In this document: positions 1 to 64,000 of the stretch, in pieces | How the letters are laid out: the number at the start of each line of letters is the position of its first letter | How positions within the stretch are numbered: position 1 is the first letter of the stretch | Source of the DNA: an uncultured delta proteobacterium | Lineage (GTDB): Bacteria > Myxococcota_A > Polyangia > Polyangiales > Polyangiaceae | Assembly (NCBI GenBank): GCA_963696385.1 | Contig: CAVOKF010000004.1 | Coordinates: 1-64,000, forward strand | Length of the DNA stretch: 64,000 nucleotides | Direction: 5' to 3' | Notes under the pieces: model-generated | The model's input: only the letters and a program-made list of their open reading frames with translations | What the model was told of the DNA's origin: nothing | Database searches by the model: none | Made by a program: the position numbers and the translations under genes

Positions 1-1
1 C

Positions 2-100
2 GTCGCCTCCCACTACGCCAAAAGCTTCGATTCCCGCACGTTCGGACCTCTGCCGGCTCGTGCCATCCGAGGAACGGTGACCCCGCTATGGACCTTCTGA
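2..100 (+). CDS. traF: Conjugative transfer S26-family peptidase TraF, C-terminal fragment
   Basis: Reads VASHYAKSFDSRTFGPLPARAIRGTVTPLWTF*, near-identical to the end of the full copy at 18194-18745; SFDSRxFGP motif. Confidence 0.85.
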   Translation, partial: VASHYAKSFDSRTFGPLPARAIRGTVTPLWTF

Positions 101-750
101 CGACCATCCTCAGCTGCAGCCTTTACCTCGCCGACGACGATTCTCGTGCGCGCGATCGCCCAATCGACGAGCGAAGCCAATCCCGACTTCGTCCTCGACG
201 CGTCCGTCGACGGGAGCCAGCTCGACCCACCCCCCATACCCAAGACGTCGGCCGACGCCCTGTCCGCGCGAAATCCATCTCGGCCAATGGCGGCCGACCG
301 CTTCTCGGGCTCATGCAGGTGCCCCCGGCGTGGCTCAGTGCCTTCGGGCGCAATCTCGCCGAGGCGTTCGATCCCTGCACCAATATCGCCGTCGGCACGG
401 CCAAGCTTTCGCAGTTCGATTTCGAGTGCGCCGCCCATAGGATTCCGATGGCGTCTCCGAAGAAAGCCTCCGAAGCGCACGGGGGCCTGCCCACGGGTGC
501 GTCCGCCGGCGCCGCGCATCCGGCCTCGGCCGCTCATCGACTCTGCGTGTTGCGCAGGTACGAGGGTGCCATCGGCCTGCCCGACTTCGCGGCCGTTACG
601 ACCCTCGAGATCCGCCACCAGCGGCCCACCCCTGCGCCGGTCGCGGAGGCCCCCATCTTCGTCCCCGTGACCCGAGAGGGCGCGGGGGCCGATTCGCTGC
701 TCGTTCCGACGGTGCCCTTCGCGCCGTCTGCTTTGGCTTCGAGTCCGTAG
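88..750 (+). CDS. VirB1-like lytic transglycosylase (two compensating frameshifts near 141 and 265, probably sequencing errors)
   Basis: LGLMQV and FDPCTNIAVG motifs of VirB1/SLT; paralog at 17543-18206; follows traF. Confidence 0.7.
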   Translation: MDLLTTILSCSLYLADDDSRARDRPIDERSQSRLRPRRVRRREPARPTPHTQDVGRRPVRAKSISANGGRPLLGLMQVPPAWLSAFGRNLAEAFDPCTNIAVGTAKLSQFDFECAAHRIPMASPKKASEAHGGLPTGASAGAAHPASAAHRLCVLRRYEGAIGLPDFAAVTTLEIRHQRPTPAPVAEAPIFVPVTREGAGADSLLVPTVPFAPSALASSP

Positions 751-901
751 TCGTCGCTTATCAAGATCCCCGCCTCCCAAAACACTCGATGCGAAGTCTG
801 TAGTTCCGCTCACCCAAAAACACGACGTTTCGAGCTGACCTCGATGGACGAGGTCCGTGCGGCTTCCCATTGCCAAAAAACCTTCCGAAAGGAGCCCGTC
901 G

Positions 902-1348
902 ATGCATTCGCCCCCTCAAGTGCCCCATGAATTCCATGAAACCATCCGCGCCCTCGCCGGGCTTGCCGAGCCAAACCAAATCCTCACCCTCAAGCGGGAG
1001 CTCTTGGAGGCGCACAGGCGCGAAGGGCACCTCCGGCTCCACTGCTCTGAGCTGGAGCAGAGGGTGGTCGATCTCCAAATCCAATGCGCCGAGCGGGATC
1101 GGGAGCACAGCGCCTTTGCCGAGTGGCTCAACGCCGAGTTCGCGCGAGCTACGCAGGCGCTCGGCCAAGTCACAGGCGATCAGGAAAAGCGCCTGCGCGG
1201 CATGCGTCTCGAACTCGCTGCTGCCGAAGCCAATTGCGACGAGCTCGAGCAAGCGTGCCGCTCGCTTCTGCTCACCCTCGAGCACGCCGCAGATGCCGAG
1301 GCCGAGGCCTACACACCGCTCGCCGATGCCTCGGGAGGTTCCGCATGA
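902..1348 (+). CDS. Conserved coiled-coil hypothetical ICE protein
   Basis: Heptad-rich; strongly similar to 16950-17402 in the right ICE. Confidence 0.7.
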   Translation: MHSPPQVPHEFHETIRALAGLAEPNQILTLKRELLEAHRREGHLRLHCSELEQRVVDLQIQCAERDREHSAFAEWLNAEFARATQALGQVTGDQEKRLRGMRLELAAAEANCDELEQACRSLLLTLEHAADAEAEAYTPLADASGGSA

Positions 1349-1530
1349 ACCCCTGCCGAAGGAATCGCCGCCTCGTTCGTGCCCAACGGCCCATCGGCGG
1401 TTTCGTCTTTCCCAAAAAGGGATGGCGGGACCGGCAAGGCGCACATCGCGAGGAGATCCGGCTCGCCCGCCTGAGAGCCCAACACGACCACCCACCGAAA
1501 TCCCCCTCTGCCACGAAAGGAACCATTGTC
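1345..1530 (+). CDS. Small basic conserved peptide (MNPCRRNRRLVRAQRPIGGFV...), in frame with the next ORF
   Basis: ATGA-coupled to the upstream gene; homolog at 16747-16953 conserves GGFVxPKxGWRDRQGAHREExRLARLRA. Confidence 0.5.
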
Positions 1531-1737
1531 ATGAGCCAAAAGAAAACCATGCAGCTTGTCGGCGCCATCGAACGTAACGGCGGCGTCGGCAAAAAAACCT
1601 GGTGGACCCGCATTGGGGTCGCCTTCCAGAACAAGGACGGATCGTACAACTTGCGATTCGATTACCTGCCCCATCTCGCTGGAACCACCATCCAGATGCG
1701 CGAGATGGACACGACGGAGGCCGCGCCCACCGAATAG
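1531..1737 (+). CDS. Small putative ssDNA-binding beta-rich protein (WTRIGVAFxNKDGS type)
   Basis: RBS GAAAGGA upstream; KTWWTRIGVAFQNKDGSYNLRFDYLP motif seen in mobile-element proteins; function inferred. Confidence 0.6.
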   Translation: MSQKKTMQLVGAIERNGGVGKKTWWTRIGVAFQNKDGSYNLRFDYLPHLAGTTIQMREMDTTEAAPTE

Positions 1738-1756
1738 CGCGGTTTGCCATCCCAAC

Positions 1757-1800
1757 GCCGGGGGGCGCGGGCCAGACGACTGGGCTCGCGCCCCCGCGGC
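1757..1800 (+). terminator. GC-rich stem-loop after the small ssDNA-binding-like gene
   Basis: GGGGGCGCGGGCC...GGCTCGCGCCCCC inverted repeat; no clear U-tract. Confidence 0.3.
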
Positions 1801-1851
1801 GACGCCATTCACCCCACCCATTCTCTTTTCTCCAGCACGAGACGTCCAGTC

Positions 1852-2838
1852 ATGCACGACTTCGAACTGCACCGATTCAAGACCGATATCGATTTGGTCC
1901 AATACGCGACCGATCGCTACGGATACCAAGGCGATCGGCGCGAGAGCAGCCGCGCGTGCCACGTGCTGCGTCACGCCGTCACGAACGACAAGATCATCGT
2001 GCGCAAAGCTTCCGACGGCCACTGGACGTACTTCTCAGTCCGTGACGATCGCGATCAAGGCACGATCGTCGACTTCGTCCAGGCGCGTGCCCGGCATACA
2101 TCGCTCGGTCACGTCCGAGAGGAGCTACGCCACTGGCTCGGCACCAGTCGCCCGATCGTCGATTACGGTGTGCCCTTCGCGCCGGCTGGGCCCGTCGACC
2201 GTCGCCCACCGGCGGCGACGTTCGCGGCCGCCCGGAACGCGGACAACAGCCCCTACCTCAATACGCGAGGCATTCGCCCCGAGACCCTTCGGCACCCGCG
2301 CTTTGCGGGGACGTGGGGACTCGACCGGCGCAAGAACACTCTCTTCGTTCATACGACGGCGGCCGGTGAGGTCACCGGGTTCGAGATCAAGAACCGGGGC
2401 TTCACCGGGTTTGCCACCGGGGGCACGAAGAGCGCCTGGCAGAGTGAAGCTCGGCCGACGGACTCGGCGCTCGTCGTCACCGAGAGCGCCATCGATGCAC
2501 TGAGCTACTTCCAGCTGCACCCCGGCGAGAGGGACCACACTCGTTACCTCAGCACCGGGGGAGCGCCAAGCACCCGCCAGATCGGGCTACTCGACCGCGT
2601 CTTCGCGCAATTGCCCCCGCAGAGCCGAGTCATCGCCGCGGTCGATTCCGATGACGCGGGGGTCAAGCTCGCGAGGCGGATCGAAACCCTCGCCCGCGAG
2701 CGAGCGCACGTCACGTTTCAGCGTCACTCGCCGTCGCCGGCGAAAGACTGGAACGACGTCCTTCAGCAGGTCGAGCGCCCCTACATCCGCGCGCTCTCGC
2801 ACGAGCGATCACGCTCGGCCTTCGATCGCGGCCGATGA
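1852..2838 (+). CDS. DUF3991/TOPRIM domain primase-like protein
   Basis: LVVTESAIDALSY, STGG, AAVDSDDAG and KDWNDVL TOPRIM motifs; N-terminal FKTDIDL/DQGTIVDFV. Confidence 0.85.
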   Translation: MHDFELHRFKTDIDLVQYATDRYGYQGDRRESSRACHVLRHAVTNDKIIVRKASDGHWTYFSVRDDRDQGTIVDFVQARARHTSLGHVREELRHWLGTSRPIVDYGVPFAPAGPVDRRPPAATFAAARNADNSPYLNTRGIRPETLRHPRFAGTWGLDRRKNTLFVHTTAAGEVTGFEIKNRGFTGFATGGTKSAWQSEARPTDSALVVTESAIDALSYFQLHPGERDHTRYLSTGGAPSTRQIGLLDRVFAQLPPQSRVIAAVDSDDAGVKLARRIETLARERAHVTFQRHSPSPAKDWNDVLQQVERPYIRALSHERSRSAFDRGR

Positions 2839-2906
2839 ACCCGCGTGCCGCACACCCATTTTCCGTGTTGCCCGAGTCCACCCTCTCACCACCATAGGAG
2901 CCCACC

Positions 2907-3536
2907 ATGACCGTTCGGCACGACCCCGAAATCGAACACTACAAGCGCTCGATCAACCTTGTCGGCTACGCGATGGCGACCGGTTACCGACCGTGCCCCG
3001 GCAGGGGCGACGGCTTTCTTTTTCTCGAACACCCGAGTGGGGACCGGATCGTCGTGACACGAACCAGGAGCGGTTACTGGCTCTACGCGTCTGCCAACGC
3101 CCACGAGCCAGGGCCGAAAGGCGAGTCTTCGGATCACGCGACCCAGCGTTTGCGCGGCTGCATTGCTGCCGCAATCGACAAGGGGTCGATCGTGGATTTC
3201 GTCCTGCATCGCGACCGTGCCGCTCGCGGCGAACAAGTTTCCCTCGAGCGGGTCCGGGATCGCCTGCGCGAGTATCGGCAGTGGGGCCTTACTCTCGACT
3301 TCGACGGCCCGTTGGCTCGCCCGAGCGACGATGGCCCGATCCGGCCCGTCCTCAATCGACACGATCGGCAGTCGGCCGACGGGCGGTTCGGCCATCGCGA
3401 CGTCGCCCACGAGGTCAGCGGAGCGAACCGCCGAGTCGATCTCCGCCGGCGTCGCTACAACGGGATGCCCACTCCGACCGCCGCGAGCGAAATGCCCCGG
3501 GGCCCTCGCGGCCGCAGCCCGGAGCGTGGCCGATGA
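2907..3536 (+). CDS. Hypothetical protein resembling the N-terminal domain of the DUF3991/TOPRIM protein
   Basis: EIEHYKRSINLVGYA, GDRIVV and DKGSIVDFV parallel the upstream gene; no TOPRIM domain. Confidence 0.6.
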   Translation: MTVRHDPEIEHYKRSINLVGYAMATGYRPCPGRGDGFLFLEHPSGDRIVVTRTRSGYWLYASANAHEPGPKGESSDHATQRLRGCIAAAIDKGSIVDFVLHRDRAARGEQVSLERVRDRLREYRQWGLTLDFDGPLARPSDDGPIRPVLNRHDRQSADGRFGHRDVAHEVSGANRRVDLRRRRYNGMPTPTAASEMPRGPRGRSPERGR

Positions 3537-3985
3537 ACACCGCCGTGCAATTGCGCCGGACCGGCGCCGAGGTCCGAAGCGGGCTTCTGTACGGCACACC
3601 GGTGACGACCGTCGCCGGCACACTCGGACCGGTGGCTCTCTTTTCCTCGGGAGAGCTCGTCGCCTATCGCATTCGGCATCGCCGTCGCACGCGGGTTTTC
3701 GTCTTCCGAACGCTGGACGTCGACGACCGACTTGCGGCGCGCATCCCCGGCGTGTGTCCTCGTGTGCAGTTGCTCTTGGAGGTGCGCTCGGCCGGGCGCG
3801 CTCGGCTCGTTCGGGGCCTACTGGCCTATCTCCTCAAGACTCACAACGACCCATGCCGTCTGCCGGATGGGTTCTACGTGCGGACCGGCGTCGCTCTCGC
3901 GGGTCGTCTGCCGGCGCACAAGATCCTCCGATCATTGCTCTCCTCTTCGCTTGGACCGGACCCACCGGGTCGCGGAGTCGCTTAG
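3533..3985 (+). CDS. DUF2840-like ICE protein
   Basis: IPGVCPRVQLLLEV...DPCRLPDGFY pattern; ATGA-coupled; paralog at 14980-15540. Confidence 0.6.
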   Translation: MNTAVQLRRTGAEVRSGLLYGTPVTTVAGTLGPVALFSSGELVAYRIRHRRRTRVFVFRTLDVDDRLAARIPGVCPRVQLLLEVRSAGRARLVRGLLAYLLKTHNDPCRLPDGFYVRTGVALAGRLPAHKILRSLLSSSLGPDPPGRGVA

Positions 3986-4139
3986 CGGCCGGTGATTCGG
4001 CTGACCCAGAATGCCTCATGACCGCCGACAGCTGTTCCCCGTGATCACCCACCCGCTTCGCGCGGGCCCTGCCCAGTCGCCTTTTCCCGCGCGTCGCTCG
4101 CTTGCGACCGCGCCTCGCGCATTCGCCCGGAGCTCGCCC

Positions 4140-4433
4140 ATGAGAACCACTCAGACCGATCCCACTCGCTCCACGGCAGGTCATCTCTACGAGCCTGGAG
4201 CCCTCACAACGCTGGAGGCGACGGCCGTCGCGCTCCGCCTCGATTTCTTCGCTCTGCGCGATCACTGCGATCGCCGAGCCCATGTCTGCGGCACCATTCC
4301 GGTGGTCCGACTGCCGGGCGGCGTCATGGGATTCCGGATCCACGGCACGTGGCGGTTCCTCTTTCCGATCTCCGGTCCAGGCCCGAGCGATTCCGACGGT
4401 TCTACCAAGCCGCCCACCGGAGAAGGTCGATGA
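4140..4433 (+). CDS. Small HTH/excisionase-like DNA-binding protein
   Basis: Short ORF with GFRIHGTWRF wing-like motif; ATGA-coupled to the next gene. Confidence 0.4.
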   Translation: MRTTQTDPTRSTAGHLYEPGALTTLEATAVALRLDFFALRDHCDRRAHVCGTIPVVRLPGGVMGFRIHGTWRFLFPISGPGPSDSDGSTKPPTGEGR

Positions 4434-5203
4434 GACCGCACCACCTCGCCCTGGGGGCGCGGTCGTCGGGTCCGGCCAATCCCCTCCGCAATGTCGGCCG
4501 GGCGAGCGACCGCCCGAACCAGCCACTCATCGGCTATCCGCCGCCCAACGAGCTTGCGGCGCTTTGGGGCGCGTGCGTCCCGTGCGGCCTCGACGACGAG
4601 GTGTCGGCCCTTCTGGCGCGCCACGGCCTTTGCGCCGAGTGGGTCGATGACTTCCACTTGGCGCGCGCGCTGCTTCCGACGGTGTCGCTTCCCGCGTGGG
4701 CATCATTTCGTCGCGCTTGCGCGGGCCGTGTCTCGTGGATCGAATCGGGCCACCGCTTGCTCGTGCCAATCTTCGACGCGCTCGGTCGGATGCGGAGCGT
4801 CCGAGCATGGTGCGTTCGCGATTGCGACGTGGACGATCCGAAGCGCGTGTCCCCCGCAGGCTACGCGTACCGGCACCTCGTTCTCGCCTGCGGTCAGGGT
4901 GTCGCCCTGCTCTCGGGCGGTTGGGAAAAGATGGGTGGGCAGCCACGACCTCGCATCGTCATCGCCGACGGGGAGCCCGACTTTCTTACTTGGGCGACGC
5001 GGTGCTCCGACGCCGCCGAATCGGTTCCCATCGTCCTGGGCGTCTTCGCCGGGGCGTGGTCGGACGATTTCGCCCGGCGCATCCCTCGAGGGGCCCGGGT
5101 GGTGATCCGCACGCATCACGACACCGCCGGCGATGCGTGCGCCCAAGCGATTTGGCAATCGCTCGAAGGACGCGTGGCGGTTCACCGATCGAGGCCCGCA
5201 TGA
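4430..5203 (+). CDS. TOPRIM-type primase-like protein (no zinc-binding domain visible)
   Basis: LLVPIFDALG, IVIADGEPDFLT and VVIRTHHDTAGD motifs; coupled to a YfjI helicase. Confidence 0.6.
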   Translation: MRPHHLALGARSSGPANPLRNVGRASDRPNQPLIGYPPPNELAALWGACVPCGLDDEVSALLARHGLCAEWVDDFHLARALLPTVSLPAWASFRRACAGRVSWIESGHRLLVPIFDALGRMRSVRAWCVRDCDVDDPKRVSPAGYAYRHLVLACGQGVALLSGGWEKMGGQPRPRIVIADGEPDFLTWATRCSDAAESVPIVLGVFAGAWSDDFARRIPRGARVVIRTHHDTAGDACAQAIWQSLEGRVAVHRSRPA

Positions 5204-6765
5204 GCTCCAAGAACGACAACGAACGCTTACGCGCCGGACAGCTGCCGGTGGATCCCGAAGACGACGCGGTGCCGATGCTCTCGGGCGAGCCGTGGGACGA
5301 GCCGATCCCATTTAGCGACGCGGACGTGCCCGACTTTCCGCTCGACGTGTTGCCGCCGTGGCTCGGCGTCTGGGCGGCCGAGCAGGCCCGTGCCGTGCAG
5401 GCCCCGGCGGATCTGCCGGCGCTGCTCGGGCTCGCGGTTCTTTCGTTCACGACGGCGAAGAAAATCTCCGTCGAGATCAAGCCCGGGTGGCACGAGCCGA
5501 CCAACCTCTACGTCGCCGTGGCCCTGGCTCCCGGCGAGGGCAAGTCGCCGATCTTCGCCGCCGCCACAGCTCCCTTGCGCGAGTGGGAGCGGGAGCTCCG
5601 TGCACGTCGCGCGCCCCAGATCGCGGACGTCGAAGAGTGCGACCGGATGCACGAGGAGCGGACCCAGAACTTGCGCAAGCGCGCAGCGAAGGCGAGCGAC
5701 ATCGAACGCCGAGCACTCGAGGATGAACTTCGAGCGCTCGCGGTCGAGCGCGTGGGGCGCCGGGCTCCGTCGGCGCCGCGGCTGGTCGCCGACGACGCGA
5801 CCCCCGAGGCGGTGGGCCGGTTGTTGTCGGAACAGCACGGTCGCTTGGGGGTGTTTTCATCGGAGGGCGGCCCGTTTGCCATTCTTGCTGGCCGCTACTC
5901 GGACGGTCGTGTCAACTGCGAGCTGTTCTGCAAGGCGCACTCCGGGGACGCCTACGATCTGGATCGCATCGGCCGGCCGAGCCTTCATCTCGCGTCTCCG
6001 CTGCTGGCCATTGGCTTGACGGTCCAACCGTCGGTCATCGCGGGCTTGGCGTCGACGCCCGCCTTTCGCACGCTGGGTCTTCTGGCCCGGTTTCTCTATG
6101 CGCTGCCGCGGTCGAGGGTGGGCGCTCGCAAGGCCGATCCGGCGGCGGTGACGGAGTCGGCTCGCTCCGACTACCGGCGTGTCGTGCGCGCGATCGCCGG
6201 GGTCGCCGAGCAGTTCGATGAGCACGGCGAGCTCGTCGCCCGTCCGGTCCCGCTCACCGATGCGGCACGCGGCCGGCTAATCGCCTTCAAGGAGGAGATC
6301 GAGCCTCGTCTCGGGCCCGGCGGGGATTTGCAGGGGATGGCGGATTGGGGCAACAAGGCGCCCGGCCTGGTCGCTCGCCTCGCGGGCCTCTTGCACGTGG
6401 GCGATCACGCCGAGGGGGCCCTCGAGCTGGCCATCGAGAGCACGGCCATGGACCGGGCTCTCGCGATCGGTCGGTACGCGATCGAGCACGCGCGTGCGGC
6501 CTTCGGTTGGATGGACGCCGATCCCGCAACGTCGCTCGCCAGGCACATCTGGACCTGGTGCCGCCGCTGGGACATGGGCGCCGTGACGCGCCACGCGATG
6601 CACCGTGCCCTGCAGGGGCGAGTCCAGCGCGTCACCGACCTGGATGCCGCCATCGCGGTCCTCGCGGAGCGCGCGCTCTTGCGCCAGGTCCGCGCCGTGG
6701 CGCCGCGTCGTCCCGGTCGTCCTGCCGGTCCCGTGTTCGAGATCAACCCCCGCGCGAGGCAATGA
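5200..6765 (+). CDS. YfjI/DUF3987 family helicase-like protein
   Basis: FPLDVLP, WHEPTNLYVAVALAPGEGKSP (Walker A), DDATPEA, SSEGG, GLLARFLY. Confidence 0.85.
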   Translation: MSSKNDNERLRAGQLPVDPEDDAVPMLSGEPWDEPIPFSDADVPDFPLDVLPPWLGVWAAEQARAVQAPADLPALLGLAVLSFTTAKKISVEIKPGWHEPTNLYVAVALAPGEGKSPIFAAATAPLREWERELRARRAPQIADVEECDRMHEERTQNLRKRAAKASDIERRALEDELRALAVERVGRRAPSAPRLVADDATPEAVGRLLSEQHGRLGVFSSEGGPFAILAGRYSDGRVNCELFCKAHSGDAYDLDRIGRPSLHLASPLLAIGLTVQPSVIAGLASTPAFRTLGLLARFLYALPRSRVGARKADPAAVTESARSDYRRVVRAIAGVAEQFDEHGELVARPVPLTDAARGRLIAFKEEIEPRLGPGGDLQGMADWGNKAPGLVARLAGLLHVGDHAEGALELAIESTAMDRALAIGRYAIEHARAAFGWMDADPATSLARHIWTWCRRWDMGAVTRHAMHRALQGRVQRVTDLDAAIAVLAERALLRQVRAVAPRRPGRPAGPVFEINPRARQ

Positions 6766-6777
6766 CGCCGATGGTCC

Positions 6778-7045
6778 GAGTTTCGTCATTTTCGTCAATT
6801 GATTTTGAGGGGCCGACTCTTCGTCGTGAGGGACTCAGGCCCCAGCCCCATGCCTTCGGCAAGCCCGCCCCGAGGGCGCCGGATGGGCCCCCTCGAGTTT
6901 TGTCATTTTCGTCCATGGACTGGGGGGTACCCATTTCGCGCCTCGGGGCACTTCGCCCCGGCCTCGGACCCCGAAATCCAGCGCGAAACGCGATGCCGCC
7001 TGGGGCGAGCGGAGTTTTGTCATTTTCGTCAATTGATTTGGGGGT
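6778..7045 (+). repeat. Three ~35-bp AT-rich direct repeats with an exact 117-bp period (putative iterons/origin)
   Basis: GAGTTTYGTCATTTTCGTCMATKGAYT at 6778, 6895 and 7012. Confidence 0.8.
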
Positions 7046-7186
7046 GCCGAGGTTTCCTTTCGGCAGCCACCGGCATCGGCAGGTAACCGAAACCGCGAAG
7101 GGGCCGTTGTTCTCGGCGGACCTTTCGAGCCCCTGTGGGGCGCGGCGGCGATCGTCTGCGACCCACCGAGCGGGAGGGAGTTCGTC

Positions 7187-7522
7187 ATGAAGCGTGCAAC
7201 GAAGCCGCGGCCGCCGGTCGCACTCCGAGCGTCCTTCGTGTCGCAGCAAAACTGCTTTGCGGTGCTGGGTGTGGATCCGCGCCGCTACCTCGAGCGGGTC
7301 GTACCTCTTTGTCGGGGGCACGTGATCGCCCTCGGGAAACTCCGACTGACGCCCATCGACGTCGCCGAGGAGAAGCTCCGTGAAATGGCGGCCACGCCAT
7401 CCGCGGACGTCTCGGCTCCGGACGGCGATGAAGACCACGACGACGACGAATGCCAGCCGCGATCGGTCAACGAGGTGCTGCGCGCGGTGGGTCGGGCGCG
7501 CGCGCCGTCGCGCGAGCCTTGA
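7187..7522 (+). CDS. Putative excisionase/recombination directionality factor
   Basis: Small, directly upstream of int; FVSQxxxFAVLG...VARVGK-like motif shared with 14558-14983; function inferred from position. Confidence 0.55.
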   Translation: MKRATKPRPPVALRASFVSQQNCFAVLGVDPRRYLERVVPLCRGHVIALGKLRLTPIDVAEEKLREMAATPSADVSAPDGDEDHDDDECQPRSVNEVLRAVGRARAPSREP

Positions 7523-7568
7523 GTGGGGGGTCATCGGGCAACGCCGGTGGATGGGAAGGAAGGGATCG

Positions 7569-8870
7569 ATGCCGAAGGCCGCAACCGGAGAACTTCGAAA
7601 ACTGACCCACGGCTTCGCCGCGCGCATCACGCTTCGGGGACGCGCGCGAAGGGACTTCGTGCTCGCCCACTGCGAAACCGAACACGAGGCGGTCGAGCGC
7701 TGCCGAGCTCTCGCCGCGATGGCCGCTCGGCTGCGTCGCTCGGGGCTCGTCGACGAAATCGAGCCGATGATGCGCATGGGGGCCCGAGCGCGACCTGGGC
7801 GGCCGTGGGAGTGCATCGTTGGCGCGGCGGACGATCTCTGCGCGGGTCACACGATCGAAACAGGCGGTGAAGCGCCCACCTTCGAGGCGTTCGCCAAGGA
7901 GTGGACGGGCGGCGAACTCGCCCGCAAGTGTCCCGATCACGTGCCGACCAAAGCCACAGCGGGCGACGACGCGCGTCTGCTCAAACTCTACGTGGAACCC
8001 ATTTTGGGCAGCCTGCGCCTCGATGAGGTGACGCTGGCCGACGCGGATCACGTCATGGCCAGTCTGCCTGCGCGGCTTTCGCCCCCCTCCCGGCGCCACG
8101 TGGCCCAGGTGGTCCGGCGGGTGCTGACCCTGGCGGTGTACCCCGCGCGGCACATTCGCGAGAATCCGATTCCGCGGGGCTGGTTGCCGCGCGGCAAGAG
8201 CACCAAGGCGTTCACCTGCCTCTGGCCCTCCGAGGACGCCATCCTCTTGGCCTGTTCGGCTGTGCCCCTGGTCCGGCGGCTGCTCTTTGGTGTGATCGCG
8301 AGAGAGGGGATGCGGCGGGAGGAAGCGGCCGATTTGCGATGGCGTGACCTGGATCTCGCGCGCGGCGTGATCCGCCTCGACGAGAACAAGACCGACGATC
8401 CGCGCGCGTGGGCGCTCGACGCCGGCGTGGCGGCCGCGCTTGCGCTTTGGCGCCGCCACTTTCATGTCGACGCCGCGGACCACGAACGGGTTTTCCGCGA
8501 CGACGGGCGCCCTCTGTACGTCGATCAGTTGGCCAAGCAGTTGCGAGCGGATCTGAACACCGCGGGGGTGACTCGCGCGGAGCTGTTTGAACGCTCAGCG
8601 GTACGGCGTCCGGTCCGGGTGCACGACTTGCGGGCCACGTTTGTCACGATCAGCCTCGCCAACGGCAAGAGCGAGACATGGGTGGCCGACCGTACGGGAC
8701 ACCGCTCGAGCGCCATGATCAACCGCTACCGGAGGCAAGCTCGCACCTGGGCCGAACTCGGCCTGGGCGAGCTGTCCGCGCTCGACCGAGCGCTGCCCGA
8801 GCTCGCTGCGCTGGCCACGCGGCTCACCGGGCAGACCCACGAGAGCGCGGATCGAAACGGCATCCGGTAA
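7569..8870 (+). CDS. Tyrosine recombinase/integrase (Int1)
   Basis: EGMRREE (R), ENKT (K), HDLRAT (HxxR), RTGH (H) and INRY (Y) catalytic motifs. Confidence 0.92.
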   Translation: MPKAATGELRKLTHGFAARITLRGRARRDFVLAHCETEHEAVERCRALAAMAARLRRSGLVDEIEPMMRMGARARPGRPWECIVGAADDLCAGHTIETGGEAPTFEAFAKEWTGGELARKCPDHVPTKATAGDDARLLKLYVEPILGSLRLDEVTLADADHVMASLPARLSPPSRRHVAQVVRRVLTLAVYPARHIRENPIPRGWLPRGKSTKAFTCLWPSEDAILLACSAVPLVRRLLFGVIAREGMRREEAADLRWRDLDLARGVIRLDENKTDDPRAWALDAGVAAALALWRRHFHVDAADHERVFRDDGRPLYVDQLAKQLRADLNTAGVTRAELFERSAVRRPVRVHDLRATFVTISLANGKSETWVADRTGHRSSAMINRYRRQARTWAELGLGELSALDRALPELAALATRLTGQTHESADRNGIR

Positions 8871-8987
8871 TGCGCGTTTTTTCGACCGGTGCGCCGGCCC
8901 GGACGTAGCCCGCTGATCGGCTCGAGGTTGGCCGATGTCACGCCGCCGCGGCGGATCCGTCCGCCTGCTACACTGAATGCGTCCGTC

Positions 8988-9206
8988 GTGTTCGACCGCA
9001 TCACGTTCCAACCGCAGGTTCTCGGAGGCCGCGCGTGCATCCGCGGGATGCGTATTCCCGTCTCGGTCATCGTAGGCGCGATTGCGCACGGGGCGAGCAC
9101 TGCGGAGCTTCTCGCGGACCATCCGGATCTCGAAGAACAGGACGTCCGCCAAGCCCTGGAGTACGCGGCCTGGCTCACGACGGAAGAGGTTCATTCGGCC
9201 GAGTAG
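8988..9206 (+). CDS. DUF433 family antitoxin
   Basis: DRITFQPQVLGGRACIRGMRIPVSVIV...HPDLEEQDVRQALEYAA. Confidence 0.9.
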   Translation: MFDRITFQPQVLGGRACIRGMRIPVSVIVGAIAHGASTAELLADHPDLEEQDVRQALEYAAWLTTEEVHSAE

Positions 9207-9209
9207 CCC

Positions 9210-9533
9210 GTGCGCTTTCTTGCCGACATGGGTGTCAGCCCGCGCGTAGTGCATTGGCTGCACGAGCACGGACACGACGCCGTGCACCTTCGCGATCAAG
9301 GCCTCCATCGTGCTCACTTGGGATCTCGATTTCACCGAAATCGTGTCGACTTCGCAGTCGAAGACGAGCGCCATCGTCTTTCGACTTCGCAATACGCGTA
9401 CGGATCATTTGAATATTTAATCGCGCGCCTCGCCGTCGCCCTCGAGAACGCTGCCGGCGCACTCGACGCGGGAGCGATCGTGAGCGTCGAGGACACGCGC
9501 TACCGCCTGCGCAGGTTGCCCGTCGGACACTGA
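9210..9533 (+). pseudogene. DUF5615 (VapC45-like) PIN toxin with internal deletion and frameshifts
   Basis: MRFLADMGVSPRVV...GHDAVHL start; the conserved LTWDLDF...IVFRL segment is in another frame. Confidence 0.75.
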
Positions 9534-9690
9534 CGGCTCAACCGCCACAATTCCGCGCGCGGCGTCGCACAATCCCGTTGACATCGTTACGGACTGAGCT
9601 CGCAATCGGGATGATGGACCACGAGCCAGCCGATGCGTATCCGCGGGGGGCGACATGGCTTCAGTGCAACGAACGTGGATGAGGTGACCG

Positions 9691-11226
9691 ATGCCCAGAG
9701 CAGCGACTGGAGAACTCCGCAAGCTCGCCGACGGTTTCGCTGCGCGCATCACGCTTCGCGGCCGCGCGCGACGAGACTTCGTGTTGACGAGCTGCGAGGG
9801 CGAACGCGAAGCCGCCGACCGATGCCGCGCGCTCGCTTCTCTGGCCAGTCGGCTGCGTCGCAGCGGTCACGACGACGAGATCGAGGGCATTCTGCAAATG
9901 GGAGCCCGGGCACGACCGGGACGCCCGTGGGAGAGCGTCGTCGGTGCGGTGGATGCTCTCTGCGCGGGCCGGACGCGCGATGCGGGCGGTCCAGTGCCCA
10001 CGTTCGAGGAGTTCGGGAAGCGATGGACGAGCGGCGAGCTCGCTCGCACCTCCCCCGACCACGTGACGGCCAAGGCCACGGCGGATGATGACGCGCGACT
10101 GCTCAAGCTCTACGTCGAGCCCTTCTTGGGCGCGCTTCGGCTCGACGAGGTGACGGTCGAGGATGCCGATCGCGTGATGGCGAGCTTACCGGAGCACCTC
10201 TCGTCGTCTTCGCGCCGCCACGTGGCCCAAGTCGTGCGGCGCGTGCTGACGTTGGCGGTCTACCCGGCGCGGCACATTCGGGAGAACCCGATTCCGCGAG
10301 GGTGGTTGCCGCGCGTCAAGACGACGAAGGCCTTCACGTGCCTCTGGCCCGCCGAGGATGCGAACTTGATGGCGTGTCGGGCGGTGCCCCTGGTCCGACG
10401 GCTCTTTTTCGGGGTTCTCGAACGAGAGGGGATGCGGCGGGAGGAAGCGGCCGACTTGCGCTGGAGCGACGTGGATTTGGCCCGCGGCGTCGTGCGTCTC
10501 GATGAGAACAAGACCGAAGATCCGCGCGCCTGGGCGCTCGACGCGGGCGTGGCCGCCGCGCTCGGAATCTGGCGCAGCCGCTTTCAGGCCGACGTGGCGG
10601 AGGACGCACACGTGTTCCGCCACGCGGGAAGACCCCTTTACGTCGACCAGATGGCCGAGCATCTGCGGGCCGACCTCAAGGCCGCAGGCGTGACCCGCTC
10701 CGAGCTCTTTGAACGCTCGGCGGTACGGCGTCCGGTTCGGGTGCACGACTTGCGGGCGACGTTCGTCACGATCAGCCTGGCCAATGGCAAGAGCGAGACC
10801 TGGGTCGCCGACCGCACCGGACATCGCTCGAGCGAGATGATCAATCGCTATCGCCGACAGGCTCGAACGTGGTCCGAGTTGGGGCTCGGAGAGCTCTCGC
10901 CGCTCAACCGAGCTCTGCCGGATTTGGCCGCGATTGCCCCGCGATTGCCCCACGAAACGCGGTCCCCGGGAAGGCCAATCGGAGCTAACCTAGCGGAGAG
11001 CAAGGGATTCGAACCCTTGGTACCCTTGCAGGTACACCTGATTTCGAATCAGGCTCCTTCGGCCACTCGGACAGCTCTCCGCCGGCCAAACTGCAGGGAG
11101 AGCTCACTGTTGTCAAGGTGGTGTGGGGCGGCTAAGCCGACGCGAATCCGCATTTGGGCCGTGCTAAGGATGGTGAACCGAGTACGGTGCCATGATTCGC
11201 GCGTGCGGACGAGTTCGGAGAGATGA
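9691..11226 (+). CDS. Tyrosine recombinase/integrase (Int2); ORF reads on through the antisense of tRNA-Ser(CGA)
   Basis: Same R-K-HxxR-H-Y motifs; close paralog of Int1; no stop before the tRNA 3' end. Confidence 0.9.
   Translation: MPRAATGELRKLADGFAARITLRGRARRDFVLTSCEGEREAADRCRALASLASRLRRSGHDDEIEGILQMGARARPGRPWESVVGAVDALCAGRTRDAGGPVPTFEEFGKRWTSGELARTSPDHVTAKATADDDARLLKLYVEPFLGALRLDEVTVEDADRVMASLPEHLSSSSRRHVAQVVRRVLTLAVYPARHIRENPIPRGWLPRVKTTKAFTCLWPAEDANLMACRAVPLVRRLFFGVLEREGMRREEAADLRWSDVDLARGVVRLDENKTEDPRAWALDAGVAAALGIWRSRFQADVAEDAHVFRHAGRPLYVDQMAEHLRADLKAAGVTRSELFERSAVRRPVRVHDLRATFVTISLANGKSETWVADRTGHRSSEMINRYRRQARTWSELGLGELSPLNRALPDLAAIAPRLPHETRSPGRPIGANLAESKGFEPLVPLQVHLISNQAPSATRTALRRPNCRESSLLSRWCGAAKPTRIRIWAVLRMVNRVRCHDSRVRTSSER
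10994..11080 (-). tRNA. tRNA-Ser(CGA)
   Basis: GGAGAGC acceptor stem, CCTGA-TTCGAAA-TCAGG anticodon arm, long variable arm, GGTTCGAATCC T-arm; CCA not encoded. Confidence 0.95.
11088..11116 (-). promoter_or_regulatory. Putative sigma70 promoter of tRNA-Ser(CGA)
   Basis: TTGACA-17 bp-CAGTTT on the minus strand, 7 bp before the tRNA 5' end. Confidence 0.5.
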
Positions 11227-12617
11227 CCGAGTGGCCGAAGGTGCATGATTGGAAATCATGTGTACCCGCAAGGGTACCAAGGGTTCGAATCCCTTTCTCT
11301 CCGCTGCACTTAGCTACGATCGGCGCCCCCCCGCCGGGCGCTCCATGTGGCAATGCGTGTGGCAATGAAAGTTCGTGGATAGCCTCGTCGAGGGGCGCGA
11401 GCGGCCCAAGACCGAGCTCAGCCCACGTCCGGGCGGCCCGCCGATATCGATTGATCATCGCGCTCGAGCGATGTCCGGTGCGGTCCGCAACCCACGTCTC
11501 GGTCTTGCCGTTGGCGAGCGACACCGTCACGAACGTCGCGCGCAGATCGTGAACGCGCAAGGGACGGCGCGTGTCGCTGCGCTCGAAGAGCGCGGGGCGC
11601 GTCACGCCGGCCGTTCTCAGGTCCTCGCGCAACTCGTCGGCGAGATGCAGCGTGTAAAGGGGCCGTCCGCCCCCAGGCTCTCGGAATACCAGGTCGTCCG
11701 GTCGCGCGTCGGCGTGAAAGAAGACCTTCCACGCGCGAAGCGCACGAGCGACGGCCGGATCGAGCGCCCAACTCCGGGGATCATCGGTCTTGTTCTCGTC
11801 GAGCACGATCTGACCGCGGCCGAGATCGAGATCGCGCCATCGGATGCGACCGAGTTCGTCGCGACGCAGTCCTTCGCGGGCGAGCACGCCGAAGAAGAGA
11901 CGGTGAATGAGCGGCACGTCAGCCTCTTGGCAGCCGAGCAGCGTTCGATCCTCGTCGGGATACAGGTGCGTGAACGCCTTGGTCTGCCGAACCTTCGGCA
12001 GCCAGCCCCGCGGAATGGGGTTTTCCTTGATGTGACGAGCGGGGTAGACCGCCAGGCCGAGCACGCGCCGAATCACCTGGGCCACCTGCCGGCGCGTCGA
12101 GGTGGACAGCGCGATGGGCAGGCTCGACATGATCCGATCGGCGTCGTCGAGCCCGAACTCGTCAATGCGAACGCCCTCGACCTGCGGGTTGATGTATCGG
12201 CGCAAGAAACGCTCGTCGGGCGCCGAGTCTTTCGCCGAGACGTGGTCCGGGTACGTCCTCGCCAGCTCGCCGTCCGTCCAGCGCTTGGCGAATTGGGCGA
12301 AGGTCGGAACCTGCTGCGCCCCCAACTTCTGCGTCTGTCCCGTGCAGAGGGCGTCCACGGCCGCACAAACGGCCGTCCAGGGCCGCCCGACGTGCGCCTT
12401 CGCGCCCAGGGCGAGCACGGGCTCGAATCTGAGCGGTATGCCCCGAGCCGCGAAGGCGTGCCGCCATCGACGCGAGCGCCTTGCAGCGCGACCTGGCTTC
12501 GTCTTCGGTCCGGCACGTCACGAGACGAAACTCGCGGCGTGTTCGACCCTCAATCGTGAGGCATGCCGCGAAGCCTTCGTTGAGGCGACGCAGTTCTCCG
12601 GCTGCTGTGCGTGCCAT
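11132..12617 (-). CDS. Tyrosine recombinase/integrase (Int3), one frameshift at ~12426; reads through the antisense of tRNA-Ser(GGA)
   Basis: MARTAAGELRRL N-terminus like Int1/Int2; EGLRRDE, ENKT, HDLRAT, RTGH, INRY. Confidence 0.88.
11217..11303 (+). tRNA. tRNA-Ser(GGA)
   Basis: GGAGAGA acceptor stem, CATGA-TTGGAAA-TCATG anticodon arm, long variable arm, GGTTCGAATCC T-arm. Confidence 0.95.
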
Positions 12618-12757
12618 CTTAAACCCTCCGTTCGTATGTCACAAGCCACCACCCCACGCACCACCCCCCGTGCGCCGAGAAACGGGCTCCCCGTGCCCGC
12701 GCCCGGCGGACAGACGGCGGGCCGGCCACCCGCCGCTTTGGCACTTTCCTCGGCAGG

Positions 12758-13450
12758 TCATCGAGAGGGGCCTCGCTCGCGGCGGCTTCGAAGTTGCAAC
12801 ACGACGGCTCCGCCCGCGGTCTCGATCAGTCGCCGTGCAACGCCCGCCCCGTACCGCGACACGAGCTGTTCGACGGTCAACCCGCTCGTCGCGATCGTCG
12901 GCCTCACCCGGTCGTATCGGTGCTGGATGACGTGGGCGACCACGGGGCTGCCGAACTCCGCCTCTTGGCCCAGGTCGTCCAAGACAAGCAGCGGGGCATT
13001 CATCGCGTCGCGAACGATGCGAGGGTCGCCGTCGCCCAAGCCGTGCTGCTGCCGGGCTACGCCGAGATCGACGGCGGCCAAGAACACCGCCGGTCGCGCG
13101 TGGACGCGGGCCCACGCGTGCGCAATCGCCACCGCGAGCGAGGTCTTGCCGGCCGCGGCGGGGCCGAGCAGCGTGGCGCGATCCAGCCGGATGAGATGCA
13201 TCGCCCGAGCGTGATCGAGCGCGGCCCCGTCGACGTGGGCCGACAGCTCGGGAGCGTCCAAGCCGGATGCCCATGCAAACCGCGCCGGCATCGACGCGGC
13301 CGTCGCCGCCTTGGCTTCGCGCGCGGCCCGCTGCGCCTCCTCGCAGGCGAGACACGGGCGAGGGCGTGTCGAGGGGGCTCCGCACGCGGGGCACACGTGG
13401 TCGAACGTCGGGGGTGTGATGCCCCGCAGAAGGTCGCCCAACGACTTCAT
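12758..13450 (-). CDS. DnaC/IstB-like AAA+ helicase loader
   Basis: N-terminal CPAC...CLAC, GPAAAGKTS Walker A, LLVLDDLG Walker B, RY...PTIATS and RYGAGVARRL. Confidence 0.85.
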   Translation of the reverse strand: MKSLGDLLRGITPPTFDHVCPACGAPSTRPRPCLACEEAQRAAREAKAATAASMPARFAWASGLDAPELSAHVDGAALDHARAMHLIRLDRATLLGPAAAGKTSLAVAIAHAWARVHARPAVFLAAVDLGVARQQHGLGDGDPRIVRDAMNAPLLVLDDLGQEAEFGSPVVAHVIQHRYDRVRPTIATSGLTVEQLVSRYGAGVARRLIETAGGAVVLQLRSRRERGPSR

Positions 13451-14511
13451 GACAGGTGCTCCCGTAACCAGGGCTCGTCGCCGACGACCCGTTGCTGTGC
13501 GTGCCGATCGCGCGCCTTTTGCGGCGCCGTGCCGCGAAACGTGTCGGCGCGGCTGGCGATGTACCGAAGCGTGGCGTTCTCGCGCACGACGAAGTCGTGC
13601 TCGAAGGCACGCCGGACGACGCTGCACGCCTCGTCCGCGCCCAACCGCTGAACCAGGGTGAAGGCCATCGCGTGGTCGGCGGCCAGGATGGCCTTGGGCT
13701 CGACGTGCTTCTTGGCTTCGAAGCACTCGATGAACGTCTGGATGACCCAATCCTTCGCTGCGATTTGCTCCGCCGTGTGCTTCGCGGCCCGGGCATTCGA
13801 CTTCCTCCTGCCTCTCGTCTCGGCAGTCGGTTCGGTCCGCGTCAGGGCTAAATCCACCACCGTAGGTGGTGGAATCTGAGACGTAGACGTTAACGTTAAC
13901 GTGGGCATCGGTTTGCCATGCCCTTTGCCATCCCGGGTGCACTCGTTAGCCATGCCCGGCGATGGCAAGTGGCCCTCCGGGTTGCCAGGGTCTTGAGCTT
14001 CGTGGGCCATGCCCGGCGATGGCAAGTGGCCCTTCGGTTTGTCAGGGTCTTGAGCTTCGTGGGCCATGCCCGGCGATGGCAAGTGGCCCTCCGGTTTGCC
14101 AGGGTCTTGAGCTTCGTGGGCCATGCCCGGCGATGACACGCCGTCATCCATTTTGCCTCGTCCCCATCGTGCGACCGCACCCCGCCGGCCCGCGTCGGAG
14201 CGCTTGGCGCGAAGCTCTGCGCGGCGCGCGGCGAGTTCCTCCCCGGTCGGGTTGTACTCGCAATAGTCGTGGATGACGTAGTCGCCCTCGTGGCGCTCGA
14301 GCAACCGAACGTTGAGCAGGACGTCGAGCACGCGTTGATCTTGGGCGATGGTCAGTGCAACCCCCGCCGAGAGCTTGCCGGTGGTCATGTTCTCCACCGA
14401 CCACGAGAGCATGCGCGCGAAGGCGCCGGATGCCCGGTGCTTGGTCCGCGAGTCCGCCTCCAGCACCTTGCGGTGAAAGCAAAAGGACCCCGAGAGTCTC
14501 GCCCAGCTCAT
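13447..14511 (-). CDS. Phage-type replication initiator protein with internal iteron-like repeats
   Basis: MSWARLSGSFCFHRKV...YVIHDYCEYNP...RSDAGRRGAVARW N-terminus; AGGAGG RBS; coupled to the DnaC-like gene. Confidence 0.65.
   Translation of the reverse strand: MSWARLSGSFCFHRKVLEADSRTKHRASGAFARMLSWSVENMTTGKLSAGVALTIAQDQRVLDVLLNVRLLERHEGDYVIHDYCEYNPTGEELAARRAELRAKRSDAGRRGAVARWGRGKMDDGVSSPGMAHEAQDPGKPEGHLPSPGMAHEAQDPDKPKGHLPSPGMAHEAQDPGNPEGHLPSPGMANECTRDGKGHGKPMPTLTLTSTSQIPPPTVVDLALTRTEPTAETRGRRKSNARAAKHTAEQIAAKDWVIQTFIECFEAKKHVEPKAILAADHAMAFTLVQRLGADEACSVVRRAFEHDFVVRENATLRYIASRADTFRGTAPQKARDRHAQQRVVGDEPWLREHLS
13949..14135. repeat. 57-bp tandem repeat x3.3 inside the initiator gene
   Basis: GCCATGCCCGGCGATGGCAAGTGGCCC... 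units at 13949, 14006, 14063, 14120; encodes SPGMAHEAQDPGKPEGHLP. Confidence 0.95.
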
Positions 14512-14557
14512 GGCGACCTCCTCCTGGCATCGAGGGCGACCGAGCGGCTGCCGGCCG

Positions 14558-14983
14558 TCATCTCGCCCTCCGGCGTCCCAAAGCGTGCAGAATGGCGTCC
14601 ACCGTTTGCGGTTCGTCGTCATCCGGTGGGTCCTCCTCGAGCTCGGAGTCGTCCTCCGCGTCGAGGCCTTCCGCGGCCGCAGCGAGCGATCGGAGCTTGC
14701 CCTCCGCCACGTCCACCGGGATGAGAGCGCTCTTGCCCACCCGAGCAACAAAGCCGCGACACATCGGGACAATCCACTCGCGAAACTTGCGGGGGGTGAT
14801 GCCCAAGACGGCGAAGGCCGTCTCCTGGCTGACAAATAGAGGCCGTACGACGAGCGGCGGCCGCGCCTTCATCGAGCGTGTCTTGGAAACGGTTGCAGAT
14901 GCCACGGTGTCCTCGTGCAGGGCGCGGACGATGAGTCCCGCCCGTTGAAAAGCCGGCGACTGCGGGCGCCGGGCATTCGTCAA
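14558..14983 (-). CDS. Putative excisionase/RDF-like protein
   Basis: Homolog of 7187-7522 (FVSQETAFAVLGI...VDVAEGKLR). Confidence 0.55.
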   Translation of the reverse strand: MTNARRPQSPAFQRAGLIVRALHEDTVASATVSKTRSMKARPPLVVRPLFVSQETAFAVLGITPRKFREWIVPMCRGFVARVGKSALIPVDVAEGKLRSLAAAAEGLDAEDDSELEEDPPDDDEPQTVDAILHALGRRRAR

Positions 14984-15540
14984 AACGTCTTGAAAGCCGG
15001 TTGCGGTGGGCTACGGACGGAGCCGAGATCGAAGCGCGGCTGACCCAGTTGAAGCGATCGCGAAAGCAGCGACAGCAGGAGCTTGTGGGTGGGCAGGTGG
15101 CCCGCGAGAACGACGCCGACGCGTAGGTAAAAGGCGTCGGGCAGGCCCGACGGGTTGCAGCCGCGCTCGACCAGGCAGGCGAACATCGCGCGAACGAGCC
15201 GAGCTCGCCCGGCTGTACGCACCTGCATGAGCAACTGCACCCGCGGACTCACGCCGGGCAGGCGCGCGGCGAGGGGGTCGTCAATCTCCAAGGTTCGGAA
15301 CACGAAGAGCCGCGTTCGGCGGCCGTATCGAATGTGAACCGCAACAAGCCTTCCCGGCCCGAAGAGCGCCATCTGACCCAGCGTGCGGACGACCTTCGCA
15401 TAGGGAGCGCCGTACGCCAGCTGGCTTCCGATCCCGTCCGGCGACCGCCGTAATTGCACGGCGGTACTCATCGGAACCGATCCGGGATGTTTTAGGGATC
15501 GTTTGAACGCTTCGAGTTCAGGGTCGTGGGCAACGGTCAT
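14980..15540 (-). CDS. DUF2840-like protein fused to the first ~15 codons of the deleted upstream gene
   Basis: MTVAHDPELEAFKRS (cf. 2907) then MSTAVQLRR... (cf. 3533). Confidence 0.65.
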   Translation of the reverse strand: MTVAHDPELEAFKRSLKHPGSVPMSTAVQLRRSPDGIGSQLAYGAPYAKVVRTLGQMALFGPGRLVAVHIRYGRRTRLFVFRTLEIDDPLAARLPGVSPRVQLLMQVRTAGRARLVRAMFACLVERGCNPSGLPDAFYLRVGVVLAGHLPTHKLLLSLLSRSLQLGQPRFDLGSVRSPPQPAFKTF

Positions 15541-15640
15541 GACGATTTCCTTAGGTGAGAGGGAAAGAGGTCAGGGAGACTCCGAGGGGGGGTTGGAGAC
15601 GTGGCCCGGCTCGGGAGCAGAGGATCGGGCGAATGCGGTT

Positions 15641-16630
15641 TCATCGGCCGCGCTCGAACGCGGAGCGCCATCGCTCAGGGGCGGACAGCGAGCGGATGTA
15701 CGCGTGCTCGACCTGTCGGAGGACGTCGTTCCAGTCTTTCGCGGGTGCGGGCGAGTGACGCTCGTAGGCGATGGCGGATCGACTGCGAACGAGGTCTTCG
15801 ATCCGGCTTGCGAGCTTGGCCCCCGCATCGTCGGAATCGACCGCGGCGACCACCCGGCTCGCGGAGGGCAATTGCGCAAAGACCCGGTCGAGTAGCTCGA
15901 TCTGACGGGCGCTCGGCGCTCCGCCGGTGCTGAGGTAGCGCGTGCGGTCCCCGAGCTCCGGATGGAGCTGGAAGTAGCTCAGCGCATCGATGGCGCTCTC
16001 GGTGATGACGAGCGCCCGGTCCGCCGGCAGAGCCGCACTCTGCCAGGCGCTCCTGGTGCCCCCCGTCGCAAACCCGGTGAAGCCCCGATTCTTGATCTCG
16101 AAACCGGTAATCTCGCCGGAACCGGCCTTGTGAACAAAGAGCGTGTTGCCGTGCCGGCCGAGCCCCCAGGTGCCCGCAAAGCGCGGATGACGAAGGGTCT
16201 CGGGGCGAATGCCCCGCGTATTGAGGTACGGGCTGTTGTCCGCCCCGCTTGCGGCGGCGAAGGTCTCCGCCACCGCGCGCGGGTCACGCGGAGGGGCCGG
16301 GACATACGGCCTCCCATAATCCAGGGTGGGCCGAGCCGTGCCGAGCCACTGGCGGAGCTCTTCGCGGACGTCACCGAGCGAGCCGTGGTGGCTGCGCGCG
16401 CGGACGAAGTCGACGATCGTGCCGTGATCGCGATCGTCACGGACGGAGAAGTAGGTCCAGTGGCCGTCGGGCGCCTTGCGCACGACAATCTTGTCGTTAT
16501 CGCCAGCGTGGCGCAGCACGTGGCACGCGCGGCTGCTTTCGCGCTTATCGCGTTGGTACCCGTAGCGATCGACCGCGTACTGGACCAAATCGATGTCGCT
16601 CTTGAATTGATGCAGTTCGGAGTCGTGCAT
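15641..16630 (-). CDS. DUF3991/TOPRIM domain primase-like protein
   Basis: Close paralog of 1852-2838. Confidence 0.85.
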   Translation of the reverse strand: MHDSELHQFKSDIDLVQYAVDRYGYQRDKRESSRACHVLRHAGDNDKIVVRKAPDGHWTYFSVRDDRDHGTIVDFVRARSHHGSLGDVREELRQWLGTARPTLDYGRPYVPAPPRDPRAVAETFAAASGADNSPYLNTRGIRPETLRHPRFAGTWGLGRHGNTLFVHKAGSGEITGFEIKNRGFTGFATGGTRSAWQSAALPADRALVITESAIDALSYFQLHPELGDRTRYLSTGGAPSARQIELLDRVFAQLPSASRVVAAVDSDDAGAKLASRIEDLVRSRSAIAYERHSPAPAKDWNDVLRQVEHAYIRSLSAPERWRSAFERGR

Positions 16631-16746
16631 GGCTCGAGAGGTTCCGTGTGGAAGGGAAACGGATGGGGGCCCGTCAGGGGTGTCGCGCGCGGGCGCGAGC
16701 CTCGCTTTCCGGCTCACGCCCCGCGGCATCGGTGGGGACCGCGGCG

Positions 16747-16953
16747 CTATTCGGTTTTCGCTGCCGCCGTGGCGTCGGTCGGGATGGCCGCTGGGGCTCT
16801 CGGTCCCAGGCCGTGTCGGGCCCTCAAGCGAGCCAGCCGGAGCTCCTCGCGATGAGCGCCCTGCCGGTCCCGCCATCCCCGTTTGGGGGTTACGAAACCG
16901 CCGAAGGGCCGTTGCGAACGAATGAGGCGACATCTCCGTCGGGAGGGGTTCAT
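16747..16953 (-). CDS. Small basic conserved peptide
   Basis: Homolog of 1345-1530; ATGA-coupled. Confidence 0.5.
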   Translation of the reverse strand: MNPSRRRCRLIRSQRPFGGFVTPKRGWRDRQGAHREELRLARLRARHGLGPRAPAAIPTDATAAAKTE

Positions 16954-17402
16954 GCGGACACCTCCGAGGCCGGCTCGAACGGGGTGTCGCCCTGGCTTTC
17001 CGAATCCGCGGCGTGCTCGAGGGTGAGCAGAAGCGAGCGGCACGTCTCTTCGAGCTCATCGCAGTTCGCTTCGGCGGCGACGAGTTCGAGGCGCACGCTT
17101 CGGAGGCGCTTTTCCTGGTCGCTCGCGACCTGGCCGAGGGCGCGGGTGACCTGCGCAAACTCCGTATTGAGCCATTCGGCGAATGCGCCGTGCTCGCGAT
17201 CCCGATCGGCGCCCTCCATCTGGAGATCGACCACCTTCTGTTCGAGCTCCGAGCAGTGGCGCCGAAGACGACCTTCGCGCTTGTGCGCCGCGAAGAGCTC
17301 CTGCTTCAGGGTGAGGATCTGCCTGGGCTCGGGTAGCCCGGCCAGGGCTCGAATGGTTTCGTTCCATTCGTGGATTGGTTCGAGAGCGGAAGACGGATGC
17401 AT
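16950..17402 (-). CDS. Conserved coiled-coil hypothetical ICE protein
   Basis: Homolog of 902-1348. Confidence 0.7.
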   Translation of the reverse strand: MHPSSALEPIHEWNETIRALAGLPEPRQILTLKQELFAAHKREGRLRRHCSELEQKVVDLQMEGADRDREHGAFAEWLNTEFAQVTRALGQVASDQEKRLRSVRLELVAAEANCDELEETCRSLLLTLEHAADSESQGDTPFEPASEVSA

Positions 17403-17542
17403 CGGCGGGCTCCTTTCGGCAAGGGCGGTTTTCGGCAATGGCAAGCCGCACGGACCTCGGGATCGAGGTCCAATGGAAACGCGCGGGATTTGGGACGAAT
17501 AGGGACTACGGAATTCGAAGCGACGGCTAAGCTAAGCGACGA

Positions 17543-18206
17543 CTACGGAGTGGAAGCCAAAGCCCACGGAGCGAGGGTCCCCGTCGGAACGAGCAGCGAA
17601 TCGGCCCCCGCGCCCTCCCGGGTCGCGGGAACGAAGATGGGTGCCTCCTCGACCGTCGGCGGAACCGCTCGCTGATGACGGATCTCGAGGGTGGTGACGG
17701 CCGCGAAGTCGGGCAGGCCGATGGCGCTCTCGTACCGGCGCAACACGCAGAGGCGATGCACCGCCGAGGGCGGATGCGCTACGGCCGAGGACGCCCGCGT
17801 GGGCCAGCTGCCGCGGGTCTTGGGAGCTTGCTTGAGGTCCGTCGTCGGGATCGCGCCGGCGGCGCACTCGAAGTCGAACTGCGAAAGCATGGCCGTGCCG
17901 ACGGCGACGTTGGTGCAGGGGTCGAACGCCCGAGCCACTTCCCGCCCGAAGGCACTGAGCCACGCCGGGGGCACTTGCATGAGGCCCAAGAGCGGCCGAC
18001 CGCCTTTGGCCAGAATGGTCTTGGTCCGCGCCAGAGCGTCGGCCGACGTCCGGGGGATCGGCGGCGGATTCGACCTCGGTCCAGTCGACCGACGCATCGA
18101 CGACGAAGTTCGGATTGGCGTCGCTCGTCGACTGGGCGATCGCGCGCACGAGATCGTCGTCGGCGAGGTAGAGGCTGCAGCTGAGGATGGTCGTCAGTAG
18201 GTCCAT
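17543..18206 (-). CDS. VirB1-like lytic transglycosylase (frameshift at ~18069)
   Basis: LGLMQV and FDPCTNVAVG motifs; paralog of 88-750. Confidence 0.7.
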
Positions 18207-18745
18207 AGCGGGGTCACCGTTCCTCGGATGGCGCGGGCCGGTAGCGGTCCGAACGTGCGGGAATCGAAACTCTTCGGGTGATGCGAGGCGACGAAGAGCC
18301 AGCCCTCGGGCACGGGTCCGCAGCCCTCGTAGTGGGGCAGCGGCCGGCCGGCGGTGTCTTCGCTGAGGATGGCGCCGAGCGGCTGGCCGTTGACCGCGAA
18401 CGTCGACCCCGCCGTGCACACGCGATCGCCGGGGGTCGCGACGACGCGTTTGACGAGGAGCGCCCCCGCGGGCAGATAGCGGCGCTCGCGCACCAGATCG
18501 CGGACCGCGTCGGGCACGGCAAAGGCGACGAGCGCTCCGGAGCTCGTGGGCGTCGCCGGAGCGATTCGGGACAGCCAGTACAGGCCGAGCGGCAGACTGG
18601 GCGTTGCGTTCCAGATCAGGTGCGAGCCGACCCAGCACGCGATCGCCAAGGCCAACGCCGTCCCGGCGAAGAGCCGCAGCAGCCAACGCGACAGATGGTG
18701 CGGGGTCAGGGTCCGCAACGGGGTGCAATAGCCCGTACCGTTCAT
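18194..18745 (-). CDS. traF: Conjugative transfer S26-family peptidase TraF
   Basis: IWNATPSLPLGLY, LLVKRVVATPGDRVC, SFDSRTFGP. Confidence 0.9.
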   Translation of the reverse strand: MNGTGYCTPLRTLTPHHLSRWLLRLFAGTALALAIACWVGSHLIWNATPSLPLGLYWLSRIAPATPTSSGALVAFAVPDAVRDLVRERRYLPAGALLVKRVVATPGDRVCTAGSTFAVNGQPLGAILSEDTAGRPLPHYEGCGPVPEGWLFVASHHPKSFDSRTFGPLPARAIRGTVTPLWTY

Positions 18746-20061
18746 GGGTGACCTCCCAAGGCGTGGGCTGGTTCGGGGTACGGGGGCAGGACGATGTCTT
18801 TCGTGACGACGACGTTGACCGCGTAGCCGGGACGCACGGTGATCGTGGGCTGCACGCTGAGGTCTCGACGCGTTAGCTGCTGACCGACCTGATTGACATT
18901 GCCGGCGGCGTTGCCGGCCCAGGTCTGTGCGACGGTCGGATTGAAGCTCGTGGTGTTTCCCGCCAGGGCTTGCGTCGTGCCGGCGAGCAGCGTCGCCACG
19001 GCGGCGCCCTTGAGGATGCGAAACCAGTGCTCGTCGACCTCGTCGGTGAGCCCCGCGGCGCCGGCGAGGTCGGCCGCCGGCATGCATTGCAGGTTGAGCG
19101 AGTCGCCGTTGGGCAGGATGAGACGGTGCCAGCAGAGCAGCACCCGCTCCTGGCCCCACGACACCCTCGAGTCGTAGTCGGCGAGCAGGCGGCTGCCTTG
19201 CGGGACGAGCAAGGTGTTGCCGCTCACCGTGTCGTAGACGTTCTCGCGAATTTGCCCGATGACGGGCCCCGGCAGATCGCTGTTGATTCCGGTGATGAGC
19301 ACGGCCGGCAGGATCGTGCCGGCCTGCAGCTCGTAGGGGCTCTCGGGATGGTGGAGGGTGGTGGCGAGCGAATCGCCGATCTTGCCGCTCGCGGCCGCCA
19401 AGAAGGCGTTCTTGCGATCCTGCGAATTGGGATCGGAGTCGGCGCCTGCCGGAACCGCAGCGGTGGACGGGGGTGCTGTCGGCGTCAGCGGGGGCGATCG
19501 CAGGGCCCCCGCTGCACGCTCGCCTTCCGCGGCTCCGCCCGGCGTCTCGAACAAAATCGGCGCGCCCTGGATGTCGCGCTCTTGCTCGACGTGATGCCGG
19601 GCGTCCTCGGGTTGCGGCGTGCGTTCGGCCACCTCGGCGCGGACCGCCCCGGCACTGGGTCGGGGCCGCGACACCGTCCTGGGCGTCGCCGACGCGTTGC
19701 GGATCGCGTCCGGCACCACGGGCGGAGCGGGTGTGCCGCTCGGCTCCGTGTGCGTGTTCACCGTCTTCGACGGCGATTGAAACGCGGAGGCGATGGCGAG
19801 CACCACAGCACCGATCAGGCACGCCACGAGCGCAACGAGCGGGCCGGTCCGAAGGGTGCGTGACGGCGGGCGCCGGAGCCGCAGACGCGGATCGTCGGGA
19901 GAGAGCTTGGGCGCGTGCGGGTCGGCGGCAGCGGTAGGCATCCCGGCCGGCTTCGGCCCGAACGAATCCGCGAGAGCCCGCGCGGGCGCGTCGATGGTGG
20001 AATCGTCGGGGACAGCGGGGGTCGACGTCGGCGATGCGATCGCGGCAGAGCCTCGGGTCAT
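18742..20061 (-). CDS. trbI: TrbI/VirB10 T4SS protein
   Basis: AGTILPAVLITGINSDLPG, VYDTVSG, WHRLILPNG, QPTITVRPG. Confidence 0.93.
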   Translation of the reverse strand: MTRGSAAIASPTSTPAVPDDSTIDAPARALADSFGPKPAGMPTAAADPHAPKLSPDDPRLRLRRPPSRTLRTGPLVALVACLIGAVVLAIASAFQSPSKTVNTHTEPSGTPAPPVVPDAIRNASATPRTVSRPRPSAGAVRAEVAERTPQPEDARHHVEQERDIQGAPILFETPGGAAEGERAAGALRSPPLTPTAPPSTAAVPAGADSDPNSQDRKNAFLAAASGKIGDSLATTLHHPESPYELQAGTILPAVLITGINSDLPGPVIGQIRENVYDTVSGNTLLVPQGSRLLADYDSRVSWGQERVLLCWHRLILPNGDSLNLQCMPAADLAGAAGLTDEVDEHWFRILKGAAVATLLAGTTQALAGNTTSFNPTVAQTWAGNAAGNVNQVGQQLTRRDLSVQPTITVRPGYAVNVVVTKDIVLPPYPEPAHALGGHP

Positions 20062-21119
20062 GGCCCGTTTCCTCCGTGGGCAAGGGGCCGAGCGGCGTCG
20101 GGGCCCCGCACGATCCGCACAATCTCTTGATCCCGCTGCCCGACGCGGAGCTCCGCGGAATCGATGAGGCGATCGATGACGTACGTGTCGCCTTTGACTC
20201 GGTAGTTGACGAGCTGGGTCTCCTTGTCGCGGAGCACGAAGAGCGCCGGCGCTTCGCGCACCAGCATCGCCGGCGGGAATCGCACGAAAGTCCGACGCCC
20301 GTCGTCGAACGCTTGCAGCGGAGTCCACGACGGGTGTCCCTGGACGACTTGAATCGCGTAATTGAAGTTGAGCGCGTCGAGGGCGACGACGGGTGCGGTC
20401 GTTCGCTCTTGGGTGGCGAGCTCGGAGGCTTGCGTTTGCAAGCGTGCGAGCTCGTCTTCCGGGTAGCGCCAGACGACCGCCGCCATGTACGTGTCGGCGT
20501 AGCTGTGGAGCTCGAGCATGTAGCTACGCCGGTCGGTGTTGATGGCGAGATTGGTCTCGAGCTCGGGCCGAGTCGGTTTGAGGTAGACGTGCCACTGCTC
20601 GACGCCGTGATCCATCGACTTGCCGAGGGCGAGCAGCCATCGAATGACATCGCCCGACGCCGGCTGTCCGAGGATCTTCTCGCCCGGCTCGAGGGCGATG
20701 TCGGTGATGCGCATGGGAGCCGCGAACACCTGGTAGAGCGAGCCGGGCTCGTACGCGTACTCGACGATGGCGTTGAACGTGTCGCTCGATGCGGGCGCCT
20801 GCGCCGCCTTGTGGTTCGCGTCGGCGACCACCTGCTGAGGCGACAGGGCTGCCTTCGGAGCGCCGCCCCCCGATTTGACCGAGCGCGTGGAATGGCCGAC
20901 AACGGTCCTCACGGGCGTGCTCGCCACGGGCTCGGGAGTCGGCGGCGGGACGCTTGCGACGACCGGCGGAGCGGGCAGCGAAGGCTCGGGGGATGGTTCC
21001 GCGCGGACGTACGTCGCCGACGTTTGCGGCGAGCGCGCGGCGCACCCGCTCCAGACGACCGGGACGACAAGAACGAACGCGTGGCGATGGACTCGAATCA
21101 TTCGAATCATTCGAATCAC
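20058..21119 (-). CDS. trbG: TrbG/VirB9 T4SS protein
   Basis: TDIALEPGE, TNLAINTDRRSY, WTPLQAFDDGRRT, LVNYRV; lipobox-like WSGC. Confidence 0.9.
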   Translation of the reverse strand: MIRMIRMIRVHRHAFVLVVPVVWSGCAARSPQTSATYVRAEPSPEPSLPAPPVVASVPPPTPEPVASTPVRTVVGHSTRSVKSGGGAPKAALSPQQVVADANHKAAQAPASSDTFNAIVEYAYEPGSLYQVFAAPMRITDIALEPGEKILGQPASGDVIRWLLALGKSMDHGVEQWHVYLKPTRPELETNLAINTDRRSYMLELHSYADTYMAAVVWRYPEDELARLQTQASELATQERTTAPVVALDALNFNYAIQVVQGHPSWTPLQAFDDGRRTFVRFPPAMLVREAPALFVLRDKETQLVNYRVKGDTYVIDRLIDSAELRVGQRDQEIVRIVRGPDAARPLAHGGNGP

Positions 21120-21799
21120 CCTCCGACCTTGTCCCAGTGCATTTCGTCGATGTAGAGGCCAATGGGGTTTTGGCTCATGGCCTCGGCGCTCTTGGGCGTT
21201 TCGAGGACGGTGCGCAGCATGGCGCGCCAGACGACCGGCGATCCGCTCGGGGTGCCGCCCTTGTCCCAGTTCGATTCGCGCCAATCGACTTGCCAGGTAT
21301 CGCCCGAGACGCGCACGGCCGAGAGAAACTCGACGGTCACGCGCTCGTCTTGCGCACGGCGGAACGGATCGTGGTCCGGGCTCTGAACGAAGGCCGAGAG
21401 CATGTTGCCCCCGCGCGGCGTGACGAGCGTGTACGCCTCGAGCCAATTGCGCTGGATGACCGCCGTGTCCGACGAGATTTCACGCGTGTCGGCGATGAAG
21501 CGCCGCAGGTGGTAGGTGATGACGGCGTCCGACGGGACGTAGCGCGTCTCGCCGACGGGGCCGCGGTACGTCGCAGCGCCCAGGCGGTCGACTTCGATGA
21601 TGTGCGGCACGGCTTTCGGCAGCCGGCCCAGGTGGATCAGGCCGCCGATGGCGAAGGTCGTCGCGCCCAAGCTCACGAACGTGGCGAGGCGCCAGTTCCG
21701 GGCGTGTACCAGTGCGCTGCCCATGCGGGCGTCCCATTCCTGGCGCGCGCGCATGTACGGAGTGTCGGGGTGGCCGTCGGGAGTCCAAGTGCCGGTCAT
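21116..21799 (-). CDS. trbF: TrbF/VirB8 T4SS protein
   Basis: TPYMRARQEWDARMG, ARNWRL, WQVDWRE, NPIGLYI. Confidence 0.93.
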   Translation of the reverse strand: MTGTWTPDGHPDTPYMRARQEWDARMGSALVHARNWRLATFVSLGATTFAIGGLIHLGRLPKAVPHIIEVDRLGAATYRGPVGETRYVPSDAVITYHLRRFIADTREISSDTAVIQRNWLEAYTLVTPRGGNMLSAFVQSPDHDPFRRAQDERVTVEFLSAVRVSGDTWQVDWRESNWDKGGTPSGSPVVWRAMLRTVLETPKSAEAMSQNPIGLYIDEMHWDKVGG

Positions 21800-21826
21800 G
21801 GGATTGCTCCGTGGGTGGTGCGGATG

Positions 21827-22996
21827 TCAGGCGCCCGTCGTTGCGGCTGCCGGTGGGGGTGACGAGGTCGCCGCGCCTGAAGCCGGAGAGACCCCGCCTG
21901 ACGCCGCCGGAGGCGCCGGGGCGGGCTTGCCGACGGCGCTCTGGACAAGCGACGCACTCGCTCCAGCGCCGGCACTCGGAGCGGAGGGTCCACCCGACTC
22001 GTCGCAGCTTTTCTTCCCTCCCGCCGCTTCCGTTGCGGTGGGAGTGCCGAGGCTCGAGGCGGCCGAAGCCAGCGAGGACGCCGCGCTCATCGAGTTCTTT
22101 CCCGCGGCGGCTGCCGCGCGCGTGGCGGCGAGCCCCGCTTTGACGCGGCTGCCGACGGCGTCGAGCGCCATGCCGGCGGCGATCGGCGCGCCGGCGGCCT
22201 GCAGCAAGTCGCCCGTGCCGAGGTGCGGCGAACCGCCGAGCAAACTCGCGGCGAGCTGCGGCGCCTTCCAGCAGAAGAACATCAGCGCGCACACGGTCAA
22301 AAGCGTCGACCAGAGATCGTTGAACGTGATGTTGGGCCCCGCGAAGCGGACGTTCTGGAGCACCGGATCGATGACGGCCATGACGAACGCCAGCACCATC
22401 AGCTTGATCGACGCCGACACGATTGCGCCCACGGCCTTCTCGGCCAGAAACTTGGTCGGCGCGAGAAGACCAAAGGGCAGGAAGATCCCGACCAGCGCCG
22501 CGAACAGGTAGTACTCGAGCACAGCCAAAAAGACCTGGATGGCCATGATGAGAAAGCAGGCCAGAATCGCGATGTAGCCGAACTCGAACACGACCCATTC
22601 CGACACGTCGGGCAGCCCCAAGTCGGCGATCTTCTGGGTGAGCGGCGCGGTCGCGTCGAGGCCGTAGCCGGCGATGCGCGACGGATCCAGGATGAGGCTC
22701 GCGTCGCCGCCGCCGCCGGCCGCCAGACCGGCCTGCACGAGCGAATCGACGAACGCTTTGCAGAGTGTCGGATACGACTGGACGATCCAGACCCACATGC
22801 CAATGTGCAGGATCTTCTTGAAGACATAGGCGAGGTTGTCGCCGCCGCCGAGTGCGGTCCAAAGACCCAGGAGCACGACCTCGATGGCGATGAGGATCGC
22901 GAGCAGACTCTGGGCCGCGCCCTGCAGGCGGCCGTAGCCACCCGAGAAGGCGGTGATGAAGTGCTGCAAGGTCAAGGTCAGAGTGTTGAACTTCAA
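21827..22996 (-). CDS. trbL: TrbL/VirB6 T4SS protein
   Basis: Polytopic; DPSRI...G, IQVFLAVLEYYL, PFGLLAPTKFLAEKA; Gly/Ala-rich tail. Confidence 0.9.
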   Translation of the reverse strand: MKFNTLTLTLQHFITAFSGGYGRLQGAAQSLLAILIAIEVVLLGLWTALGGGDNLAYVFKKILHIGMWVWIVQSYPTLCKAFVDSLVQAGLAAGGGGDASLILDPSRIAGYGLDATAPLTQKIADLGLPDVSEWVVFEFGYIAILACFLIMAIQVFLAVLEYYLFAALVGIFLPFGLLAPTKFLAEKAVGAIVSASIKLMVLAFVMAVIDPVLQNVRFAGPNITFNDLWSTLLTVCALMFFCWKAPQLAASLLGGSPHLGTGDLLQAAGAPIAAGMALDAVGSRVKAGLAATRAAAAAGKNSMSAASSLASAASSLGTPTATEAAGGKKSCDESGGPSAPSAGAGASASLVQSAVGKPAPAPPAASGGVSPASGAATSSPPPAAATTGA

Positions 22997-23008
22997 AGGG
23001 TCCTCCTG

Positions 23009-23770
23009 TCAGGGCAAGCTCGTGGGCACGACGACGGGCGAGCCCTTGTCGGTGTATCCGGCGCGGTTGTCGGTCTTTTTCGCAAGCGAGAGCTGCTGCT
23101 CGGACGCCCCGGCGGCCGCCACGTCGGTCAAGACGCGGCCGGTGGTCGACAGCGTTTGATTGATGAGTGCCAGCTGGGCGTTGGTGATGCCGATCATCTG
23201 CACGACGAGCTCGAGCTGCCCGACGATGCCGCTCTGGGCTTGCGACTGCTGAAGGATCGATTGCGTCTGCTGGGCATGGCCGTCGAGGATCGCGAGGTCC
23301 GTCTGCTGGCGAGACGCGATCTGTGCGGCGCCAAGGATCTCTTGGTGCCAGGCTTGCAGGGCCTGCGTGTGCTGCGCGACGGTCGTGCCCGGCGCGGGTA
23401 CATTCGACGGAAAGAGCTCTTGGTACTCGGAGTCGATCCGGCCGAGCGAATACGTCATCGAGCGAACGCCCGAGGTGAGCGTGTTGTAGGAGGCGCGCGC
23501 CGTGCCGATGAACTGCAAGAGCGCGGGGAAGGACCCCGAGCCGACCGCCTTGAGCATCGTCGTCATCAGGCGCACTTCGTTGACGATCTGCGTGAGCATC
23601 GACGCGAGGTTCGAGACCTGCATGATCGACTGGACGAGAATGCCGGCCAGAAGCGGCAGGTCTCCGCCGAACAGATCCGCGCGCGCAGACGCGCTGCGCG
23701 TCACGTCCCCGGTGAGAGCGGCGCACGCCAAAGCACCCGAGAGGAGGCGTCGTCGGGTGAGCGTCTTCAT
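23009..23770 (-). CDS. trbJ: TrbJ/VirB5-like T4SS protein
   Basis: Signal peptide, Gln-rich helical body, position between trbE and trbL. Confidence 0.7.
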   Translation of the reverse strand: MKTLTRRRLLSGALACAALTGDVTRSASARADLFGGDLPLLAGILVQSIMQVSNLASMLTQIVNEVRLMTTMLKAVGSGSFPALLQFIGTARASYNTLTSGVRSMTYSLGRIDSEYQELFPSNVPAPGTTVAQHTQALQAWHQEILGAAQIASRQQTDLAILDGHAQQTQSILQQSQAQSGIVGQLELVVQMIGITNAQLALINQTLSTTGRVLTDVAAAGASEQQLSLAKKTDNRAGYTDKGSPVVVPTSLP

Positions 23771-26676
23771 GGCGCGGGGCTCCGGGTAACGGGCATGCGG
23801 AGCGTCGCGGCGTCTTCGGCCAGGATGTCGACGCCGGAAGCGATCTCGACAATCTCCGCCTCGAGACGGACGGGGGGCCACTCCACCGTCGGGGCGTCCT
23901 CGACAACGACGTCGTAGAGGCCGCGGGTCCGGACCTCCGGGGCCTCGGCCTCGAAGTTCATGGGGAGCATCTCCACGGTCGGGGCGTCCTCGACAACGAT
24001 GTCGTATAGGCCGCGGGTCGGGATCTCCGCGGCCTCGGCCTCGAGGTTCATGGGGAGCATCTCCACGGTCGGGGCGTCCTCGACAACGATGTCGTATAGG
24101 CCGCGGGTCGGGATCTCCGCGGCCTCGGCCTCGAGGTTCATGGGGAGCATCTCCACGGTCGGGGCGTCCTCGATGGCGACGTCGTAAGCGCCACGGGCCG
24201 GTGCAACGGAAGGGCCGGCGGCGGCGCTCTCTCGCTCGCGGCGAAGCACCGCGGCCGCCCAGTCGACGCCGCGCCGCTCGAGCATCGCGGGCGCGTATTC
24301 CCATGCGGGGTGGGACGCGGTGAGCTCGTCGAGCCGACGCTGGTCGGTTTCGCTCGAGGCGCCCACGAAGGCGAGTGCCGCGGGTCCCAAGCCCAGCTGA
24401 AAGAGCCGCCGCCCCTTGACGGAGCGATAGTAGTAGTCGCGCTTCTTCTGCGCTTTGGCGAGGATGCCGATCTCGGCGGTCGTCAAGCCGACGGCCTGGT
24501 AGGCCGCCGTCATCGCCGGCGTCAGGGCCTCGTCGTCGGGCAAGAAGATCTTGGTGTGGCAGGCCGACAGGATCGTGGACAAGAGCTCGGGCTTGCTCGC
24601 GGCGTCGGCCACTTCCTGGGTCGCGAAGACGACGTAGACGTTCTTTTTGCGCAGAGTCTTCAGCCACGCCTGAAGGCGCCGCGCGAAGACCGGGTGACTG
24701 AGGAAAAGCCACGCTTCGTCGACGATGAGGAGCGTCGGCTGCCCCAGGAACTGCCGCTCGACGCGGTGAAACAGGTATTCGAGCGCCGGCAGGACGACCG
24801 CTCCGCCGAGGCTCATGAGGTGCCCCATTTCAATCATCGTCCACGGCGCGTCGTGGAGATCGTCGCGGTCGGCGTCGAAGATTTGGCCGAAGTTGCCGTC
24901 GAGCGTGTAGGGACGCAGGGCGTCCCGCAGTCGTCGATCCCGCGAGCCGAGGTGGCTCGCCAAAAGCGTCAGCGTCCGCTCCTGGCGCGGAGCATTCGCG
25001 AGTGCCCGCAGCGTCTCGTCGATGGCGGACTGGATCCCGGGATCGACCGCCACGCCCTGGGCCGCGAGCAGCGTCGCCACGAACCCCGCGGCCCAAACGC
25101 GCTCGGAGGCCTGGTCGATGTCGCCGAGCGGCTGAAAGGCGACGGGCGCCCGCTCGCTGCCCGGCTCGTAGCACGCGCCCCCCACGGCGAGCGTCGCGGC
25201 TCGAGCCGATCGGTCCTTGTCGAAAATCACAACCTGCGCGCCCGGGTACTTCAACCATCCGAGGGCCAGCATTCCGAGTAACGTCGACTTGCCCGCACCG
25301 GTCGGACCGATGACGAGCGTGTGGCCTACGTCTCCGACCGCCAGGTGCAAGCGAAACGGCGTCGAACCGGTGGTGCTGCAGGTCAGGTGCGCCGCCCCCA
25401 CCCCAGAGACACGTTCGAGATGCCGATTGACCGGCTCGCCGGCCCACACGGCGCTCAGCGGCATCAAGTGCGCGAGATTCATCGAGCTCACGATCGGGCG
25501 GCGCACGTTCGCGTAGACGTGGCCGGGCAAACTCCCAAGCCACGCCTCGGTCGAATTGAGCGTCTCGTCACGAACGGTGAATCCGAGCGACTGGATCGTC
25601 TCTTTGACCCGCTGGGCCTTGCGCCGCGCGAGCTCGAGATCGCGATCCCAGACCGTGACCGTCGTCGTCAGGTACCCGAACGACACGAGATCGTCGCCGA
25701 GCTCTTGAAGGGCGGCGTCCGCATCGGCGGCCTTGTTCGCCGCGGCGTTGTCGATGAGGGCGGCTTCTTCTCGGCTCGCCTCCTCCTTGATCATCGTCCA
25801 GAGGCCTTTGCGCTTGGCCCACCACTGTTTTCGGTACTTCTCGACGAGCGACTTGGCCTCGAGCTTGTCGAGGCACAGGTACCGCGTCATCCAGCGGTAT
25901 TCGGTCTGCAGGTGGTTGAGCGCGTCGAGCAACCCGGGGAACGTCGACCCCGGGAAGCCCGCGATCGTGAGCGTGCAGAGGAAATGGTCGCCGAGCATCG
26001 GCACGTCGCCCGGCGACAACGGCATGTCGGGCAAGAGCGCGTCCAAGTACATCGGCGTCTCAGGAGCCCGCACGGGATGGCGATGCGTCGAAATCGTGCT
26101 GTGCAGGTAGGCGAGCGTTTGGTCGTCATCGAGGGCAGCCACCTCCGGCAAGACCCCCGACAGGATGTCGACGATTTCGGCCACGGCCTTCTGGAAGTGC
26201 CGGAGCTCTCGGGACAGCGCCGTGCGCTCGTCGGCCGCGCGGCCACCCCCCTCGTCGAAGAAGAAGGCCGCGGCGCGCGTCTGGCGCTCGGGCGGCAGCC
26301 GCCACGTGAAGGTCAGGTAGTAGCTCGACTCGTAATGGGCGCCGGCGTACTCAAACGCGGTTTGGCGTTCGAGATCGACCACGGCCGCCGCGGGGTGCGA
26401 CCATTGCGATCGCGGGTAGGCGCTCGACTCGAAGCGCTGCGCTTCGATGAAGAGGCCCCAGCCGGACCCAAGCCGTCGAAGGGCGTTATGGATCCGGGCA
26501 CTCGCCGAGACGAGCTCCGAGTCGAGCGCGCTCGACAAATCCGGTCCCCGAAAGGCCACCGTCTTCTGGAAGACGGCGTCCTTTTGCAAGACGACTCCGG
26601 GGGCGATGAGACAAGCCCAGGGCAGCCGGTCCGGCAACCGGCGCGTCGGTTCTTGGTATTCACGGAGGGAGAGCAT
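23767..26676 (-). CDS. trbE: TrbE/VirB4 ATPase with C-terminal acidic repeat extension
   Basis: LPWACLIAPGVVLQKD, GHTLVIGPTGAGKS, LLIVDEAW, WLKTLRKKNVYVVFATQ. Confidence 0.95.
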   Translation of the reverse strand: MLSLREYQEPTRRLPDRLPWACLIAPGVVLQKDAVFQKTVAFRGPDLSSALDSELVSASARIHNALRRLGSGWGLFIEAQRFESSAYPRSQWSHPAAAVVDLERQTAFEYAGAHYESSYYLTFTWRLPPERQTRAAAFFFDEGGGRAADERTALSRELRHFQKAVAEIVDILSGVLPEVAALDDDQTLAYLHSTISTHRHPVRAPETPMYLDALLPDMPLSPGDVPMLGDHFLCTLTIAGFPGSTFPGLLDALNHLQTEYRWMTRYLCLDKLEAKSLVEKYRKQWWAKRKGLWTMIKEEASREEAALIDNAAANKAADADAALQELGDDLVSFGYLTTTVTVWDRDLELARRKAQRVKETIQSLGFTVRDETLNSTEAWLGSLPGHVYANVRRPIVSSMNLAHLMPLSAVWAGEPVNRHLERVSGVGAAHLTCSTTGSTPFRLHLAVGDVGHTLVIGPTGAGKSTLLGMLALGWLKYPGAQVVIFDKDRSARAATLAVGGACYEPGSERAPVAFQPLGDIDQASERVWAAGFVATLLAAQGVAVDPGIQSAIDETLRALANAPRQERTLTLLASHLGSRDRRLRDALRPYTLDGNFGQIFDADRDDLHDAPWTMIEMGHLMSLGGAVVLPALEYLFHRVERQFLGQPTLLIVDEAWLFLSHPVFARRLQAWLKTLRKKNVYVVFATQEVADAASKPELLSTILSACHTKIFLPDDEALTPAMTAAYQAVGLTTAEIGILAKAQKKRDYYYRSVKGRRLFQLGLGPAALAFVGASSETDQRRLDELTASHPAWEYAPAMLERRGVDWAAAVLRRERESAAAGPSVAPARGAYDVAIEDAPTVEMLPMNLEAEAAEIPTRGLYDIVVEDAPTVEMLPMNLEAEAAEIPTRGLYDIVVEDAPTVEMLPMNFEAEAPEVRTRGLYDVVVEDAPTVEWPPVRLEAEIVEIASGVDILAEDAATLRMPVTRSPAP
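23881..24186. repeat. 90-bp tandem repeat x3.4 in the trbE 3' end
   Basis: CTCCACSGTCGGGGCGTCCTCGA at 23881, 23971, 24061, 24151; encodes YDIVVEDAPTVEMLPMNLEAEAAEIPTRGL. Confidence 0.95.
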
Positions 26677-26688
26677 GGGTGTGACCTT

Positions 26689-26946
26689 TCAGGGTTCGAG
26701 ACGTCGTTGGGTTTTCACGGCAAGGATCACGATGTCGAAGAAGTACGGGTCGGCCTTGGTGACGGCGGCCGCCGCCGCGTGCAGGCCCATGCCGAGGGGA
26801 AAGACCCACAGCTGGTGCAGGCCGAAGGCGATGGCGCCGACACCCGTCCAGAGGACCAGCGCGACGGTCCGCGGAAGCCCTGCGAGCAACATCGGCTCGA
26901 CAAGCGACCGGTGCAGCGGCACCTCGAACCCTTCCGGGCGGGTCAT
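26689..26946 (-). CDS. trbD: TrbD/VirB3 T4SS protein
   Basis: GFEVPLHRSLVEPMLLAGLPR...KADPYFFD. Confidence 0.9.
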   Translation of the reverse strand: MTRPEGFEVPLHRSLVEPMLLAGLPRTVALVLWTGVGAIAFGLHQLWVFPLGMGLHAAAAAVTKADPYFFDIVILAVKTQRRLEP

Positions 26947-27317
26947 ACGAGAAGCCCTCCGGAGAAGCCGAGAAACCCCAGGCCCCAGGACACAGCGTTG
27001 AAGGCGATCGCCAGGCCCAAAACGACCCAGAGGGCCTTGCGCATCATCGAGCCGCCTTCCGAGAACGCAATCCCGACGCCGAGGCCGATGATCGCCACGG
27101 CGCCCACCACGCGCGACACGGGACCGGTGAGCGAGTCGAGCAGCTGGTTGAGCGGTCCCTCCCAGGGCATGCCGCCGCCGACGGTGCCGGAATGGGCCGT
27201 GGCCGTGGCCACCAGCAGCAAGAGCAGGATAAGGACGACTTGGGTGATACGCGTTCGGAGGCGCGCGGAGTCGTTGGACGAGGGGGGTGCGGGCAAAGAC
27301 GGAGAGTGAGAAATCAT
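26943..27317 (-). CDS. trbC: TrbC/VirB2 pilin
   Basis: GGGMPWEGPLNQLLDSLTGPV plus two hydrophobic segments. Confidence 0.92.
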   Translation of the reverse strand: MISHSPSLPAPPSSNDSARLRTRITQVVLILLLLLVATATAHSGTVGGGMPWEGPLNQLLDSLTGPVSRVVGAVAIIGLGVGIAFSEGGSMMRKALWVVLGLAIAFNAVSWGLGFLGFSGGLLV

Positions 27318-27343
27318 GGCGGGGTCCTTTCCGGTGGCGGCGA

Positions 27344-28315
27344 TCAGGCGATGCGCTCGAGTTTCCAGCCGCCATCCGAAGTGCGACCGCAGACGCGGTC
27401 GAGTCCCGAAAGGCGACGGCCGGCGGGGTGCGTCGTGTCGCGCCGGATGTGCGCGCAGACCTGGATGGTCTGAGCCACCAGCGCTCGGGGCGCGGGGTAG
27501 ACGACTTCTTCGATGAGCTGACAGACGCGGTCGAGCATCGAGCGCGTGTCGTTCGCGTGGATGGTGGCGAGACCCCCAGGGTGGCCCGTGTTCCAGGCCT
27601 TGAGCAGTTCGAGAGCGCTGCCGTCTCGCACCTCACCCACGAGGATGCGGTCCGGGCGAAACCGCATCGCGGCCATGATGGCGTCGCGCCACGAGTGCAC
27701 CCCCGGCTGCACGAGAATCTGGAGCTTATTGGGCGCTTCGCACTGGATCTCCGGTGTGTCCTCTATGATGTGGACGCGATCGCTCGTGTCCCGGGCGATG
27801 ACCTGCACCAGGGCATTGGCGAGTGTGGTTTTGCCCGATCCGGTGCCGCCGCCGATGAGGATGTTGTCCCGAGCCTGGACCGCGAAGGCGAGCGCATCGC
27901 GCTCGGCGGGCGAGAGGATCCCTGCGCGCACGTAATCCTCGAGCGAGAACACCCGCCGAGCCGGCATGCGCAATGCGAATACCGGCGTATCCACGATCGG
28001 CGGAATGGCGGCCTGCAAGCGTGCACGCCAGGGCGGCGGCAGCTTCGCCGAGAGCGATGGGTGCTCGGCGTTGAGCTCGACGCGCATCTCGGAGGCGACC
28101 AGGCGCAGCAGCCGCTCCGCTTGCAGGGGCGCCATGCTCCCAGCTGTGCGCATGGGTCCGTCGCCGAGTCGGTCCACCCAGACGACGCCGTCCGCGTTGA
28201 GCATGATCTCGACGACGCGCTCGTCGCCGAGCAACGCCACGAGCGGCCCGAGTGCGCTCTGCAGCGCATCGGTACGCCGTGTCTGGCTTTCGGATGGTTG
28301 GCTGTCGACAAACAT
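27344..28315 (-). CDS. trbB: TrbB/VirB11 ATPase
   Basis: VVEIMLNADG, GGTGSGKTT, IEDTPE, MRFRPDRILVGEVR, WNTGHPGG. Confidence 0.95.
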   Translation of the reverse strand: MFVDSQPSESQTRRTDALQSALGPLVALLGDERVVEIMLNADGVVWVDRLGDGPMRTAGSMAPLQAERLLRLVASEMRVELNAEHPSLSAKLPPPWRARLQAAIPPIVDTPVFALRMPARRVFSLEDYVRAGILSPAERDALAFAVQARDNILIGGGTGSGKTTLANALVQVIARDTSDRVHIIEDTPEIQCEAPNKLQILVQPGVHSWRDAIMAAMRFRPDRILVGEVRDGSALELLKAWNTGHPGGLATIHANDTRSMLDRVCQLIEEVVYPAPRALVAQTIQVCAHIRRDTTHPAGRRLSGLDRVCGRTSDGGWKLERIA

Positions 28316-28680
28316 GGGTCCTTCCCTCGCGTGACCGTGAAGGCGAATGCGTGAAACCTCTCGACGGGAAAGGCAGAAATGTCCCGTCAGAGCGTTATGG
28401 TGATTGGATCGGAGCCGGCTATGCGGCTATCGGGCGTCGATCGTGGCCATTGCAGCGGGAGTGCAGATCGAGACGCCGGTCGCCCGGCGCGGAGCGCGCT
28501 GAGTGGGTAAGCCGGGTGGGCGCGGGCAGAAAGGGGACTCGGAGACTTTTGACGCGGAGGGGACCGTGCGCGGGTTATGCGTTGGAGCATGCCCCGGGTG
28601 GAGCAACGACCGGGCCAAGGCACGGGCGGAAGCTAAGTAATGGAAAGGATGGAATTCGGCATTCTTCAATCGACCCGAAA

Positions 28681-28701
28681 ACCGGTCATCGCTTGACCGG
28701 T
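28681..28701. promoter_or_regulatory. Palindromic GGTCA-N5-TGACC box upstream of trbB
   Basis: ACCGGTCA-TCGCT-TGACCGGT; similar box at 33473-33489. Confidence 0.4.
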
Positions 28702-28831
28702 TCGATCGAAAATTGACCGGTTATTTCGATGACGCTTTGCGCCATTGGCTCTTCTTTCGGGGCGGGAATGAGCGGGAGCTGCGCCGTGATTTCGGGCTCA
28801 GCGATGCTCGCCCCGGAGGCGCTGGCTCACG

Positions 28832-29872
28832 CTATTTGTCGACGAAGTAAATGTCGTTCACCCAGAGGTCGAACGCCACGCCCTGGCTCACTAGAAATTG
28901 GCAGCCCATCATGTTCGACGGATCAAAGGGCAAGCCGTCCGGCAACGCATACGACGGGCGTTCGAGATCCGCATAACTGACGGTGAAGCTCTGCCATGCG
29001 TTCGTCAATGTGAGCGTAAAGCCGTAGTAGGCGTTGCACGTGCCTCCGTCGCAGACACCGCCGCCCGAAACCAGAGTCGTATTCTTGTCCAGCACATTGA
29101 AACGCACGATCGTGGTGGCGGCGTCGCCCAGGGCACGGGCCCAGAAGGTGAAACCTTGGTACGCCGACGCATCGTAGGGGTGTGGGGTCGTTGGTGAGGC
29201 ATTCAAGCTAAAGCCCATACCGGCGCCGTAGCTGGTGAAGCCGCTGTTGGCGGTGATGTGAGCCGCATGGACGGCCGTGCCTCGACCCCCGGGAATCACG
29301 GAAATGATCATCGACGACACACTGCCGGCGGGAGGGACCAATACGCCTCCCGCGGTGCCGTCGTCGAAATCGAACCAGCTGCCCGCGAGGCCCGGCCCAT
29401 CCAGAGAGCCGACGGGGACTCCCACCGCTTCCATGTCGTCGATGAGCACCAACCCCGGACTCGGCGCATCCGGCGGCGCGTCGACCCCGGCCCCATCGGC
29501 GAATCCGCCTGCATCCGCCGGCGCGTCGGTCGGGTACGCGTCGGGCGTCGCATCGAGGGTCGTGGCGTTGAGTTTTCCCGCAGAACTTCCCGTCCCACCG
29601 CCGGAGCTTTGCCCAGTGGAGTTGCCACTCGACCCGGGGCCGCTTGTTCCAGTGCTGCTGCCACTGCTCGATCCAGAACTGCCACCGTCCGAGAGCGCGG
29701 ACGCACTTCCGCCGCTCGAGCCCGGTCCGCTGGTGCTCGATCCCGACGTGCTGGCACCCCCGCTGGTACCTGCGTCGTCGTCCACCGCTGGGGGCACATC
29801 GGTCAGGCCCGCCAGCTGCGTGCACGCCGCCGCCACGACGGTCAGTAGCGAGAGCGCTGGCATGCGCTTCAT
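28832..29872 (-). CDS. Lipoprotein with Ser/Gly linker and carbohydrate-binding-like (CBM11-like) domain
   Basis: Lipobox AAAC; LIDDME...GSWFDFDD, YDASAYQGFTFWAR, FDLWVNDIYF. Confidence 0.7.
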   Translation of the reverse strand: MKRMPALSLLTVVAAACTQLAGLTDVPPAVDDDAGTSGGASTSGSSTSGPGSSGGSASALSDGGSSGSSSGSSTGTSGPGSSGNSTGQSSGGGTGSSAGKLNATTLDATPDAYPTDAPADAGGFADGAGVDAPPDAPSPGLVLIDDMEAVGVPVGSLDGPGLAGSWFDFDDGTAGGVLVPPAGSVSSMIISVIPGGRGTAVHAAHITANSGFTSYGAGMGFSLNASPTTPHPYDASAYQGFTFWARALGDAATTIVRFNVLDKNTTLVSGGGVCDGGTCNAYYGFTLTLTNAWQSFTVSYADLERPSYALPDGLPFDPSNMMGCQFLVSQGVAFDLWVNDIYFVDK

Positions 29873-29874
29873 CG

Positions 29875-30744
29875 TCAGAACTCCCCTCGGATCGACAGAG
29901 AGCCGCCTCCCGGCCCCACGGCGGGCCAGAGGACCAGCCCGGTACTCGCAGGCGCCGTCGGCGTGTGGCCCGTGGCAAAGAAGAGCACGGCTCCGCTCAC
30001 GACGAGGGCTCCGCCCGCAATGAACGCCGCCGTAGAGATTGTGCCGTCGGTGACGGCCGCCGAGTGATCGTCGTTGCCCAGGACGTTGCCCTTGTTCGTA
30101 CAAGTCGTCTGCGGGCAATCCAACTTTTGCTTGTTCACTTCGGAGTAGGTCTGCAACCCGAACACGCTGCCCACGACGATGCCAGCCAGCCCCACGACTC
30201 CACTTCCAATACCCACGATCTGCGGCCCACGAAGCCCCGGTCCCGGCGCGGGCGGCGCCGGCGGGGCCGCCGGCGGCGGCTCGGCCTTCAAGACGACGGC
30301 AATCTTGAAGTTTCGGTCGCCCTCGTTCACCTGCAGCACCTGCTCGACGCTCGTGCCATCGTCCCGCTCGAAGCGGAACGTATGCACGCCCGGGTTCACC
30401 GGCACCGCGGACCCATCGAGCTTGGCTACAAGGGGCCGGCCGTCGATGCTGACCGCGACGTCGAACACGCTCGATCCGGTCGCATCCGTGGCCGTGACGA
30501 CCACCGTCGGGATGCTTTTCTCCACGGCGTCCAGCCACCCGGCACAGTCGGTCCGCATGCTCGCCGGACAATGCTTCTGCGCGCACACTCGGAAGTCCTC
30601 CCGTGCTTCGACGAGCTTGTGCTCGTCGCGCAGCGTCTGCCCCTGGGACGCCGCGTCGAAGCAGGCAGCCCTGTCTTCGGCCAGGGCCTCGGCACTGAAG
30701 AGCGCGGCGGCAACGCCGAGGCCGATGAGCAACGGGAGCTTCAT
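29875..30744 (-). CDS. Myxobacterial kinase-associated exported protein (PEGA-like domain, C-terminal TM segments)
   Basis: Signal peptide; GQTLRDEHKLVEAREDFRVCA..CP, VSIDG, VNPGVHTFRF; typical neighbour of Pkn kinases. Confidence 0.7.
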   Translation of the reverse strand: MKLPLLIGLGVAAALFSAEALAEDRAACFDAASQGQTLRDEHKLVEAREDFRVCAQKHCPASMRTDCAGWLDAVEKSIPTVVVTATDATGSSVFDVAVSIDGRPLVAKLDGSAVPVNPGVHTFRFERDDGTSVEQVLQVNEGDRNFKIAVVLKAEPPPAAPPAPPAPGPGLRGPQIVGIGSGVVGLAGIVVGSVFGLQTYSEVNKQKLDCPQTTCTNKGNVLGNDDHSAAVTDGTISTAAFIAGGALVVSGAVLFFATGHTPTAPASTGLVLWPAVGPGGGSLSIRGEF

Positions 30745-30752
30745 GGGACTTG

Positions 30753-32288
30753 CTACGGACATTCGGGCTTGTATTGCCGGTGGCCCGCCGAATCAACGAT
30801 GTAGGGCGGGTTGCAGTTGGGAGGGGGCTTGGAGGGGGGGGCGGCGGGCGCCGACGGCGCCGCGGACGGAGCGGAGGCCGGCACACCGGAATGCCCTGAA
30901 GGCGTCGCGTGCGGCGCTGCGGGCCCCAGGACCGGTAGTTCGGCCGCGTGGGGCTTGGCCCGCACCCCGACGACCGGCAGGGGGGCAAGAGGCGCGGCCG
31001 ACAGCGCCATATCGGCCACGATGGTGGCTTGAGGGACAGGCGGAAGGGGCGCGGGCGGCACGGTTGCCGGTGGCGAGATCGTGGCCTCCGGCGTCCCAGA
31101 CGCCATGCCGGCCGTCGGAGACGATGGGATGGCGGTCGTCGTAGACGGTGGGATGGGAGAACGGCGCGCGAACCAAAGGACCGTCCCGCCCATAGCGCTG
31201 ACGGCCACGACGCCGACGAGGCCCAGAGCCGCCGTCCTTCCGCGCACGGAGGTCGTCGCCGTCCGGCCGAGCGGAGCCACGGTCTCCGGGACAGTCCTCG
31301 TCGCCACCCCCGGCTGCGGTGAGAGCGGCAGGGCCAGGGCGCTCGCCGAAAGCCCCGCCGACTGGAGGATCCCCATGGTGCGCTCGACCGAGACCTTGGC
31401 GCGCTTGGGCCCGAACTCCAGCAAAGCCACCGCCAACTCGCCCACATTGCGGTACCGCTCACGACGATCCTTCTGCAAGCATTTGCCCACGATCGTCTCG
31501 AGCCCGACCGGCACATCCGGTCGAAAAGTCCGAATCGCCGGCGCCGGCTCGTGGGCGACCTTGATCGCCAATTCGGTCACCGTATCGCCGAGAAAGGGCG
31601 CGCGACCCGTCATCAGCTCGAAGAGGATGACGCCGAGCGCCCAAAGGTCCGTCTGCGTGTCGACGTCTTTGGCCGAGCGCATTTGCTCGGGCGACATGTA
31701 CAGCGGAGAGCCCATCAAGGAAGCCGTCCGAGTGGCCGGCCCCGAAGCCAACCCGCTCCGGTCGAGCATCTTCGAGATGCCGAAGTCGAGCACCTTGATC
31801 GACAGCTGCCCGTCCGAACGTCGGACGCAGAAGAGGTTGCCCGGCTTGAGGTCCCGGTGAACGATGCCGAGCGCGTGCGCATCGGCCAGAGCGACACACG
31901 CCTGAAGCACGAACTCGACCGCCTGCTCGATCGGCAGAACACCCCGCTGCTTGAGCCACGCGGCCAGATCCCCGCCTTCCAGGTACTCCATCACGATGTA
32001 GGGCGCGCCGTTCGGAAGCGTGCCGACATCAATGATCCGCGCGACGTGCTCGCTCTTGATCTTCACCGCCGCGCGCGCTTCCCGCGCGAACCGGGCGACG
32101 GCGTCGGAGTTGCCGAGCGCCTCGGGCAAGAGGAACTTCAGCGCCACTCGCTCGTCGAGCTGGATGTGGTGGGCCGCCACGACGACGCCCATGCCCCCAG
32201 CGCCAAGCACCCGCTCGACGCGGTATTTGCCGGCGAGGACGTCGCCCTCCCGAATGCCTGCCGCTGACTCAAGACCCCGATTCATCAT
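30753..32288 (-). CDS. Ser/Thr protein kinase (Pkn type, membrane-anchored)
   Basis: LGAGGMGVV, VALK, HRDLKPGN, DFG, YMSPE, DLWALG; C-terminal NCNPPY...YKPEC. Confidence 0.95.
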   Translation of the reverse strand: MMNRGLESAAGIREGDVLAGKYRVERVLGAGGMGVVVAAHHIQLDERVALKFLLPEALGNSDAVARFAREARAAVKIKSEHVARIIDVGTLPNGAPYIVMEYLEGGDLAAWLKQRGVLPIEQAVEFVLQACVALADAHALGIVHRDLKPGNLFCVRRSDGQLSIKVLDFGISKMLDRSGLASGPATRTASLMGSPLYMSPEQMRSAKDVDTQTDLWALGVILFELMTGRAPFLGDTVTELAIKVAHEPAPAIRTFRPDVPVGLETIVGKCLQKDRRERYRNVGELAVALLEFGPKRAKVSVERTMGILQSAGLSASALALPLSPQPGVATRTVPETVAPLGRTATTSVRGRTAALGLVGVVAVSAMGGTVLWFARRSPIPPSTTTAIPSSPTAGMASGTPEATISPPATVPPAPLPPVPQATIVADMALSAAPLAPLPVVGVRAKPHAAELPVLGPAAPHATPSGHSGVPASAPSAAPSAPAAPPSKPPPNCNPPYIVDSAGHRQYKPECP

Positions 32289-32490
32289 GACCGCCCAGGC
32301 CGACGAGCCGAAGGCCCCTTCCATCGGACGCCCCGGCCGAACGATTGCGCAGCTCATCGGCTTTTGCCGAGTTCGTCAAGGCAGGCCGAGGAGCGGTGGA
32401 GGGCAAGCCAGGACGACGCACGAACGGTGCTTGCATAAATTTCTGGCCCCGTATCGCGGATCCGAAGCGCGAGCTTCGGCGAAGCGGCAA

Positions 32491-33162
32491 TCAACGCGAC
32501 AAGCTGCCCTCCACTTCGTACTGACAGCCCGTGCGGTCGGTGAACGTCTCGGTGATCTCGAGTGACGCCCCCGAGGGCTGAACTTCGACCGATGTGAACT
32601 GCCGATCGAGGGGTTGACCCGTCGGTGCGCACGTTTGTGGGGCCGAGACGAGCCGCGCCACCCCGTCGCTCACGAACATGGCGAGCGAGCAGCCCAGGCC
32701 GGCGTCGAAGAGCAAGTCCGCGTCGCCGGCTTCGGTCGCGCCGGGCCCCAGTCGGAACGTCACCGTGACTCCGATCGGGTTCGCCTGAGCGGACTCGGTG
32801 GAGCACACGAAAGTCTCCGTTCCGGTCAGCGTCCACGTGCCGACCCAGAAGTCGGCCCCGCTCTCCGCCCCGCTTGCGTCCCGGACGGCGGGGACCGAGG
32901 CATCGTCGGTCGCGTCGACGGGTGGACCCTCGACGCCGGCGCCGCAGGTGCACGAAGCGTCTACGGCGCCATCCACACGGCATGCGGGCGCGCCATCCTT
33001 GGGTAAACAGAAGCACGGAGGCCCGGGGTCCCCCACGCAGTACACGACATCGGTCGTGTCCACCGCGGCATCCGCTTCGGTGGCGGGTTCGTGCCGCCGA
33101 GAACAGGCGAGGATCATCACGCATTCGATAGCGATCCCAATGAACCGTCGGGTGCGGGGCAT
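32491..33162 (-). CDS. Hypothetical Cys-rich lipoprotein
   Basis: ILAC lipobox-like motif; Cys cluster; beta-rich C-terminus. Confidence 0.5.
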   Translation of the reverse strand: MPRTRRFIGIAIECVMILACSRRHEPATEADAAVDTTDVVYCVGDPGPPCFCLPKDGAPACRVDGAVDASCTCGAGVEGPPVDATDDASVPAVRDASGAESGADFWVGTWTLTGTETFVCSTESAQANPIGVTVTFRLGPGATEAGDADLLFDAGLGCSLAMFVSDGVARLVSAPQTCAPTGQPLDRQFTSVEVQPSGASLEITETFTDRTGCQYEVEGSLSR

Positions 33163-33472
33163 GGTGCTCGATCTCCACGGCGTTCAGCCGATTTCCAAAT
33201 TCCGAAAACACGATTGCGACCGACCCGCGTCGATCGTGCCTATTCGCACGAGGCGTGATCGAAACGCCGGTCGTCCGTTCAAGAGCGCGCGAGGTCAGCG
33301 CGTCCCCGGAGGGCTTCGGCTCGAAAGCGCGTTAGGCGGACGGCGGTCCGCGAATCGGGGCTGGGGTCATGGGTTCGCCTTTAGCAAGCGGCGCGCCACC
33401 CGTGTTTGGCCTGCGCAGCGCGGCCAACTGCATGAAATCGTTGATTCGGAATCGACGCGAGTCCACGAAAAC

Positions 33473-33489
33473 TGGTCAATGCGTGACCA
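33473..33489. promoter_or_regulatory. Palindromic GGTCA-N5-TGACC box upstream of virD4
   Basis: TGGTCA-ATGCG-TGACCA preceded by GAAAAC, as at 28681. Confidence 0.35.
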
Positions 33490-33745
33490 TGTACGGTCGG
33501 CGATCGACCGGTTTCCTCTCTCGAATGCCACTTGCCACCGATCGCGCGGCAGCGACGAAATGAGCGCGCCACACCACGGTCGCCCGCGCCGCTCCCGCAC
33601 CGGATGCAAGCTAATGGGACGGATATCGCGTTTGACAAATGAGAATACCGGATTCAGATTGGCGTCGCTCCGAGCGTCGACCGCATTCCGGCGAGTCGGC
33701 GCTCCGACTCGGGGCGAGCGTTCTCGAGGATCGCGCGGAGGACCC

Positions 33746-35798
33746 ATGCGTGTGTTGGCGCTCTTGTCGCTCTTCGTGCTGTCTCTGGCCGGCCTCTGGG
33801 CCTCGACCGAGTACGTCGCCGCCAAGCTTCACGACCCACCCGAGATCGGGGTGCCCTGGGCCGTCGTCGGATCGTGGCCTCTCTACCCGCCCTGGGGGTG
33901 GCTCCTCTGGAGCCCGATCGCCGAGTCGCTTGCACCCACCGTCTTTCGCGACGCGAGCGGCATCACGACGATCGGGGCGATCGCCGGGTGCGCGGCTGCC
34001 GCCCTCGCAGCCGTATGCCGCAAGCCCACCGGCCCGAGTCGCTCGCACGGGAGTTCTCGCTGGGCCACGGCGACCGAGATGCGACGGGCGGGACTCTTGC
34101 GCGAGGCCGGCGTCGTCCTCGGCCAAACAAGTGACGCCGTCTTTCGACACACGGTCGACGCCGCCGGCCGAACACAGACCGTCTTTCGCAAAGCAGGCCG
34201 CCTCATCCGTCACGACGGCCCCGAGCACGTCTTCTGCTTCGCCCCCACCCGATCGGGTAAGGGTGTCGGCCTGGTCGTCCCAACGCTCCTGAGCTGGCCG
34301 CACTCGGTCCTCGTCTACGACATCAAGAAGGAAAACTGGGCGCTTACCGCGGGCTGGCGCCGCCAATTCAGCCGCGTCTGGCGCTTCGAGCCGACGGCCC
34401 TCGATTCGCTGCGCTTCAATCCGCTCCTGGAAATTCGGAAGGGTTGGAACGAGGTGCGCGACGCCCAGAACGTCGCCGATCTGCTCGTCGACCCCGCCGG
34501 AGAGAAAGACACCCGCGACCACTGGCAAACGACCGCCCACAGTCTGCTCACCGGCGCCATCGTGCATGTCCTCTACGCCGAGAGCGACAAGACGCTGTCC
34601 GGCGTCGCTCGATTCCTGTCCAACCCCGACGCCACCCAGACGCAAACGCTCGAGCGGATGCTCGAGACTCCGCACCTCGGCGACGCGCCCCATCCCGCCG
34701 TGGCCCAGGCTGCGCGCGAGATGCTGAGCAAGAGCGAGAACGAACTCTCGGGCGTCTTCTCGACCGCCCTGGCGTGTCTCGGCCTCTACCGCGATCCGGT
34801 CGTCGCCCGAAACACGTCGGCGAGCGACTTTCGCATCGCCGACGTCATGAACGCCGAGGCCCCGGTAAGCCTCTACCTCGTCGTGCCGCCGAGCGATTCT
34901 CGCGCGCACCCGCCCCATCATCCGCCTGATGCTCAACCAAATCGGCCGCCGCCTCACCGAGTCCCTGCAGGTCGGCAGCCGCACGGCGTACAAGCACCGG
35001 CTGCTTCTACTGCTCGACGAATTCCCGTCGCTCGGCCGGCTCGAGTTCTTCGAGAGCGGCCTGGCGTTCATGGCTGGCTACGGGCTCAAGGCGTTCCTCG
35101 TCGCGCAGTCGCTCCATCAGCTGGAGAAAGCCTACGGACCGAACCACTCGATTCTCGACAACTGTCACGTCCGCATCGCCTACGCCCCGAACGACGACAA
35201 GACGGCCAAGCGCGTCTCGGACCTGCTTGGCCAAGCCACGGAAAAGAAGACGCACCGAAGCTATTCCGGATCGGGGCTTGTCCTCACGCACCGCACCGAA
35301 AGCGAGCAGGAGTTCGGGCGGCCGTTGCTGACACCGGCGGAGGTCACCCAGCTGCCGCAAGACGACGGGATTCTGCTCGTGGGGGGCCTATGGCCCTATC
35401 GGGCCCGTAAGGTGCGCTACTTTCTCGACCCGCGATTCAAAGGTCGCGACGTCCTGCCGCCTCCCGATCGTCCCGAGGACCAGGCGCGAGAGCCACTGGG
35501 CCCAGTGACGAGCGACTGGGACGGGATCGGCGTCACGCTGCCGCCGGCTGAGCCTTCGAGTCCGGGTGTCTCGATTTTCGACACCGAAAGGACCGCGCGC
35601 CCGCCGGTCGCTCCGGAGAGCGATGAAGCCGCGGACCATCCGACAGAGGCCCGGACGCCGGGGCGTCCGGTGGCGGCCAGCGCCACGGCCGAGGGCGTTT
35701 CGGAGCGCTTCTTTGTCGCGCGAGGTCCGGCGACGCGCGAGGCCCACGAGGTCGAAGCCCTGCCCTTTCCCACCGCCAAGAAGGAGATGCCGGTATGA
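33746..35798 (+). CDS. traG: VirD4/TraG type IV coupling protein (frameshift at ~34897)
   Basis: HGSSRWA, FAPTRSGKGVGLVVP, YDIKKENW, LLLLDEFPSLG, ILDNCHVR, RPLLTPAEV. Confidence 0.92.
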
Positions 35799-36265
35799 CC
35801 AAGACCGTCCGTCGCGGCCGCGTACGGCTGCTGCCCTACGTCGATCCGGCCCTCGCTCAGCGCGTCGACCAATTCTGTGCGGCGACCGACGTGACGGTGA
35901 GTGCTGTCGTCGCGGCCGCTATCGGGCAGTACCTCGATGGTACGAGCGACGCGACGCTCGTCTTGCGACGCCTGGACCGGCTCGGCCGCGCCGTCGCTCG
36001 CAACCAACGAGACGTGGAGCTGTTGTCGGAAGCGTTCGCCGTGTTCGTACGTCTCTGGTTTGCGCATACGCCGGCGATCCCCGAAGCTGCGAAGGGCTCC
36101 GTACGCGCGAGCGCCGAGAGCCGGTACCGGCAATTCGTCGAGCACGTCGCCGAACAGTTCTCCGGCGGCCACCGCTTTCTCGACGACTTGCCGCACGAAG
36201 CGATCGGCGACGAAGGCGAGCTCGCCGCGGTGGCCGAATCCGCCGCTCTACAACCCCAAAAGTGA
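35795..36265 (+). CDS. CopG/ribbon-helix-helix protein of Tn4371-type ICEs
   Basis: SAVVAAAI..., RRLDRLGR, EAFAVFVRLWFAHTP, RYRQFVE; ATGA-coupled to traG. Confidence 0.8.
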   Translation: MTKTVRRGRVRLLPYVDPALAQRVDQFCAATDVTVSAVVAAAIGQYLDGTSDATLVLRRLDRLGRAVARNQRDVELLSEAFAVFVRLWFAHTPAIPEAAKGSVRASAESRYRQFVEHVAEQFSGGHRFLDDLPHEAIGDEGELAAVAESAALQPQK

Positions 36266-36432
36266 GCCGGATCGATCCCGACCGTGAGAAGGCCGACCCC
36301 CTTCCAGCGGGGCTGACTGGGGCGGTGGCCGCGTCACCCTCGGGACAGGACCGGGTCACCCGACGCGGATGGCTTTCGCCGTGAAATCCAGTCGCGTGAG
36401 CGTGGCACGAAAATGGGCGTGTTCGAGCGCCC

Positions 36433-38136
36433 GTGGCCGCTCTCGCGCCCGCCTACGTTCCCCGTCGCCCGACCGAAACGGTCCTGTACGGATTGGTGCG
36501 CGAGAATCTGGAATCGTTTCTCGCGTACGCGCGCGAGAACTACGAGGGAGGGCTACCCCGCTACGTGGAAGCGGAGCTGCGCGCGTACTTGAATTGCGGC
36601 GTATTTGCGTGCGGATTTACGCGCTGCCACTGCGACTCATGCGGCCACGACTTGCTTGTGGCTTTTTCGTGCAAGGGAAGATCTCTCTGCCCCAGCTGCT
36701 GCGGCAGGCGTATGGCCAACACGGCTGCCCACTTGGTCGATCGAGTCTTGCCCGACGTCCCTGTGCGGCAATACGTTCTGTCGCTCCCGTACGAGCTTCG
36801 CAAGCTTGCGGCGTTCAAGGCCGACGTTCTCACAGCCCTGGGCCGCATCTTCGTCGAGGCCATCTTTGCCCGCTACCGCGCTCGCGCCCAGCGCGAGGGC
36901 CTCGAGGATGCGCAGTGCGGAGCGGTAACCTTTGTTCAACGCTTCGGCAGTTTGAATCTCAACGTGCATTTTCACGTGTTGGTGCTCGATGGCGTCGTCA
37001 CCCGGGACCCGGACCGTCGTGTGCTCTTTCATCCGGCGGCCGCTCCGACGCCGGTCGAGCTCGAGGTGCTGGTGGACCGCGTGATGAACCGTAGCGTGGC
37101 GTGGCTGCGCCGCCACGGCCATGTGCAGGACACGCCGCTCGAAGAGCGCTCGAACGAGCCGCCGGCGCAGACTGCCCTCGACGCGTGCGCGGACATCGCC
37201 ATGGGCCGCGGCACAGTCGCAACCTTGTCGAACGACGACGACGGGTCGAAAGACGATGACCGCGAGGCGCGGCCCGACGGGCTCGTCGGCGCGGTCGAGC
37301 GAGACGGGTTTAATGTGCATGCCGGGGTCCGGATCGAAGCGGGCGACCATCTGGGTCGCGAACGACTGGCGCGCTACGGCGCGCGACCTCCGCTCTCGCT
37401 CGAGCGCCTTCGTAGGTTGCCCGGCGGGCGGGTGGCCTATCGACTCAAGTACGTCCGTCGCGGCCGAGGCAAGTACAGAATCATGACTGGCCTGGAGTTC
37501 ATGGCCCGCTTGAGCGCGATCATTGCGCCGCCTCGGTATCCGTTGGTGCGCTACAGCGGAGTGCTCGGGCCACACTCGAGCTGGCGACGCGACGTGGTGC
37601 CGAAGCCGCGCGAGACGGCTCCCGCCTGCCACCGCGCGCCTACCCCACCGCTGAGCCCGGCCAAGCCGGTCACCGGCGCAATGACGCATCCGGGCTCGGC
37701 GCTTCCCGGGGCGGCGGCGCCGACAGCGGGCAAAGTCGAGAGTGCTCCGGCGCCGGCCGCCAGTTCCTCGACGAAGACGGGTCTGTCCGCGCTCCCCATC
37801 TTCGCGCATCGGGGCGAGGTCATCCCGCTCACGCCGAATGTGCTTGCTGTCAGCCACTGGGAACGGCTGCTCGGCGGCGCCATCTACGCGGCCTCGCCGC
37901 GCGTGGACTGGCCCACGCTCTTGAAACGAACGTTTGACGTGGACGTTCTGCAATGTCCGAAGTGCCACGGCCGACTGCGGGTGCTCGCCGTGATCACCGA
38001 GCGCGAGCCGGTGCGCCAGGTCCTCGCCCATCTCGGCCTGCCGACCGAGGCGCCGCCCGTCGCCCGGGCGCGCGACCCGACTGACGACGCGCAAGACGCC
38101 GAGCCGTCGGATCAACTCGAGCTGCAGCTCGCGTGA
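36433..38136 (+). CDS. IS91-family (HUH, rolling-circle) transposase with N-terminal zinc-binding domain
   Basis: CG...CxxC...AFSCKGRSLCPSC, RQYVLSLP, NLNVHFHVL (HUH), ERLARYGARP, RYSGVL, CPKC. Confidence 0.92.
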   Translation: MAALAPAYVPRRPTETVLYGLVRENLESFLAYARENYEGGLPRYVEAELRAYLNCGVFACGFTRCHCDSCGHDLLVAFSCKGRSLCPSCCGRRMANTAAHLVDRVLPDVPVRQYVLSLPYELRKLAAFKADVLTALGRIFVEAIFARYRARAQREGLEDAQCGAVTFVQRFGSLNLNVHFHVLVLDGVVTRDPDRRVLFHPAAAPTPVELEVLVDRVMNRSVAWLRRHGHVQDTPLEERSNEPPAQTALDACADIAMGRGTVATLSNDDDGSKDDDREARPDGLVGAVERDGFNVHAGVRIEAGDHLGRERLARYGARPPLSLERLRRLPGGRVAYRLKYVRRGRGKYRIMTGLEFMARLSAIIAPPRYPLVRYSGVLGPHSSWRRDVVPKPRETAPACHRAPTPPLSPAKPVTGAMTHPGSALPGAAAPTAGKVESAPAPAASSSTKTGLSALPIFAHRGEVIPLTPNVLAVSHWERLLGGAIYAASPRVDWPTLLKRTFDVDVLQCPKCHGRLRVLAVITEREPVRQVLAHLGLPTEAPPVARARDPTDDAQDAEPSDQLELQLA

Positions 38137-38202
38137 ACGACCGGCCCCGAGAGCGGCGCGCCGATGCGGCGCCGCGCGGGCGACGTGCGCTTTGAATCTG
38201 TT

Positions 38203-38312
38203 CAAATCGGTTCGCCGATTCAGCGATAACGAACGCCCCTAAGACGCGATATGTTTCCGCGCCCGCTTCCGCGGCTCTTCGTCGACCGACGCACTTTGGG
38301 CTTACTACTCGC
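38203..38312 (+). repeat. ~110-bp dif-like cassette-boundary element, copy A1
   Basis: CAAATCGGTTCGCCGATT...AACGCCCCTAA-GACGCG-ATATGTTTCCG...CTACTCGC. Confidence 0.9.
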
Positions 38313-39798
38313 TGTGACGAGCGGCGAATCCGTGAACGTGAACAGCGTGGACGAGGTGCCCGATTCGGCCTGGTTCACCAACCGACTCGGTGTCCGCCCG
38401 ATGAGCCTCGAGGAGCTGCGGCTGAACGAGTGCAAGAAGGAAGTGCTCCTCGACCCGGATCACACCCCGGACGGTGGGTGGCTCATCGACCAGGGCAAGA
38501 CCAGCGGGTCGACGCCGGGCTTTCGCATGACCGTGCCCGGCAAGGGCAAGTTCCTGGTCAAGGTCGAGGCCACCGGGCTGCCCGAGCGCCAAGTGGCGGC
38601 CACGGTGATCGGCGAGGCCGTCTACTATGCCGTCGGCTACAACGCGACGTGCGAGCAGGCACTGTGGGTCCGACCGTCGATCTTCACCCTGAAACCGGGG
38701 TTGAAGGCCGCACACGGCAACTTCGGGGATTACTACGACTTCGACAAGAAGGCGCTCGACGATCTGTTCGCCAAGTCCAACAAGCACCGCGGGCTGCTTC
38801 GCATCAGCGCCTCCGCGTGGGTGCCGGGATATGTCCTGCAGCAGTTTCGCTACGAGGGGGTGCGAGGCGACGATCCCAACGACGTCATTGCGCATCAGGA
38901 TCGTCGCGAGCTTCGCGCCGCGCGACTGCTCACGGCGTGGATCGATCACTTCGATGCGCGCGAAGGCAATTCGCTCGACACCTGGTTCACCGAAGTGAAA
39001 GGCGGTCCGCCCGACGCGTCGCCCGGTCACGTCGTCCACCTTCAGATGGGCACGAGCGCCGCTCTTGGATCGGTGTGGGACTGGGACCCCATCTCACGAC
39101 GGCTCGGCTACGCCTACGTCGTCGATTGGGGGGACATCGCGGTGGATTTCTTCACGCTGGGGGCCACCACGCGCGTCTGGGAACAGATCCAGAAGGTCCC
39201 GGGCCATGAGATGTTCGGCTACTTCAACGTCAAAGACTTCGATCCCGAGCGGTGGAAAAACGAATACCCGAATCCGGCGTTCTCGCGGATGACCGAACGC
39301 GACGGCGCGTGGATGGCGCGCATCCTGGCGCGGTTCACGCCGCCCATGGTCCGAACCTTGGTCGAGATGGCGAAGCTCGACGACCCAGCCAACACCGATT
39401 ATTTGCAGAGCGTCCTCGACGGCCGGTTGGCCAAGATTGTCGATCGCTACCTCACGCGGGTGTCGCCAATCGCCCAGGTGCGGGTCGATGGGCCGAGCCG
39501 GCTCTGTGGAGTCGACCTCGCGGAGTGGCGCGGCTTGCGCGATCCGTGGGCGTTTCGCTACGAGGCGCGGCTCCTTTCCGGACCGTGGTTGAACGTGGAA
39601 AGGCAACCGGGGGCACAGATCTGCGTGACGCTGCCCCACGTGGCTGCGGACGGCGGTGTCCCGGACGACGCGCCCGCGCGCTACGTTCGCGTGCGCATCC
39701 AAGACGGGGTGGCCACCGGACCGCTCGTGGCGCATCTGTACGATTTGGGGCCGGTGCGGGGCTACCGCCTGGCCGGCCTCGAGCGGCCCGATCGGTGA
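38313..39798 (+). pseudogene. 5'-truncated paralog of the 40931-42670 kinase-like exported protein
   Basis: Begins near NVNSVDEVPDSAWF directly after A1; lacks the ~85-aa N-terminus of the paralog; an ATG inside A1 (38251) is in frame. Confidence 0.75.
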
Positions 39799-39897
39799 CA
39801 TCCCGGCACCCCCCGCGCGAGGCGATCCGATTTTGCCGGTGGGTGCGGGCGCCAAGAGCCGGCCCGCGAGGCGCGCGGGTGGGGGTGTTGGCCGCTC

Positions 39898-40767
39898 TCA
39901 GAATCGTCCCTGCAGCGTCAGCGAACCTCCTCCGGGCGCTGGCGCGACGCCCACCCATACGGCCGGAGCCTCCGCTTTGTGCCGATGAAGGTGCGGCACG
40001 AGAATCCCCACGGCCGATCCTGCTAACGATCCCGCAATGACGTCGCTCGGGAAGTGCTCGCCCGCGCGGACGCGCTCGTAGCTGACGAACGCGGTGAGCG
40101 CCGTGGCGATGCCGAGCGTGATCCACGGGCGAGGCGAGCGGGGCGATCGCACGAAGGCGAGGTACGTCGCCGTCGCGCCGATGGCCGAGACGCCTGCGGC
40201 GTGCCCGGAGAAGAAGGAAAGGCCGAGATCGGTGGAGTTGCAGCTGGCCGGCAGCGTGGTCGCGCCGTTCATCTCGCAGTTCTTGTAGTCGATGGGACGG
40301 GGCCGGCGAACGGCGATCTTGGTGATGTCCGTGAGTGTGAGCGCGAGCGATCCGGACTCCGCGTACATGAACGCGTCGACCAGCAATGCGTCGGTGCCGT
40401 CGCGAAAGCCCGACAGAACGGGATCGACCACCGCGAACCCGATGGCCGTATACAGGCCGATGTTCGAGTACGTCGCCGCGTGCGGATCGATCGTCTGCGT
40501 CACCGCGATTCGGTCGAAAAACAGAAGTTGGCTCACCGAGGCCGTCGGGACTGGGGGTTTGATCTCGCCGGTCCCGAGAACCAGCCCGAGCAAGCCCGCG
40601 AACCCGAAGCCCGTCACCGTCATCACGCCGTCGGAGACCGGGTCGAGGGAGAAGTGCTGTCCTTCCTCGAGGGGCGGGGAATCGGCCCGTGCGACGGACG
40701 CCGACAAGAGGACGGCTCCCAGAAAGCCCAGAGCCACCTGGCGTGACGATGTCGCAAACGTCCTCAT
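39898..40767 (-). CDS. PAP2 family phosphatase
   Basis: KIAVRRPRP, SFFSGH, ERVRAGEHFPSDV. Confidence 0.9.
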   Translation of the reverse strand: MRTFATSSRQVALGFLGAVLLSASVARADSPPLEEGQHFSLDPVSDGVMTVTGFGFAGLLGLVLGTGEIKPPVPTASVSQLLFFDRIAVTQTIDPHAATYSNIGLYTAIGFAVVDPVLSGFRDGTDALLVDAFMYAESGSLALTLTDITKIAVRRPRPIDYKNCEMNGATTLPASCNSTDLGLSFFSGHAAGVSAIGATATYLAFVRSPRSPRPWITLGIATALTAFVSYERVRAGEHFPSDVIAGSLAGSAVGILVPHLHRHKAEAPAVWVGVAPAPGGGSLTLQGRF

Positions 40768-40930
40768 GGTGCTTGAGACGCTGGCGGCACCGGATTGTGA
40801 CGTCTCCGAAAGCCAATCGTGTGCCCACCCGATGGGCACGACGATCGCCTGCACCGCGTGACGCGCCGGCCGCACCGCGCCTCGCGCCGGACGCGAGCGG
40901 CCGCGTCCGATCTCGGCGAGGCGGGACACC

Positions 40931-42670
40931 TCAGGGCTCCGGCCGCTCCACCCCCGCGAGAAAGTACCCGCGTTTTGGGCCGAGATCGTACAAGGCCGCA
41001 ATGAGCGGCGCCTTCGCGACACCGTCGTCGAGGATCACTCGAACATACCGCGCGGGGGACGCGTCGGGCGGACCCCCGTCTCCGGCCACGTGCGGCAGAC
41101 GGACGCAGATTTCGCCGCCGCCATGCAACTCGACCGGCAGCAGGGCCCCGTTCGGCGCGCGGGCGGTGTAACGGAAGCGCGTGACATCGCACACGGCGCG
41201 CGCCTCGGCCAGGTCGACTCCGCAGAGCCGGTCGAGGCCTTCGACGCGCAGCTCGCCAATCGGCGAAAGCCGTGTCAGATACCGTTCGAGGATCCGTTCG
41301 AGCCGTCCTTCGAGCACGCGCACGAGATGCTGCGTGTTTCTCGGATCCGTGAAACGTGCCATCCCGGCAAACGCGCAAACCGCCTCGGGCGTGAAGCGCG
41401 CCAGGATACGAGCCATCCATGCCCCGTCGCGCTCGGTCATGCGGCTGAATGCCGGGTTCGGATACTGCATCCTCCATTGGTCGGGCACGAAGCTTCGGAC
41501 GTCGAAATTCCGGAACAGCTCGAATCCGGGATCGCCGAGCGGTCGATCCCAAGGGCGTGCCGGAATTCCGAGCGCCAAGAAGTCGGCTGCCATGTCGCCC
41601 CAGTCGACGATATACGCGTAGCCGAGCCGTTCGGTCACCGGTACGTGCCCGTAGTCGGGGCCGAGCGCATCGCTCCAGTCCAAATAGTAATGAACGACGT
41701 GACCCGGCGATCCGTCCGAAGCGACGTTCGGGTCGGCAAACCAAGAGTCCATGCTGTTGGCGTCCCGAGAGTCCCAATGATCGATCCACGCGGCGAGCAA
41801 GCGCGTGGCCCGCAGTTCCCTTCGATTCTCGTGGGCGATCACGTCGTTCGGGTCGTCCGGTCTCGTCCCGTCGTAATGAAAGGGGCCCAGAAGGTGCCCC
41901 GGAATCCATGCCGAGGCGCTCATCCTCACGAGCCCGCCACGCCGCGCGCAAGCCGCCAGGACCTGGTCGAGCGCTTTCGCGTCGAAGTCCTTTTCGTCTT
42001 CCAAAGTGCTGTGCCGGAAATGGAGGCCGGGGCTGAGCTTGAGCGCCGACGGCTTGAAGTACACGACTTGCTCGCAGCTCGCGTTGAAGCCGGCGGCGTC
42101 GTAAATCGCGGCGCCCACCACGGTCGCCGCGGTCGCAAGCTCGGGCTGCGCGGTCCCGTCGGCCTTGAACAGGTACTTGCCTTTGCCGGGGATGTTCACC
42201 CGAAACCCCGGAGTCGCGCCGTCCATTTTGCCACGGTCGATGACCCAGAGGCCGTCGGGCGGGTCCTCGGCGATCAGCAAGGACCGGTCGCACGCACCGA
42301 TCGGCACATCGCCCGGGCCCGGAAGGTGGCCGCCGCGCCGATTCGTGAACCACGCCGAATCGGGCACTTCGTCGACGCTGTTGACGTTCGTGGCCTCTCT
42401 CGCGACGGCCAGGGCGAGCGCGTCGGACATGGGGCGGAGCAGGACGTGATCCATGGCCGTCCAGATCTCGGGCACATCGATCGGCACCGGGGCACAAGAG
42501 ACGTGCCGTGGATCGCGCGCCGTGGGCTGGAGGCGGCAGGGCAGCGTTACGGACTGGAGATCCGAGTCTCTGTCCATCGGGGGGCGCAGCGCAAAGCGTC
42601 GCTCGGTCGGCATGCACGCCGACAGAGCGAGCGCCACGCACGCGAAGCGGACTTCATTCACGTTCGACAT
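40931..42670 (-). CDS. Exported lipoprotein, possible atypical kinase-like fold
   Basis: Lipobox LSAC; GATPGF...YLFKAD...PELATAA; HENRRELR...HWDSRDANSMD. Confidence 0.6.
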   Translation of the reverse strand: MSNVNEVRFACVALALSACMPTERRFALRPPMDRDSDLQSVTLPCRLQPTARDPRHVSCAPVPIDVPEIWTAMDHVLLRPMSDALALAVAREATNVNSVDEVPDSAWFTNRRGGHLPGPGDVPIGACDRSLLIAEDPPDGLWVIDRGKMDGATPGFRVNIPGKGKYLFKADGTAQPELATAATVVGAAIYDAAGFNASCEQVVYFKPSALKLSPGLHFRHSTLEDEKDFDAKALDQVLAACARRGGLVRMSASAWIPGHLLGPFHYDGTRPDDPNDVIAHENRRELRATRLLAAWIDHWDSRDANSMDSWFADPNVASDGSPGHVVHYYLDWSDALGPDYGHVPVTERLGYAYIVDWGDMAADFLALGIPARPWDRPLGDPGFELFRNFDVRSFVPDQWRMQYPNPAFSRMTERDGAWMARILARFTPEAVCAFAGMARFTDPRNTQHLVRVLEGRLERILERYLTRLSPIGELRVEGLDRLCGVDLAEARAVCDVTRFRYTARAPNGALLPVELHGGGEICVRLPHVAGDGGPPDASPARYVRVILDDGVAKAPLIAALYDLGPKRGYFLAGVERPEP

Positions 42671-42713
42671 GATGCCCGAAGGGGCCGCTTCGTGACGATG
42701 CGGTAGCGACGCT

Positions 42714-42823
42714 CAAATCGGTTCGCCGATTCAGCGATAACGAACGCCCCTAAGACGCGATATGTTTCCGCGCCCGCTTCCGCGGCTCTTCGTCGACCGA
42801 CGCACTTTGGGCTTACTACTCGC
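42714..42823 (+). repeat. ~110-bp dif-like element, copy A2 (identical to A1)
   Basis: Direct sequence comparison. Confidence 0.9.
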
Positions 42824-43231
42824 TCCCGACGATGACGAGACCGACCGCTGCGACGAGTCCGACCACGACCATGATCGGGTTGTCCAGTGCGGCGCCACAC
42901 CCTCCCAGCATCACGATCCCGCCGAAGAAATAGCAGCCGTTGCGGATCAGCTTCCGTTGCTCCGTGTTCATCGGCCCTCCGAAACGATGCCAACGCTTAT
43001 CGTCGGCCTTGTCAACGGCGGCAGATGCGGGCGCGGGGACCCGAGGTTGGCACCCGCGTGCCCCGTCCACTCGCACGCGCGGCACGCCAGCGAGCAACTT
43101 GCGAACGACAACAGCCGGTCCACTTCGGCAGAGTACGCGTTGCCGCGATTATCGCGCGCGTCGTCCGCCACGCGCCCTCCGCCAGTCATCGCCGTTGACG
43201 TCGCCCGGGCGATCGGCCGACCATTGGGGCG

Positions 43232-44464
43232 ATGGGGGATGAGGAGAGGCGAACGGTTTGGATCCTTGGCGCGGGCTTCAGTCGATCGCTCGGCGGCCCG
43301 CTATTGCCCGACCTGCTTTCATCGGCGACGAATAATTTCGTTTCCTCTCTCTATCATAAAAACAAATTCATTGGGGGCCCCCCCGAGGAGCCCGATGACG
43401 TGTACCGCCGCGCGGCCCTCGCGGTGCGCCGCTTGTACGATAAATACGGGGACACAGCTGACCCCGGAATCCGCTTATGGGAGAATGCGGAAGAGTTTTT
43501 AGACCAGCTAGACGCCGCGGCCGAAAACGAGAGCGCTGCCAGTCGGATTTTCCGACCGATGACCTCCGAGCTCAATAATGCCCCCTGGATTTCCGGAGTG
43601 GAGACCCCGGACCTGCGCGACGCGGCGCGACGGCTCGTTGCCGCAGCGTGTTGCGCGTTCCTGCACGGTGCGAATACGAATGAAGAACGCTGGCAGCCGT
43701 ACCAGGCGTGGGCCGCCGACCTAACGTCGTCGGACACGGTCGTGACGTTCAATTACGACCGGGTGTTGGAAACCCTCGGAGGGTTTGACGTCGTGGTGCC
43801 TGCGCCGCCGGAGGTACTCACCTCGCAGGTCGTCCCGCTCGTGCCGCCGCTAGGCGCTAAGCCGAAAGTCTTCAAGCTACACGGCAGCGTCGATTGGCGC
43901 CGTGAACTAGAGAAGCCGGTAAGATACTTGCTAGCGTCGCCCGAATACGCTCTTGAATGCGATGGCGTAAACATCGGAATCGCTACACCGGGCCCAACTA
44001 AGCGTCTAGCGACTCAGGAATTGAGCCGATTGTGGACCGATGCGTGTGAGCATATTCAGCGAGCCGAGGTAATTGTCTTCGTTGGGTACCGCTTCCCGCG
44101 AACCGATGCGGAAGCACGCGGAACGCTTTTGAAGGCGATCAGGGAAAACAAGTCCCCTCATCTCGAGTTGCACATCGTGCTCGGTCCGGATCGGCGAATC
44201 CCGGACGTCGTCCGGCTTCAACAGCTGCTCCGCTACAGAATGGCGAGCGCGGGCCGGAAGGGGCAACGAGTTTTGCCCCCAAGCGCCCAGAGGATGACTG
44301 CCGCGAAGCCCGCAAACGAGACGCGAAATGATTTTCGGCTAATGACCCACGCCCTCTATGCGGAGGACTTCTTCACCGTGTGGGATCGCGACGTCTTGTG
44401 GCCCCCATCAGAGGGGGTAAGCTCAAACGATCGTGTGACCATCGAGCCGTTGCCGCCCGACTGA
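43232..44464 (+). CDS. SIR2-like domain protein (putative NADase defence effector)
   Basis: WILGAGFS, VTFNYD, FKLHGSVDW, IVFVGYRF. Confidence 0.85.
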   Translation: MGDEERRTVWILGAGFSRSLGGPLLPDLLSSATNNFVSSLYHKNKFIGGPPEEPDDVYRRAALAVRRLYDKYGDTADPGIRLWENAEEFLDQLDAAAENESAASRIFRPMTSELNNAPWISGVETPDLRDAARRLVAAACCAFLHGANTNEERWQPYQAWAADLTSSDTVVTFNYDRVLETLGGFDVVVPAPPEVLTSQVVPLVPPLGAKPKVFKLHGSVDWRRELEKPVRYLLASPEYALECDGVNIGIATPGPTKRLATQELSRLWTDACEHIQRAEVIVFVGYRFPRTDAEARGTLLKAIRENKSPHLELHIVLGPDRRIPDVVRLQQLLRYRMASAGRKGQRVLPPSAQRMTAAKPANETRNDFRLMTHALYAEDFFTVWDRDVLWPPSEGVSSNDRVTIEPLPPD

Positions 44465-44477
44465 CGGTGTCCGGGCG

Positions 44478-44566
44478 GCGAGTAGGCGGCGCAAAGCTTG
44501 TCGGCCGACGAAGAGACGCGGAAACCGCCGCGGTCACATAAAAGGCCTTTGGGGCGCTCGTTGTCA
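44478..44566 (-). repeat. dif-like element, inverted partial copy B1
   Basis: Reverse complement TGACAACGAGCGCCCCAAA-GGCCTT-TTATGTGACCG...CCTACTCGC. Confidence 0.85.
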
Positions 44567-44876
44567 TTGAAAGCGCCGTCCCAATTGAGCGCACGGAAAT
44601 CGTCCCCTTTGGCAACGACATCCTGGCCGGCACGCCCCGGGCGATGCCCTACAGCGGGGTAAGCCGGATGAAGTTTCAGGCGAATGCCGTGGCTGGCCGA
44701 AAGGAGAAGTCTGTCTTGAAGCCCAACTGCACGTTGAGTCTCGTCCCCTCGCCCGAGGGCGTTCTCGCTCGCTGCTCGGAGAAAAGCACCTCGTCGCACT
44801 TGACGGTCACCGATTTGGCTCGTTCTTCGGTGTTGTTGGATGGCGAAGCGCAAGCAAATTCAATCGACCCGGGACT

Positions 44877-46058
44877 TCACTGGCATTCAGCTGAGTTCGG
44901 AGGATTTGCGCCGGTCGCGCTGTAGGACGCACATATGGCCGCTGAGAACGCGCCCGTCACATGGTCAACTTTGACGGTGTTGATTATGTTCTGCGCATTC
45001 CAGGGGCTTAAATTCAGATCGAAGGTCCCTATGATTTCCGATGCCGTTACAGTTGAGACTGTGACGGTACCGCTTACGGACTGCTCGCATGCCGTTGGAT
45101 TGTCGCTTTGGTCGTAGGCGGCACCGTAAAACGCCCCCGCTCCTATCGTCGCCCCCGCTGAGGTTAGGACGTCGAACGTGCCTGGCGTCAACGATGAGTT
45201 TGTTACAATGTCGAGGTACAAGACAGTTTGGTTGGGGGAGGGCCCGCTGTCGTCTTCCGTCCAGGCGTTTCCAGGTCCGCCATCTGGGTTTAATGCGCAT
45301 AAGTCGGCGAGGTTTGCGATGGATACGTTGGAGAGAACGATGCTCGTCACGTTGGTATCGGGAGCTAACCCGGGATTCCCCACGGGGACATTGCCGGCGA
45401 AGGCACTCTGGATGATCAACTCCTGCCCGCCGATCGTGCCAGTAGCGCTGTTCGCGGAGGCTTCGCTCGATCCGTCGGATGCATCGGCGGCATCCGGTCC
45501 TGCGTCACAATTCGGCTCCAGAATGTACGAACATTCGCCGCTGCTCGGAATGCACGAGCCCGGCGTCAATTCGCAAGTCGTTGGCGGAGTCACGCACGCG
45601 GTGGATCCCCCTGTCGCTGTCGTGCAGCCCCCGCACGGATCCTTTACTGTGCAGGTAGTCGCCTCACCATCCGCGTCGCTGGCGTCCGGGGTGCCATCGA
45701 TTACATCGGGCTCGATTACGTCCAATACAGTCGCATCGCGATTGGCGTCTGCTTCCCCGTCTGTGTCCCCATCTGCTTCGCCGTCCGTCGTTGCATCCTT
45801 GCCCCCGTCCAATTCACTCGACAACGAGCTTGAACTGGTCGTTGAGCTTGAACTCGACGACGAGCTTGAAGGTTCAGGGGGCGGCGGAGGCGAAGGGCTT
45901 CCGCAAGCAGCTAGGACCTCAAAATGTGTGGTCACGACCGCGAGTGCGGCGATTCGCCACGGTTCCAGCCTCACGAAATGCCTCCCGCTGGAGCTATCGA
46001 CGCGGAAAACCGACATTGGCGCCAAGATCGCACAAAGTGGACCAGGCTCAGGTGGCAC
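44877..46058 (-). CDS. Hypothetical lipoprotein, Ser/Asp-rich linker and Cys-rich region
   Basis: LAAC lipobox, poly-Ser, DAG repeats; visibly more AT-rich than the flanks. Confidence 0.55.
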   Translation of the reverse strand: MPPEPGPLCAILAPMSVFRVDSSSGRHFVRLEPWRIAALAVVTTHFEVLAACGSPSPPPPPEPSSSSSSSSSTTSSSSLSSELDGGKDATTDGEADGDTDGEADANRDATVLDVIEPDVIDGTPDASDADGEATTCTVKDPCGGCTTATGGSTACVTPPTTCELTPGSCIPSSGECSYILEPNCDAGPDAADASDGSSEASANSATGTIGGQELIIQSAFAGNVPVGNPGLAPDTNVTSIVLSNVSIANLADLCALNPDGGPGNAWTEDDSGPSPNQTVLYLDIVTNSSLTPGTFDVLTSAGATIGAGAFYGAAYDQSDNPTACEQSVSGTVTVSTVTASEIIGTFDLNLSPWNAQNIINTVKVDHVTGAFSAAICASYSATGANPPNSAECQ

Positions 46059-46442
46059 GCTTGCAACAAAATAAGTTCAACAATATTGGAAAAATCGTGC
46101 GAGCTCAGACTTCAGACGGTCCGAGAGCGGACTTGGCGGAGCCTGAATGTGGCACACAAAGCTACATGTGGCGCTGGGCGCTACCTTGTGGCTCCGTGCA
46201 CCACACGTGTGCGGGGGGGCAGTGTCCGCTACCTGGCTTTGATCGGCCACATTCCCCGCTGTACTTCGGGCATGTATCCGTTTCGTACGGCTCCCGAGCT
46301 CTCCCAGGCCATCCCCGGCCCCCCTGTCCTGGCTCCTTGGGCTGTCCGCCGGCTTCAGGCAGCGGCGCAATAGTCATGATGAAGGCCGCCGAGCACGGGG
46401 ATGGCCTCGACCGGGCCAGCATACTTGGCCAAACGGGACTCT

Positions 46443-46563
46443 CAAATCGGTTCGCCGATTCAGCGATAACGAACGCCCCTAAGACGCGATTAAGACGCGA
46501 TATGTTTCCGCGGTGGCTTCCGCGTCTCTTCGTCGACCGACGTGCTTTGGGCTTACTACTCGC
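46443..46563 (+). repeat. dif-like element, copy A3 with an 11-bp internal duplication
   Basis: TAAGACGCGAT is tandemly duplicated in the core. Confidence 0.9.
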
Positions 46564-46640
46564 CAGCGAGCTGCCGTGCTGCTCGTCGAGCGGCTTGCAA
46601 ACCTGCTTGCCACGTCCCCGGACCTGCCGGAGCTACGACC

Positions 46641-47420
46641 GTGACGGTCTTGCGAAACGGCAAAGCGCCGCGCTGGAGCGAGCACGAGGCGTCGAGTGAG
46701 CACTTCGTCGGCGGCATCTCGCCCCTCTGGATGTTCGACTACCAGCTTCAGGGGCTCTTCTCAGTCGTGGAACTCGCGCGAGCCAGGAGTCGAGAGGAGC
46801 CCCACCTCTACGGCGACGTTCTGCGGCGCGCCGCGGAAGTGGCGCTCATCGGCGCGCTCGGCTTCTTCGAGGCGTTTTGCAAACACCAGTTTGCGGCGCT
46901 TTTGACGCTGCATGCCCCTCTGCTCGTCGACTTCGCCAACCGGCGTCAGGAGGCGAGCCTCCGGCTCTCGGCACTCGCTTCAGCCGCCGGAGAACTCGAC
47001 GTCAAGATCGGCTTCATCGTCGCCGAGTCGTACGACTTCGGATCGGCCAAGCAAATCAATGGACTCTTCCGCGATCTCCTCGAGTGCTCGCCGTTGCCGA
47101 AAGATGAGGGGGACGAGCTCGACGCCATCCTTCGCAAGCGCCACCTCATCGTGCACCACGGCGGTATTGTTACAACTGAATCGGCTCGGGCAAAGGCACC
47201 GGTCCTTCCGTCTGGCCAGGCGTTTCGAGACGTCGTCGGGGTCGAGCCCGACGAGTACCACGACATCGCGGACTTCCTGCGGCTCTCGGCCGTCAAGGTA
47301 GCCGTCTGCACGGTGCAAGCCCTCAAGCGTCGCACGCGCGACCTATCTGATCTTGCCGTCGACCGACAGCAAGACGTGGAGCTTCTGCTCAGGGCCGTGT
47401 GGCATCAGCTCGACGCGTGA
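46641..47420 (+). CDS. HEPN-domain protein (putative RNase)
   Basis: FFEAFCK helix, FGSAKQINGLF, RHLIVH (RxxxxH); start approximate. Confidence 0.65.
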   Translation: MTVLRNGKAPRWSEHEASSEHFVGGISPLWMFDYQLQGLFSVVELARARSREEPHLYGDVLRRAAEVALIGALGFFEAFCKHQFAALLTLHAPLLVDFANRRQEASLRLSALASAAGELDVKIGFIVAESYDFGSAKQINGLFRDLLECSPLPKDEGDELDAILRKRHLIVHHGGIVTTESARAKAPVLPSGQAFRDVVGVEPDEYHDIADFLRLSAVKVAVCTVQALKRRTRDLSDLAVDRQQDVELLLRAVWHQLDA

Positions 47421-47449
47421 ACGAGCCCCCTCGACCTTTGGGCCCTGCT

Positions 47450-47683
47450 CTACTTGCGTCGCTTTCGTCCAGGGCCTGCAGGCCATGAAACCTGCTTGGA
47501 GCGTTCGAGCCATCCCTCGGTGACGGCCTCGCGCACCTTCACCCGCAGAAGCTCCTCGGCGGCCTCGGTGCGGTTCTTTCCGAACAGGCCGGTCTGCACC
47601 AGTGCGTCGAGCGCCGAGAGCACCTCGGGCGTCGTCGACAGGTGCAGTTTCTTGGTCCCGACCGAGTTGGGCCCGCGTGCCAT
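47450..47683 (-). CDS. Small ribbon-helix-helix-like regulator
   Basis: LHLSTTPEVLSALDALVQTGLFGKNRTEAAEELLR. Confidence 0.6.
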   Translation of the reverse strand: MARGPNSVGTKKLHLSTTPEVLSALDALVQTGLFGKNRTEAAEELLRVKVREAVTEGWLERSKQVSWPAGPGRKRRK

Positions 47684-47715
47684 GATCCAAGTAGATCCTG
47701 ATCTAGGATCTTGAT

Positions 47716-48163
47716 ATGCTCAAGCCCGTGAGCGCCGATTTGGCCGGCCAGAGGGTCGGATCCCTCGACGATGCGCGGACTGCGTTGGTGCTGCCGCCAC
47801 GTCCCGAACCGCGATCTGCGCGCAGAACGCTGCGCGTCGGCAGCCGCACGCTCACCGTCACGCCGGTCTTCGACACGTACTGGCGCTTCGCCTGCCAGCG
47901 GCAGGAGGTCTTCCACCGGCGAGCCGCGGGCGACCCCCCCGCCGTGGACGGACGATCCCATTCTTGGCGGGCACCGTTTCACGAATGCCTACCGCGCTTC
48001 GGATCGGGTGAGCCAGTTCCTCATCCGCCACGTGCTCTACGCCGGCAGTCAGGACGAAGAGGAGGTTTTCTTCCGTTGCCTGCTCTTCAAGATTTTTAAC
48101 CGGATCGATACGTGGGAGCACCTTAGGCTTCACGTCGGCGAGGTGCGCTGGAACAGCTACTCT
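47716..48163 (+). pseudogene. 3'-truncated DNA base-hypermodification (aGPT-Pplase1/5hmdU-kinase-associated-like) gene
   Basis: FDTYWRFACQRQEVF...PWTDDPIL...FTNAYRASDRVSQFLI...LLFKIFNRIDTW; cut at element A4; frameshift in a C-run at ~47935. Confidence 0.7.
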
Positions 48164-48210
48164 CAAATCGGTTCGCCGCTCGGTGACAACGGAAGCCCCT
48201 AAGACGCGAT
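48164..48210 (+). repeat. dif-like element, left-half copy A4, interrupted by IS4
   Basis: CAAATCGGTTCGCC...GAAGCCCCTAA-GACGCG-AT, then IS sequence. Confidence 0.85.
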
Positions 48211-48591
48211 CATAGGTAGGATCTTTATTTCCCGAGTGATCTCGATCACTTACGTGCATAGTGCACGAATTGGGTAGTCAAAGGCATCGGGGATTCTCTA
48301 GACGCTGTTGTGAGACAACGCGAAAGGAGACCCCCGATGCACGGATCAAACAGTACACGCGCCGGAGTCGGCGTGTATGCGAAACGGCTTACGGAAGTAC
48401 TCGGCGAGGAGCAGGTGACCGCGATCGCGAGACGTAGCGGCTGGCTACGGCGAGTGCGCAAGGTGATGCCGCTGGCGATGGTCGTGGCGGTGCTGTCGAC
48501 GCTCGGGTCGGGCCACGCCAAGTGGTTGGCCGATATTCTGCGGACGTTCCGGAAATTCGCGGGCCTTTCGCTGCGATATAAGCCCTTTCAC
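48211..48591 (+). mobile_element. IS4-family left end and transposase 5' fragment
   Basis: CATAG start; ORF from 48337 with IARRSGWLRRVRK...LADILRTF...YKPFH; cut at A5. Confidence 0.65.
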
Positions 48592-48702
48592 CAAATCGGT
48601 TCGCCGATTCAGCGATAACGAACGCCCCTAAGACGCGATATGTTTCCGCGGGGTCGTCCGCGGCTCTTCGTCGACCGACGCACTTTTGGGCTTACTACTC
48701 GC
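48592..48702 (+). repeat. dif-like element, copy A5
   Basis: Near-identical to A1. Confidence 0.9.
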
Positions 48703-49034
48703 CGAACAGAATCCACGGGCGGTCGAGACTATGCTTCGTGAGCAGCGCGACCACGTCGGTGCATTTGCTTCAGCTTCAGCGCAGCCATGATCGCCTGATA
48801 CCACTCGCTGCCGTACTCGATGCCCGTGTTGCCTTTCTTATCCGAAGACCGGAACGACTTCAGATTGCCGCCGCTTGCGTCGGTGAGCAGGTTGCTGAAC
48901 GCCTCGGCCAGCTTCGCGTCGCGGCTGTCGTGGCTGATGAACACAAGCGGCTTGGAGGACTGAACGAGCGACGATTCGCCGTTCGCCGCCTCGTTTGTCT
49001 TCCCGTTTCCCGCTTCCTGCTTCCGCTTCGCCAT
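48703..49034 (-). pseudogene. 3'-truncated TIR-domain gene
   Basis: VFISHDSRD, FRSSD...GIEYGSEW, DVVALLTKHSLDRPWILF cut at A5 just before the catalytic Glu; one frameshift. Confidence 0.75.
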
Positions 49035-49151
49035 GCCCGCCGCCCCCGGGTGCCGTGATCCCGCACGATCGCACAACCGGACGCATCGGGTAAGCCCTGG
49101 CCAAGATCGGTTCTCGGCATACCCGTCAAGTGTTCAGTATGCTCCCGCCAA

Positions 49152-49345
49152 TGCCCGACAACACCCGTCCGCCGCGCAACCTCCACATCGACGACCAGCC
49201 GAACCTCGGCACCCGCGCGCTGATGACGGCCGTCGACGAGCTGGCCAAGGCGCACCGGCTTGCCGGAGCCCGCGTCGCCTACAAGCGCAACGCCAAGGGC
49301 GAGCACGTCGTCGCGGTCATCTTCACCGGCTTCGAGCGCACGTAG
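49152..49345 (+). CDS. Small hypothetical protein
   Basis: Compact ORF with host-like codon usage; no motif recognised. Confidence 0.35.
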
Positions 49346-49498
49346 CGGCCCGAATCCGTATTCCGGTGCGCCGGAGGCGAAACCCGGTTTCGCCATGCGG
49401 CCCGCATCGGCGCGCAGAGCCCTGCAGCCAAGATAGGCGATCGCTCCGATCGGAACCCGGGTTCCGGTCCCGGTTGGTCCGCCGACGGCCGCTCCGAC

Positions 49499-49577
49499 TG
49501 ACAACGAGCGCCCCAAAGGCCTTTTATGTGACCGCGGCGGTTTCCGCGTCTCTTCGTCGGCCGACAAGCTTTGCGCC
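49499..49577 (+). repeat. dif-like element, partial copy B2, cut by IS66
   Basis: Identical to B1 from TGACAAC to TTTGCGCC. Confidence 0.85.
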
Positions 49578-49638
49578 GTAACCGTCCGGCCGGGCCCGCA
49601 CTTGATTTAGGGGCAGAAAGCGCGGTGCGATCGGGGGC

Positions 49639-49959
49639 ATGGGACGCGAGCGTCGGTCGCGAGTCTGGTGGTCAAGCCGAGTGGCGCGTTGGCGGCGCAG
49701 CGGGCTTACGGCGCGGCAATTCGCCGAGAGCGAAGGGCTTTCGGTGTTCTCGCTTCGGTGGTGGTCGAGCCAGTTGGCTCGTGATAACCGTGCGGAGCAC
49801 GGTGCGTCGGCGATCGAGCCGATCGAGATCACCGTCGAGGGGCGTCAGGCCGGCCGCGAACTGGTCGAAGTCGTGGTCGGCGCGGCGACGATCCGCTGCG
49901 AGCGGGGGACGGACGTCGGATACATTGCGGCGCTGGTTCGTGCGATCGCGGGTGCATGA
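49639..49959 (+). CDS. tnpA: IS66 accessory protein TnpA
   Basis: WRRSGLTARQFAESEGLS...LRWW HTH. Confidence 0.8.
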   Translation: MGRERRSRVWWSSRVARWRRSGLTARQFAESEGLSVFSLRWWSSQLARDNRAEHGASAIEPIEITVEGRQAGRELVEVVVGAATIRCERGTDVGYIAALVRAIAGA

Positions 49960-50321
49960 CGGTGTTCGGTTTCTCGCCTCACGTTCGCGTGTACCTCGCG
50001 TCGCAGCCGGTCGACATGCGTGCAGGCCACGACAGTCTGTTCGCGATCGTGAAGAGCTGGGACCTGAATCCGTTCAGCGGGGACCTGTTTGCGTTCGTTG
50101 GGAAACGACGAGACCGGGTGAAGATTTTGGTGTGGCACCGCGGGGGATTTTTATTGGTCTACAAGCGGTTGGAAAGAAATCGATTTCGGATCCCTGCGAT
50201 CCAGCCGGGAACGCGGACGGCGATGCTCGATGCGACGCAGCTGGCGATGTTGCTCGATGGCATCGACGTCCAACACGTTCAACGCCCCGCGCTGTGGCAG
50301 CCTCCGGGTCTGGCGCGCTGA
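49956..50321 (+). CDS. tnpB: IS66 accessory protein TnpB
   Basis: PVDMRAGHDSL, FAFVGKRRDRVKIL, YKRLE, LAMLLDGID. Confidence 0.92.
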   Translation: MTVFGFSPHVRVYLASQPVDMRAGHDSLFAIVKSWDLNPFSGDLFAFVGKRRDRVKILVWHRGGFLLVYKRLERNRFRIPAIQPGTRTAMLDATQLAMLLDGIDVQHVQRPALWQPPGLAR

Positions 50322-50428
50322 GCCCCGTCGCGGCCCTGTGTGTCCATTGGACACTTTGTCGCTGAAATCGTCGTCGGCCCCCACGCTAAGCCTTTTAATC
50401 TGCGCGGCGATGGTGCACGAAAAGGATC

Positions 50429-52033
50429 GTGGTTGATGCGCGAGACGTCCGCATCGCGAAGCTTGTGGAGCTGCGCAAGCGCGCCGAAGAGCGTGAGCGA
50501 CAACTGGGCGAGATCGTCGCGCAGCAGCAGACGCTGATCGCTGCGCAGCAGCAACTCATCGCCGAGCTGCAGCGTCGACTGTCCGAGCAAGATGCGCAGC
50601 AGAAGGCGCGCGCCGAAGAGATGAAGGCCGAGATCGACCGGCTGGAGCGGCAACTGTTGGGCCCGAAGACCGAGCGGACCCACGTTCCGCCGATCGACGC
50701 CGAGCTTCGCAACACCGAACCGATGACCGACGAAGAGCGCGCGCGCCGTCGCGAAGAGATTGCACGCAAGCGACGCGAACGCGCACTCGCGAAGAACGCC
50801 GCGATGGCCGTCGAGCAGGTCGAGTACCCGGTACCCGAATCGATGAAGCCGTGCGCTCATTGTGGCGGCGTGCATGCGCGAGCTCTCGAGCCCGAGCAGA
50901 GCACGACGTACGAGTACAAGCCGGGTCACTTCATCCGTCGTGTGCACAAGCGGCAGAAGCTCGCATGCAGCTGCGGCCAGTCCATCGTGACGGCGCCGCC
51001 GCCTCCGAAGCTCGTCGTCGGTGGACAGTACGGCTTCGGGTTCGCCGCATTCCTCATCGTGGAGAAGTGCGCCGACTCGATTCCCATTCATCGCATTGAG
51101 AAACGATTCGGCCGACTTGGGATCCCGATCTCGCGCAGCACGATGAACGATCTCGTTCACAAGGCTGCCGAGATTGTTCGACCGCTCGTCGCTCGACTGC
51201 AGACGCGAATCGCGGCTCTCGAAGTCGTGCTCGCCGACGAGACCTCGATGCGCTTGCAGGACCGTCCCAAGCGCGGCTTTGTCTGGGTGTTTCACGGTCA
51301 CGATGAAGTCAGCGGCGGCAAGCTTGTTCTGTATGCCTTCGCCGTCGATCGAAGCGGCGACACGCCGGCGAAGATCCTGGGTGGCACTCGCGGCACTCTC
51401 GTGGTGGACGGATACACGGGGTACAACCAGGTGACCGACCCGCTCGGACGCGCGCGCGGCGGATGCTGGAGCCACATGCGCAGAAAGCTCTTCGAGGCGC
51501 GCTCCACCCGTGCGGCCGAGGACATCGACCCCGCGCTCGGGATCATCCGCGAGATCTTTCGTGTCGAACACGACGCGACCGAGCAGAAGATCGTCCGCAC
51601 TCCGGCCCATCTCGAGCTGCGAAATGCGCGTAGCGCTCCGCTGGTCGAGCAATTCTTTCAGTGGGCCGAACACAAGAAGGTCGAGGTCCTTCCGAAGGGC
51701 CCGCTCGGCGAGGCGCTCGGTTACGCGATTAACCAACGCGCTCGACTCGAGCTTTTCTTGTCGGATCCGCGTATTCCGATGCACAACAACGGCTCAGAGT
51801 CCCGCTTACGCGTTATTGCTCTGGCTCGCCATACGTACCTTTTCTTCGGACATCCACTCGCGGGCAAAAACTTCGCGGGGCTCTACTCGCTCGTCGGCTC
51901 CTGCATCGCCAACGAAGTCGAGCCGACGGAGTATCTCACCGACGTACTTGCGCGAGTCCGCGACGCAACGACCGACGAGCAGCTCGACGCGCTGCTACCC
52001 GATCGGTGGGCGCCCCACGGTCCAGCGCCCTGA
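50429..52033 (+). CDS. tnpC: IS66 transposase TnpC
   Basis: Coiled coil, CAHCG, ADET, VVDGYTGY, CWSHMRRK, NNGSESRLR, LLPDRW. Confidence 0.93.
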   Translation: MVDARDVRIAKLVELRKRAEERERQLGEIVAQQQTLIAAQQQLIAELQRRLSEQDAQQKARAEEMKAEIDRLERQLLGPKTERTHVPPIDAELRNTEPMTDEERARRREEIARKRRERALAKNAAMAVEQVEYPVPESMKPCAHCGGVHARALEPEQSTTYEYKPGHFIRRVHKRQKLACSCGQSIVTAPPPPKLVVGGQYGFGFAAFLIVEKCADSIPIHRIEKRFGRLGIPISRSTMNDLVHKAAEIVRPLVARLQTRIAALEVVLADETSMRLQDRPKRGFVWVFHGHDEVSGGKLVLYAFAVDRSGDTPAKILGGTRGTLVVDGYTGYNQVTDPLGRARGGCWSHMRRKLFEARSTRAAEDIDPALGIIREIFRVEHDATEQKIVRTPAHLELRNARSAPLVEQFFQWAEHKKVEVLPKGPLGEALGYAINQRARLELFLSDPRIPMHNNGSESRLRVIALARHTYLFFGHPLAGKNFAGLYSLVGSCIANEVEPTEYLTDVLARVRDATTDEQLDALLPDRWAPHGPAP

Positions 52034-52416
52034 ACCACTGGGGCGCAGCGCAACTCCCGCAATCCCCGAACGCGTCGCGCGTCGTCACGTCGATGCAGAG
52101 TGTCGCCCGAGTCCGCGACGCGACCCCAGCACGACGTGCCGCTATCCATACGAGCGCAGCGCCTCGCCTCTGCCCCCCTGAACCACTGGCCTGAAGTCGC
52201 CAAGCATGGTCGCGCTCTGTTGCGGCCGCGGCAACGACGTCAACGCGACGATGCTCTTGGCGTGCTCGCCAACAATCGCGACGAGTACTGGGACAAGAAG
52301 CTCGCCGCCGATACTTGGCAGGGGCCTCATCGCGGGAAAGGCCCGCCCCCTGAACCATTCTTGGACTCAGGTCAACAGCGGGGCGCGCCGGACGCTTACG
52401 TGGAAAGGGTGCAGTT

Positions 52417-52906
52417 GTGACCGATGTAGAAGCTACAGCAGCCGCGAGAATCGCACTTCGGTGTCTCATCGAAGAGACAGCTTCAATGGCTGCCGCAAAC
52501 AGCATGACGCCCGAGGCCCTGCGAGGCATCGCCTATTATGACATGTCACGCGATGCCCCGATTCTTGCGCTGGACGCATTTGGAAAGGCAACACAGGTAG
52601 TCACCTCGCTTCCTGAGTTTTTGGCGCGTTTTGACGCCCAGGACGTCACGCGTATTGTCATACAGTTTGTATACGAATATTACGCCCGCAGTAACAGCAT
52701 CCTTTACGACGATGTTGTCTTTGAAGCCGTGTGGTCTGACTTCACGGCAGAAATCCAAGAGCCCCTGTGGGTGACGCGAGGAGTCGCCAACGTCAGAAAC
52801 TTCACGAGCGATAACCACGCACTGGCGCTGGGGGACGGCGTAGCGATCCGAGGGCGAAGTAACGACGAGCTCACCGCCCTGGGTTTTAGCGGTGCCGTTC
52901 TGGACT
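52417..52906 (+). pseudogene. 3'-truncated hypothetical gene, possibly the N-terminal part of an Apea-like HEPN protein
   Basis: More AT-rich ORF whose frame runs into element C; family assignment weak. Confidence 0.4.
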
Positions 52907-53016
52907 CAAATCGGTTCGCCATTACAGCGACGGCGGAAGCCCCTAACGGGTTATATGTGACCGCCGCGGTTTCCGCGGCTCTTCGTTGATCGATACGCTT
53001 TCGACCGGCTACTCGC
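52907..53016 (+). repeat. dif-like element, divergent copy C
   Basis: CAAATCGGTTCGCC...GAAGCCCCTAA-CGGGTT-ATATGTGACCG...GCTACTCGC, same 110-bp length. Confidence 0.88.
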
Positions 53017-53218
53017 TCGCAAGAAGACGCGCAACGTGACGAAGGGGAAAGGCGGTACGATGGTGGTGCGCGGGGTCGCACTCGCCCTCATCGTGACGTC
53101 GAAAACCTTCCGCAAGCTGCGCGGTTACGTCGCAATGCCCAAGCTCGTCGCAGCCCTCCGCGCTCACGACGCCACGCTCAGCTCCACGTCCGTTGAGGAC
53201 TCGACGAAGACCGCGTAA
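53017..53218 (+). pseudogene. IS256-family transposase C-terminal remnant
   Basis: TRNVTK..GGTMVVR...KTFRKLRGYVAMPKLVAALRA. Confidence 0.65.
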
Positions 53219-53267
53219 TTCGTTGCTCGCCGCCACCCAAGCGGCCGGGACCAAGCCCAAGGCGACC

Positions 53268-53440
53268 ATGGGAATGTCAGACTTCTACCGAGGCCTGCGT
53301 GAGAGGATCGGACCCGACCTGCTGCTCATTCCGGGCGTCGCCGCGGTCATTCGTGACGACGACGGGCGGTTCCTCGTGCAGCAGAGGCACGACGGGTCGT
53401 GGAGCCTTCCGGCTGGGGCGGTCGAACCCGGTGAAACCCC
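53268..53440 (+). pseudogene. NUDIX hydrolase 5' fragment
   Basis: MGMSDFYRGLRERIG...WSLPAGAVEPGETP; Nudix box cut. Confidence 0.75.
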
Positions 53441-53493
53441 GCACGTCCGGTGGTGTGGGAGAGGCCCGGTGAACCCGCCGGCCCTATCCCGAT
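53438..53493 (+). ncRNA. Group II (IIC-like) intron 3' end remnant (half of domain V plus domain VI)
   Basis: CCGCACGTCCGGTGGTGTGGGAGAGG...CCCTATCCCGAT matches the IIC terminal pattern. Confidence 0.65.
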
Positions 53494-53622
53494 TCCGCCT
53501 CGCCGGGTCGGGTCGGTCACAAAACGTCGGATCCACCGGGTCAAAAAAGGTCGGCTCGGCGTGGCCGTCTACAGCCCGACCGTCCTTCGCCTGAGGACAC
53601 GCTTCCGGTGACGCGTTCAGGG

Positions 53623-55525
53623 TCAGCTCCCGAGCCCGCGGTCGAGATCCGGACGAACGACGAGTCGGCCGCTTGCATCGCGAGAGATCACGACCGACTT
53701 GCCTTGCATGGCGCGCAGCGACGTCGTGGTATCCATCACGCCCAAGCGCGAACCGTCCGAAATGACGGCGCACCAGGAGCCACCGGGTGCCGCGCGGATC
53801 TCCAAGCGTCCGCGGAAGCGCTCCGGCAGGCGTCCGACAAATGTCTGCCCCAAGCTCGCAGCCATTTCGTCTCCTACCGCCCGTCGCTCGCGTTCGCGTA
53901 GCGCAGCAAGCCGACTCGGATCGTCGGGCGCGACGCCGAGCTGGCGCAGCGTTTCACGGCGACTCTGCACAGCGAGGCGCAGTTCCGCCCCGAAGCCGTA
54001 GGGCGCCAGGGTCGACGCGTCGACGCGATCGAGCCACACGGGGCCGAGATAACGAATTTGGTCGGCAAGCGACAGCGGCTCCTTACGAAAGAACAGGCGA
54101 TGCTTCGGAGGTGTCGTGTCGCCCGGTGCCGCGCTTGCAGCTGCTCGAGGAGGTCCAGCGGCAGCGTCCAGGCGTTGGGAGCGGCGGGCGTCGCCAGTCC
54201 GAGACGCTCGAGTTCGCGCAGGCGCCGACCGGCGGCGCGAGCGGTCGCGTCAGCGGCCTCGGCATCGAGCATGTACAGGCCGGCGCGCGCGCGGGCCACC
54301 TCCGCGATGTGCCCGTCGACCGGCCGGATGGCGCGCTCGGGTTGACTCGTCACGGACACGATGTCGCCCGGACGCAGAATCCTCGGCGGACCGCGGGTCG
54401 AGCTGGACATGGACCGCGTGGCCCGTTGGTCTCAATGACGGCGTACAGCCGCGCTTTGAGCTCGTCGGACAAACCCTTGCGCGCGACACGCCCCGTCAAG
54501 ACACCGTCGTCCCCCGCGGTGCCGAGGTCCATCGCCTGCCCTTCGCCTACGATCCGATATCGGGCCGGGTCCCCTTGCACGGCGGCATGAAGCTGCTTCA
54601 AGATGTCGCCTCGGGAACCCAGGGCGCGAAGCTCGGTTTGCCATCCCGCCTGGAGCGACCACGTCGATGGCGAGACGCGCTCCGCGAGCCGCACTGCCGC
54701 CAGGTGCTCGAGCCGCGCGACCAGTGTCGAGTCGTCGATCCACCCGGGCGGCTGGCGAGACCGGACCTCGATGCGGTTGTCGACCGCGCGCCGCTCGAGC
54801 TCGCGAGCGAGCGAGGTGAAACGCTCTTGGGTGATCTCCCAGGCATAGGCCCGCTGGATATCGAGGTCATGCCGCGGCCCGAGCTCCTCGGTCGCGATCT
54901 CCTGCGCCGACCAGCGCAAGCCGTTCGAGATGTACCCACGGTCGAGTCTGAGCTCGCGCCCGGTGCGGTCGACGCCCTGGATCACGATGTGCGCATGGGG
55001 ATGATCGGTGTCGAAATGGTTGACGGCCAACCACTCGAGCTTGCGATCGAGATCGCGCTCGACCCGCACAATCAAACGCCGAACGTACGCCGTGAGGTCG
55101 AGCTCCGCGGCATCTTCCGGGGACACGATCACACGAAACTGGTGCCGCTCCCCGGGGCGGGGTTGATCGAAGGTCTCGACGCGCGCCGGTCCGTCGTCGG
55201 TGTACGGCACGCCCTCGGAGCCGTCCTTCTCGACCCCGTCGCGCTCGATGTACCGTAGGTGCAGGGCGGCCGCCTTCGCGCCACCTGTCCCCATGCGCGC
55301 GACGTGCGCCTTGACGACCACGCGTCGCGCCGTCGCATCCGGTCGTCGGACCGAGACCCGTGAGCGTACTGCCGCACGTCGTGCGGCGCCGGCGCGGCGC
55401 ACGATCCGCGACAGAAGCGCGCCGCGAAACGACCCTGCGCCGCTCCGCGATGTCGATTTTCGCCCTCCGCCCATCCGAGGCCGTAAAATAGGGAGATCGT
55501 CCGGGTCGTTCCCGAGTGGATCCAC
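53623..55525 (-). pseudogene. VirD2-like/DUF3363 relaxase (RlxS type), two frameshifts
   Basis: RRVVVKA, HLRYIERDGV, HQFRVIVSPED, NHFDTDHPHAHIV, RGDILK, VWLDR; shifts near 54425 and at a CGACA duplication near 54115. Confidence 0.85.
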
Positions 55526-55665
55526 CTTTTCGTTATGGCGTTCAACAGGTTATCGATGTCGTGGATCCACGCCCTATGTCCGTGGATCCATATTTTCCTG
55601 AAATAGTTTTGCCATCTTAACTCACGCGTGGATCCACTCCTTTATCTTGCCCTCCGCTTTGCTCT
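55516..55665. promoter_or_regulatory. Putative oriT region
   Basis: TATCTTG^CCC at 55643-55652 resembles the IncP nick site TATCCTG^CCC; four GTGGATCCA(C) palindromes; lies between divergent relaxase and mobC. Confidence 0.6.
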
Positions 55666-55763
55666 CGGGAACGACACATTCTGACCTGACTCCGTTTTGA
55701 CTTCGTAGTCTGTCGTAGTTACGTATGGGACGGATTCCGGAGCCAAACGGAGACAAGTGCCCA

Positions 55764-56282
55764 ATGCAAGCACGACAGAAGATTCGGTGCGACGCGATCG
55801 ACCGCGCGCGGATGTTGCTCGAGACGGTAACTACACCCACGATTGAAGAAGTCACCAAGTCGGAAGCTGTCCGAATGCTGCTTCCGCAGATCCGCGAGGC
55901 ACGATCGAAAGGGTACGGTCTTGAAGCGATTGCCAAGATGCTTTCCGAGAGCGGTGTAACGGCGAGTGCAAGCCTCGTCCGCGATCTCTTGACGGAGGGC
56001 AATGCCCCTCTTGTGTTCGGGCGGGGCGCCAAAGCGAAGTCGGCTCATGTCCGGAAGTCACCTGTGCGGGGAGTGCGCGTCCAGCCGCGACACGAACCGT
56101 CGTCGGGCGCGTCAGACTCGAAGACGGATCCGGAAGCCACTCGGGCGACGACGCCGGAGCGAAGCCTTCGTCCAGCCGCGACAGGCGACGGCGCCACCCC
56201 CGTAGTGAAGTCCCCGTCGGTCGGACAGTCTGTCGTGCGTCGGTCGACGTTCGTGCCGCGACCCGATACCGAGAGCATCTAA
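55764..56282 (+). CDS. mobC: MobC-like relaxosome accessory protein
   Basis: KSEAVRML..QIREARSKGYGLEAIAKML; C-terminal FVPRPDTESI; upstream of mobD/mobE. Confidence 0.6.
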   Translation: MQARQKIRCDAIDRARMLLETVTTPTIEEVTKSEAVRMLLPQIREARSKGYGLEAIAKMLSESGVTASASLVRDLLTEGNAPLVFGRGAKAKSAHVRKSPVRGVRVQPRHEPSSGASDSKTDPEATRATTPERSLRPAATGDGATPVVKSPSVGQSVVRRSTFVPRPDTESI

Positions 56283-56363
56283 AGCGCCATCCCGAGTGAA
56301 GTCGACTGCTGTCGGCGTTCCTCCCCCACTTCCCATTCCATCCCGTCGAGAGGACAAGTCCGA

Positions 56364-56933
56364 ATGACTGCGATCCAGACCGCGCGAGGACACGGCTCGA
56401 GACGGCGGTTACACCCACGATCGAAGAAGTCGCCACGTCGGATGGTGCTTGCGCAGATCCGCGAGGCCCGATCGAAGGCGTACGGTCTTGACGCGATCGC
56501 CAAGATCCTTTCCGAGAGCGGGGTAACGGCGAGTGCAAGCCTCGTCCGAGATCTCTTGACGGAGGGCAATGCCCCTCTTCTGTCCGGACTGGACGGCCCA
56601 TCGAAGTCGGCTCGTCTCCGAAAGTCACCCGTCGCGGGAGTGCGCGTCCAGCCGCGACACGAGCCGTCTTCGGGCGCGTCAGACTCGAAGAGGGCTCCGG
56701 AAGGCACTCGAGCGACGACTCCGGAGCGAAGCATCCGTCCAGCCGCGACGGGCGACGGCGTCACCCCGTATGGAAGTCCCCGTCGGTCGGACAGTCTGTC
56801 GTGCGTCGGTCGACGATCGCGGCACGACGCGAACCCGGGAGCCTCTAAAGCGCCAACCCAAGTGAAGCCGACGGCTGTCGGCGTTGTGCCCCCGCTTCCC
56901 GTTTCATCCTGTCGAGAGGACAAGCCCGAATGA
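56364..56933 (+). pseudogene. Diverged tandem duplicate of mobC fused to the first codons of mobD
   Basis: Starts MTAIQTA like mobD, then follows mobC sequence; ~566-bp period. Confidence 0.7.
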
Positions 56934-57646
56934 CTGCGATCCAGACCGCGCAATCCCTTGAGGACAAACACCGACCGATCTACTGGATTGGAGGCAGCAA
57001 AGGCGGCGTCGGCAAGTCGATGATGGCCATCGCCACACTCGATTACCTGCTCGAGAGAGGCACGATCGTCTGTCTCGTCGAGAGCGACACGTCCAACCCG
57101 GACGTGTGGAAAGTCTACAAGGACGTCGTCCCCGTTGAGCTCATCAATCTGGACGAGGGTGACGGCTGGGTCGATCTCGTGAACGTGTGCGACGAACATT
57201 CCGACCGGGTCGTCGTCGTCAACACGGCCGCACGAAACAATCTGGCCGTCACGCAGTACGGCCAGACTCTCGGCACCTGCCTGGGCGAGCTCGGTCGGAA
57301 GTTGGTCGCACTCTGGATGATCAACCGCCAGCGAGATAGCTTGGAGCTGCTCCAGGAGTTCATCGAGGCCGTACCGACCGCGGATGTCCACGTGGTGCGA
57401 AACGGCTATTTTGGCGCGGAAAGCAAGTTCGAGCTCTACAACAGCTCAAAGACCCGGGGATCGGTCGAGAGTCGCGGCGGCAAGTCCGTCACGTTGCCGG
57501 ATTTGGCCGATCGGGTCGCCGACGATCTGACCGAAAGGAGGTTGCCCTTGGCGGCCGCCGCCAAGTCCTTGCCCATCGGCAATCGAGCCGAATTGACTCG
57601 ATGGCGAAGCGAAGTGCGAAAGGTTTTGGCCGAGGTGCTGGACTGA
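56930..57646 (+). CDS. mobD: MobD (TraL-like) P-loop mobilisation protein
   Basis: IGGSKGGVGKS, ESDTSNPDV, NTAAR, LWMINRQRDSLELL, FELYN. Confidence 0.8.
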   Translation: MTAIQTAQSLEDKHRPIYWIGGSKGGVGKSMMAIATLDYLLERGTIVCLVESDTSNPDVWKVYKDVVPVELINLDEGDGWVDLVNVCDEHSDRVVVVNTAARNNLAVTQYGQTLGTCLGELGRKLVALWMINRQRDSLELLQEFIEAVPTADVHVVRNGYFGAESKFELYNSSKTRGSVESRGGKSVTLPDLADRVADDLTERRLPLAAAAKSLPIGNRAELTRWRSEVRKVLAEVLD

Positions 57647-57726
57647 GTCGGGCGGAGTCTTCATTCCGGCTGGGAACGGGAACACGGACGAACCACCGGA
57701 CGGGTTCTATGGGGGAGGGTCACGCG

Positions 57727-58398
57727 ATGAGCATCGACGACGCGTTCGTGAAGCTGACCGGTCGGCAAGCGACCCTCGAAGAACGAGAGCGCCTCCAGCG
57801 CATCCGGGAGGCGCTCGGCCTTGCCGACAACGACGCGTTCTGGAGCATCGTGATGGCGCTCGAATATTACGACTCGCTCTGGCGCCAGTACCCGGCGCAG
57901 TTCGCCGAACACACCGCCCGCACGATCGAGAGAGCCCGCGCGGCCTTCGCCGCGGCAGCCCAGAAAGAGGCCGCGCAAGCCCAGCGCGTGCTTTCCGCAC
58001 AAGTGGCCGAAACGAGCGTCGCGATGGCTCGGCGCCTCGCCGATCGACCCCTCGGGGTGCACCGCGTGACGCTCTGCTTGGCCGCCGTCGTCGCCTTCGG
58101 GGCCTTGTGCGTGCACGCCGGAACCCATCTCGCTCCCAGCGACGCAGCGTGGCGCCCGGTTGGAGCGACGGAGGTCCGCGGATCGGCCGGGGTGATCGCG
58201 CGCGTGCTCTCCGTGCCCGCGGGGTGGATGATCTTCGCGCTTCTCATGCCCGCGGCGGCGGTGGGAGTCCGTGCGGGCTGGGACATGGCGGCCGATCCCC
58301 TGGCCGATCGACGAGACAAGGCCGTCGGAGCGTGCGTCGTGGCGTTCTGCGTGGCCGGGGCCGTGGCGTGCGCCGTTCTGATGGCTCGGGTCACGTGA
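57727..58398 (+). CDS. mobE: MobE-like mobilisation protein
   Basis: DDAFVKLTGRQAT..ERERLQRIREALGLADNDAFWSIVMALEYY. Confidence 0.7.
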   Translation: MSIDDAFVKLTGRQATLEERERLQRIREALGLADNDAFWSIVMALEYYDSLWRQYPAQFAEHTARTIERARAAFAAAAQKEAAQAQRVLSAQVAETSVAMARRLADRPLGVHRVTLCLAAVVAFGALCVHAGTHLAPSDAAWRPVGATEVRGSAGVIARVLSVPAGWMIFALLMPAAAVGVRAGWDMAADPLADRRDKAVGACVVAFCVAGAVACAVLMARVT

Positions 58399-58425
58399 TG
58401 CTGGGGCGAAGCCGGCTCCCTGGCG

Positions 58426-58836
58426 GTGCCCAGCGCGGACGGCGACGCGGTGGTGGTGCGCGTCCGTGCGTTCGGCCTCAATCATTCGGAGGCGTACTTC
58501 CGCCGAGGGGTCTGGGGCGAGGTGGCGAAGGTCACCGGCATCGAGTGTGTCGGCGAGGTGTACGACCCGGGACGGTCCGCCCTGCCTCGCGGACAGCGTG
58601 TCTTCGCCCTCATGGGGGGGATGGGACGCACGATCAACGGAAGCTAGGCGGAGTTCGTGAGCGCACCTGCCGCCAACGTTGTGCCGTTCGAGTCGACAGG
58701 GGCGTGGGCCAACTTGGCTGCGATCCCGGAGTCGTATGTGCGACGGCGTGGACGTTTACCTAGGCGCAGCGACTGGCACACGCACCCGCTCGGACAGACG
58801 CTGATTGTGACGTTCGGGTGCGGCCTGCACCAGCGA
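58426..58836 (+). pseudogene. MDR/quinone oxidoreductase fragment fused to a cupin fragment
   Basis: VRAFGLNHSE...GIECVGEV...GGMGRTINGS*AEFV; then [13 protein letters not shown]. Confidence 0.65.
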
Positions 58837-58837
58837 A

Positions 58838-59362
58838 TCACGACCGTGGAAAATCCGCCTCGACCGCTTTGATCCTGGCGACCAACTCTCGGATCACCTC
58901 GTCCGCATCCGCCGGTTCAGCGTGGTGCAGGCCGCTCTTGTTGAAGTAACGCCCATGGGCGAGGCCGTGCCGGTACGCGTACATCTGCTTGAAGTGGCCG
59001 GCCTCGTTCGGAGCTGCCGCGACCTGCTTCCAGACGTCGAGAATTTCGTCCAACGGCACCCGTCCGTCGTAGCGCTTCTCCAGGCGACGAAATCGAACCG
59101 CAGCAACGGCGCTGCCGGCCTGCCTCGCGCCATAGTCCAGGCGCAGAACGCGCTCGGCGCTCGCGACTAAGGCCAGGACGACCTCGTCGTCGAGTTCCTC
59201 GCGCATCTCCTCAAGCGCTTCGGTGAATGCATCCTCGGTGCGCGGGAACGTCGCCGCTTGGGCTCCCTGCGCCGGGATCCCCCCGCGCGCTAGTACACGC
59301 AATGTGGCGACGGACCGGCGGTAGTACTCGAGAATCTCGGCAGGCGTTCGCTACGTCGGCAT
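58838..59362 (-). CDS. HEPN-like protein (in-frame stop at codon 4 if the ATG at 59362 is used)
   Basis: RHGLAH RxxxxH motif near the C-terminus. Confidence 0.5.
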
Positions 59363-59846
59363 CAGCCGATGAGCTCGCTCAAGGCATCCGTCATCGTCTC
59401 CTGCGTCAGTGGCACGGCCTCCTTGTCGGAGGGCCAGCCATCGACGGCCGCGAGTTGCCACGTGCGGTCCGCCTTGCGGAGGATCGTGGCCCGGGCAGGG
59501 CCTGACACCAGGTCGACCCGACCGCGCGCCCCGACGATCCTCTTCCCGCCGCCCGCGGGGACGACCCCGACGATGCGCATGCCGCGCGGCTTCACCTCGA
59601 CCTTTCGCTCTCCGAGATGGATCGTGAGCGCGGCCACGCGGTACGGCCCGTATCTTGCTCGTCGATGTCGACTTCGCCGCGCTCGACCCGAACGAGCTTC
59701 TTCTCGATTGCCGGACTAAGCCAGGCCGTGACGCCGCTCATGAGCTGCGCCACATCGGCAATCCACTCATCCCGCTTCGCCGCGAAATGCTCCTCGACCG
59801 TCTTGGGCTGGTGTTCGAGCTGTTGTACGAGCTTCTCGATGCTCAT
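59362..59846 (-). pseudogene. Hypothetical protein split by one frameshift, coupled to the HEPN-like gene
   Basis: ORFs 59592-59846 and 59362-59637 join as ...EQDTGPYRVAALTI...GARGRVDL. Confidence 0.5.
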
Positions 59847-60651
59847 TCGCTGGTCTCCTGCGGGCCTCGGACCGTCGCTAGACGTATAGCATCACGTCAT
59901 CGGCGCTCTTCCCGAACCAACGGCTCCTGGAGCGGGGGCTGGGCATCGGGAGCCCAAGCCCGGAGGATGAATGACCATGCGCGACCCGCGACTCGCTGAG
60001 CTCGACTTCCTCATGAAGCTCGAGAGGGGCGGCCCCTGGTGCTGACCGTTTCCAAGGACTCAAAGGACGAGATGTTCGATCTTTCGGCCGGCCCGCTGCG
60101 CGAGCTGCTTTCGGAGCTGATCGAGCAGGGGCTGGTGAACGGCAACCCTAGCGCAATGGACGCCGATCGTTCGGCGCAGGACAACTCGCGGAACCTGGGC
60201 AGCGATGCGCGTCTGGAGGACCTCAATAACCGGCGCCTCGGTCGTGAGCGCGGCCATCACCGTCCACAATCGGCCACAAGCGGCGCGTCCGACGCTGGTG
60301 GTGACTGGTTCGTCACGTCGGGTGGTAACTTGCTCCCGTGACGGACCCGTCGAGCGGCGGCCTTGCCGAGCTTGGCCTTTGCGTCGCGAGGACGCTCCTC
60401 CAGAGACTTGCTCATTCGCCCCGCTCCTCTTTCGCCTCCTCCTGCTCCTCGCGGAGCTCCGCCTCAGCGACCGCGAGCCGCCATCCCAGAAGGGACGAAG
60501 GTCGGCATCCGATTCCGCGTTCGGGGCAGCTTTGGCGTTGTCGACAGCGGCCACGAACACGGGCGGCACCTCGCCGGGCTTGCCCGAAAAGGACCGGATG
60601 CGTTGTCCAGCAAGCGCTCCGAGGAGGGAGCGGCGTGTATCTGGGTCACCC

Positions 60652-60916
60652 CCGGCTGGAGCGACGGAGGTCCGGGGATCGGGCGGGGTGATCGCGCGCG
60701 TGCTCTCCGTGCCCGCGGGGTGGATGATCTTCGCGCTTCTCATGCCCGCGGCGGCGGTGGGAGTCCGTGCGGGCTGGGACATGGCGGCCGATCCCCTGGC
60801 CGATCGACGAGACAAGGCCGTGGGAGCGTGCGTCGTGGCGCTCTGCGCGGCCGGGGCCGTGGCGTGCGCCGCTCTGATGGCTCGGGTGACGTGATGGTGG
60901 GGCGAAGCCGGCTCCC
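60652..60916 (+). repeat. Second copy of the mobE 3' end (direct repeat of ~58156-58420)
   Basis: GATEVRGSxGVIARVLSVPAGWMIF...LMARVT* near-identical. Confidence 0.9.
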
Positions 60917-60929
60917 GGTCGTGGCCCCG

Positions 60930-61331
60930 CTACGAGGCCGGAGTCTTGGGACGTCCTGAAAGGTGAAGAAGCACTCCCGCGAGGCTTGCGTAAATCGCCC
61001 ATCGCGCGAAGGGCCGCACCAGGCCGTAAAGCCACGGTTCACGCAGAAACGCTATGACGAACAGGAACGGCCCCATCGCGACGAGGGCGCTGCCGACGCA
61101 CTGCAAGCCTCGGCGCCACGCCGTACGACCCGGAACGAAATACGTTCCGAGCAGCACGTTGAGCAGCGACGAAAAGAGAAGATAGATGTGGCTGGAACGA
61201 AACAGAAGGCGGGGCCCATCGGCGAGCCCGCGAAGGTGGTCGTAGCGGACGTGCATGTAGAGCCCACTCGCCAGGAAGGCGCCGAGCCCAAGCAGCCCAA
61301 GTGACAGATGAACGCGACGCAGGCGGTTCAC
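60930..61331 (-). CDS. Small integral membrane protein
   Basis: Four hydrophobic segments with His residues (RRVHL, RSSHIY). Confidence 0.6.
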   Translation of the reverse strand: MNRLRRVHLSLGLLGLGAFLASGLYMHVRYDHLRGLADGPRLLFRSSHIYLLFSSLLNVLLGTYFVPGRTAWRRGLQCVGSALVAMGPFLFVIAFLREPWLYGLVRPFARWAIYASLAGVLLHLSGRPKTPAS

Positions 61332-61557
61332 GACGAACGCAGAGGCAGGGTCGCGGCCCGTTCAGGTAGCAAGCCGCACGTCGTCCGATAACACTTCCGT
61401 CCCCGCGGTGGCTAGATCGGGACGGAAGGAGGAACGAGCCAGCGCACGGGAAATTCCGCCCCCTATCGGTACTTTGGAAACGACCTCGTCTGTAACCAGG
61501 TGACGAGAGATTCCGCCGCGCGAAATCCTTACCCTACCCGCGCCCCACTGTGAGAGC

Positions 61558-63459
61558 ATGTCGGCAGCGCTACCCGAAAAGGGACCCGGCGGCCCAGCCG
61601 GTTCGCAAGGAGGGGTGATGACGTCGGCAACTTCGACCGAGTTTCGCGTGGGCGAATGCCTGCCCGGCACCGGGTGGGTGATGCATCGGGTCCTGGGCCG
61701 GGGCGGCATGGGCCTCGTTCTCGAAGTCGGCAAAGGTCGAAACTTCCGCGCAGCCATGAAGATCCTGCGTCCGCCGCCCGGGCGCGTCGCGGAGTTCGAA
61801 GCCCGCTTCGAGGAAGAGGCGGAAGTGATGACGCGCTTGCGCCACCCCAACATCGTCCAGGTGTTCGACTGCGGAGTCCTCCAAGACGGCTCGCCGTTTC
61901 TGCTGATGGAACTTCTCCGCGGACGGACGATGCGCACCGTGTCCCGAGAGGACCCCGCGCCGCTTGCGGCACACGCCGTCTGGAAGATTGTCGGCCAGAT
62001 TTGTGCCGGACTGACCTATGCGCACGGCGATAGCCCACCCGTCGTGCATCGGGACATCAAACCAACCAACATCTTTCTGCACTCCGCGCGCTCCTTCGAA
62101 GACCAAGTCAAATTGCTCGACTTCGGCATTGCCCAGGTCCTGCCCGATGCCGAGCAAGCCCCCGACGACTCCGTCGTGGGAACGCCCTTCTACATGGCGC
62201 CCGAGGTGCTGCGTAACGAGCCCATCGGCCCGAAGGCCGATCTGTATGCGCTCGCGGTTCTCGTCTACGCGCTTTTGACCCAAGCCTACCCGTGGCCGGT
62301 CAACATTCACTCGGCGGTCGCCGTCACCGAAGCGCACCTGGTGCTGCGGCCCATGGCGCCGTCTCGCTGGAAAAGCTGGATTCCGAAACGCGTCGACGAT
62401 TGCTTGATGCGTGCCCTGGCGAAGAACCCCGATGACCGGCAGGCGAGCGTCGCCGCGTTCTACCAAGAGCTCGCCGATCTCGAATTCGCCGACGATCGCC
62501 CGGCGAAGGTCCACGCCAAGGCCTCGAGCGTGGCCGCGATCCATCCCCCGGCCGGTGGAGCGAAGGACCCCGTCCCGAGCCCGGTCCGCGAGGCCACGCC
62601 CCCCGAGCGCTTGCTTCGAGCCGCGACCCGAGCGTCGCTCGGGCGCGTAGACTCTCGTGTCGGCCCCCCGGTCGTGGGGCGCGAGCCGGGCCGCGACACG
62701 ATTTGGCGGCCAATCCCACGGCCGAGCCCCGCGAACCCCAACCCCGCCCGGACCGCGAGCGAACCCCCCGCCCCCGAAGGGGATGCGACGGCGTCCGGAC
62801 AGGCCCTCCGCGTGGCCGCCCCGAGGGCGGGGGCCGCGGAGCGGCGCGCGGCGCGGCGATCGCGCGCGGCCCCCGCCGCCCTCGCTCTCGGGACCGCCGC
62901 CCTGCTGACGACCGCCGTCTGGATCGACTGGAGAGCCGGGCACCCCGCGCGGTCGATCGAGCCCGCGTCCCCCGCGGAACGACCGTCGGCCCTCACGCTG
63001 GCGCTGGCTCCGCCGGTCGATCCGGCCGCCGTCCCCGAAGTGGCCCCGACCGAGCCCGCTGCCGAACGCGACGCCGCCGATGCGCGCGGGCCGGCGGTGC
63101 GTACCCAAGCCGTGCCGACGGCGCCCAAAGGCCCGAGCGAAGTGCGTCGACCCCCGGCCACCCCGCCTCACCCCTCCCGCCTCGCCCCTCCGGTACCCAG
63201 TAACCCCCCCGACGACTTCATTTCTCGCCCCACGCCTGCCCACTTCGGAGAGGCCGATGCCGGCGTCGGGCCGAACTGGAGCGCCCCCGGCGACCGTTCC
63301 GCGCGAGAAAGCGCCTCGCCCCCTCAATCCTCCGCCGCCGCTGGTCGCAGCACCAGCGCACCCGACCCCGTGCCCTCGAACCTCGACGACTACTTCTTTG
63401 GCCGCAAGCCGCTTCCCCCCGCAATCCCTGCGCCCTCTTCCCTACCGGCCGGCCGATGA
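61558..63459 (+). CDS. Ser/Thr protein kinase with TM segment and Pro-rich tail
   Basis: LGRGGMG, AMK, HPNIV, HRDIKPTN, DFG, YMAPE, DLYAL. Confidence 0.93.
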   Translation: MSAALPEKGPGGPAGSQGGVMTSATSTEFRVGECLPGTGWVMHRVLGRGGMGLVLEVGKGRNFRAAMKILRPPPGRVAEFEARFEEEAEVMTRLRHPNIVQVFDCGVLQDGSPFLLMELLRGRTMRTVSREDPAPLAAHAVWKIVGQICAGLTYAHGDSPPVVHRDIKPTNIFLHSARSFEDQVKLLDFGIAQVLPDAEQAPDDSVVGTPFYMAPEVLRNEPIGPKADLYALAVLVYALLTQAYPWPVNIHSAVAVTEAHLVLRPMAPSRWKSWIPKRVDDCLMRALAKNPDDRQASVAAFYQELADLEFADDRPAKVHAKASSVAAIHPPAGGAKDPVPSPVREATPPERLLRAATRASLGRVDSRVGPPVVGREPGRDTIWRPIPRPSPANPNPARTASEPPAPEGDATASGQALRVAAPRAGAAERRAARRSRAAPAALALGTAALLTTAVWIDWRAGHPARSIEPASPAERPSALTLALAPPVDPAAVPEVAPTEPAAERDAADARGPAVRTQAVPTAPKGPSEVRRPPATPPHPSRLAPPVPSNPPDDFISRPTPAHFGEADAGVGPNWSAPGDRSARESASPPQSSAAAGRSTSAPDPVPSNLDDYFFGRKPLPPAIPAPSSLPAGR

Positions 63460-64000
63460 ACCCCCGTGGCCCGAACGACCCCAACTCCCACGGCCCTGCC
63501 GCGGAGCCACCCGATCGGCCCGAGTCGCCGCCCGCCGGGTCGGACGATCTGCACCGGGCCCGGACCGCGACCCGAGGGCATCCCTCCATCCCGGACGAGG
63601 CCCGAGAAGCCGAGAATCGCTCGGATGATCGCGCTCGGCGTGCACCCTCGGATGGCTCGGTGGCTCCGGTCCTGGCAAGACAGCGATCCTGGCGAGGACT
63701 GGGTCGGACCGGACCGGCGACGACCGCGAACCCCCCTCGGCCCGAGGCCCGCTCCCTCGTCCCCGGTCGCGATCCGCGCCACCTCCGACGGCGGCGACTT
63801 CGTGCAGTACAGCGGAACCTCGTCCCCCGCGCCGGCCCACGAGCCCCCGCCCGAACCGCCCAGCATCCTGCTGGCGGAGCCGCGAGAAGACCGGGGGCGC
63901 GGGGAGCCGACCGTGCGGATCGGGCGACGCCGGCGACGATGCGAGTTCGATTGGATGTTCCGGAGGCGATGACCCACACGACGGGCTGACTTTCGACGGG

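Follow-up and report, generated by a model that had tools for sequence, protein, structure and literature searches.

A 110-nt repeat parting unrelated segments in a Polyangiaceae conjugative element, a probable terminal module of an IS91/ISCR-type rolling-circle element

Layout of the cargo region and its repeat

The window analysed here, a stretch of 64,000 nt of Polyangiaceae DNA, carries the variable region of a conjugative element (Table 1). The region is bordered on one side by a virD4-type coupling protein gene, in which the Pfam profile T4SS-DNA_transf is matched over positions 1-277 in frame one and 273-454 in frame two, together with matches to TraG-D_C, and on the other by a relaxase gene. 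The original prediction had placed the slot between virD4-copG and the relaxase; both flanking genes were found, each split, and copG was not confirmed. The ORF that follows virD4 has no match in Pfam or NCBIfam, and next to it lies an intact transposase gene that had been overlooked. Other insertion sequences are dense in the array. The IS66-family element has two further copies in the genome, 99.6-99.8% identical, and the IS4-type fragment belongs to an element whose full copy encodes a transposase matching Pfam DDE_Tnp_1. At least three other IS types sit within modules, each at a recurrent position: 39-48 for an IS4-type DDE element, which has a 10-bp duplication, about 9-18 for one of the IS110 family and near 100 for one of the IS66 family. 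Among contigs of four metagenome runs placed on 37600-53200, the longest shown do not exceed 2.3 kb, and not one reaches across a module; the joints listed for these contigs have sides of 20-49 nt and connect one module copy to another.

Table 1. Features from the coupling protein gene to the relaxase gene
Feature	Position	Strand	Evidence or remark
virD4-type T4SS coupling protein gene, split in two overlapping frames	32789..35798 (32789-35410, 34869-35798)	+	Pfam
Conserved ORF between virD4 and the transposase gene	35417..36247	-	Homologues 49-57% identical, same place in L001 and G006
IS91/ISCR-family element, ~1,991 bp including the 110-nt terminal module	36322..38312	+	Block common to other copies
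Y2 HUH transposase gene, intact, 567 aa from GTG start	36433..38136	+	Pfam
Internal end-like motif GCGACGTGCGCTTTGAATCTGTT, adjoining the module's left boundary	38180..38202	+	Resembles module right end CGACGTGC..TTTGG
Module copy 1, IS-attached; conserved backbone stops here	38203..38312	+	nhmmer, model 1-110
Cargo segment 1: 5'-truncated lipoprotein gene, PAP2 gene (minus; Pfam), diverged inverted lipoprotein paralogue	38313..42713		
Module copy 2, complete	42714..42823	+	nhmmer, model 1-110
Cargo segment 2	42824..44477		ORF with weak SIR2_2 match, 23.7 bits (cut-off 24.5)
Module copy 3, complete, inverted	44478..44587	-	nhmmer, model 1-110
Module copy 4, complete, 11-nt internal duplication	46443..46563	+	nhmmer, model 1-110
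Module copy 5, model 1-48 only, cut by IS fragment	48164..48210	+	nhmmer
End fragment (381 nt) of IS4-type DDE insertion sequence	48211..48591	+	At least 15 other copies of that IS in the genome
Module copy 6, complete, 1-nt insertion	48592..48702	+	nhmmer, model 1-110
Module copy 7, model 20-100 only, right side cut by IS66-family element	49497..49577	+	nhmmer
IS66-family insertion sequence	49578..52399	+	Pfam DDE_Tnp_IS66, E 7.8e-71; ends read
Module copy 8, complete, last one ahead of the relaxase gene	52907..53016	+	nhmmer, model 1-110
Relaxase gene, RlxS-like, MobA/VirD2 + DUF3363, split in two frames	53877..55549	-	Profile matches

All eight copies of the unit named in the original prediction were located by repeat search, alignment and nhmmer. 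Two are partial and six, rather than five, are complete, counting those at 46443 and 48592 with their small internal additions. An nhmmer profile made from the six window copies, with a model length of 110 positions, yielded 93 matches in the 6.9-Mb Polyangiaceae genome, a family much larger than the array; with E-values down to 1e-33, chance is excluded. Most matches (85 of 93) lie less than 20 kb from another, and 42 span the full module, from model position 1-3 to 108-110. The boundaries are precise to the nucleotide, as 57 matches start at positions 1-3 and 69, as contiguous fragments, keep the right end intact at 108-110. The ends, CAAATCGG and CTACTCGC, are fixed and asymmetric, with column entropy maximal exactly outside both, and the 42 full modules and their flanks (56 unique on the left, 66 on the right) have neither terminal inverted repeats nor target duplications, in agreement with the original description. 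A MITE was rejected because both of these features are absent. The interior holds a short mid-unit palindrome, CCGCG-N6-8-CGCGG, whose spacer is among the module's more variable stretches. Copies are mosaic, with left, middle and right sequence types reassorted among them, and the IS-attached modules of this genome fall into different sequence subtypes.

The unit had been described as non-coding, and this holds. In copies 1 and 2 a frame resembling a signal peptide starts from an ATG within the unit, and other subtypes read ATG TGA; among 69 copies, no frame is consistently open past the right end and no consistent gene follows. No Rfam family was matched in 30-60 kb, even with E-values allowed up to 1. 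Single-strand folds of five diverged modules, on both strands, had no clear gain in stability over shuffled sequences (z-scores of -2.5 to +0.9), and no conserved fold was evident.

The bases that border the module are constrained. The +1 base is C or T in 62 of 66 right flanks and the -1 base is a pyrimidine in 53 of 56 left flanks; apart from these two positions, the tetranucleotide that the IS91 rule places next to oriIS, (C/G)T(T/C)(G/C) (CTTG/GTTC/GTCC type), has no four-nucleotide consensus here. Left flanks are also biased toward GC or GCT, which the IS91 model does not predict and which resembles the module's own end TCGC. As to the side of capture, left by IS91 convention or right, the GC/GCT bias of the left flanks and the first-base bias of the right flanks together with the CAAN start point opposite ways. 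A search of the genome for empty sites, as proposed originally, or for simple insertions returned only duplicated filled sites. In no case do the left and right flanks of a module in this genome map together to a single contiguous sequence elsewhere, and neither transposition events nor circular forms or empty sites were found for the modules.

The parent element and its relatives

The original prediction had proposed a search for recombinase or transposase genes alongside the repeats, and one such gene lies at 36433-38136. Its product matches Pfam Y2_Tnp (PF04986; E 2.5e-23, 83.5 bits, cut-off 20.9) and Zn_Tnp_IS91 (PF14319; E 3.3e-17, 62.7 bits, cut-off 26.3). The best NCBIfam match is ISCR clade Ia (E 4.4e-84) at 282.8 bits, far under the cut-off of 925, and NCBIfam IS91 scores 97 bits, under its cut-off of 125. 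Judged by these profiles, the transposase is a distant IS91/ISCR member outside the named clades. The HUH motif and a catalytic tyrosine pair define IS91/ISCR-type Y2 transposases. The HUH residues H179/H181 (HFH/HLH) are invariant in six of six relatives, and AYRLKY (YxxxY) is present in five of the six, its second tyrosine being invariant.

Module copy 1 begins 66 nt past the end of the transposase gene and forms the last 110 nt of the 36322-38312 element, which ends 176 nt past the stop codon. The original prediction had allowed that the repeat might turn out to be the end of an ordinary insertion sequence, and this is essentially what it is. In this genome a module follows, about 70 nt past the stop, every full or partial transposase copy that retains its 3' end. 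The element block is 92.6-97.2% identical to copies on contig C6 and at the end of C4, with a third, interrupted copy on C2, and 90% identical to the MAG locus L001; it runs from 36315/36322 and stops exactly at 38312. A scan of database genome contigs with the transposase gave three loci, with L001 alone full-length. A 25-nt left flank of the internal end-like motif type, GGGCGACGTGCGCTTTGGATnTGTT, precedes seven full modules in the genome. Compared with the ISCR1 end GTTTATACTTCCTATACCC, which like that of ISCR2 was read from plasmid records, the module end CTTTGGGCTTACTACTCGC agrees in 11 of 19 bases; for the module end of genome G011 the figure is 13 of 19.

Ten related elements, with transposases 46-93% identical in amino acid sequence, were compared. 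In this group of elements the module is an inherent part whose length is constrained and whose sequence varies with the transposase lineage. It occupies the same place as in the window element and measures 109-110 nt in eight of the ten, 100 nt in one and ~154 nt, with an uncertain end, in another; even where the transposases are only 46-69% identical, each relative has a diverged module of its own, with distance and length unchanged. In the first five relatives read, a palindromic stretch precedes YTTG-N6-7-G(T/C/G)T|CA, after which comes a module with the end CTAC(T/C)C(T/G)C; in the remainder the junction motif is kept and the ends are more varied (CTACGCGC, CTACACGC, CCTACCCCC). Across the ten, modules start CAAA, CAAT, CACT, CACA, CAAC or CAAG; set beside the IS801-type starts GAAC, GGAC, CAAG and CGAC, these are similar to CAAG and mostly not identical to it.

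Despite their kept length, the modules of the relatives are too diverged for BLASTN, which in 40 related genomes detected real copies only in G003 and marginal matches of 27-29 nt in G035 and G038. Searched for the window's array, G003 holds only the chromosomal lipoprotein locus, IS copies and modules. Other genomes have modules of their own, with four identical and five diverged full-length copies in G006, four full-length copies in G012 and two in G011. Solo copies have exactly the module's boundaries; those of G006, G012 and G011 match in this respect, and their arrays lie downstream of the transposase gene.

Captured segments and the origin of the arrays

Modules stand where unrelated stretches of DNA meet, and chromosomal loci were the source from which some of these were copied; here the original picture of a small unit at many loci, parting unrelated segments within a conjugative element's variable region, was borne out. 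The sequence at 38314-40825 is 92.7% identical to C7:715376-712864, the match beginning inside a lipoprotein gene ~85 codons past its start. Segment A of G006, 2.38 kb long, is copied from a locus that is also conserved elsewhere, in four genomes, and is cut inside a helicase-nuclease gene; one G006 source breakpoint reads GAAG (CTTC on the other strand). Three modules have a known source for both flanks, and in each of them the left and right flanks come from different loci. Segments measure 0.4-4.4 kb in the window and 11 kb in G006; they contain multiple genes, or fragments of genes, running in both orientations, and their breakpoints are arbitrary and internal to genes.

How would the end of an insertion sequence come to lie between one captured segment and the next? 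Since the repeat is an IS91/ISCR end piece with extra copies at the seams of copied DNA, we regard the system as a variant of a known capture mechanism and not as the categorically new one originally proposed. The 110-nt unit is probably the terminal, oriIS-side module of an IS91/ISCR rolling-circle element, with solo copies and arrays arising through miniature and one-ended transposition. By analogy with IS801, the solo modules are best read as miniature right-end derivatives. The transposase would nick at the module's right end and copy one strand. Copying that halted at the end-like motif on the module's immediate left would release a 110-nt miniature; copying that continued past that motif would carry flanking DNA along, as in one-ended transposition. 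Units may insert preferentially next to existing module ends (flanks ...GC|C...), and such insertions would build arrays of segment plus module in the cargo region, which conjugation could then spread. The idea of gene capture survives in this ISCR-like form; a dif/Xer-like or integron-like mechanism is not supported.

The mosaic structure of the copies, the density of other insertion sequences in the region and the judgement of Bardaji et al. 2011 (PMC3189936) that rearrangement, rather than one-ended transposition, produced most of the IS801 fragments in genomes would all accord with a more passive history. The modules would then still be IS91-like ends, and the solo copies and arrays would be scars of deletion or of homologous or illegitimate recombination between IS ends. 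We consider this unlikely: the boundaries are precise to the nucleotide at both ends, the same exact boundaries recur in the diverged modules of G006, G012 and G011, the 110-nt length is kept in eight of ten relatives, and a pyrimidine bias in the flanks is not expected from random breakage.

Two further readings take the repeat out of the transposon. It could be a structured repeat in its own right, of REP-like or regulatory kind, and no more than a target for insertions, the IS91-like element at the left edge included; the three or more other IS types at recurrent positions within modules, and the differing subtypes of IS-attached modules in this genome, fit such a target. Relatives as little as 46-69% identical, each carrying its own diverged module at equal distance and length, make it improbable, as do the empty Rfam scan and the lack of a consistent frame or gene downstream. 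The original prediction itself invoked a dif-like core, and on this reading an Xer-like or integron-like tyrosine recombinase would recombine two copies, excising and stacking the DNA between them. A single conserved unit does part unrelated segments, mostly in one orientation, and has a short palindrome at its middle; however, tyrosine and serine recombinase families have no match among the 35 ORFs at 29.9-63.5 kb around the array, the spacer at the centre of the palindrome is variable, the unit lies physically within an IS91/ISCR-like element and follows its transposase lineage, and the captured fragments, unlike integron cassettes, are cut inside genes. Site-specific recombination of this kind is very improbable.

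Rolling-circle capture by the IS91/ISCR-like element would bear on a wider question. ISCR elements are widely held to capture genes, and why the captured DNA sits on the oriIS side is not obvious. This lineage offers many natural joints: one genome alone has 93 modules, at least three more have cognate families, and source loci can be identified. Its conserved internal end-like motif, set exactly 110 nt inside the end, gives another handle on an ISCR-like enzyme; the initiation, termination and target rules of such an enzyme thereby become directly testable. Rolling-circle capture would also be seen to shape ICE cargo outside clinical Proteobacteria. More tentatively, the Y2 enzyme with its 110-nt module may represent, instead of a chance IS landing, a cargo-loading device long resident in a family of Polyangiaceae conjugative elements. 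It would be held at a fixed backbone site (virD4 - orf - Y2 - module), diverge with the backbone and build arrays in which a module closes off each copied chromosomal fragment. If so, it would be to rolling-circle elements what the integron is to site-specific recombination, and ISCR-type oriIS-side capture could be dissected in a natural setting.

Comparison with known systems

IS91-family elements are described in the excerpted text of PMC13181058 as having two different ends, no terminal inverted repeats, no target duplications and one-ended transposition at 1-14%. For IS801, the release of right-end miniatures of 229, 360 and 679 nt was shown experimentally, as were full copies carrying upstream DNA (PMC3189936, in excerpt). 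Those miniatures, like the modules, are contiguous fragments with an intact right (ori) end and without terminal inverted repeats or target duplications; the same excerpt places them beside events in which flanking DNA was recruited and states that the transposase can act in trans. In contrast to IS801, a single size class of 110 nt dominates here and is bounded by a conserved internal end-like motif, module length is kept in relatives down to 46% amino acid identity, copies number in the dozens with diversified subtypes, and solo modules begin CAAA or CAAT and not with IS801 tetranucleotides.

The closest named transposases, 35-37% identical, are those of ISCR1 and ISCR2/ISVsa3, in which oriIS likewise lies downstream of the gene with a similar terminal motif, and variable captured DNA adjoins the oriIS end. 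For ISCR1 this position of the variable DNA is given in the excerpted text of PMC6218425 and was also observed directly in sequence. According to the same excerpt, no ISCR element has been experimentally shown to transpose; ISCR2 is described as residing mainly within ICEs. The present element differs in scoring far under the clade cut-off, in its Myxococcota host and in a cargo that is not made up of antibiotic resistance genes, and repeated solo ori modules delimiting successive segments do not appear in the excerpted ISCR literature.

Integron cassettes and pdif modules have a similar layout, with a short conserved unit between unrelated segments on a mobile platform. The original exclusion of an integron stands, as no IntI- or Xer-type recombinase is encoded among the 35 nearby ORFs and the module ends depart from the attC pattern RYYYAAC...GTTRRRY; moreover, the segments here are multi-gene or gene fragments in both orientations, with breakpoints inside genes. 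Set against the general description of the 28-bp dif/pdif site (two 11-bp, partly palindromic arms and a 6-bp centre, acted on by XerC/D), the module has a GC palindrome of 5-6 bp around a variable spacer of 6-8 nt. Helitrons of eukaryotes combine a Y2 HUH rolling-circle enzyme with asymmetric ends, no target duplications, many short non-autonomous derivatives and the capture of gene fragments with arbitrary breakpoints. Although they belong to another kingdom, and the enzyme described here has no fused helicase domain and is not claimed as a member of their family, Helitrons and the 110-nt modules are alike in behaviour.

A 110-nt module at the end of an ISCR-like element

Eight mutually alignable copies of a non-coding module were recovered in the window by repeat search and alignment, where the original prediction had placed them. 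A profile of model length 110, built on six of these copies, finds six complete (model 1-110) rather than the five first counted. The ends are sharp, column entropy being maximal in both flanks and falling at CAAATCGG and CTACTCGC; neither inverted termini in the aligned copies with their flanks nor target duplications in the flanks were found, as originally described.

Module copies found in the window by profile search
Copy	Position	Model positions	Strand
1, complete	38203-38312	1-110	
2, complete	42714-42823	1-110	
3, complete	44478-44587	1-110	minus
4, complete	46443-46563	1-110	
5, partial	48164-48210	1-48	
6, complete	48592-48702	1-110	
7, partial	49497-49577	20-100	
8, complete	52907-53016	1-110	

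What is this module? A transposase ORF overlooked in the original prediction (36433-38136) ends 66 nt upstream of copy 1. Pfam assigns it Y2_Tnp (E 2.5e-23) and Zn_Tnp_IS91 (E 3.3e-17) domains. In NCBIfam, 'ISCR element clade Ia family transposase' comes out best (E 4.4e-84), with a score far under the curated cut-off. Identity with the ISCR1 and ISVsa3 (ISCR2) transposases from plasmids is 35-37%; in the alignment, the HFH motif is invariant and YxxxY is present in five of six relatives. The genome holds two intact copies of the gene, one frameshifted, one interrupted and several fragments, and a module follows every copy that retains its 3' end. The block common to the element copies starts at 36322, a left end set by comparison of copies alone, and stops exactly at 38312, the module right end. 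A locus from a Polyangiaceae MAG has the same order of virD4, orf, transposase and module at 84-90% identity, and its homology to the window also stops exactly there. The idea of a new kind of system does not hold up: what the conjugative element harbours is an ISCR-like element whose 110-nt ori module is discrete and proliferating. The virD4 (32789-35798) and relaxase (53877-55549) genes are each split across two overlapping frames, either because the conjugative element is decaying and has acquired frameshifts or because of errors in the sequence. Ser/Thr protein kinase genes lie on both sides of the conjugative region (30753-32375 and 61504-63459), and a tandem 0.6-kb duplication occupies 55791-56385 and 56366-56951 (85.8% identity).

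Modules across genomes

We read onwards from the 3' ends of ten related transposase genes in other genomes (46-93% amino acid identity). All ten carry a motif ...YTTG-N6-7-G(T/C/G)T upstream of a stretch starting CA(A/C)N, which terminates in CTAC(T/C)C(T/G)C in the first five read and more variably in the others (CTACGCGC, CTACACGC, CCTACCCCC, GATACCC). The module equivalent measures 109-110 nt in eight, 100 nt in one and ~154 nt, with an uncertain end, in one. Interior sequences have diverged beyond the reach of BLASTN, by which the window module matches only one genome, G003, among 40 relatives. The relatives include two unpublished genomes, G010 and G042; specific claims rest on neither. 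Were the module just a favoured target of an unrelated IS, its sequence would not shift with transposase lineage, nor would its length be kept like this.

In the source genome (6.94 Mb, eight contigs) the profile detects 93 module matches, 42 full-length and 85 less than 20 kb from another, located mainly near contig ends and along the whole 144-kb contig C2. Two tandem end structures were seen: at C2:140750-140880 a module runs directly into a repeat of its own last 18 nt (CTTTGGGCTTACTACTCG), and at C4:1140304 one is continued directly by the opening ~25 nt of a further module. Solo full-length copies with equally precise boundaries were found in three further genomes, each searched with its own module: G006 (four identical copies and five at 75-76% identity), G012 (four) and G011 (two). 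The claim of a non-autonomous unit holds.

IS4-type, IS110-family and IS66-family elements are inserted in or at modules, which clearly attract other IS. An IS4-type DDE element of ~1.47 kb lies repeatedly inside modules at positions 39-48 (including window 48164-48591), with flank matches at 15-17 genome loci and a 10-bp duplication (AACGGGTTAT) around the copy at C8:878370-879964, which suggests site-preferential insertion. An IS110-family element (DEDD_Tnp_IS110 and Transposase_20) adjoins modules at about model 9-18 in at least six copies (C2:21300-23640 and five other loci), as fits sequence-specific targeting.

Captured DNA and the origin of arrays

Gene capture, as originally claimed, is borne out by segments copied from loci elsewhere and cut inside genes. 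Right of module copy 1, 38314-40825 shares 92.7% identity with a stretch of chromosome on contig C7. This similarity sets in within a lipoprotein gene, ~85 codons past the gene start, and the orthologous lipoprotein locus of G003 gives the same start point. G006 mirrors the window (virD4, orf, transposase, module), with further modules downstream, at 2.4 kb, 0.7 kb (inverted) and 11 kb. Its first segment, 2.38 kb long, copies a locus found in a single conserved context in G016, G014, G005 and G003, with breakpoints ...TCGC|CCAG... and ...CCAC|GAAG..., and is a piece of a UvrD-helicase/PD-(D/E)XK nuclease gene truncated on both sides.

Within cargo segment 1, a PAP2 gene is flanked by two diverged paralogues of the same lipoprotein gene in inverted orientation (38314-39798, 40931-42712; the second 45-59% identical in amino acids to the C7 copy), an arrangement that accounts for the long inverted repeats reported in the window. 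At 38251-38314, the module in subtypes with ATGTTTCC provides both an ATG in the right frame and a hydrophobic leader containing RR, which are joined to the lipoprotein gene lacking its 5' end. This fusion may be accidental, as the sequence in other subtypes is ATG TGA. In segment 2, ORF 43199-44464 has a weak SIR2_2 match (23.7 bits, slightly under the cut-off) and may be defence-related.

Of the flank junctions, 19 distinct ones on the right and 8 on the left have module-free paralogues in the genome. In all three modules with both flank sources known, the sources are separate loci, and a search of the genome found no module simply inserted into what is elsewhere one sequence; modules thus join unrelated DNA. 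Pyrimidines occupy -1 in 53 of 56 flanks and +1 in 62 of 66, and left flanks end in GC (18) or GCT (13); these preferred bases belong to the flanking DNA, as the module-free paralogues indicate. Metagenome contigs break at modules, and the window junctions are taken as assembled.

How do such arrays arise? The attraction of other IS would suit an independent REP-like repeat, a reading contradicted by the change of module sequence with transposase lineage. Site-specific recombination at a dif-like core, the mechanism originally put forward, is not supported: a scan of 35 ORFs around the array gave no recombinase match, and the palindrome spacer is among the module's more variable stretches. Some copies could plausibly stem from passive rearrangement between IS ends, since module subtypes are mosaics in alignment, and the IS801 authors favour such an origin for genomic fragments (PMC3189936), but it leaves unexplained the nucleotide-precise boundaries recurring in four genomes.

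By homology, we propose instead a rolling-circle scheme. IS91-family elements, as PMC13181058 describes them, have two different ends without TIR or TSD, insert adjacent to a tetranucleotide and, when termination fails in 1-14% of events, carry adjacent DNA. IS801 in its natural host releases right-end miniatures of 229, 360 and 679 nt, each bounded by a tetranucleotide resembling the IS801 left end, as well as full copies that have recruited 290-1431 nt of DNA (PMC3189936). Copying would start at the module right end; a stop at the end-like motif immediately left of the module would release a 110-nt miniature, and read-through would carry flanking DNA. If new units then inserted next to module ends already in place, whose ...TCGC|C fits the preferred ...GC|C site, they would stack as arrays. 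The classical IS91 tetranucleotide rule is not evident in the module flanks, and the left-flank bias fits the opposite polarity, capture to the right of the module, equally well.

Likeness to ISCR ends

The module right end resembles plasmid-borne oriIS ends. Over 19 positions, the ISCR1 end in a plasmid record, GGTTTATACTTCCTATACCC, agrees with the window module right end at 11 and with the G011 module end at 13; the ISCR2 end reads GCGTTTATTCTTCCTATAC. ISCR1 has its variable region on the oriIS side, as reported in PMC6218425 and likewise seen directly here. On plasmid NZ_OR257470.1, ISCR1 (locus L032, 2441-2470) has an internal end-like motif, GTTTG...CTATCAGG, ~55-80 nt after the stop and roughly 155 nt upstream of the terminal oriIS motif. 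The two-motif layout may be general among ISCR-like elements.

Follow-up and report, generated by a model that had tools for sequence, protein, structure and literature searches.

The locus at positions 38232-38259 of the window, by which we mean the whole 64-kb stretch of DNA analysed here, raises the question of whether a short sequence built like a XerC/XerD recombination site, repeated between blocks of accessory genes, works as such a site. The analysed stretch comprises the initial 64 kb of contig C4 in a Polyangiaceae genome of 6.94 Mb (eight contigs, 66.5% G+C). A preliminary description had given this locus the 11-6-11 geometry of dif, and the letters read as described: directly in the window and on the plus strand, 38232-38259 is AACGCCCCTAA-GACGCG-ATATGTTTCCG, with a left arm of 11, a centre of 6 and a right arm of 11 nt. 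With up to two mismatches allowed, a degenerate core pattern matches seven times in the window, where 0.09 matches are expected, and none of 100 shuffles reaches seven. The A, B and C cores quoted earlier account for six of these, with matches at 38235, 42746 and 48624 (A), at 44535 on the minus strand and 49510 (B), and at 52939 (C). The match at 39731, which has two mismatches, is not a repeat copy. The preliminary description overlooked that the core belongs to a longer unit, one whose ends are sharp like those of a transposon and which is tied to an IS91-family transposase. The 28-bp core is the middle of this unit, a repeat of ~110 nt that reads CAAATCGG...CTACTCGC (38203-38312).

The copy at 38203-38312 (A1, plus strand) lies directly 3' of an IS91-like element. 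Copy A2 (42713-42824, plus strand, 112 nt, core 42743-42770) is identical to A1, and copy B1 (44478-44589, core 44531-44558, centre GGCCTT) is on the minus strand. The remaining copies are on the plus strand: A3 (46442-46564), in which TAAGACGCGAT is tandemly duplicated in the core, A4 (48591-48702, core 48621-48648), B2 (49494-49580, core 49507-49534), whose left part is diverged and which has an IS66-family element directly 3', and C (52905-53016, core 52936-52963, centre CGGGTT). A left half-repeat at 48160-48210 (plus strand) stops at the core, where an IS4-like insertion lies, and joins a C-like left arm to an A spacer. Such a combination had been ascribed to A4; it exists, but in this half copy and not in the full copy at 48591. 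The repeat matches in the window are seven on the plus strand and two on the minus strand, with up to eight copies within 15 kb. We also observed two direct TTCCGCG heptamers ~12 nt apart with a hypervariable 5-nt patch between them (38254-38282, and the same columns in other copies); both heptamers are changed together from G to T in the copy at C4:1140190, and the two could represent paired binding sites for protein next to the core.

Within the window is a conjugative element. It has VirB4-, VirB6-, VirB8-, TrbI- and VirB11-type genes, and the repeats fill the 18 kb between its coupling-protein gene (32.8-35.8 kb) and its relaxase gene (53.9-55.5 kb). The blocks between the repeats are 0.9-4.5 kb in size, gene fragments and insertion sequences (IS) included. 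They hold an IS91-family transposase, a truncated gene copy with a PAP2 gene, a SIR2-like gene, a kinase-helical-domain fragment, an IS4-like fragment, an IS66-family element and a NUDIX gene. Three genes with Phage_integrase domains lie on the minus strand at 7350-8870, 9688-11226 and 11132-12517. Several features of the surroundings deserve record in their own right. The coupling-protein gene runs in two overlapping frames, 32798-35410 covering profile positions 1-277 and 34929-35798 covering positions 284-454, and to judge by the reading frames it is likely split by a frameshift. The relaxase/DUF3363 gene is also split, over two minus-strand ORFs (54350-55525 and 53874-54431), and two tandem units of ~570 bp that are 88% identical (55800-56951) lie between the relaxase gene and ParA-like genes. 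Two Toprim/DUF3991 genes, 1738-2838 and 15641-17305 (minus strand), accompany the three tyrosine-recombinase genes at 7350-12517, and more than one element may be nested in the window.

A profile search of the host genome with nhmmer gave 99 matches to the repeat, copies or fragments, of which 45 are near full length, and these are concentrated in few regions, mostly close to contig ends. Over the 45 full copies the centre has an entropy of 1.13 bits per column, compared with 0.46 for the left arm, 0.51 for the right arm and 0.70 for the rest of the element, so that in this larger alignment the centre is indeed more variable than the arms, as expected of a tyrosine-recombinase site. The centre is not the sole variable patch of the repeat, which has three or four of them, including the 5 nt between the TTCCGCG heptamers, columns 15-20 and columns 100-106. 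The spacing is also largely fixed, and neither of these two checks, on the variability of the centre and on the spacing, refutes the preliminary description. Among 66 matches that span the site, 48 have strict arms with exactly 6 nt between them, two have 5 nt and one has 8 nt, and the other 15 fail the strict arm pattern, as tandem-duplicated cores, one deletion, degenerate copies and three copies of a variant-arm class that keep the 6-nt spacing nonetheless. The repeat cores therefore have the two 11-bp arms around a 6-bp (6-8 bp) centre of a Xer site. The three spacers first described were an undercount: there are at least ten centre variants (GACGCG in 26 copies, GGCCTT in eight, GGCGTT in four, and others).

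The full-length repeat was found in none of the other 120 family genomes searched, four of which gave only matches of 24-37 nt, and the comparative support is accordingly thin. A pattern scan of metagenomes for the repeat gave no matches, and no match to it was found in a plasmid collection. Contigs of four public soil and peat runs, compared with 35500-54500, were too short for block-level variants and break at the repeats, and the joints between different repeat copies in these contigs resemble other repeat variants, not excision products; bins that lacked cover in two of the runs were set aside.

If the core is a Xer site, it should resemble the dif of its own host. A fuzzy search with a generic Xer-site pattern, with up to four mismatches allowed, gave four matches, one of which, C3:50569-50596 on the minus strand, is a candidate dif that reads AAGGCCCCTAA-GGAACA-TTATGTGAACT. 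It is single-copy and not a copy of the repeat, and its position is close to the maximum of cumulative GC skew on its contig, which falls at ~60 kb in 20-kb bins of a weak skew. In a genome of the same genus the flanks of the site are syntenic and 67-69% identical, and inside the intergenic gap only the dif site aligns. With at most one mismatch, the pattern ATAA-N6-TTATGTGAACT has matches in 51 of the 61 family genomes (39 of the 43 high-quality ones), usually one per genome, and a reversed control of the same pattern has no match in any of the 61. An alignment of 31 such dif sites has the consensus AGTTCGCATAA-GATACA-TTATGTAAACT, with which the dif predictions for Myxococcus and Anaeromyxobacter agree in the portion of the published account available (PMC2731167). 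On these sequence grounds we take C3:50569-50596 to be the host dif. We note that the host genus departs from 29 other family genomes in its XerC-side dif arm, which is CCCCTAA or CCGATAA in the host genus (C3:50569-50596 and G060:C67:6226-6250) and a near-invariant CGCATAA in those 29.

When the arms of the host dif were compared at each position along either strand of repeats A, B and C, the register with the most matches was that of the preliminary description, with 16, 17 and 17 of 22 arm positions identical in the same 11-6-11 frame (16 of 22 in A1) and none of 2000 shuffles doing as well. The comparison with the host dif that the preliminary description had proposed is thus favourable for these three classes, whose arms resemble those of their own host's dif. 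The D class is different, with 12 of 22 positions identical, a score that 529 of 2000 shuffles reach and that is not significant. Across the genome, sites with at least 16 of 22 identical positions number 32 inside repeats and nine elsewhere, plus dif itself. The left arm GCCCC(T/A)AA is common to the repeats and the host dif and occurs in none of the other 30 dif sites read, which at the same positions have CGCATAA (29 family sites) or CCGATAA (the same-genus site), so that the mimicry tracks a variant seen in the dif of this host and not in the sites of 30 relatives. The right arm matches less well: of its 11 positions, nine agree in B, eight in C and six in A, whose right arm misses four positions that are near-invariant in family dif sites. 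The core would have a good XerC-side arm and a partly degenerate XerD-side arm. The host also encodes candidates for both recombinases, a XerD-like gene at C3:185808-186665 that scores 313.9 bits on the XerD model (curated cut-off 329.6) and a XerC-like gene at C3:320339-321220 that scores 309.5 bits on the XerC model (curated cut-off 335.15), both scores just under the curated family cut-offs.

Judged from the letters, then, the dif geometry and mimicry are real and statistically solid, and it is the function that we infer. We put at about one half the probability that the core is a working XerC/XerD-type site that mimics the host dif and sits at the junctions between accessory-gene blocks. 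The geometry, the mimicry, the copy number, the position at junctions and the associations with IS elements are observed; binding by XerC and XerD and strand exchange at the cores are what they would imply. The host XerCD would pair copies with compatible centres and exchange the DNA on either side, and blocks would be joined, swapped or inverted between co-resident mobile elements, as has been proposed for the dif modules of Acinetobacter. An IS91-family transposase, or a similar one-ended process, would make new copies and new junctions between unit and cargo, and Xer would then act on those copies. Against this reading stand the A-class right arm with its 6 of 11 matches and the poor match of the D class, the two Xer-like proteins that fall below their curated cut-offs, a mosaicism that is not concentrated at the core, and sharp outer ends beside unrelated DNA that recombination at the core alone would not be expected to produce. 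The predominance of one orientation in the window and the lack of a full-length repeat in the 120 other family genomes also count against it.

The outer ends call for an explanation of their own. They are sharp, the flanks have no target duplication, and none of the 45 full copies has its two flanks side by side elsewhere as an empty site. Many single flanks are copies of other loci, with homology that begins at the repeat edge. Directly 3' of A1 lies a cargo block (38314-40825, plus strand) that is 92.6% identical to the chromosomal C7:715376-712864; homology to C7:715376 starts within two bases of the annotated end of A1, at a point within a gene whose copy here therefore lacks its 5' part. 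Upstream of seven donor loci, the native DNA was not duplicated. The base before the left end of the repeat is C or T in the 25 left junctions read, and donor DNA was cut after C or T in all but one of the junction cases read; this pyrimidine preference is the only one at the junctions, which have no conserved target or termination tetranucleotide. No block was found bounded core-to-core in two contexts. In the block 3' of A1, the truncated gene at 38334-39791 has an inverted paralogue, 65% identical, at 40938-42389, and a chromosomal relative at C4:737761-739221.

Several simpler identities for the repeat were rejected. A simple MITE insertion is ruled out by the absence of empty-site or filled duplicates (0 of 45) and of duplicated upstream DNA at the seven donor loci, and a classical DDE-type MITE by ends, CAAATCGG... 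and ...CTACTCGC, that are not inverted copies and by flanks without duplication. An Rfam scan of 36000-54000 for structured RNA gave no matches, and no promoter-like or terminator-like site was found in 38100-38420. Neither an attC-like nor a HUH hairpin is indicated, since the single-stranded DNA of three classes, on both strands, folds no better than shuffles (z -0.05 to -1.2). Nor is the core a shared coding N-terminus: its ATG is in frame with the ORF after A1, and the ORF after A3 is in another frame.

The neighbour of A1 is an IS91-family element (36321-38202, plus strand; tnpA ORF 36433-38136), whose right end ...GGATCTGTT abuts the repeat and whose left boundary, drawn from a four-copy alignment, is approximate. 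Its transposase has the Pfam domains Y2_Tnp (2.4e-23) and Zn_Tnp_IS91 (3.2e-17). Among the IS91-like copies found in the genome by tblastn, all seven 3' ends that reach the end of the element have the repeat directly after them in the same orientation, and the repeat also adjoins a 92%-identical transposase in another Polyangiaceae assembly. Two IS91-like copies lie between inverted repeats. The sharp ends, the lack of target duplication and the constant association with the IS91 family suggest a transposase-type origin of new copies, and it is from these features that we infer a role for the transposase in making them.

The same features would also fit an alternative that we hold to be doubtful, though it fares best among the rivals. 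In it, the IS91-family element ends downstream, on its oriIS side, with the repeat, solo copies are mini right ends left by premature termination of rolling-circle transposition and mobilised in trans, and the dif likeness is a relic or side feature with no role for Xer. The repeat is placed as such an end should be, distal to a Y2 HUH transposase gene at all seven 3' ends and without target duplication, and the adjoining transposase in the other assembly, the absence of empty sites, the sharp ends with a pyrimidine at the cut, and the captured gene fragments that adjoin the repeat all agree with it. The right end of the repeat may resemble the left end of IS91, a likeness on which none of this reasoning draws. 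However, the repeat has neither sequence in common with the ends of the autonomous element nor a conserved target or termination tetranucleotide, and in local alignment neither end of the IS91-like element is significantly similar to it (z at most 2.7, with at least 4 of 300 shuffles as good). The matches in plasmids that were sought for canonical IS91 ends are ISCR-like neighbours. IS91-like copies that share 98-99% identity in their last 200 bases stand next to repeats of different subtypes, with ~8 differences in the first 37 nt, which fits insertion beside pre-existing repeats better than a single co-evolving unit. The absence of folding potential is a further point against an IS91 end, and the host-specific mimicry of dif (p below 1/2000) would be left without explanation. 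There is precedent for the process itself: in the parts available of the respective reports, IS801 experimentally yields right-end mini elements of 229-679 nt by premature termination and mobilises adjacent DNA (PMC3189936), and the ends of IS91 are described as palindrome-bearing oriIS and terIS (PMC13181058).

A more elaborate proposal would keep both enzymes. An IS91-family rolling-circle transposase would circularise the repeat with adjacent DNA by one-ended transposition, and the host XerCD would insert the circles at other dif-mimic copies, giving two-enzyme gene capture in myxobacterial conjugative elements, that is, integron-like arrays without an integron integrase in which the centre classes would serve as compatibility groups. 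We consider it unlikely in this full form.

Three types of IS insert in or beside the repeat. The IS4-like element is 1476 bp long, encodes a DDE transposase of ~437 aa, has the ends CATAGGTAGG and CCAACTTATG, makes a 10-bp duplication and is present in 11 full-length copies (among them C8:878418-879892 and C7:1397665-1399140). Six of the 11 lie in a repeat core, where the duplication, AAGACGCGAT or AACGGGTTAT, consists of the centre with 2 flanking nt to either side. The remaining five are at unrelated sites, four of which are T|A-N8-T|A sites, a kind of target for which the element has a preference. Many of the "broken" repeat copies are IS4-like insertions into the core. Truncated IS4-like copies, broken at internal points, adjoin the left end of the repeat in three cases and its right end in one. 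In the window only the first ~380 bp of an IS4-like element are present (48211-48590, plus strand), the element being truncated where the left end of A4 begins. One IS4-like copy has flank duplications that do not match, which points to homologous exchange between IS copies. The IS66-family element (~2.8 kb, 49579-52399, plus strand, transposase ORF 50429-52033) has two more copies in the genome that are 99.7-99.8% identical. Separately, six repeat copies carry the 10-nt IS4-like target twice in tandem with one or two extra bases (T, A or AT) between, at 46472-46504 of the window and at C2:103660, C2:74131, C7:1383861, C6:60151 and C4:81443, and from their sequence these look like independent excision footprints of the IS4-like element.

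A few chimeras are of the kind expected if arms are exchanged at the core. One copy has a B left side and B centre joined to a C right side, and another has an A-like left side and centre joined to a non-A right arm. In five half-copies an unrelated common left sequence is joined at the boundary of spacer and right arm with no IS present, and three left halves end 0-3 nt past the centre GGGATC with a different sequence after each. The suggestion of the preliminary description that arms are exchanged at the core fits these few chimeras and the eight half-copies that break at the spacer/right-arm boundary, but mosaicism is found all along the repeat. Correlations of distances between blocks are 0.71 for spacer and right arm, 0.44 for left arm and spacer, 0.36 for La and Lb, 0.26 for Lb and left arm and 0.22 for Ra and Rb, and the intervals of the breakpoint scan are wide, compatible with the core but not specific to it. 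With linkage low throughout and intervals this wide, the patchwork is not specific to the core, and homologous exchange among the ~100 copies explains much of the mosaicism. Other composite loci were seen as well. At five loci (C6:58460-58619, C7:94374-94722, C6:48184-48440, C2:119223-119450 and C2:75327-75493) the right arm and right part of the repeat are preceded by a second left module, ~93 nt long, that bears no relation to the usual one; these may represent a hybrid site or a separate repeat subfamily. A sequence of ~200 bp abuts repeat position 16 in six loci (C4:1139852-1140051 and five others), and five other repeat copies stop at position 101; these junctions may be further insertion points or further elements.

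Such mosaicism along the whole repeat, the three IS types in or beside it and the IS4-like copy with non-matching flanks would suit a passive dispersed repeat without a part of its own in recombination, whether a regulatory element or a decayed mobile one, that attracts IS elements, with the patchwork arising by homologous recombination between copies. We find this improbable, as it does not account for arms that are strongly conserved relative to the centre, for the retention of the 6-nt spacing or for the mimicry of dif; it is likewise at odds with the lack of promoter-like or terminator-like signals and of an Rfam family, and with a start codon in the core that shares the frame of the ORF after it in A1 and does not in A3. 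Least probable of all is that the core belongs to one or more tyrosine recombinases of the conjugative element itself, in the manner of an integron or of GIsul2, rather than to the host XerCD, since arms that match the host dif, including its host-specific left arm, point to dif-binding proteins, no integrase gene adjoins the array as IntI adjoins attI, and the repeat has no attC-like fold, even though the same element carries three Phage_integrase-domain genes, the repeats are concentrated in elements of this kind, and the tyrosine integrase of a GI mobilises an ISCR unit through att sites overlapping the supposed end of that unit (PMC9376610, from the available portion of that report).

Taken as a Xer-type site, the core can be compared with several known systems. 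The sites of Acinetobacter dif modules alternate in orientation, in contrast to the mostly co-oriented sites of the window (seven plus, two minus). As in the pdif sites and dif modules of Acinetobacter, there are many 28-bp sites of XerC-6-XerD form on mobile DNA that resemble the host dif, the sites may bound discrete blocks of accessory genes that recur in varied contexts, and IS elements target the sites. Unlike in Acinetobacter, the site here lies within a conserved, sharp-ended unit of ~110 bp that is present in ~99 copies in one genome and is tied to an IS91-family transposase, and the setting is the conjugative-element and IS-rich regions of a Polyangiaceae host rather than small plasmids. 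Dif modules are described in PMC6449649 and PMC13141974, and the targeting of dif and pdif sites by IS elements in Acinetobacter in PMC10132070, each as far as the text of these sources was available. Elements that exploit Xer, such as the CTX, VGJ and TLC phages and the gonococcal island, integrate at the chromosomal dif, whereas the dif region of this host is uninterrupted and the mimics are arrayed in mobile elements. The dif mimic of those elements has one good arm, one degenerate arm and a centre unlike dif, and the repeat core is similarly a mobile dif mimic with one arm good, the other degenerate and a non-dif centre. TLC is treated as a Xer-exploiting integrative element in the accessible section of PMC9226527.

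Plasmid Xer sites such as cer and psi also differ, in that the repeat is present in up to eight copies in 15 kb and ~99 per genome, with conserved sequence on both sides of the core. Sites of the cer and psi kind are found once per plasmid and act in multimer resolution. What they share with the repeat is a Xer core with ~100-200 bp of conserved flanking sequence, accessory sequences being reported for plasmid Xer sites in the part available of a preprint (bioRxiv 10.64898/2026.02.23.706985). Unlike the attC arrays of integrons, the repeats have no adjacent IntI/attI platform that we could see (the integrase genes are 26 kb away) and no attC-like fold, and they delimit blocks of 0.9-4.5 kb that include gene fragments and IS elements. 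The attC repeats of Vibrio cholerae are homogeneous, ~110-120 nt long and mostly co-oriented, and separate unrelated genes, a layout that the array in the window resembles. With the ends of IS91 and ISCR elements and the mini right ends of IS801, the repeat shares a position directly after a Y2 HUH transposase gene, the lack of target duplication, solo short copies and adjacent captured DNA; it differs from them in its lack of detectable resemblance to either end of the IS91-like element, in having no conserved target tetranucleotide and in carrying a dif mimic. In the portions seen of the literature on dif-like or Xer repeats in Myxococc- taxa, we found no such repeat described. The closest systems in function are the dif modules of Acinetobacter and next the Xer-exploiting integrative elements, and the closest in anatomy of the unit are IS91-family ends and the mini fragments of IS801.

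If XerCD acts on these sites, gene shuffling by dif modules would extend beyond the plasmids of Acinetobacter to soil Myxococcota, where it would use an extended site at a far greater scale, with ~99 sites in a single genome. Through its link with the IS91 family, the repeat offers a testable answer to the question of how a recombination site first becomes attached to new cargo, a question that dif modules and integron cassettes both pose. The repeat family also provides a natural series of centre variants with which to test how the 6-bp centre governs the choice of partner in Xer recombination.

Follow-up and report, generated by a model that had tools for sequence, protein, structure and literature searches.

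The window analysed here, a stretch of 64,000 nucleotides from a genome of the Polyangiaceae (G000; other genomes are denoted G003, G099, G119, G177, G635 and G639), contains a transposase gene and an array of short repeats. The gene (36433–38136, + strand) encodes a protein of 567 residues with a zinc finger, an HUH motif and a single catalytic tyrosine, recognized by its motifs and by matches to PF14319 and PF04986. Such an HUH protein, with a zinc-binding and a Y2_Tnp domain, is what is expected of an IS91/ISCR transposase, and the tyrosine motif, RERLARYGAR, is the same in G099, G119, L102 and L014. One catalytic tyrosine (Y1) is described as the ISCR pattern (PMC10288648). The best NCBIfam model was ISCR_clade_Ia, with 283 bits against a cut-off of 925, and sequence comparison places the protein in the IS91/ISCR family, in a clade other than those of the named ISCR models tested. 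A transposase with 92% identity came from a record titled Polyangiaceae bacterium.

The 110-bp repeat and its copies

Eight whole or partial copies of a 110-bp repeat, here called miniatures, lie within 38203–53016. A profile search of G000 yielded 95 matches at E ≤ 0.001, 40 of them with both ends, and the copies are grouped into islands. The left end, CAAATCGG, starts at 38203, 42714, 46443, 48164, 48592 and 52907, and the right end, CTACTCGC, has its last base at 38312, 42823, 46563, 48702 and 53016. Miniature 1 (38203–38312, +) carries a dif-like 11-6-11 core at 38232–38259 (+), identified by the identity of its arms to a candidate host dif (see below), and miniature 2 (42714–42823, +) is identical to it. 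Miniature 3 (44478–44587, −) is inverted and of a divergent type. Miniature 4 (46443–46563, +) has an 11-bp duplication at the core, identical to the target duplication of the IS4 element, and only the left half is present in miniature 5 (48164–48210, +), which is broken at the core by an IS4-type element. Miniatures 6 (48592–48702, +) and 8 (52907–53016, +) flank the partial miniature 7 (49497–49577, +), which has lost its right end to an IS66-family element (49578–52399, +).

The repeat lacks the hallmarks of a MITE: its two ends are dissimilar, there are no terminal inverted repeats, and flanking repeats or a target duplication are absent. A conserved hairpin across the whole element was rejected, as the folds (calculated without shuffles) varied between variants. 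A longer autonomous element spanning two miniature halves was likewise rejected, since the sequences dividing the halves were of an IS4 type or an integrase-plus-IS91 type, with no parent gene.

The right end of the repeat lies 176 bp 3′ of the transposase stop codon, where the ISCR expectation is ≈170–250 bp, and one right-end variant shares 14 of 20 bases, counted by hand, with the published ISCR1 oriIS, a 22-mer (sequence from PMC13023784). The left end is set by a conserved internal site, GCTTTG-AAT-N-GTT|CA (38189–38202, +), a second cut site ≈65 bp 3′ of the stop. Miniatures begin at this internal-site cut in G000, G099 and G119, and of 37 related transposase ends, 15 have a similar motif 3′ of the stop, a pattern count without a shuffled control. 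On the opposite (putative terIS) side, the transposase copies are alike from ≈36322 and diverge 5′ of there; no cleavage tetranucleotide was assigned.

Near-identical copies of the repeat were found only in G003 among 60 relatives. In G099, which belongs to another genus, this arrangement recurs with 41 matches and a transposase of 59% identity; solo copies there start at the same kind of internal cut, and the arrays form behind the transposase. G119 and G177 also share this architecture. One query against two close transposase relatives (72% identity) in fragmented assemblies revealed no solo miniatures, and a metagenome pattern scan returned two half copies only. In G000, seven of the eight copies of the post-transposase spacer pass directly into a miniature. 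Because of this continuity, the ISCR1-like right end, the left end at the internal site and the parallels in G099, G119 and G177, we conclude that the repeat is the oriIS end shed by a rolling-circle element of ISCR type, like the miniatures described for IS801 (PMC3189936), with miniature 1 as the oriIS end of the transposase itself.

Genes cut at the repeat and intact cargo

Six genes had been proposed in the initial annotation to be cut exactly at the element ends. Alignment with longer homologues bore this out for all six: every alignment stopped at the element. The IS4 and kinase-like cuts are exact to the base and the other four are given as codon-exact. All six cuts fall within genes, and the junctions ignore gene boundaries, unlike those of integron cassettes, as had been suggested. 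The IS4-type element (48211–48591, +) retains the first 381 of 1476 bp and is cut by miniature 6; at the DNA level, 15 other copies in the genome match it to 48591 and then continue differently. The 5′-truncated “kinase-like” gene (38313–39798, +) has no Pfam match, belongs to a chromosomal-type family and owes its label to the initial annotation. An intact copy on contig C7 aligns from 38314 with 92.6% identity over 2.5 kb and has ≈90 additional N-terminal residues. The 3′-truncated HMUDK_hel gene (PF18723; 47812–48163, +) also has a frameshift near 47940, and all three of its homologues align to 48163 and extend by more than 200 residues. The TIR gene (48703–49034, −) is 3′-truncated and frameshifted near 48770; two of two homologues align to 48704. 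Searches of 120 family and 300 phylum genomes returned no TIR homologue, and PF13676 fails to detect the window copy. The IS256 remnant (53017–53218, +) corresponds to the last 66 residues of a 424-residue transposase, aligning from 53018. In the 3′-truncated ORF at 52417–52906 (+), to which no function was assigned, residues 10–161 of 163 align with residues 3–154 of a 426-residue protein, within two residues of the cut.

The SIR2-like protein (43232–44464, +) is full length, judged by the lengths of its homologues, and matches PF13289 (SIR2_2) with 23.8 bits, slightly below the cut-off. No known partner gene adjoins it, and effector activity is predicted only. The stand-alone protein encoded at 46641–47420 (+), 77 bp from an oriIS end, is also full length. 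It has an invariant R-x4-H motif, and the top 13 structural matches to its model were of HEPN type, with Z scores of 7.3–9.0 (moderate for a helical fold), which together point to a HEPN fold. The protein had no Pfam or PADLOC match at cut-off, and a Foldseek search with the model gave no match. The SIR2, HEPN and TIR assignments of the initial annotation hold, as does the intactness of the first two genes. PADLOC, which had been proposed as a check, also gave no match to the lipoprotein-like ORF (44877–46058, −), which has paralogues in the genome and is not defence-like. The remaining intact cargo comprises a PAP2 gene (39898–40767, −; PF01569; start approximate) and a full-length paralogue of the kinase-like gene (40931–42670, −), with 65% DNA identity to 38334–39791. 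The SIR2-like and HEPN-fold genes are thus two of the five intact non-IS genes assigned in the window.

The cargo had been described as mobilome DNA, which the kinase-like/PAP2 block does not support. The block belongs to a family that 25 of the 30 other genomes of its genus carry, and most of its differences from the resident copy are at silent positions (dN/dS 0.135), indicating purifying selection. Because of this distribution and the mostly silent differences, the block is taken as chromosomal-type DNA that arrived recently from a sister lineage. The kinase-like cargo is the only long one with a near homologue; the match covers 2513 of 4401 bp, and contiguity with a donor is thus putative.

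A defence-like cargo as a rule, which had also been claimed, did not survive a count outside the window. With our own gene caller, 139 ORFs were called in 64 inter-element segments of G000, and 102 were scanned after 37 multi-copy ORFs had been dropped. Pfam matched 46 of these and PADLOC seven; five were defence- or toxin–antitoxin-like (one SIR2, one Uma2, Phd, PIN and ParE). Of 113 ORFs in G099, 91 were scanned and 11 matched PADLOC. Six of the 11 lie together in a block that includes type I restriction-modification and PD-Lambda-5, and the others are kinases and reverse transcriptases; the defence- or toxin–antitoxin-like pieces (six of 91) all lie in one segment. Of the three SIR2_2 genes of G000, two lie in array segments, which make up 2.7% of the genome (post hoc p = 0.002), and a modest enrichment of defence genes in the arrays is possible. 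Overall, defence genes are few, which is ordinary for mobile islands.

Junctions and trimming of the cargo

The base flanking the left end was a pyrimidine (C or T) at 91 of the 104 distinct junctions taken from G000 and stretches of G003, and at all 32 from stretches of G099. At the right end, the corresponding numbers were 82/91 and 30/32. (The junctions were chosen by pattern, and a few may be false.) The target motif proposed for the left flanks (ACTCT, GACT or CGCT) thereby shrinks to a single-pyrimidine rule. No tetranucleotide target of the IS91 type, which is given as CTTG/GTTC (PMC13181058), was present in the G000, G003 and G099 junction sets. In intact homologues, the base after the left cut was C or T in 24 of 31 cases, and that before the right cut in 18 of 34, which is unbiased (p = 0.07 for the difference; raw counts, including a few artefact rows). 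If left and right junctions were the halves of one insertion, ≈90% C or T would be expected before the right cut, and the observed 18/34 therefore speaks against it.

Of the 40 full copies, 20 had a flank with an intact homologue and so were testable, and none was a simple insertion; the other flank was never rejoined in an intact homologue. An exact test of 56 × 65 flanks produced no true pair, and a fuzzy search gave four matches among 65 junctions, of which two were a dimer and two were near matches of 10 bases. A site in G003 that looked like an empty donor proved to be an intact gene. Neither a circle nor an empty donor site turned up in the G000 flanks, in G003 or in the contigs of four public runs; those contigs have varied loose ends at 38312–38313 and high depth over the repeat, and contain no back-joint or circle joint. 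Re-integration of circles as the source of local repeats in G099 was rejected because it did not fit.

The cuts had been taken to mark the moment of capture. However, one cargo in G099 is present in three copies, in which the right junctions are 24 bp apart and the left junctions 150 bp apart, and each copy is intact at points where another is cut. A G000 cargo that is cut at its right end has a longer, intact form in G003, and two left ends enclose 29 bp that match the interior of an intact sequence. In the window itself, the IS4 element first entered the core of miniature 5 and was cut at 381 bp by miniature 6 later. These four cases show that each element end was joined separately and repeatedly, and that many of the cuts are trimming after capture.

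The dif-like core and possible routes of capture

Four complete genomes of the family contain one CATAA-N6-TTATG site each, and from these a dif matrix was built. With a threshold of 15 bits, a dif-like site was detected in seven of 37 transposase ends, compared with 0/28 and 0/36 control stretches (0/64); the other 30 ends fell below threshold with this four-genome matrix. The best match in G000, C3:50569–50596, is single-copy and has the same arms in G003. To its right, GGGNAGGG octamers, which we take to be KOPS, point towards the site 55 to 9, and we treat it as the candidate host dif. The core of miniature 1 is identical to it in 10 of 11 left-arm and 6 of 11 right-arm positions. The XerC-side arm of the G000 miniature matches its own candidate dif at 10/11 and that of G099 at 7/11, while the G099 arm matches its own dif at 10/11 and that of G000 at 6/11. 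In another family, the element arms of G635 (9/11) and G639 (8/11) match their own, third dif type by hand count. The core thus resembles the candidate dif of its own host in four hosts with three dif types, and has the 11-6-11 layout of Xer-exploiting elements and pdif sites. The XerD-side arm is degenerate (5–9 of 11 in G000); degenerate arms are described as usual in XerC-first sites (PMC9226527). A search of mostly open-access literature found no IS91/ISCR end with a dif site.

The reading that we favour, with a probability of roughly two-thirds, is that miniatures of the oriIS end are released at the internal site, joined to new DNA by one end at a time, and the cargo then trimmed. The second cut site past the transposase stop would release the oriIS end as the 110-bp miniature, as its anatomy indicates. 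The junctions suggest that the single-tyrosine transposase, acting in trans, would be able to connect new DNA to either end almost irrespective of sequence, one end per event. Right junctions would arise from origin-initiated events, as one-ended circles or deletions, and left junctions from cuts at internal-site-like sequences or from insertion and recombination with a neighbouring copy. The data fit both routes to the left junctions, direct cutting and insertion plus recombination. Foreign and chromosomal pieces may have reached the arrays in the form of circles that recombination within a miniature rescued. A head-to-tail dimer in G099 is in keeping with this reading. Genes would be cut at the ends because the captured pieces are then trimmed from both sides, and defence genes would be occasional survivors rather than the purpose. 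Mobility by any ISCR protein is stated to lack experimental demonstration (PMC9376610).

The dif-like core raises the alternative of two enzymes, the HUH protein making circles of cargo plus miniature and host XerC/D integrating them at the core, so that ordered arrays build up behind the transposase. The excess of dif-like sites over controls and the host-tracking XerC-side arm argue for it, as do a pair of Xer-like genes that G000 carries (314 and 276 bits, below cut-off) and the polarity of the G099 arrays, in which 18/22, 15/15 and 5/5 matches point in one direction. However, neighbouring miniatures in G000 are mixed (38 in the same orientation and 26 opposite), the XerD-side arm is degenerate, most transposase ends are below threshold, and no miniature is near the candidate dif, the sole one on C3 being 430 kb away. 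Among 44 haplotypes, linkage did not drop at the core and no Xer crossover hotspot was seen; mosaics switch throughout the element, with one mapping to the core edge. We consider this route unlikely. The same low odds attach to the broader idea that the myxobacterial ISCR-like clade might be a gene-shuffling platform, in which HUH cuts at either end of a 100–110-bp module and host XerC/D stacks or removes circles; if the two-enzyme platform were true, it would spread dif sites naturally to gene-blind positions, creating dif-bounded modules.

Passive homology fares worse. If miniatures inserted cleanly and RecA then recombined the copies, shuffling and deleting their flanks, this would account for the mosaic haplotypes, for the decay of linkage with distance and for left-junction targets that continue with a pyrimidine, and most genomic IS801 fragments have been ascribed to reorganization and serve as recombination homology (PMC3189936). 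It would nevertheless need all 20 testable copies to be reshuffled, and the unbiased base before right junctions is not what it predicts; we find it improbable. Equally doubtful is the idea that the arrays are a bank of anti-phage genes under selection for their defence cargo. The full-length SIR2 and HEPN genes of the window, the clustering of SIR2_2 genes, the restriction-modification segment of G099 and the 56 of 102 G000 cargo ORFs without a Pfam match, which could hide unknown systems, are set against the low defence counts in both genomes, the broken TIR and HMUDK genes, and much cargo that is metabolic or lipoprotein.

Single-end joining followed by trimming remains the preferred reading, and it can be compared with known systems. 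Integron cassettes have a similar layout, with a recombinase-like gene followed by repeat-delimited cargo. Here, there is no attC or IntI, the cargo is cut mid-gene and lies in both orientations, and the adjoining gene is an HUH transposase. The Acinetobacter pdif modules are comparable dif-carrying mobile modules. IMEX attachment sites and plasmid Xer sites, in the accounts consulted, likewise include degenerate copies of the host dif on mobile elements and arrays from successive integration (PMC9226527). Unlike these, the window repeat shows no integration at the chromosomal dif, has HUH-type ends as boundaries and only putatively uses Xer. IS91 belongs to the same HUH rolling-circle family, with one-ended transposition and no target duplication, but is described with a Y2 enzyme, a CTTG/GTTC target, a defined terIS and clean insertions (PMC13181058), whereas the repeat has the single-pyrimidine rule and no simple insertions.

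The closest likenesses are to IS801 and ISCR1. The oriIS-bearing right end of IS801 is reported to be released through premature termination at an internal site, in 26% of events, as miniatures of 229, 360 and 679 nt that move in trans without target duplication (PMC3189936). In that account, trapping recovered them as plain insertions; they have tetranucleotides at their ends and do not build up in number. The present repeat has one fixed internal site, ≈95 copies, 0/20 plain insertions and a dif-like core. ISCR1 and ISCR28 are described with a Y1-type HUH enzyme, an oriIS 3′ of the gene adjoined by variable DNA, cargo between two oriIS and rescue of circles by recombination (PMC6218425, PMC13023784, PMC12772301). 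Truncated transposases are the commonest neighbours of the ISCR1 oriIS in 429 reported cases (PMC6218425), so the right-end cuts are known behaviour. In the window repeat, the ori end also has a precise left boundary, to which new DNA is joined, solo ends are many and there is no integron link; the ISCR1 and ISCR28 accounts consulted make no mention of a dif-like site. Relative to the literature found, the fixed internal second end, the evidence for independent trimming at both ends and the host-tracking dif site are new. ISCR DNA capture is without experimental demonstration; the arrays supply more than 250 natural junctions with measurable rules, and a 110-bp substrate with one enzyme offers a direct assay for it. 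The host-tracking dif site would link two DNA-moving systems and suggests a route by which dif-bounded modules could originate.

Clean insertion into miniatures does occur in G099, for an IS91 element that has two tyrosines and carries an integrase gene; its 11 left-half junctions are not all independent. The single tyrosine of the ISCR-like enzyme may be what causes its half reactions.

Insertions at the dif-like core of the miniatures

The dif-like core of the miniatures is the target of a 1476-bp IS4-type element, and it was found to be occupied by nine of 17 left ends and four of 10 right ends of this element. In the window, a part of the element lies at 48211-48591. Several miniatures retain an 11-bp duplication without the IS, as in miniature 4 of the window (46481-46502). 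A 2.5-kb IS91 element, whose transposase is of the two-tyrosine type and which also has a gene for a tyrosine recombinase, is present in G099, a carrier in another genus, at L113:8898-11519 (G099:C3:2728898-2731519) and at other sites in that genome; there, its insertion point is the arm/spacer border of the dif-like site. In G000, the genome containing the window, the same element is reduced to its ends (remnants at C6:48184-48819 and C2:101491-101536), which are located at the opposite arm of the dif-like site compared to G099.

The candidate chromosomal dif of G000 (C3:50569-50596, minus strand) has an unusual XerC-side arm that is common to the relative G003 and similar in two further genomes, G029 and G014.

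Setting of the array

The miniature array lies where a conjugative element carries its cargo, flanked on one side by a VirB4/coupling-protein block (window 18194-36196) and on the other by a relaxase/ParA block (54350-57646). A frameshift splits the ORF of the coupling-protein gene. Errors of assembly may account for several of the window's frameshifts. Long inverted repeats (1-2844 versus 15635-18293, 81-91%) and tandem repeats (13943-14155 and 23832-24191) were also present in the window.

Cargo and junctions

The "kinase-like" proteins (window 38313-42670) had no match in Pfam, NCBIfam or PADLOC. Most genomes of the genus nevertheless encode several paralogues of this family, and a PAP2 gene often adjoins them. 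In G099, a single inter-miniature segment (C3:5227961-5238335) contains type I restriction-modification and PD-Lambda-5 genes.

The left part of miniature 7, a partial copy, is replaced by the end of another element (window 49100-49496), and further copies, both in G000 and in G003, show the same junction. A 2.9-kb cargo is present twice in G000 together with both its miniatures (99.7%), at C7:2160-6306 and at C6:1-4146, the latter at a contig end.
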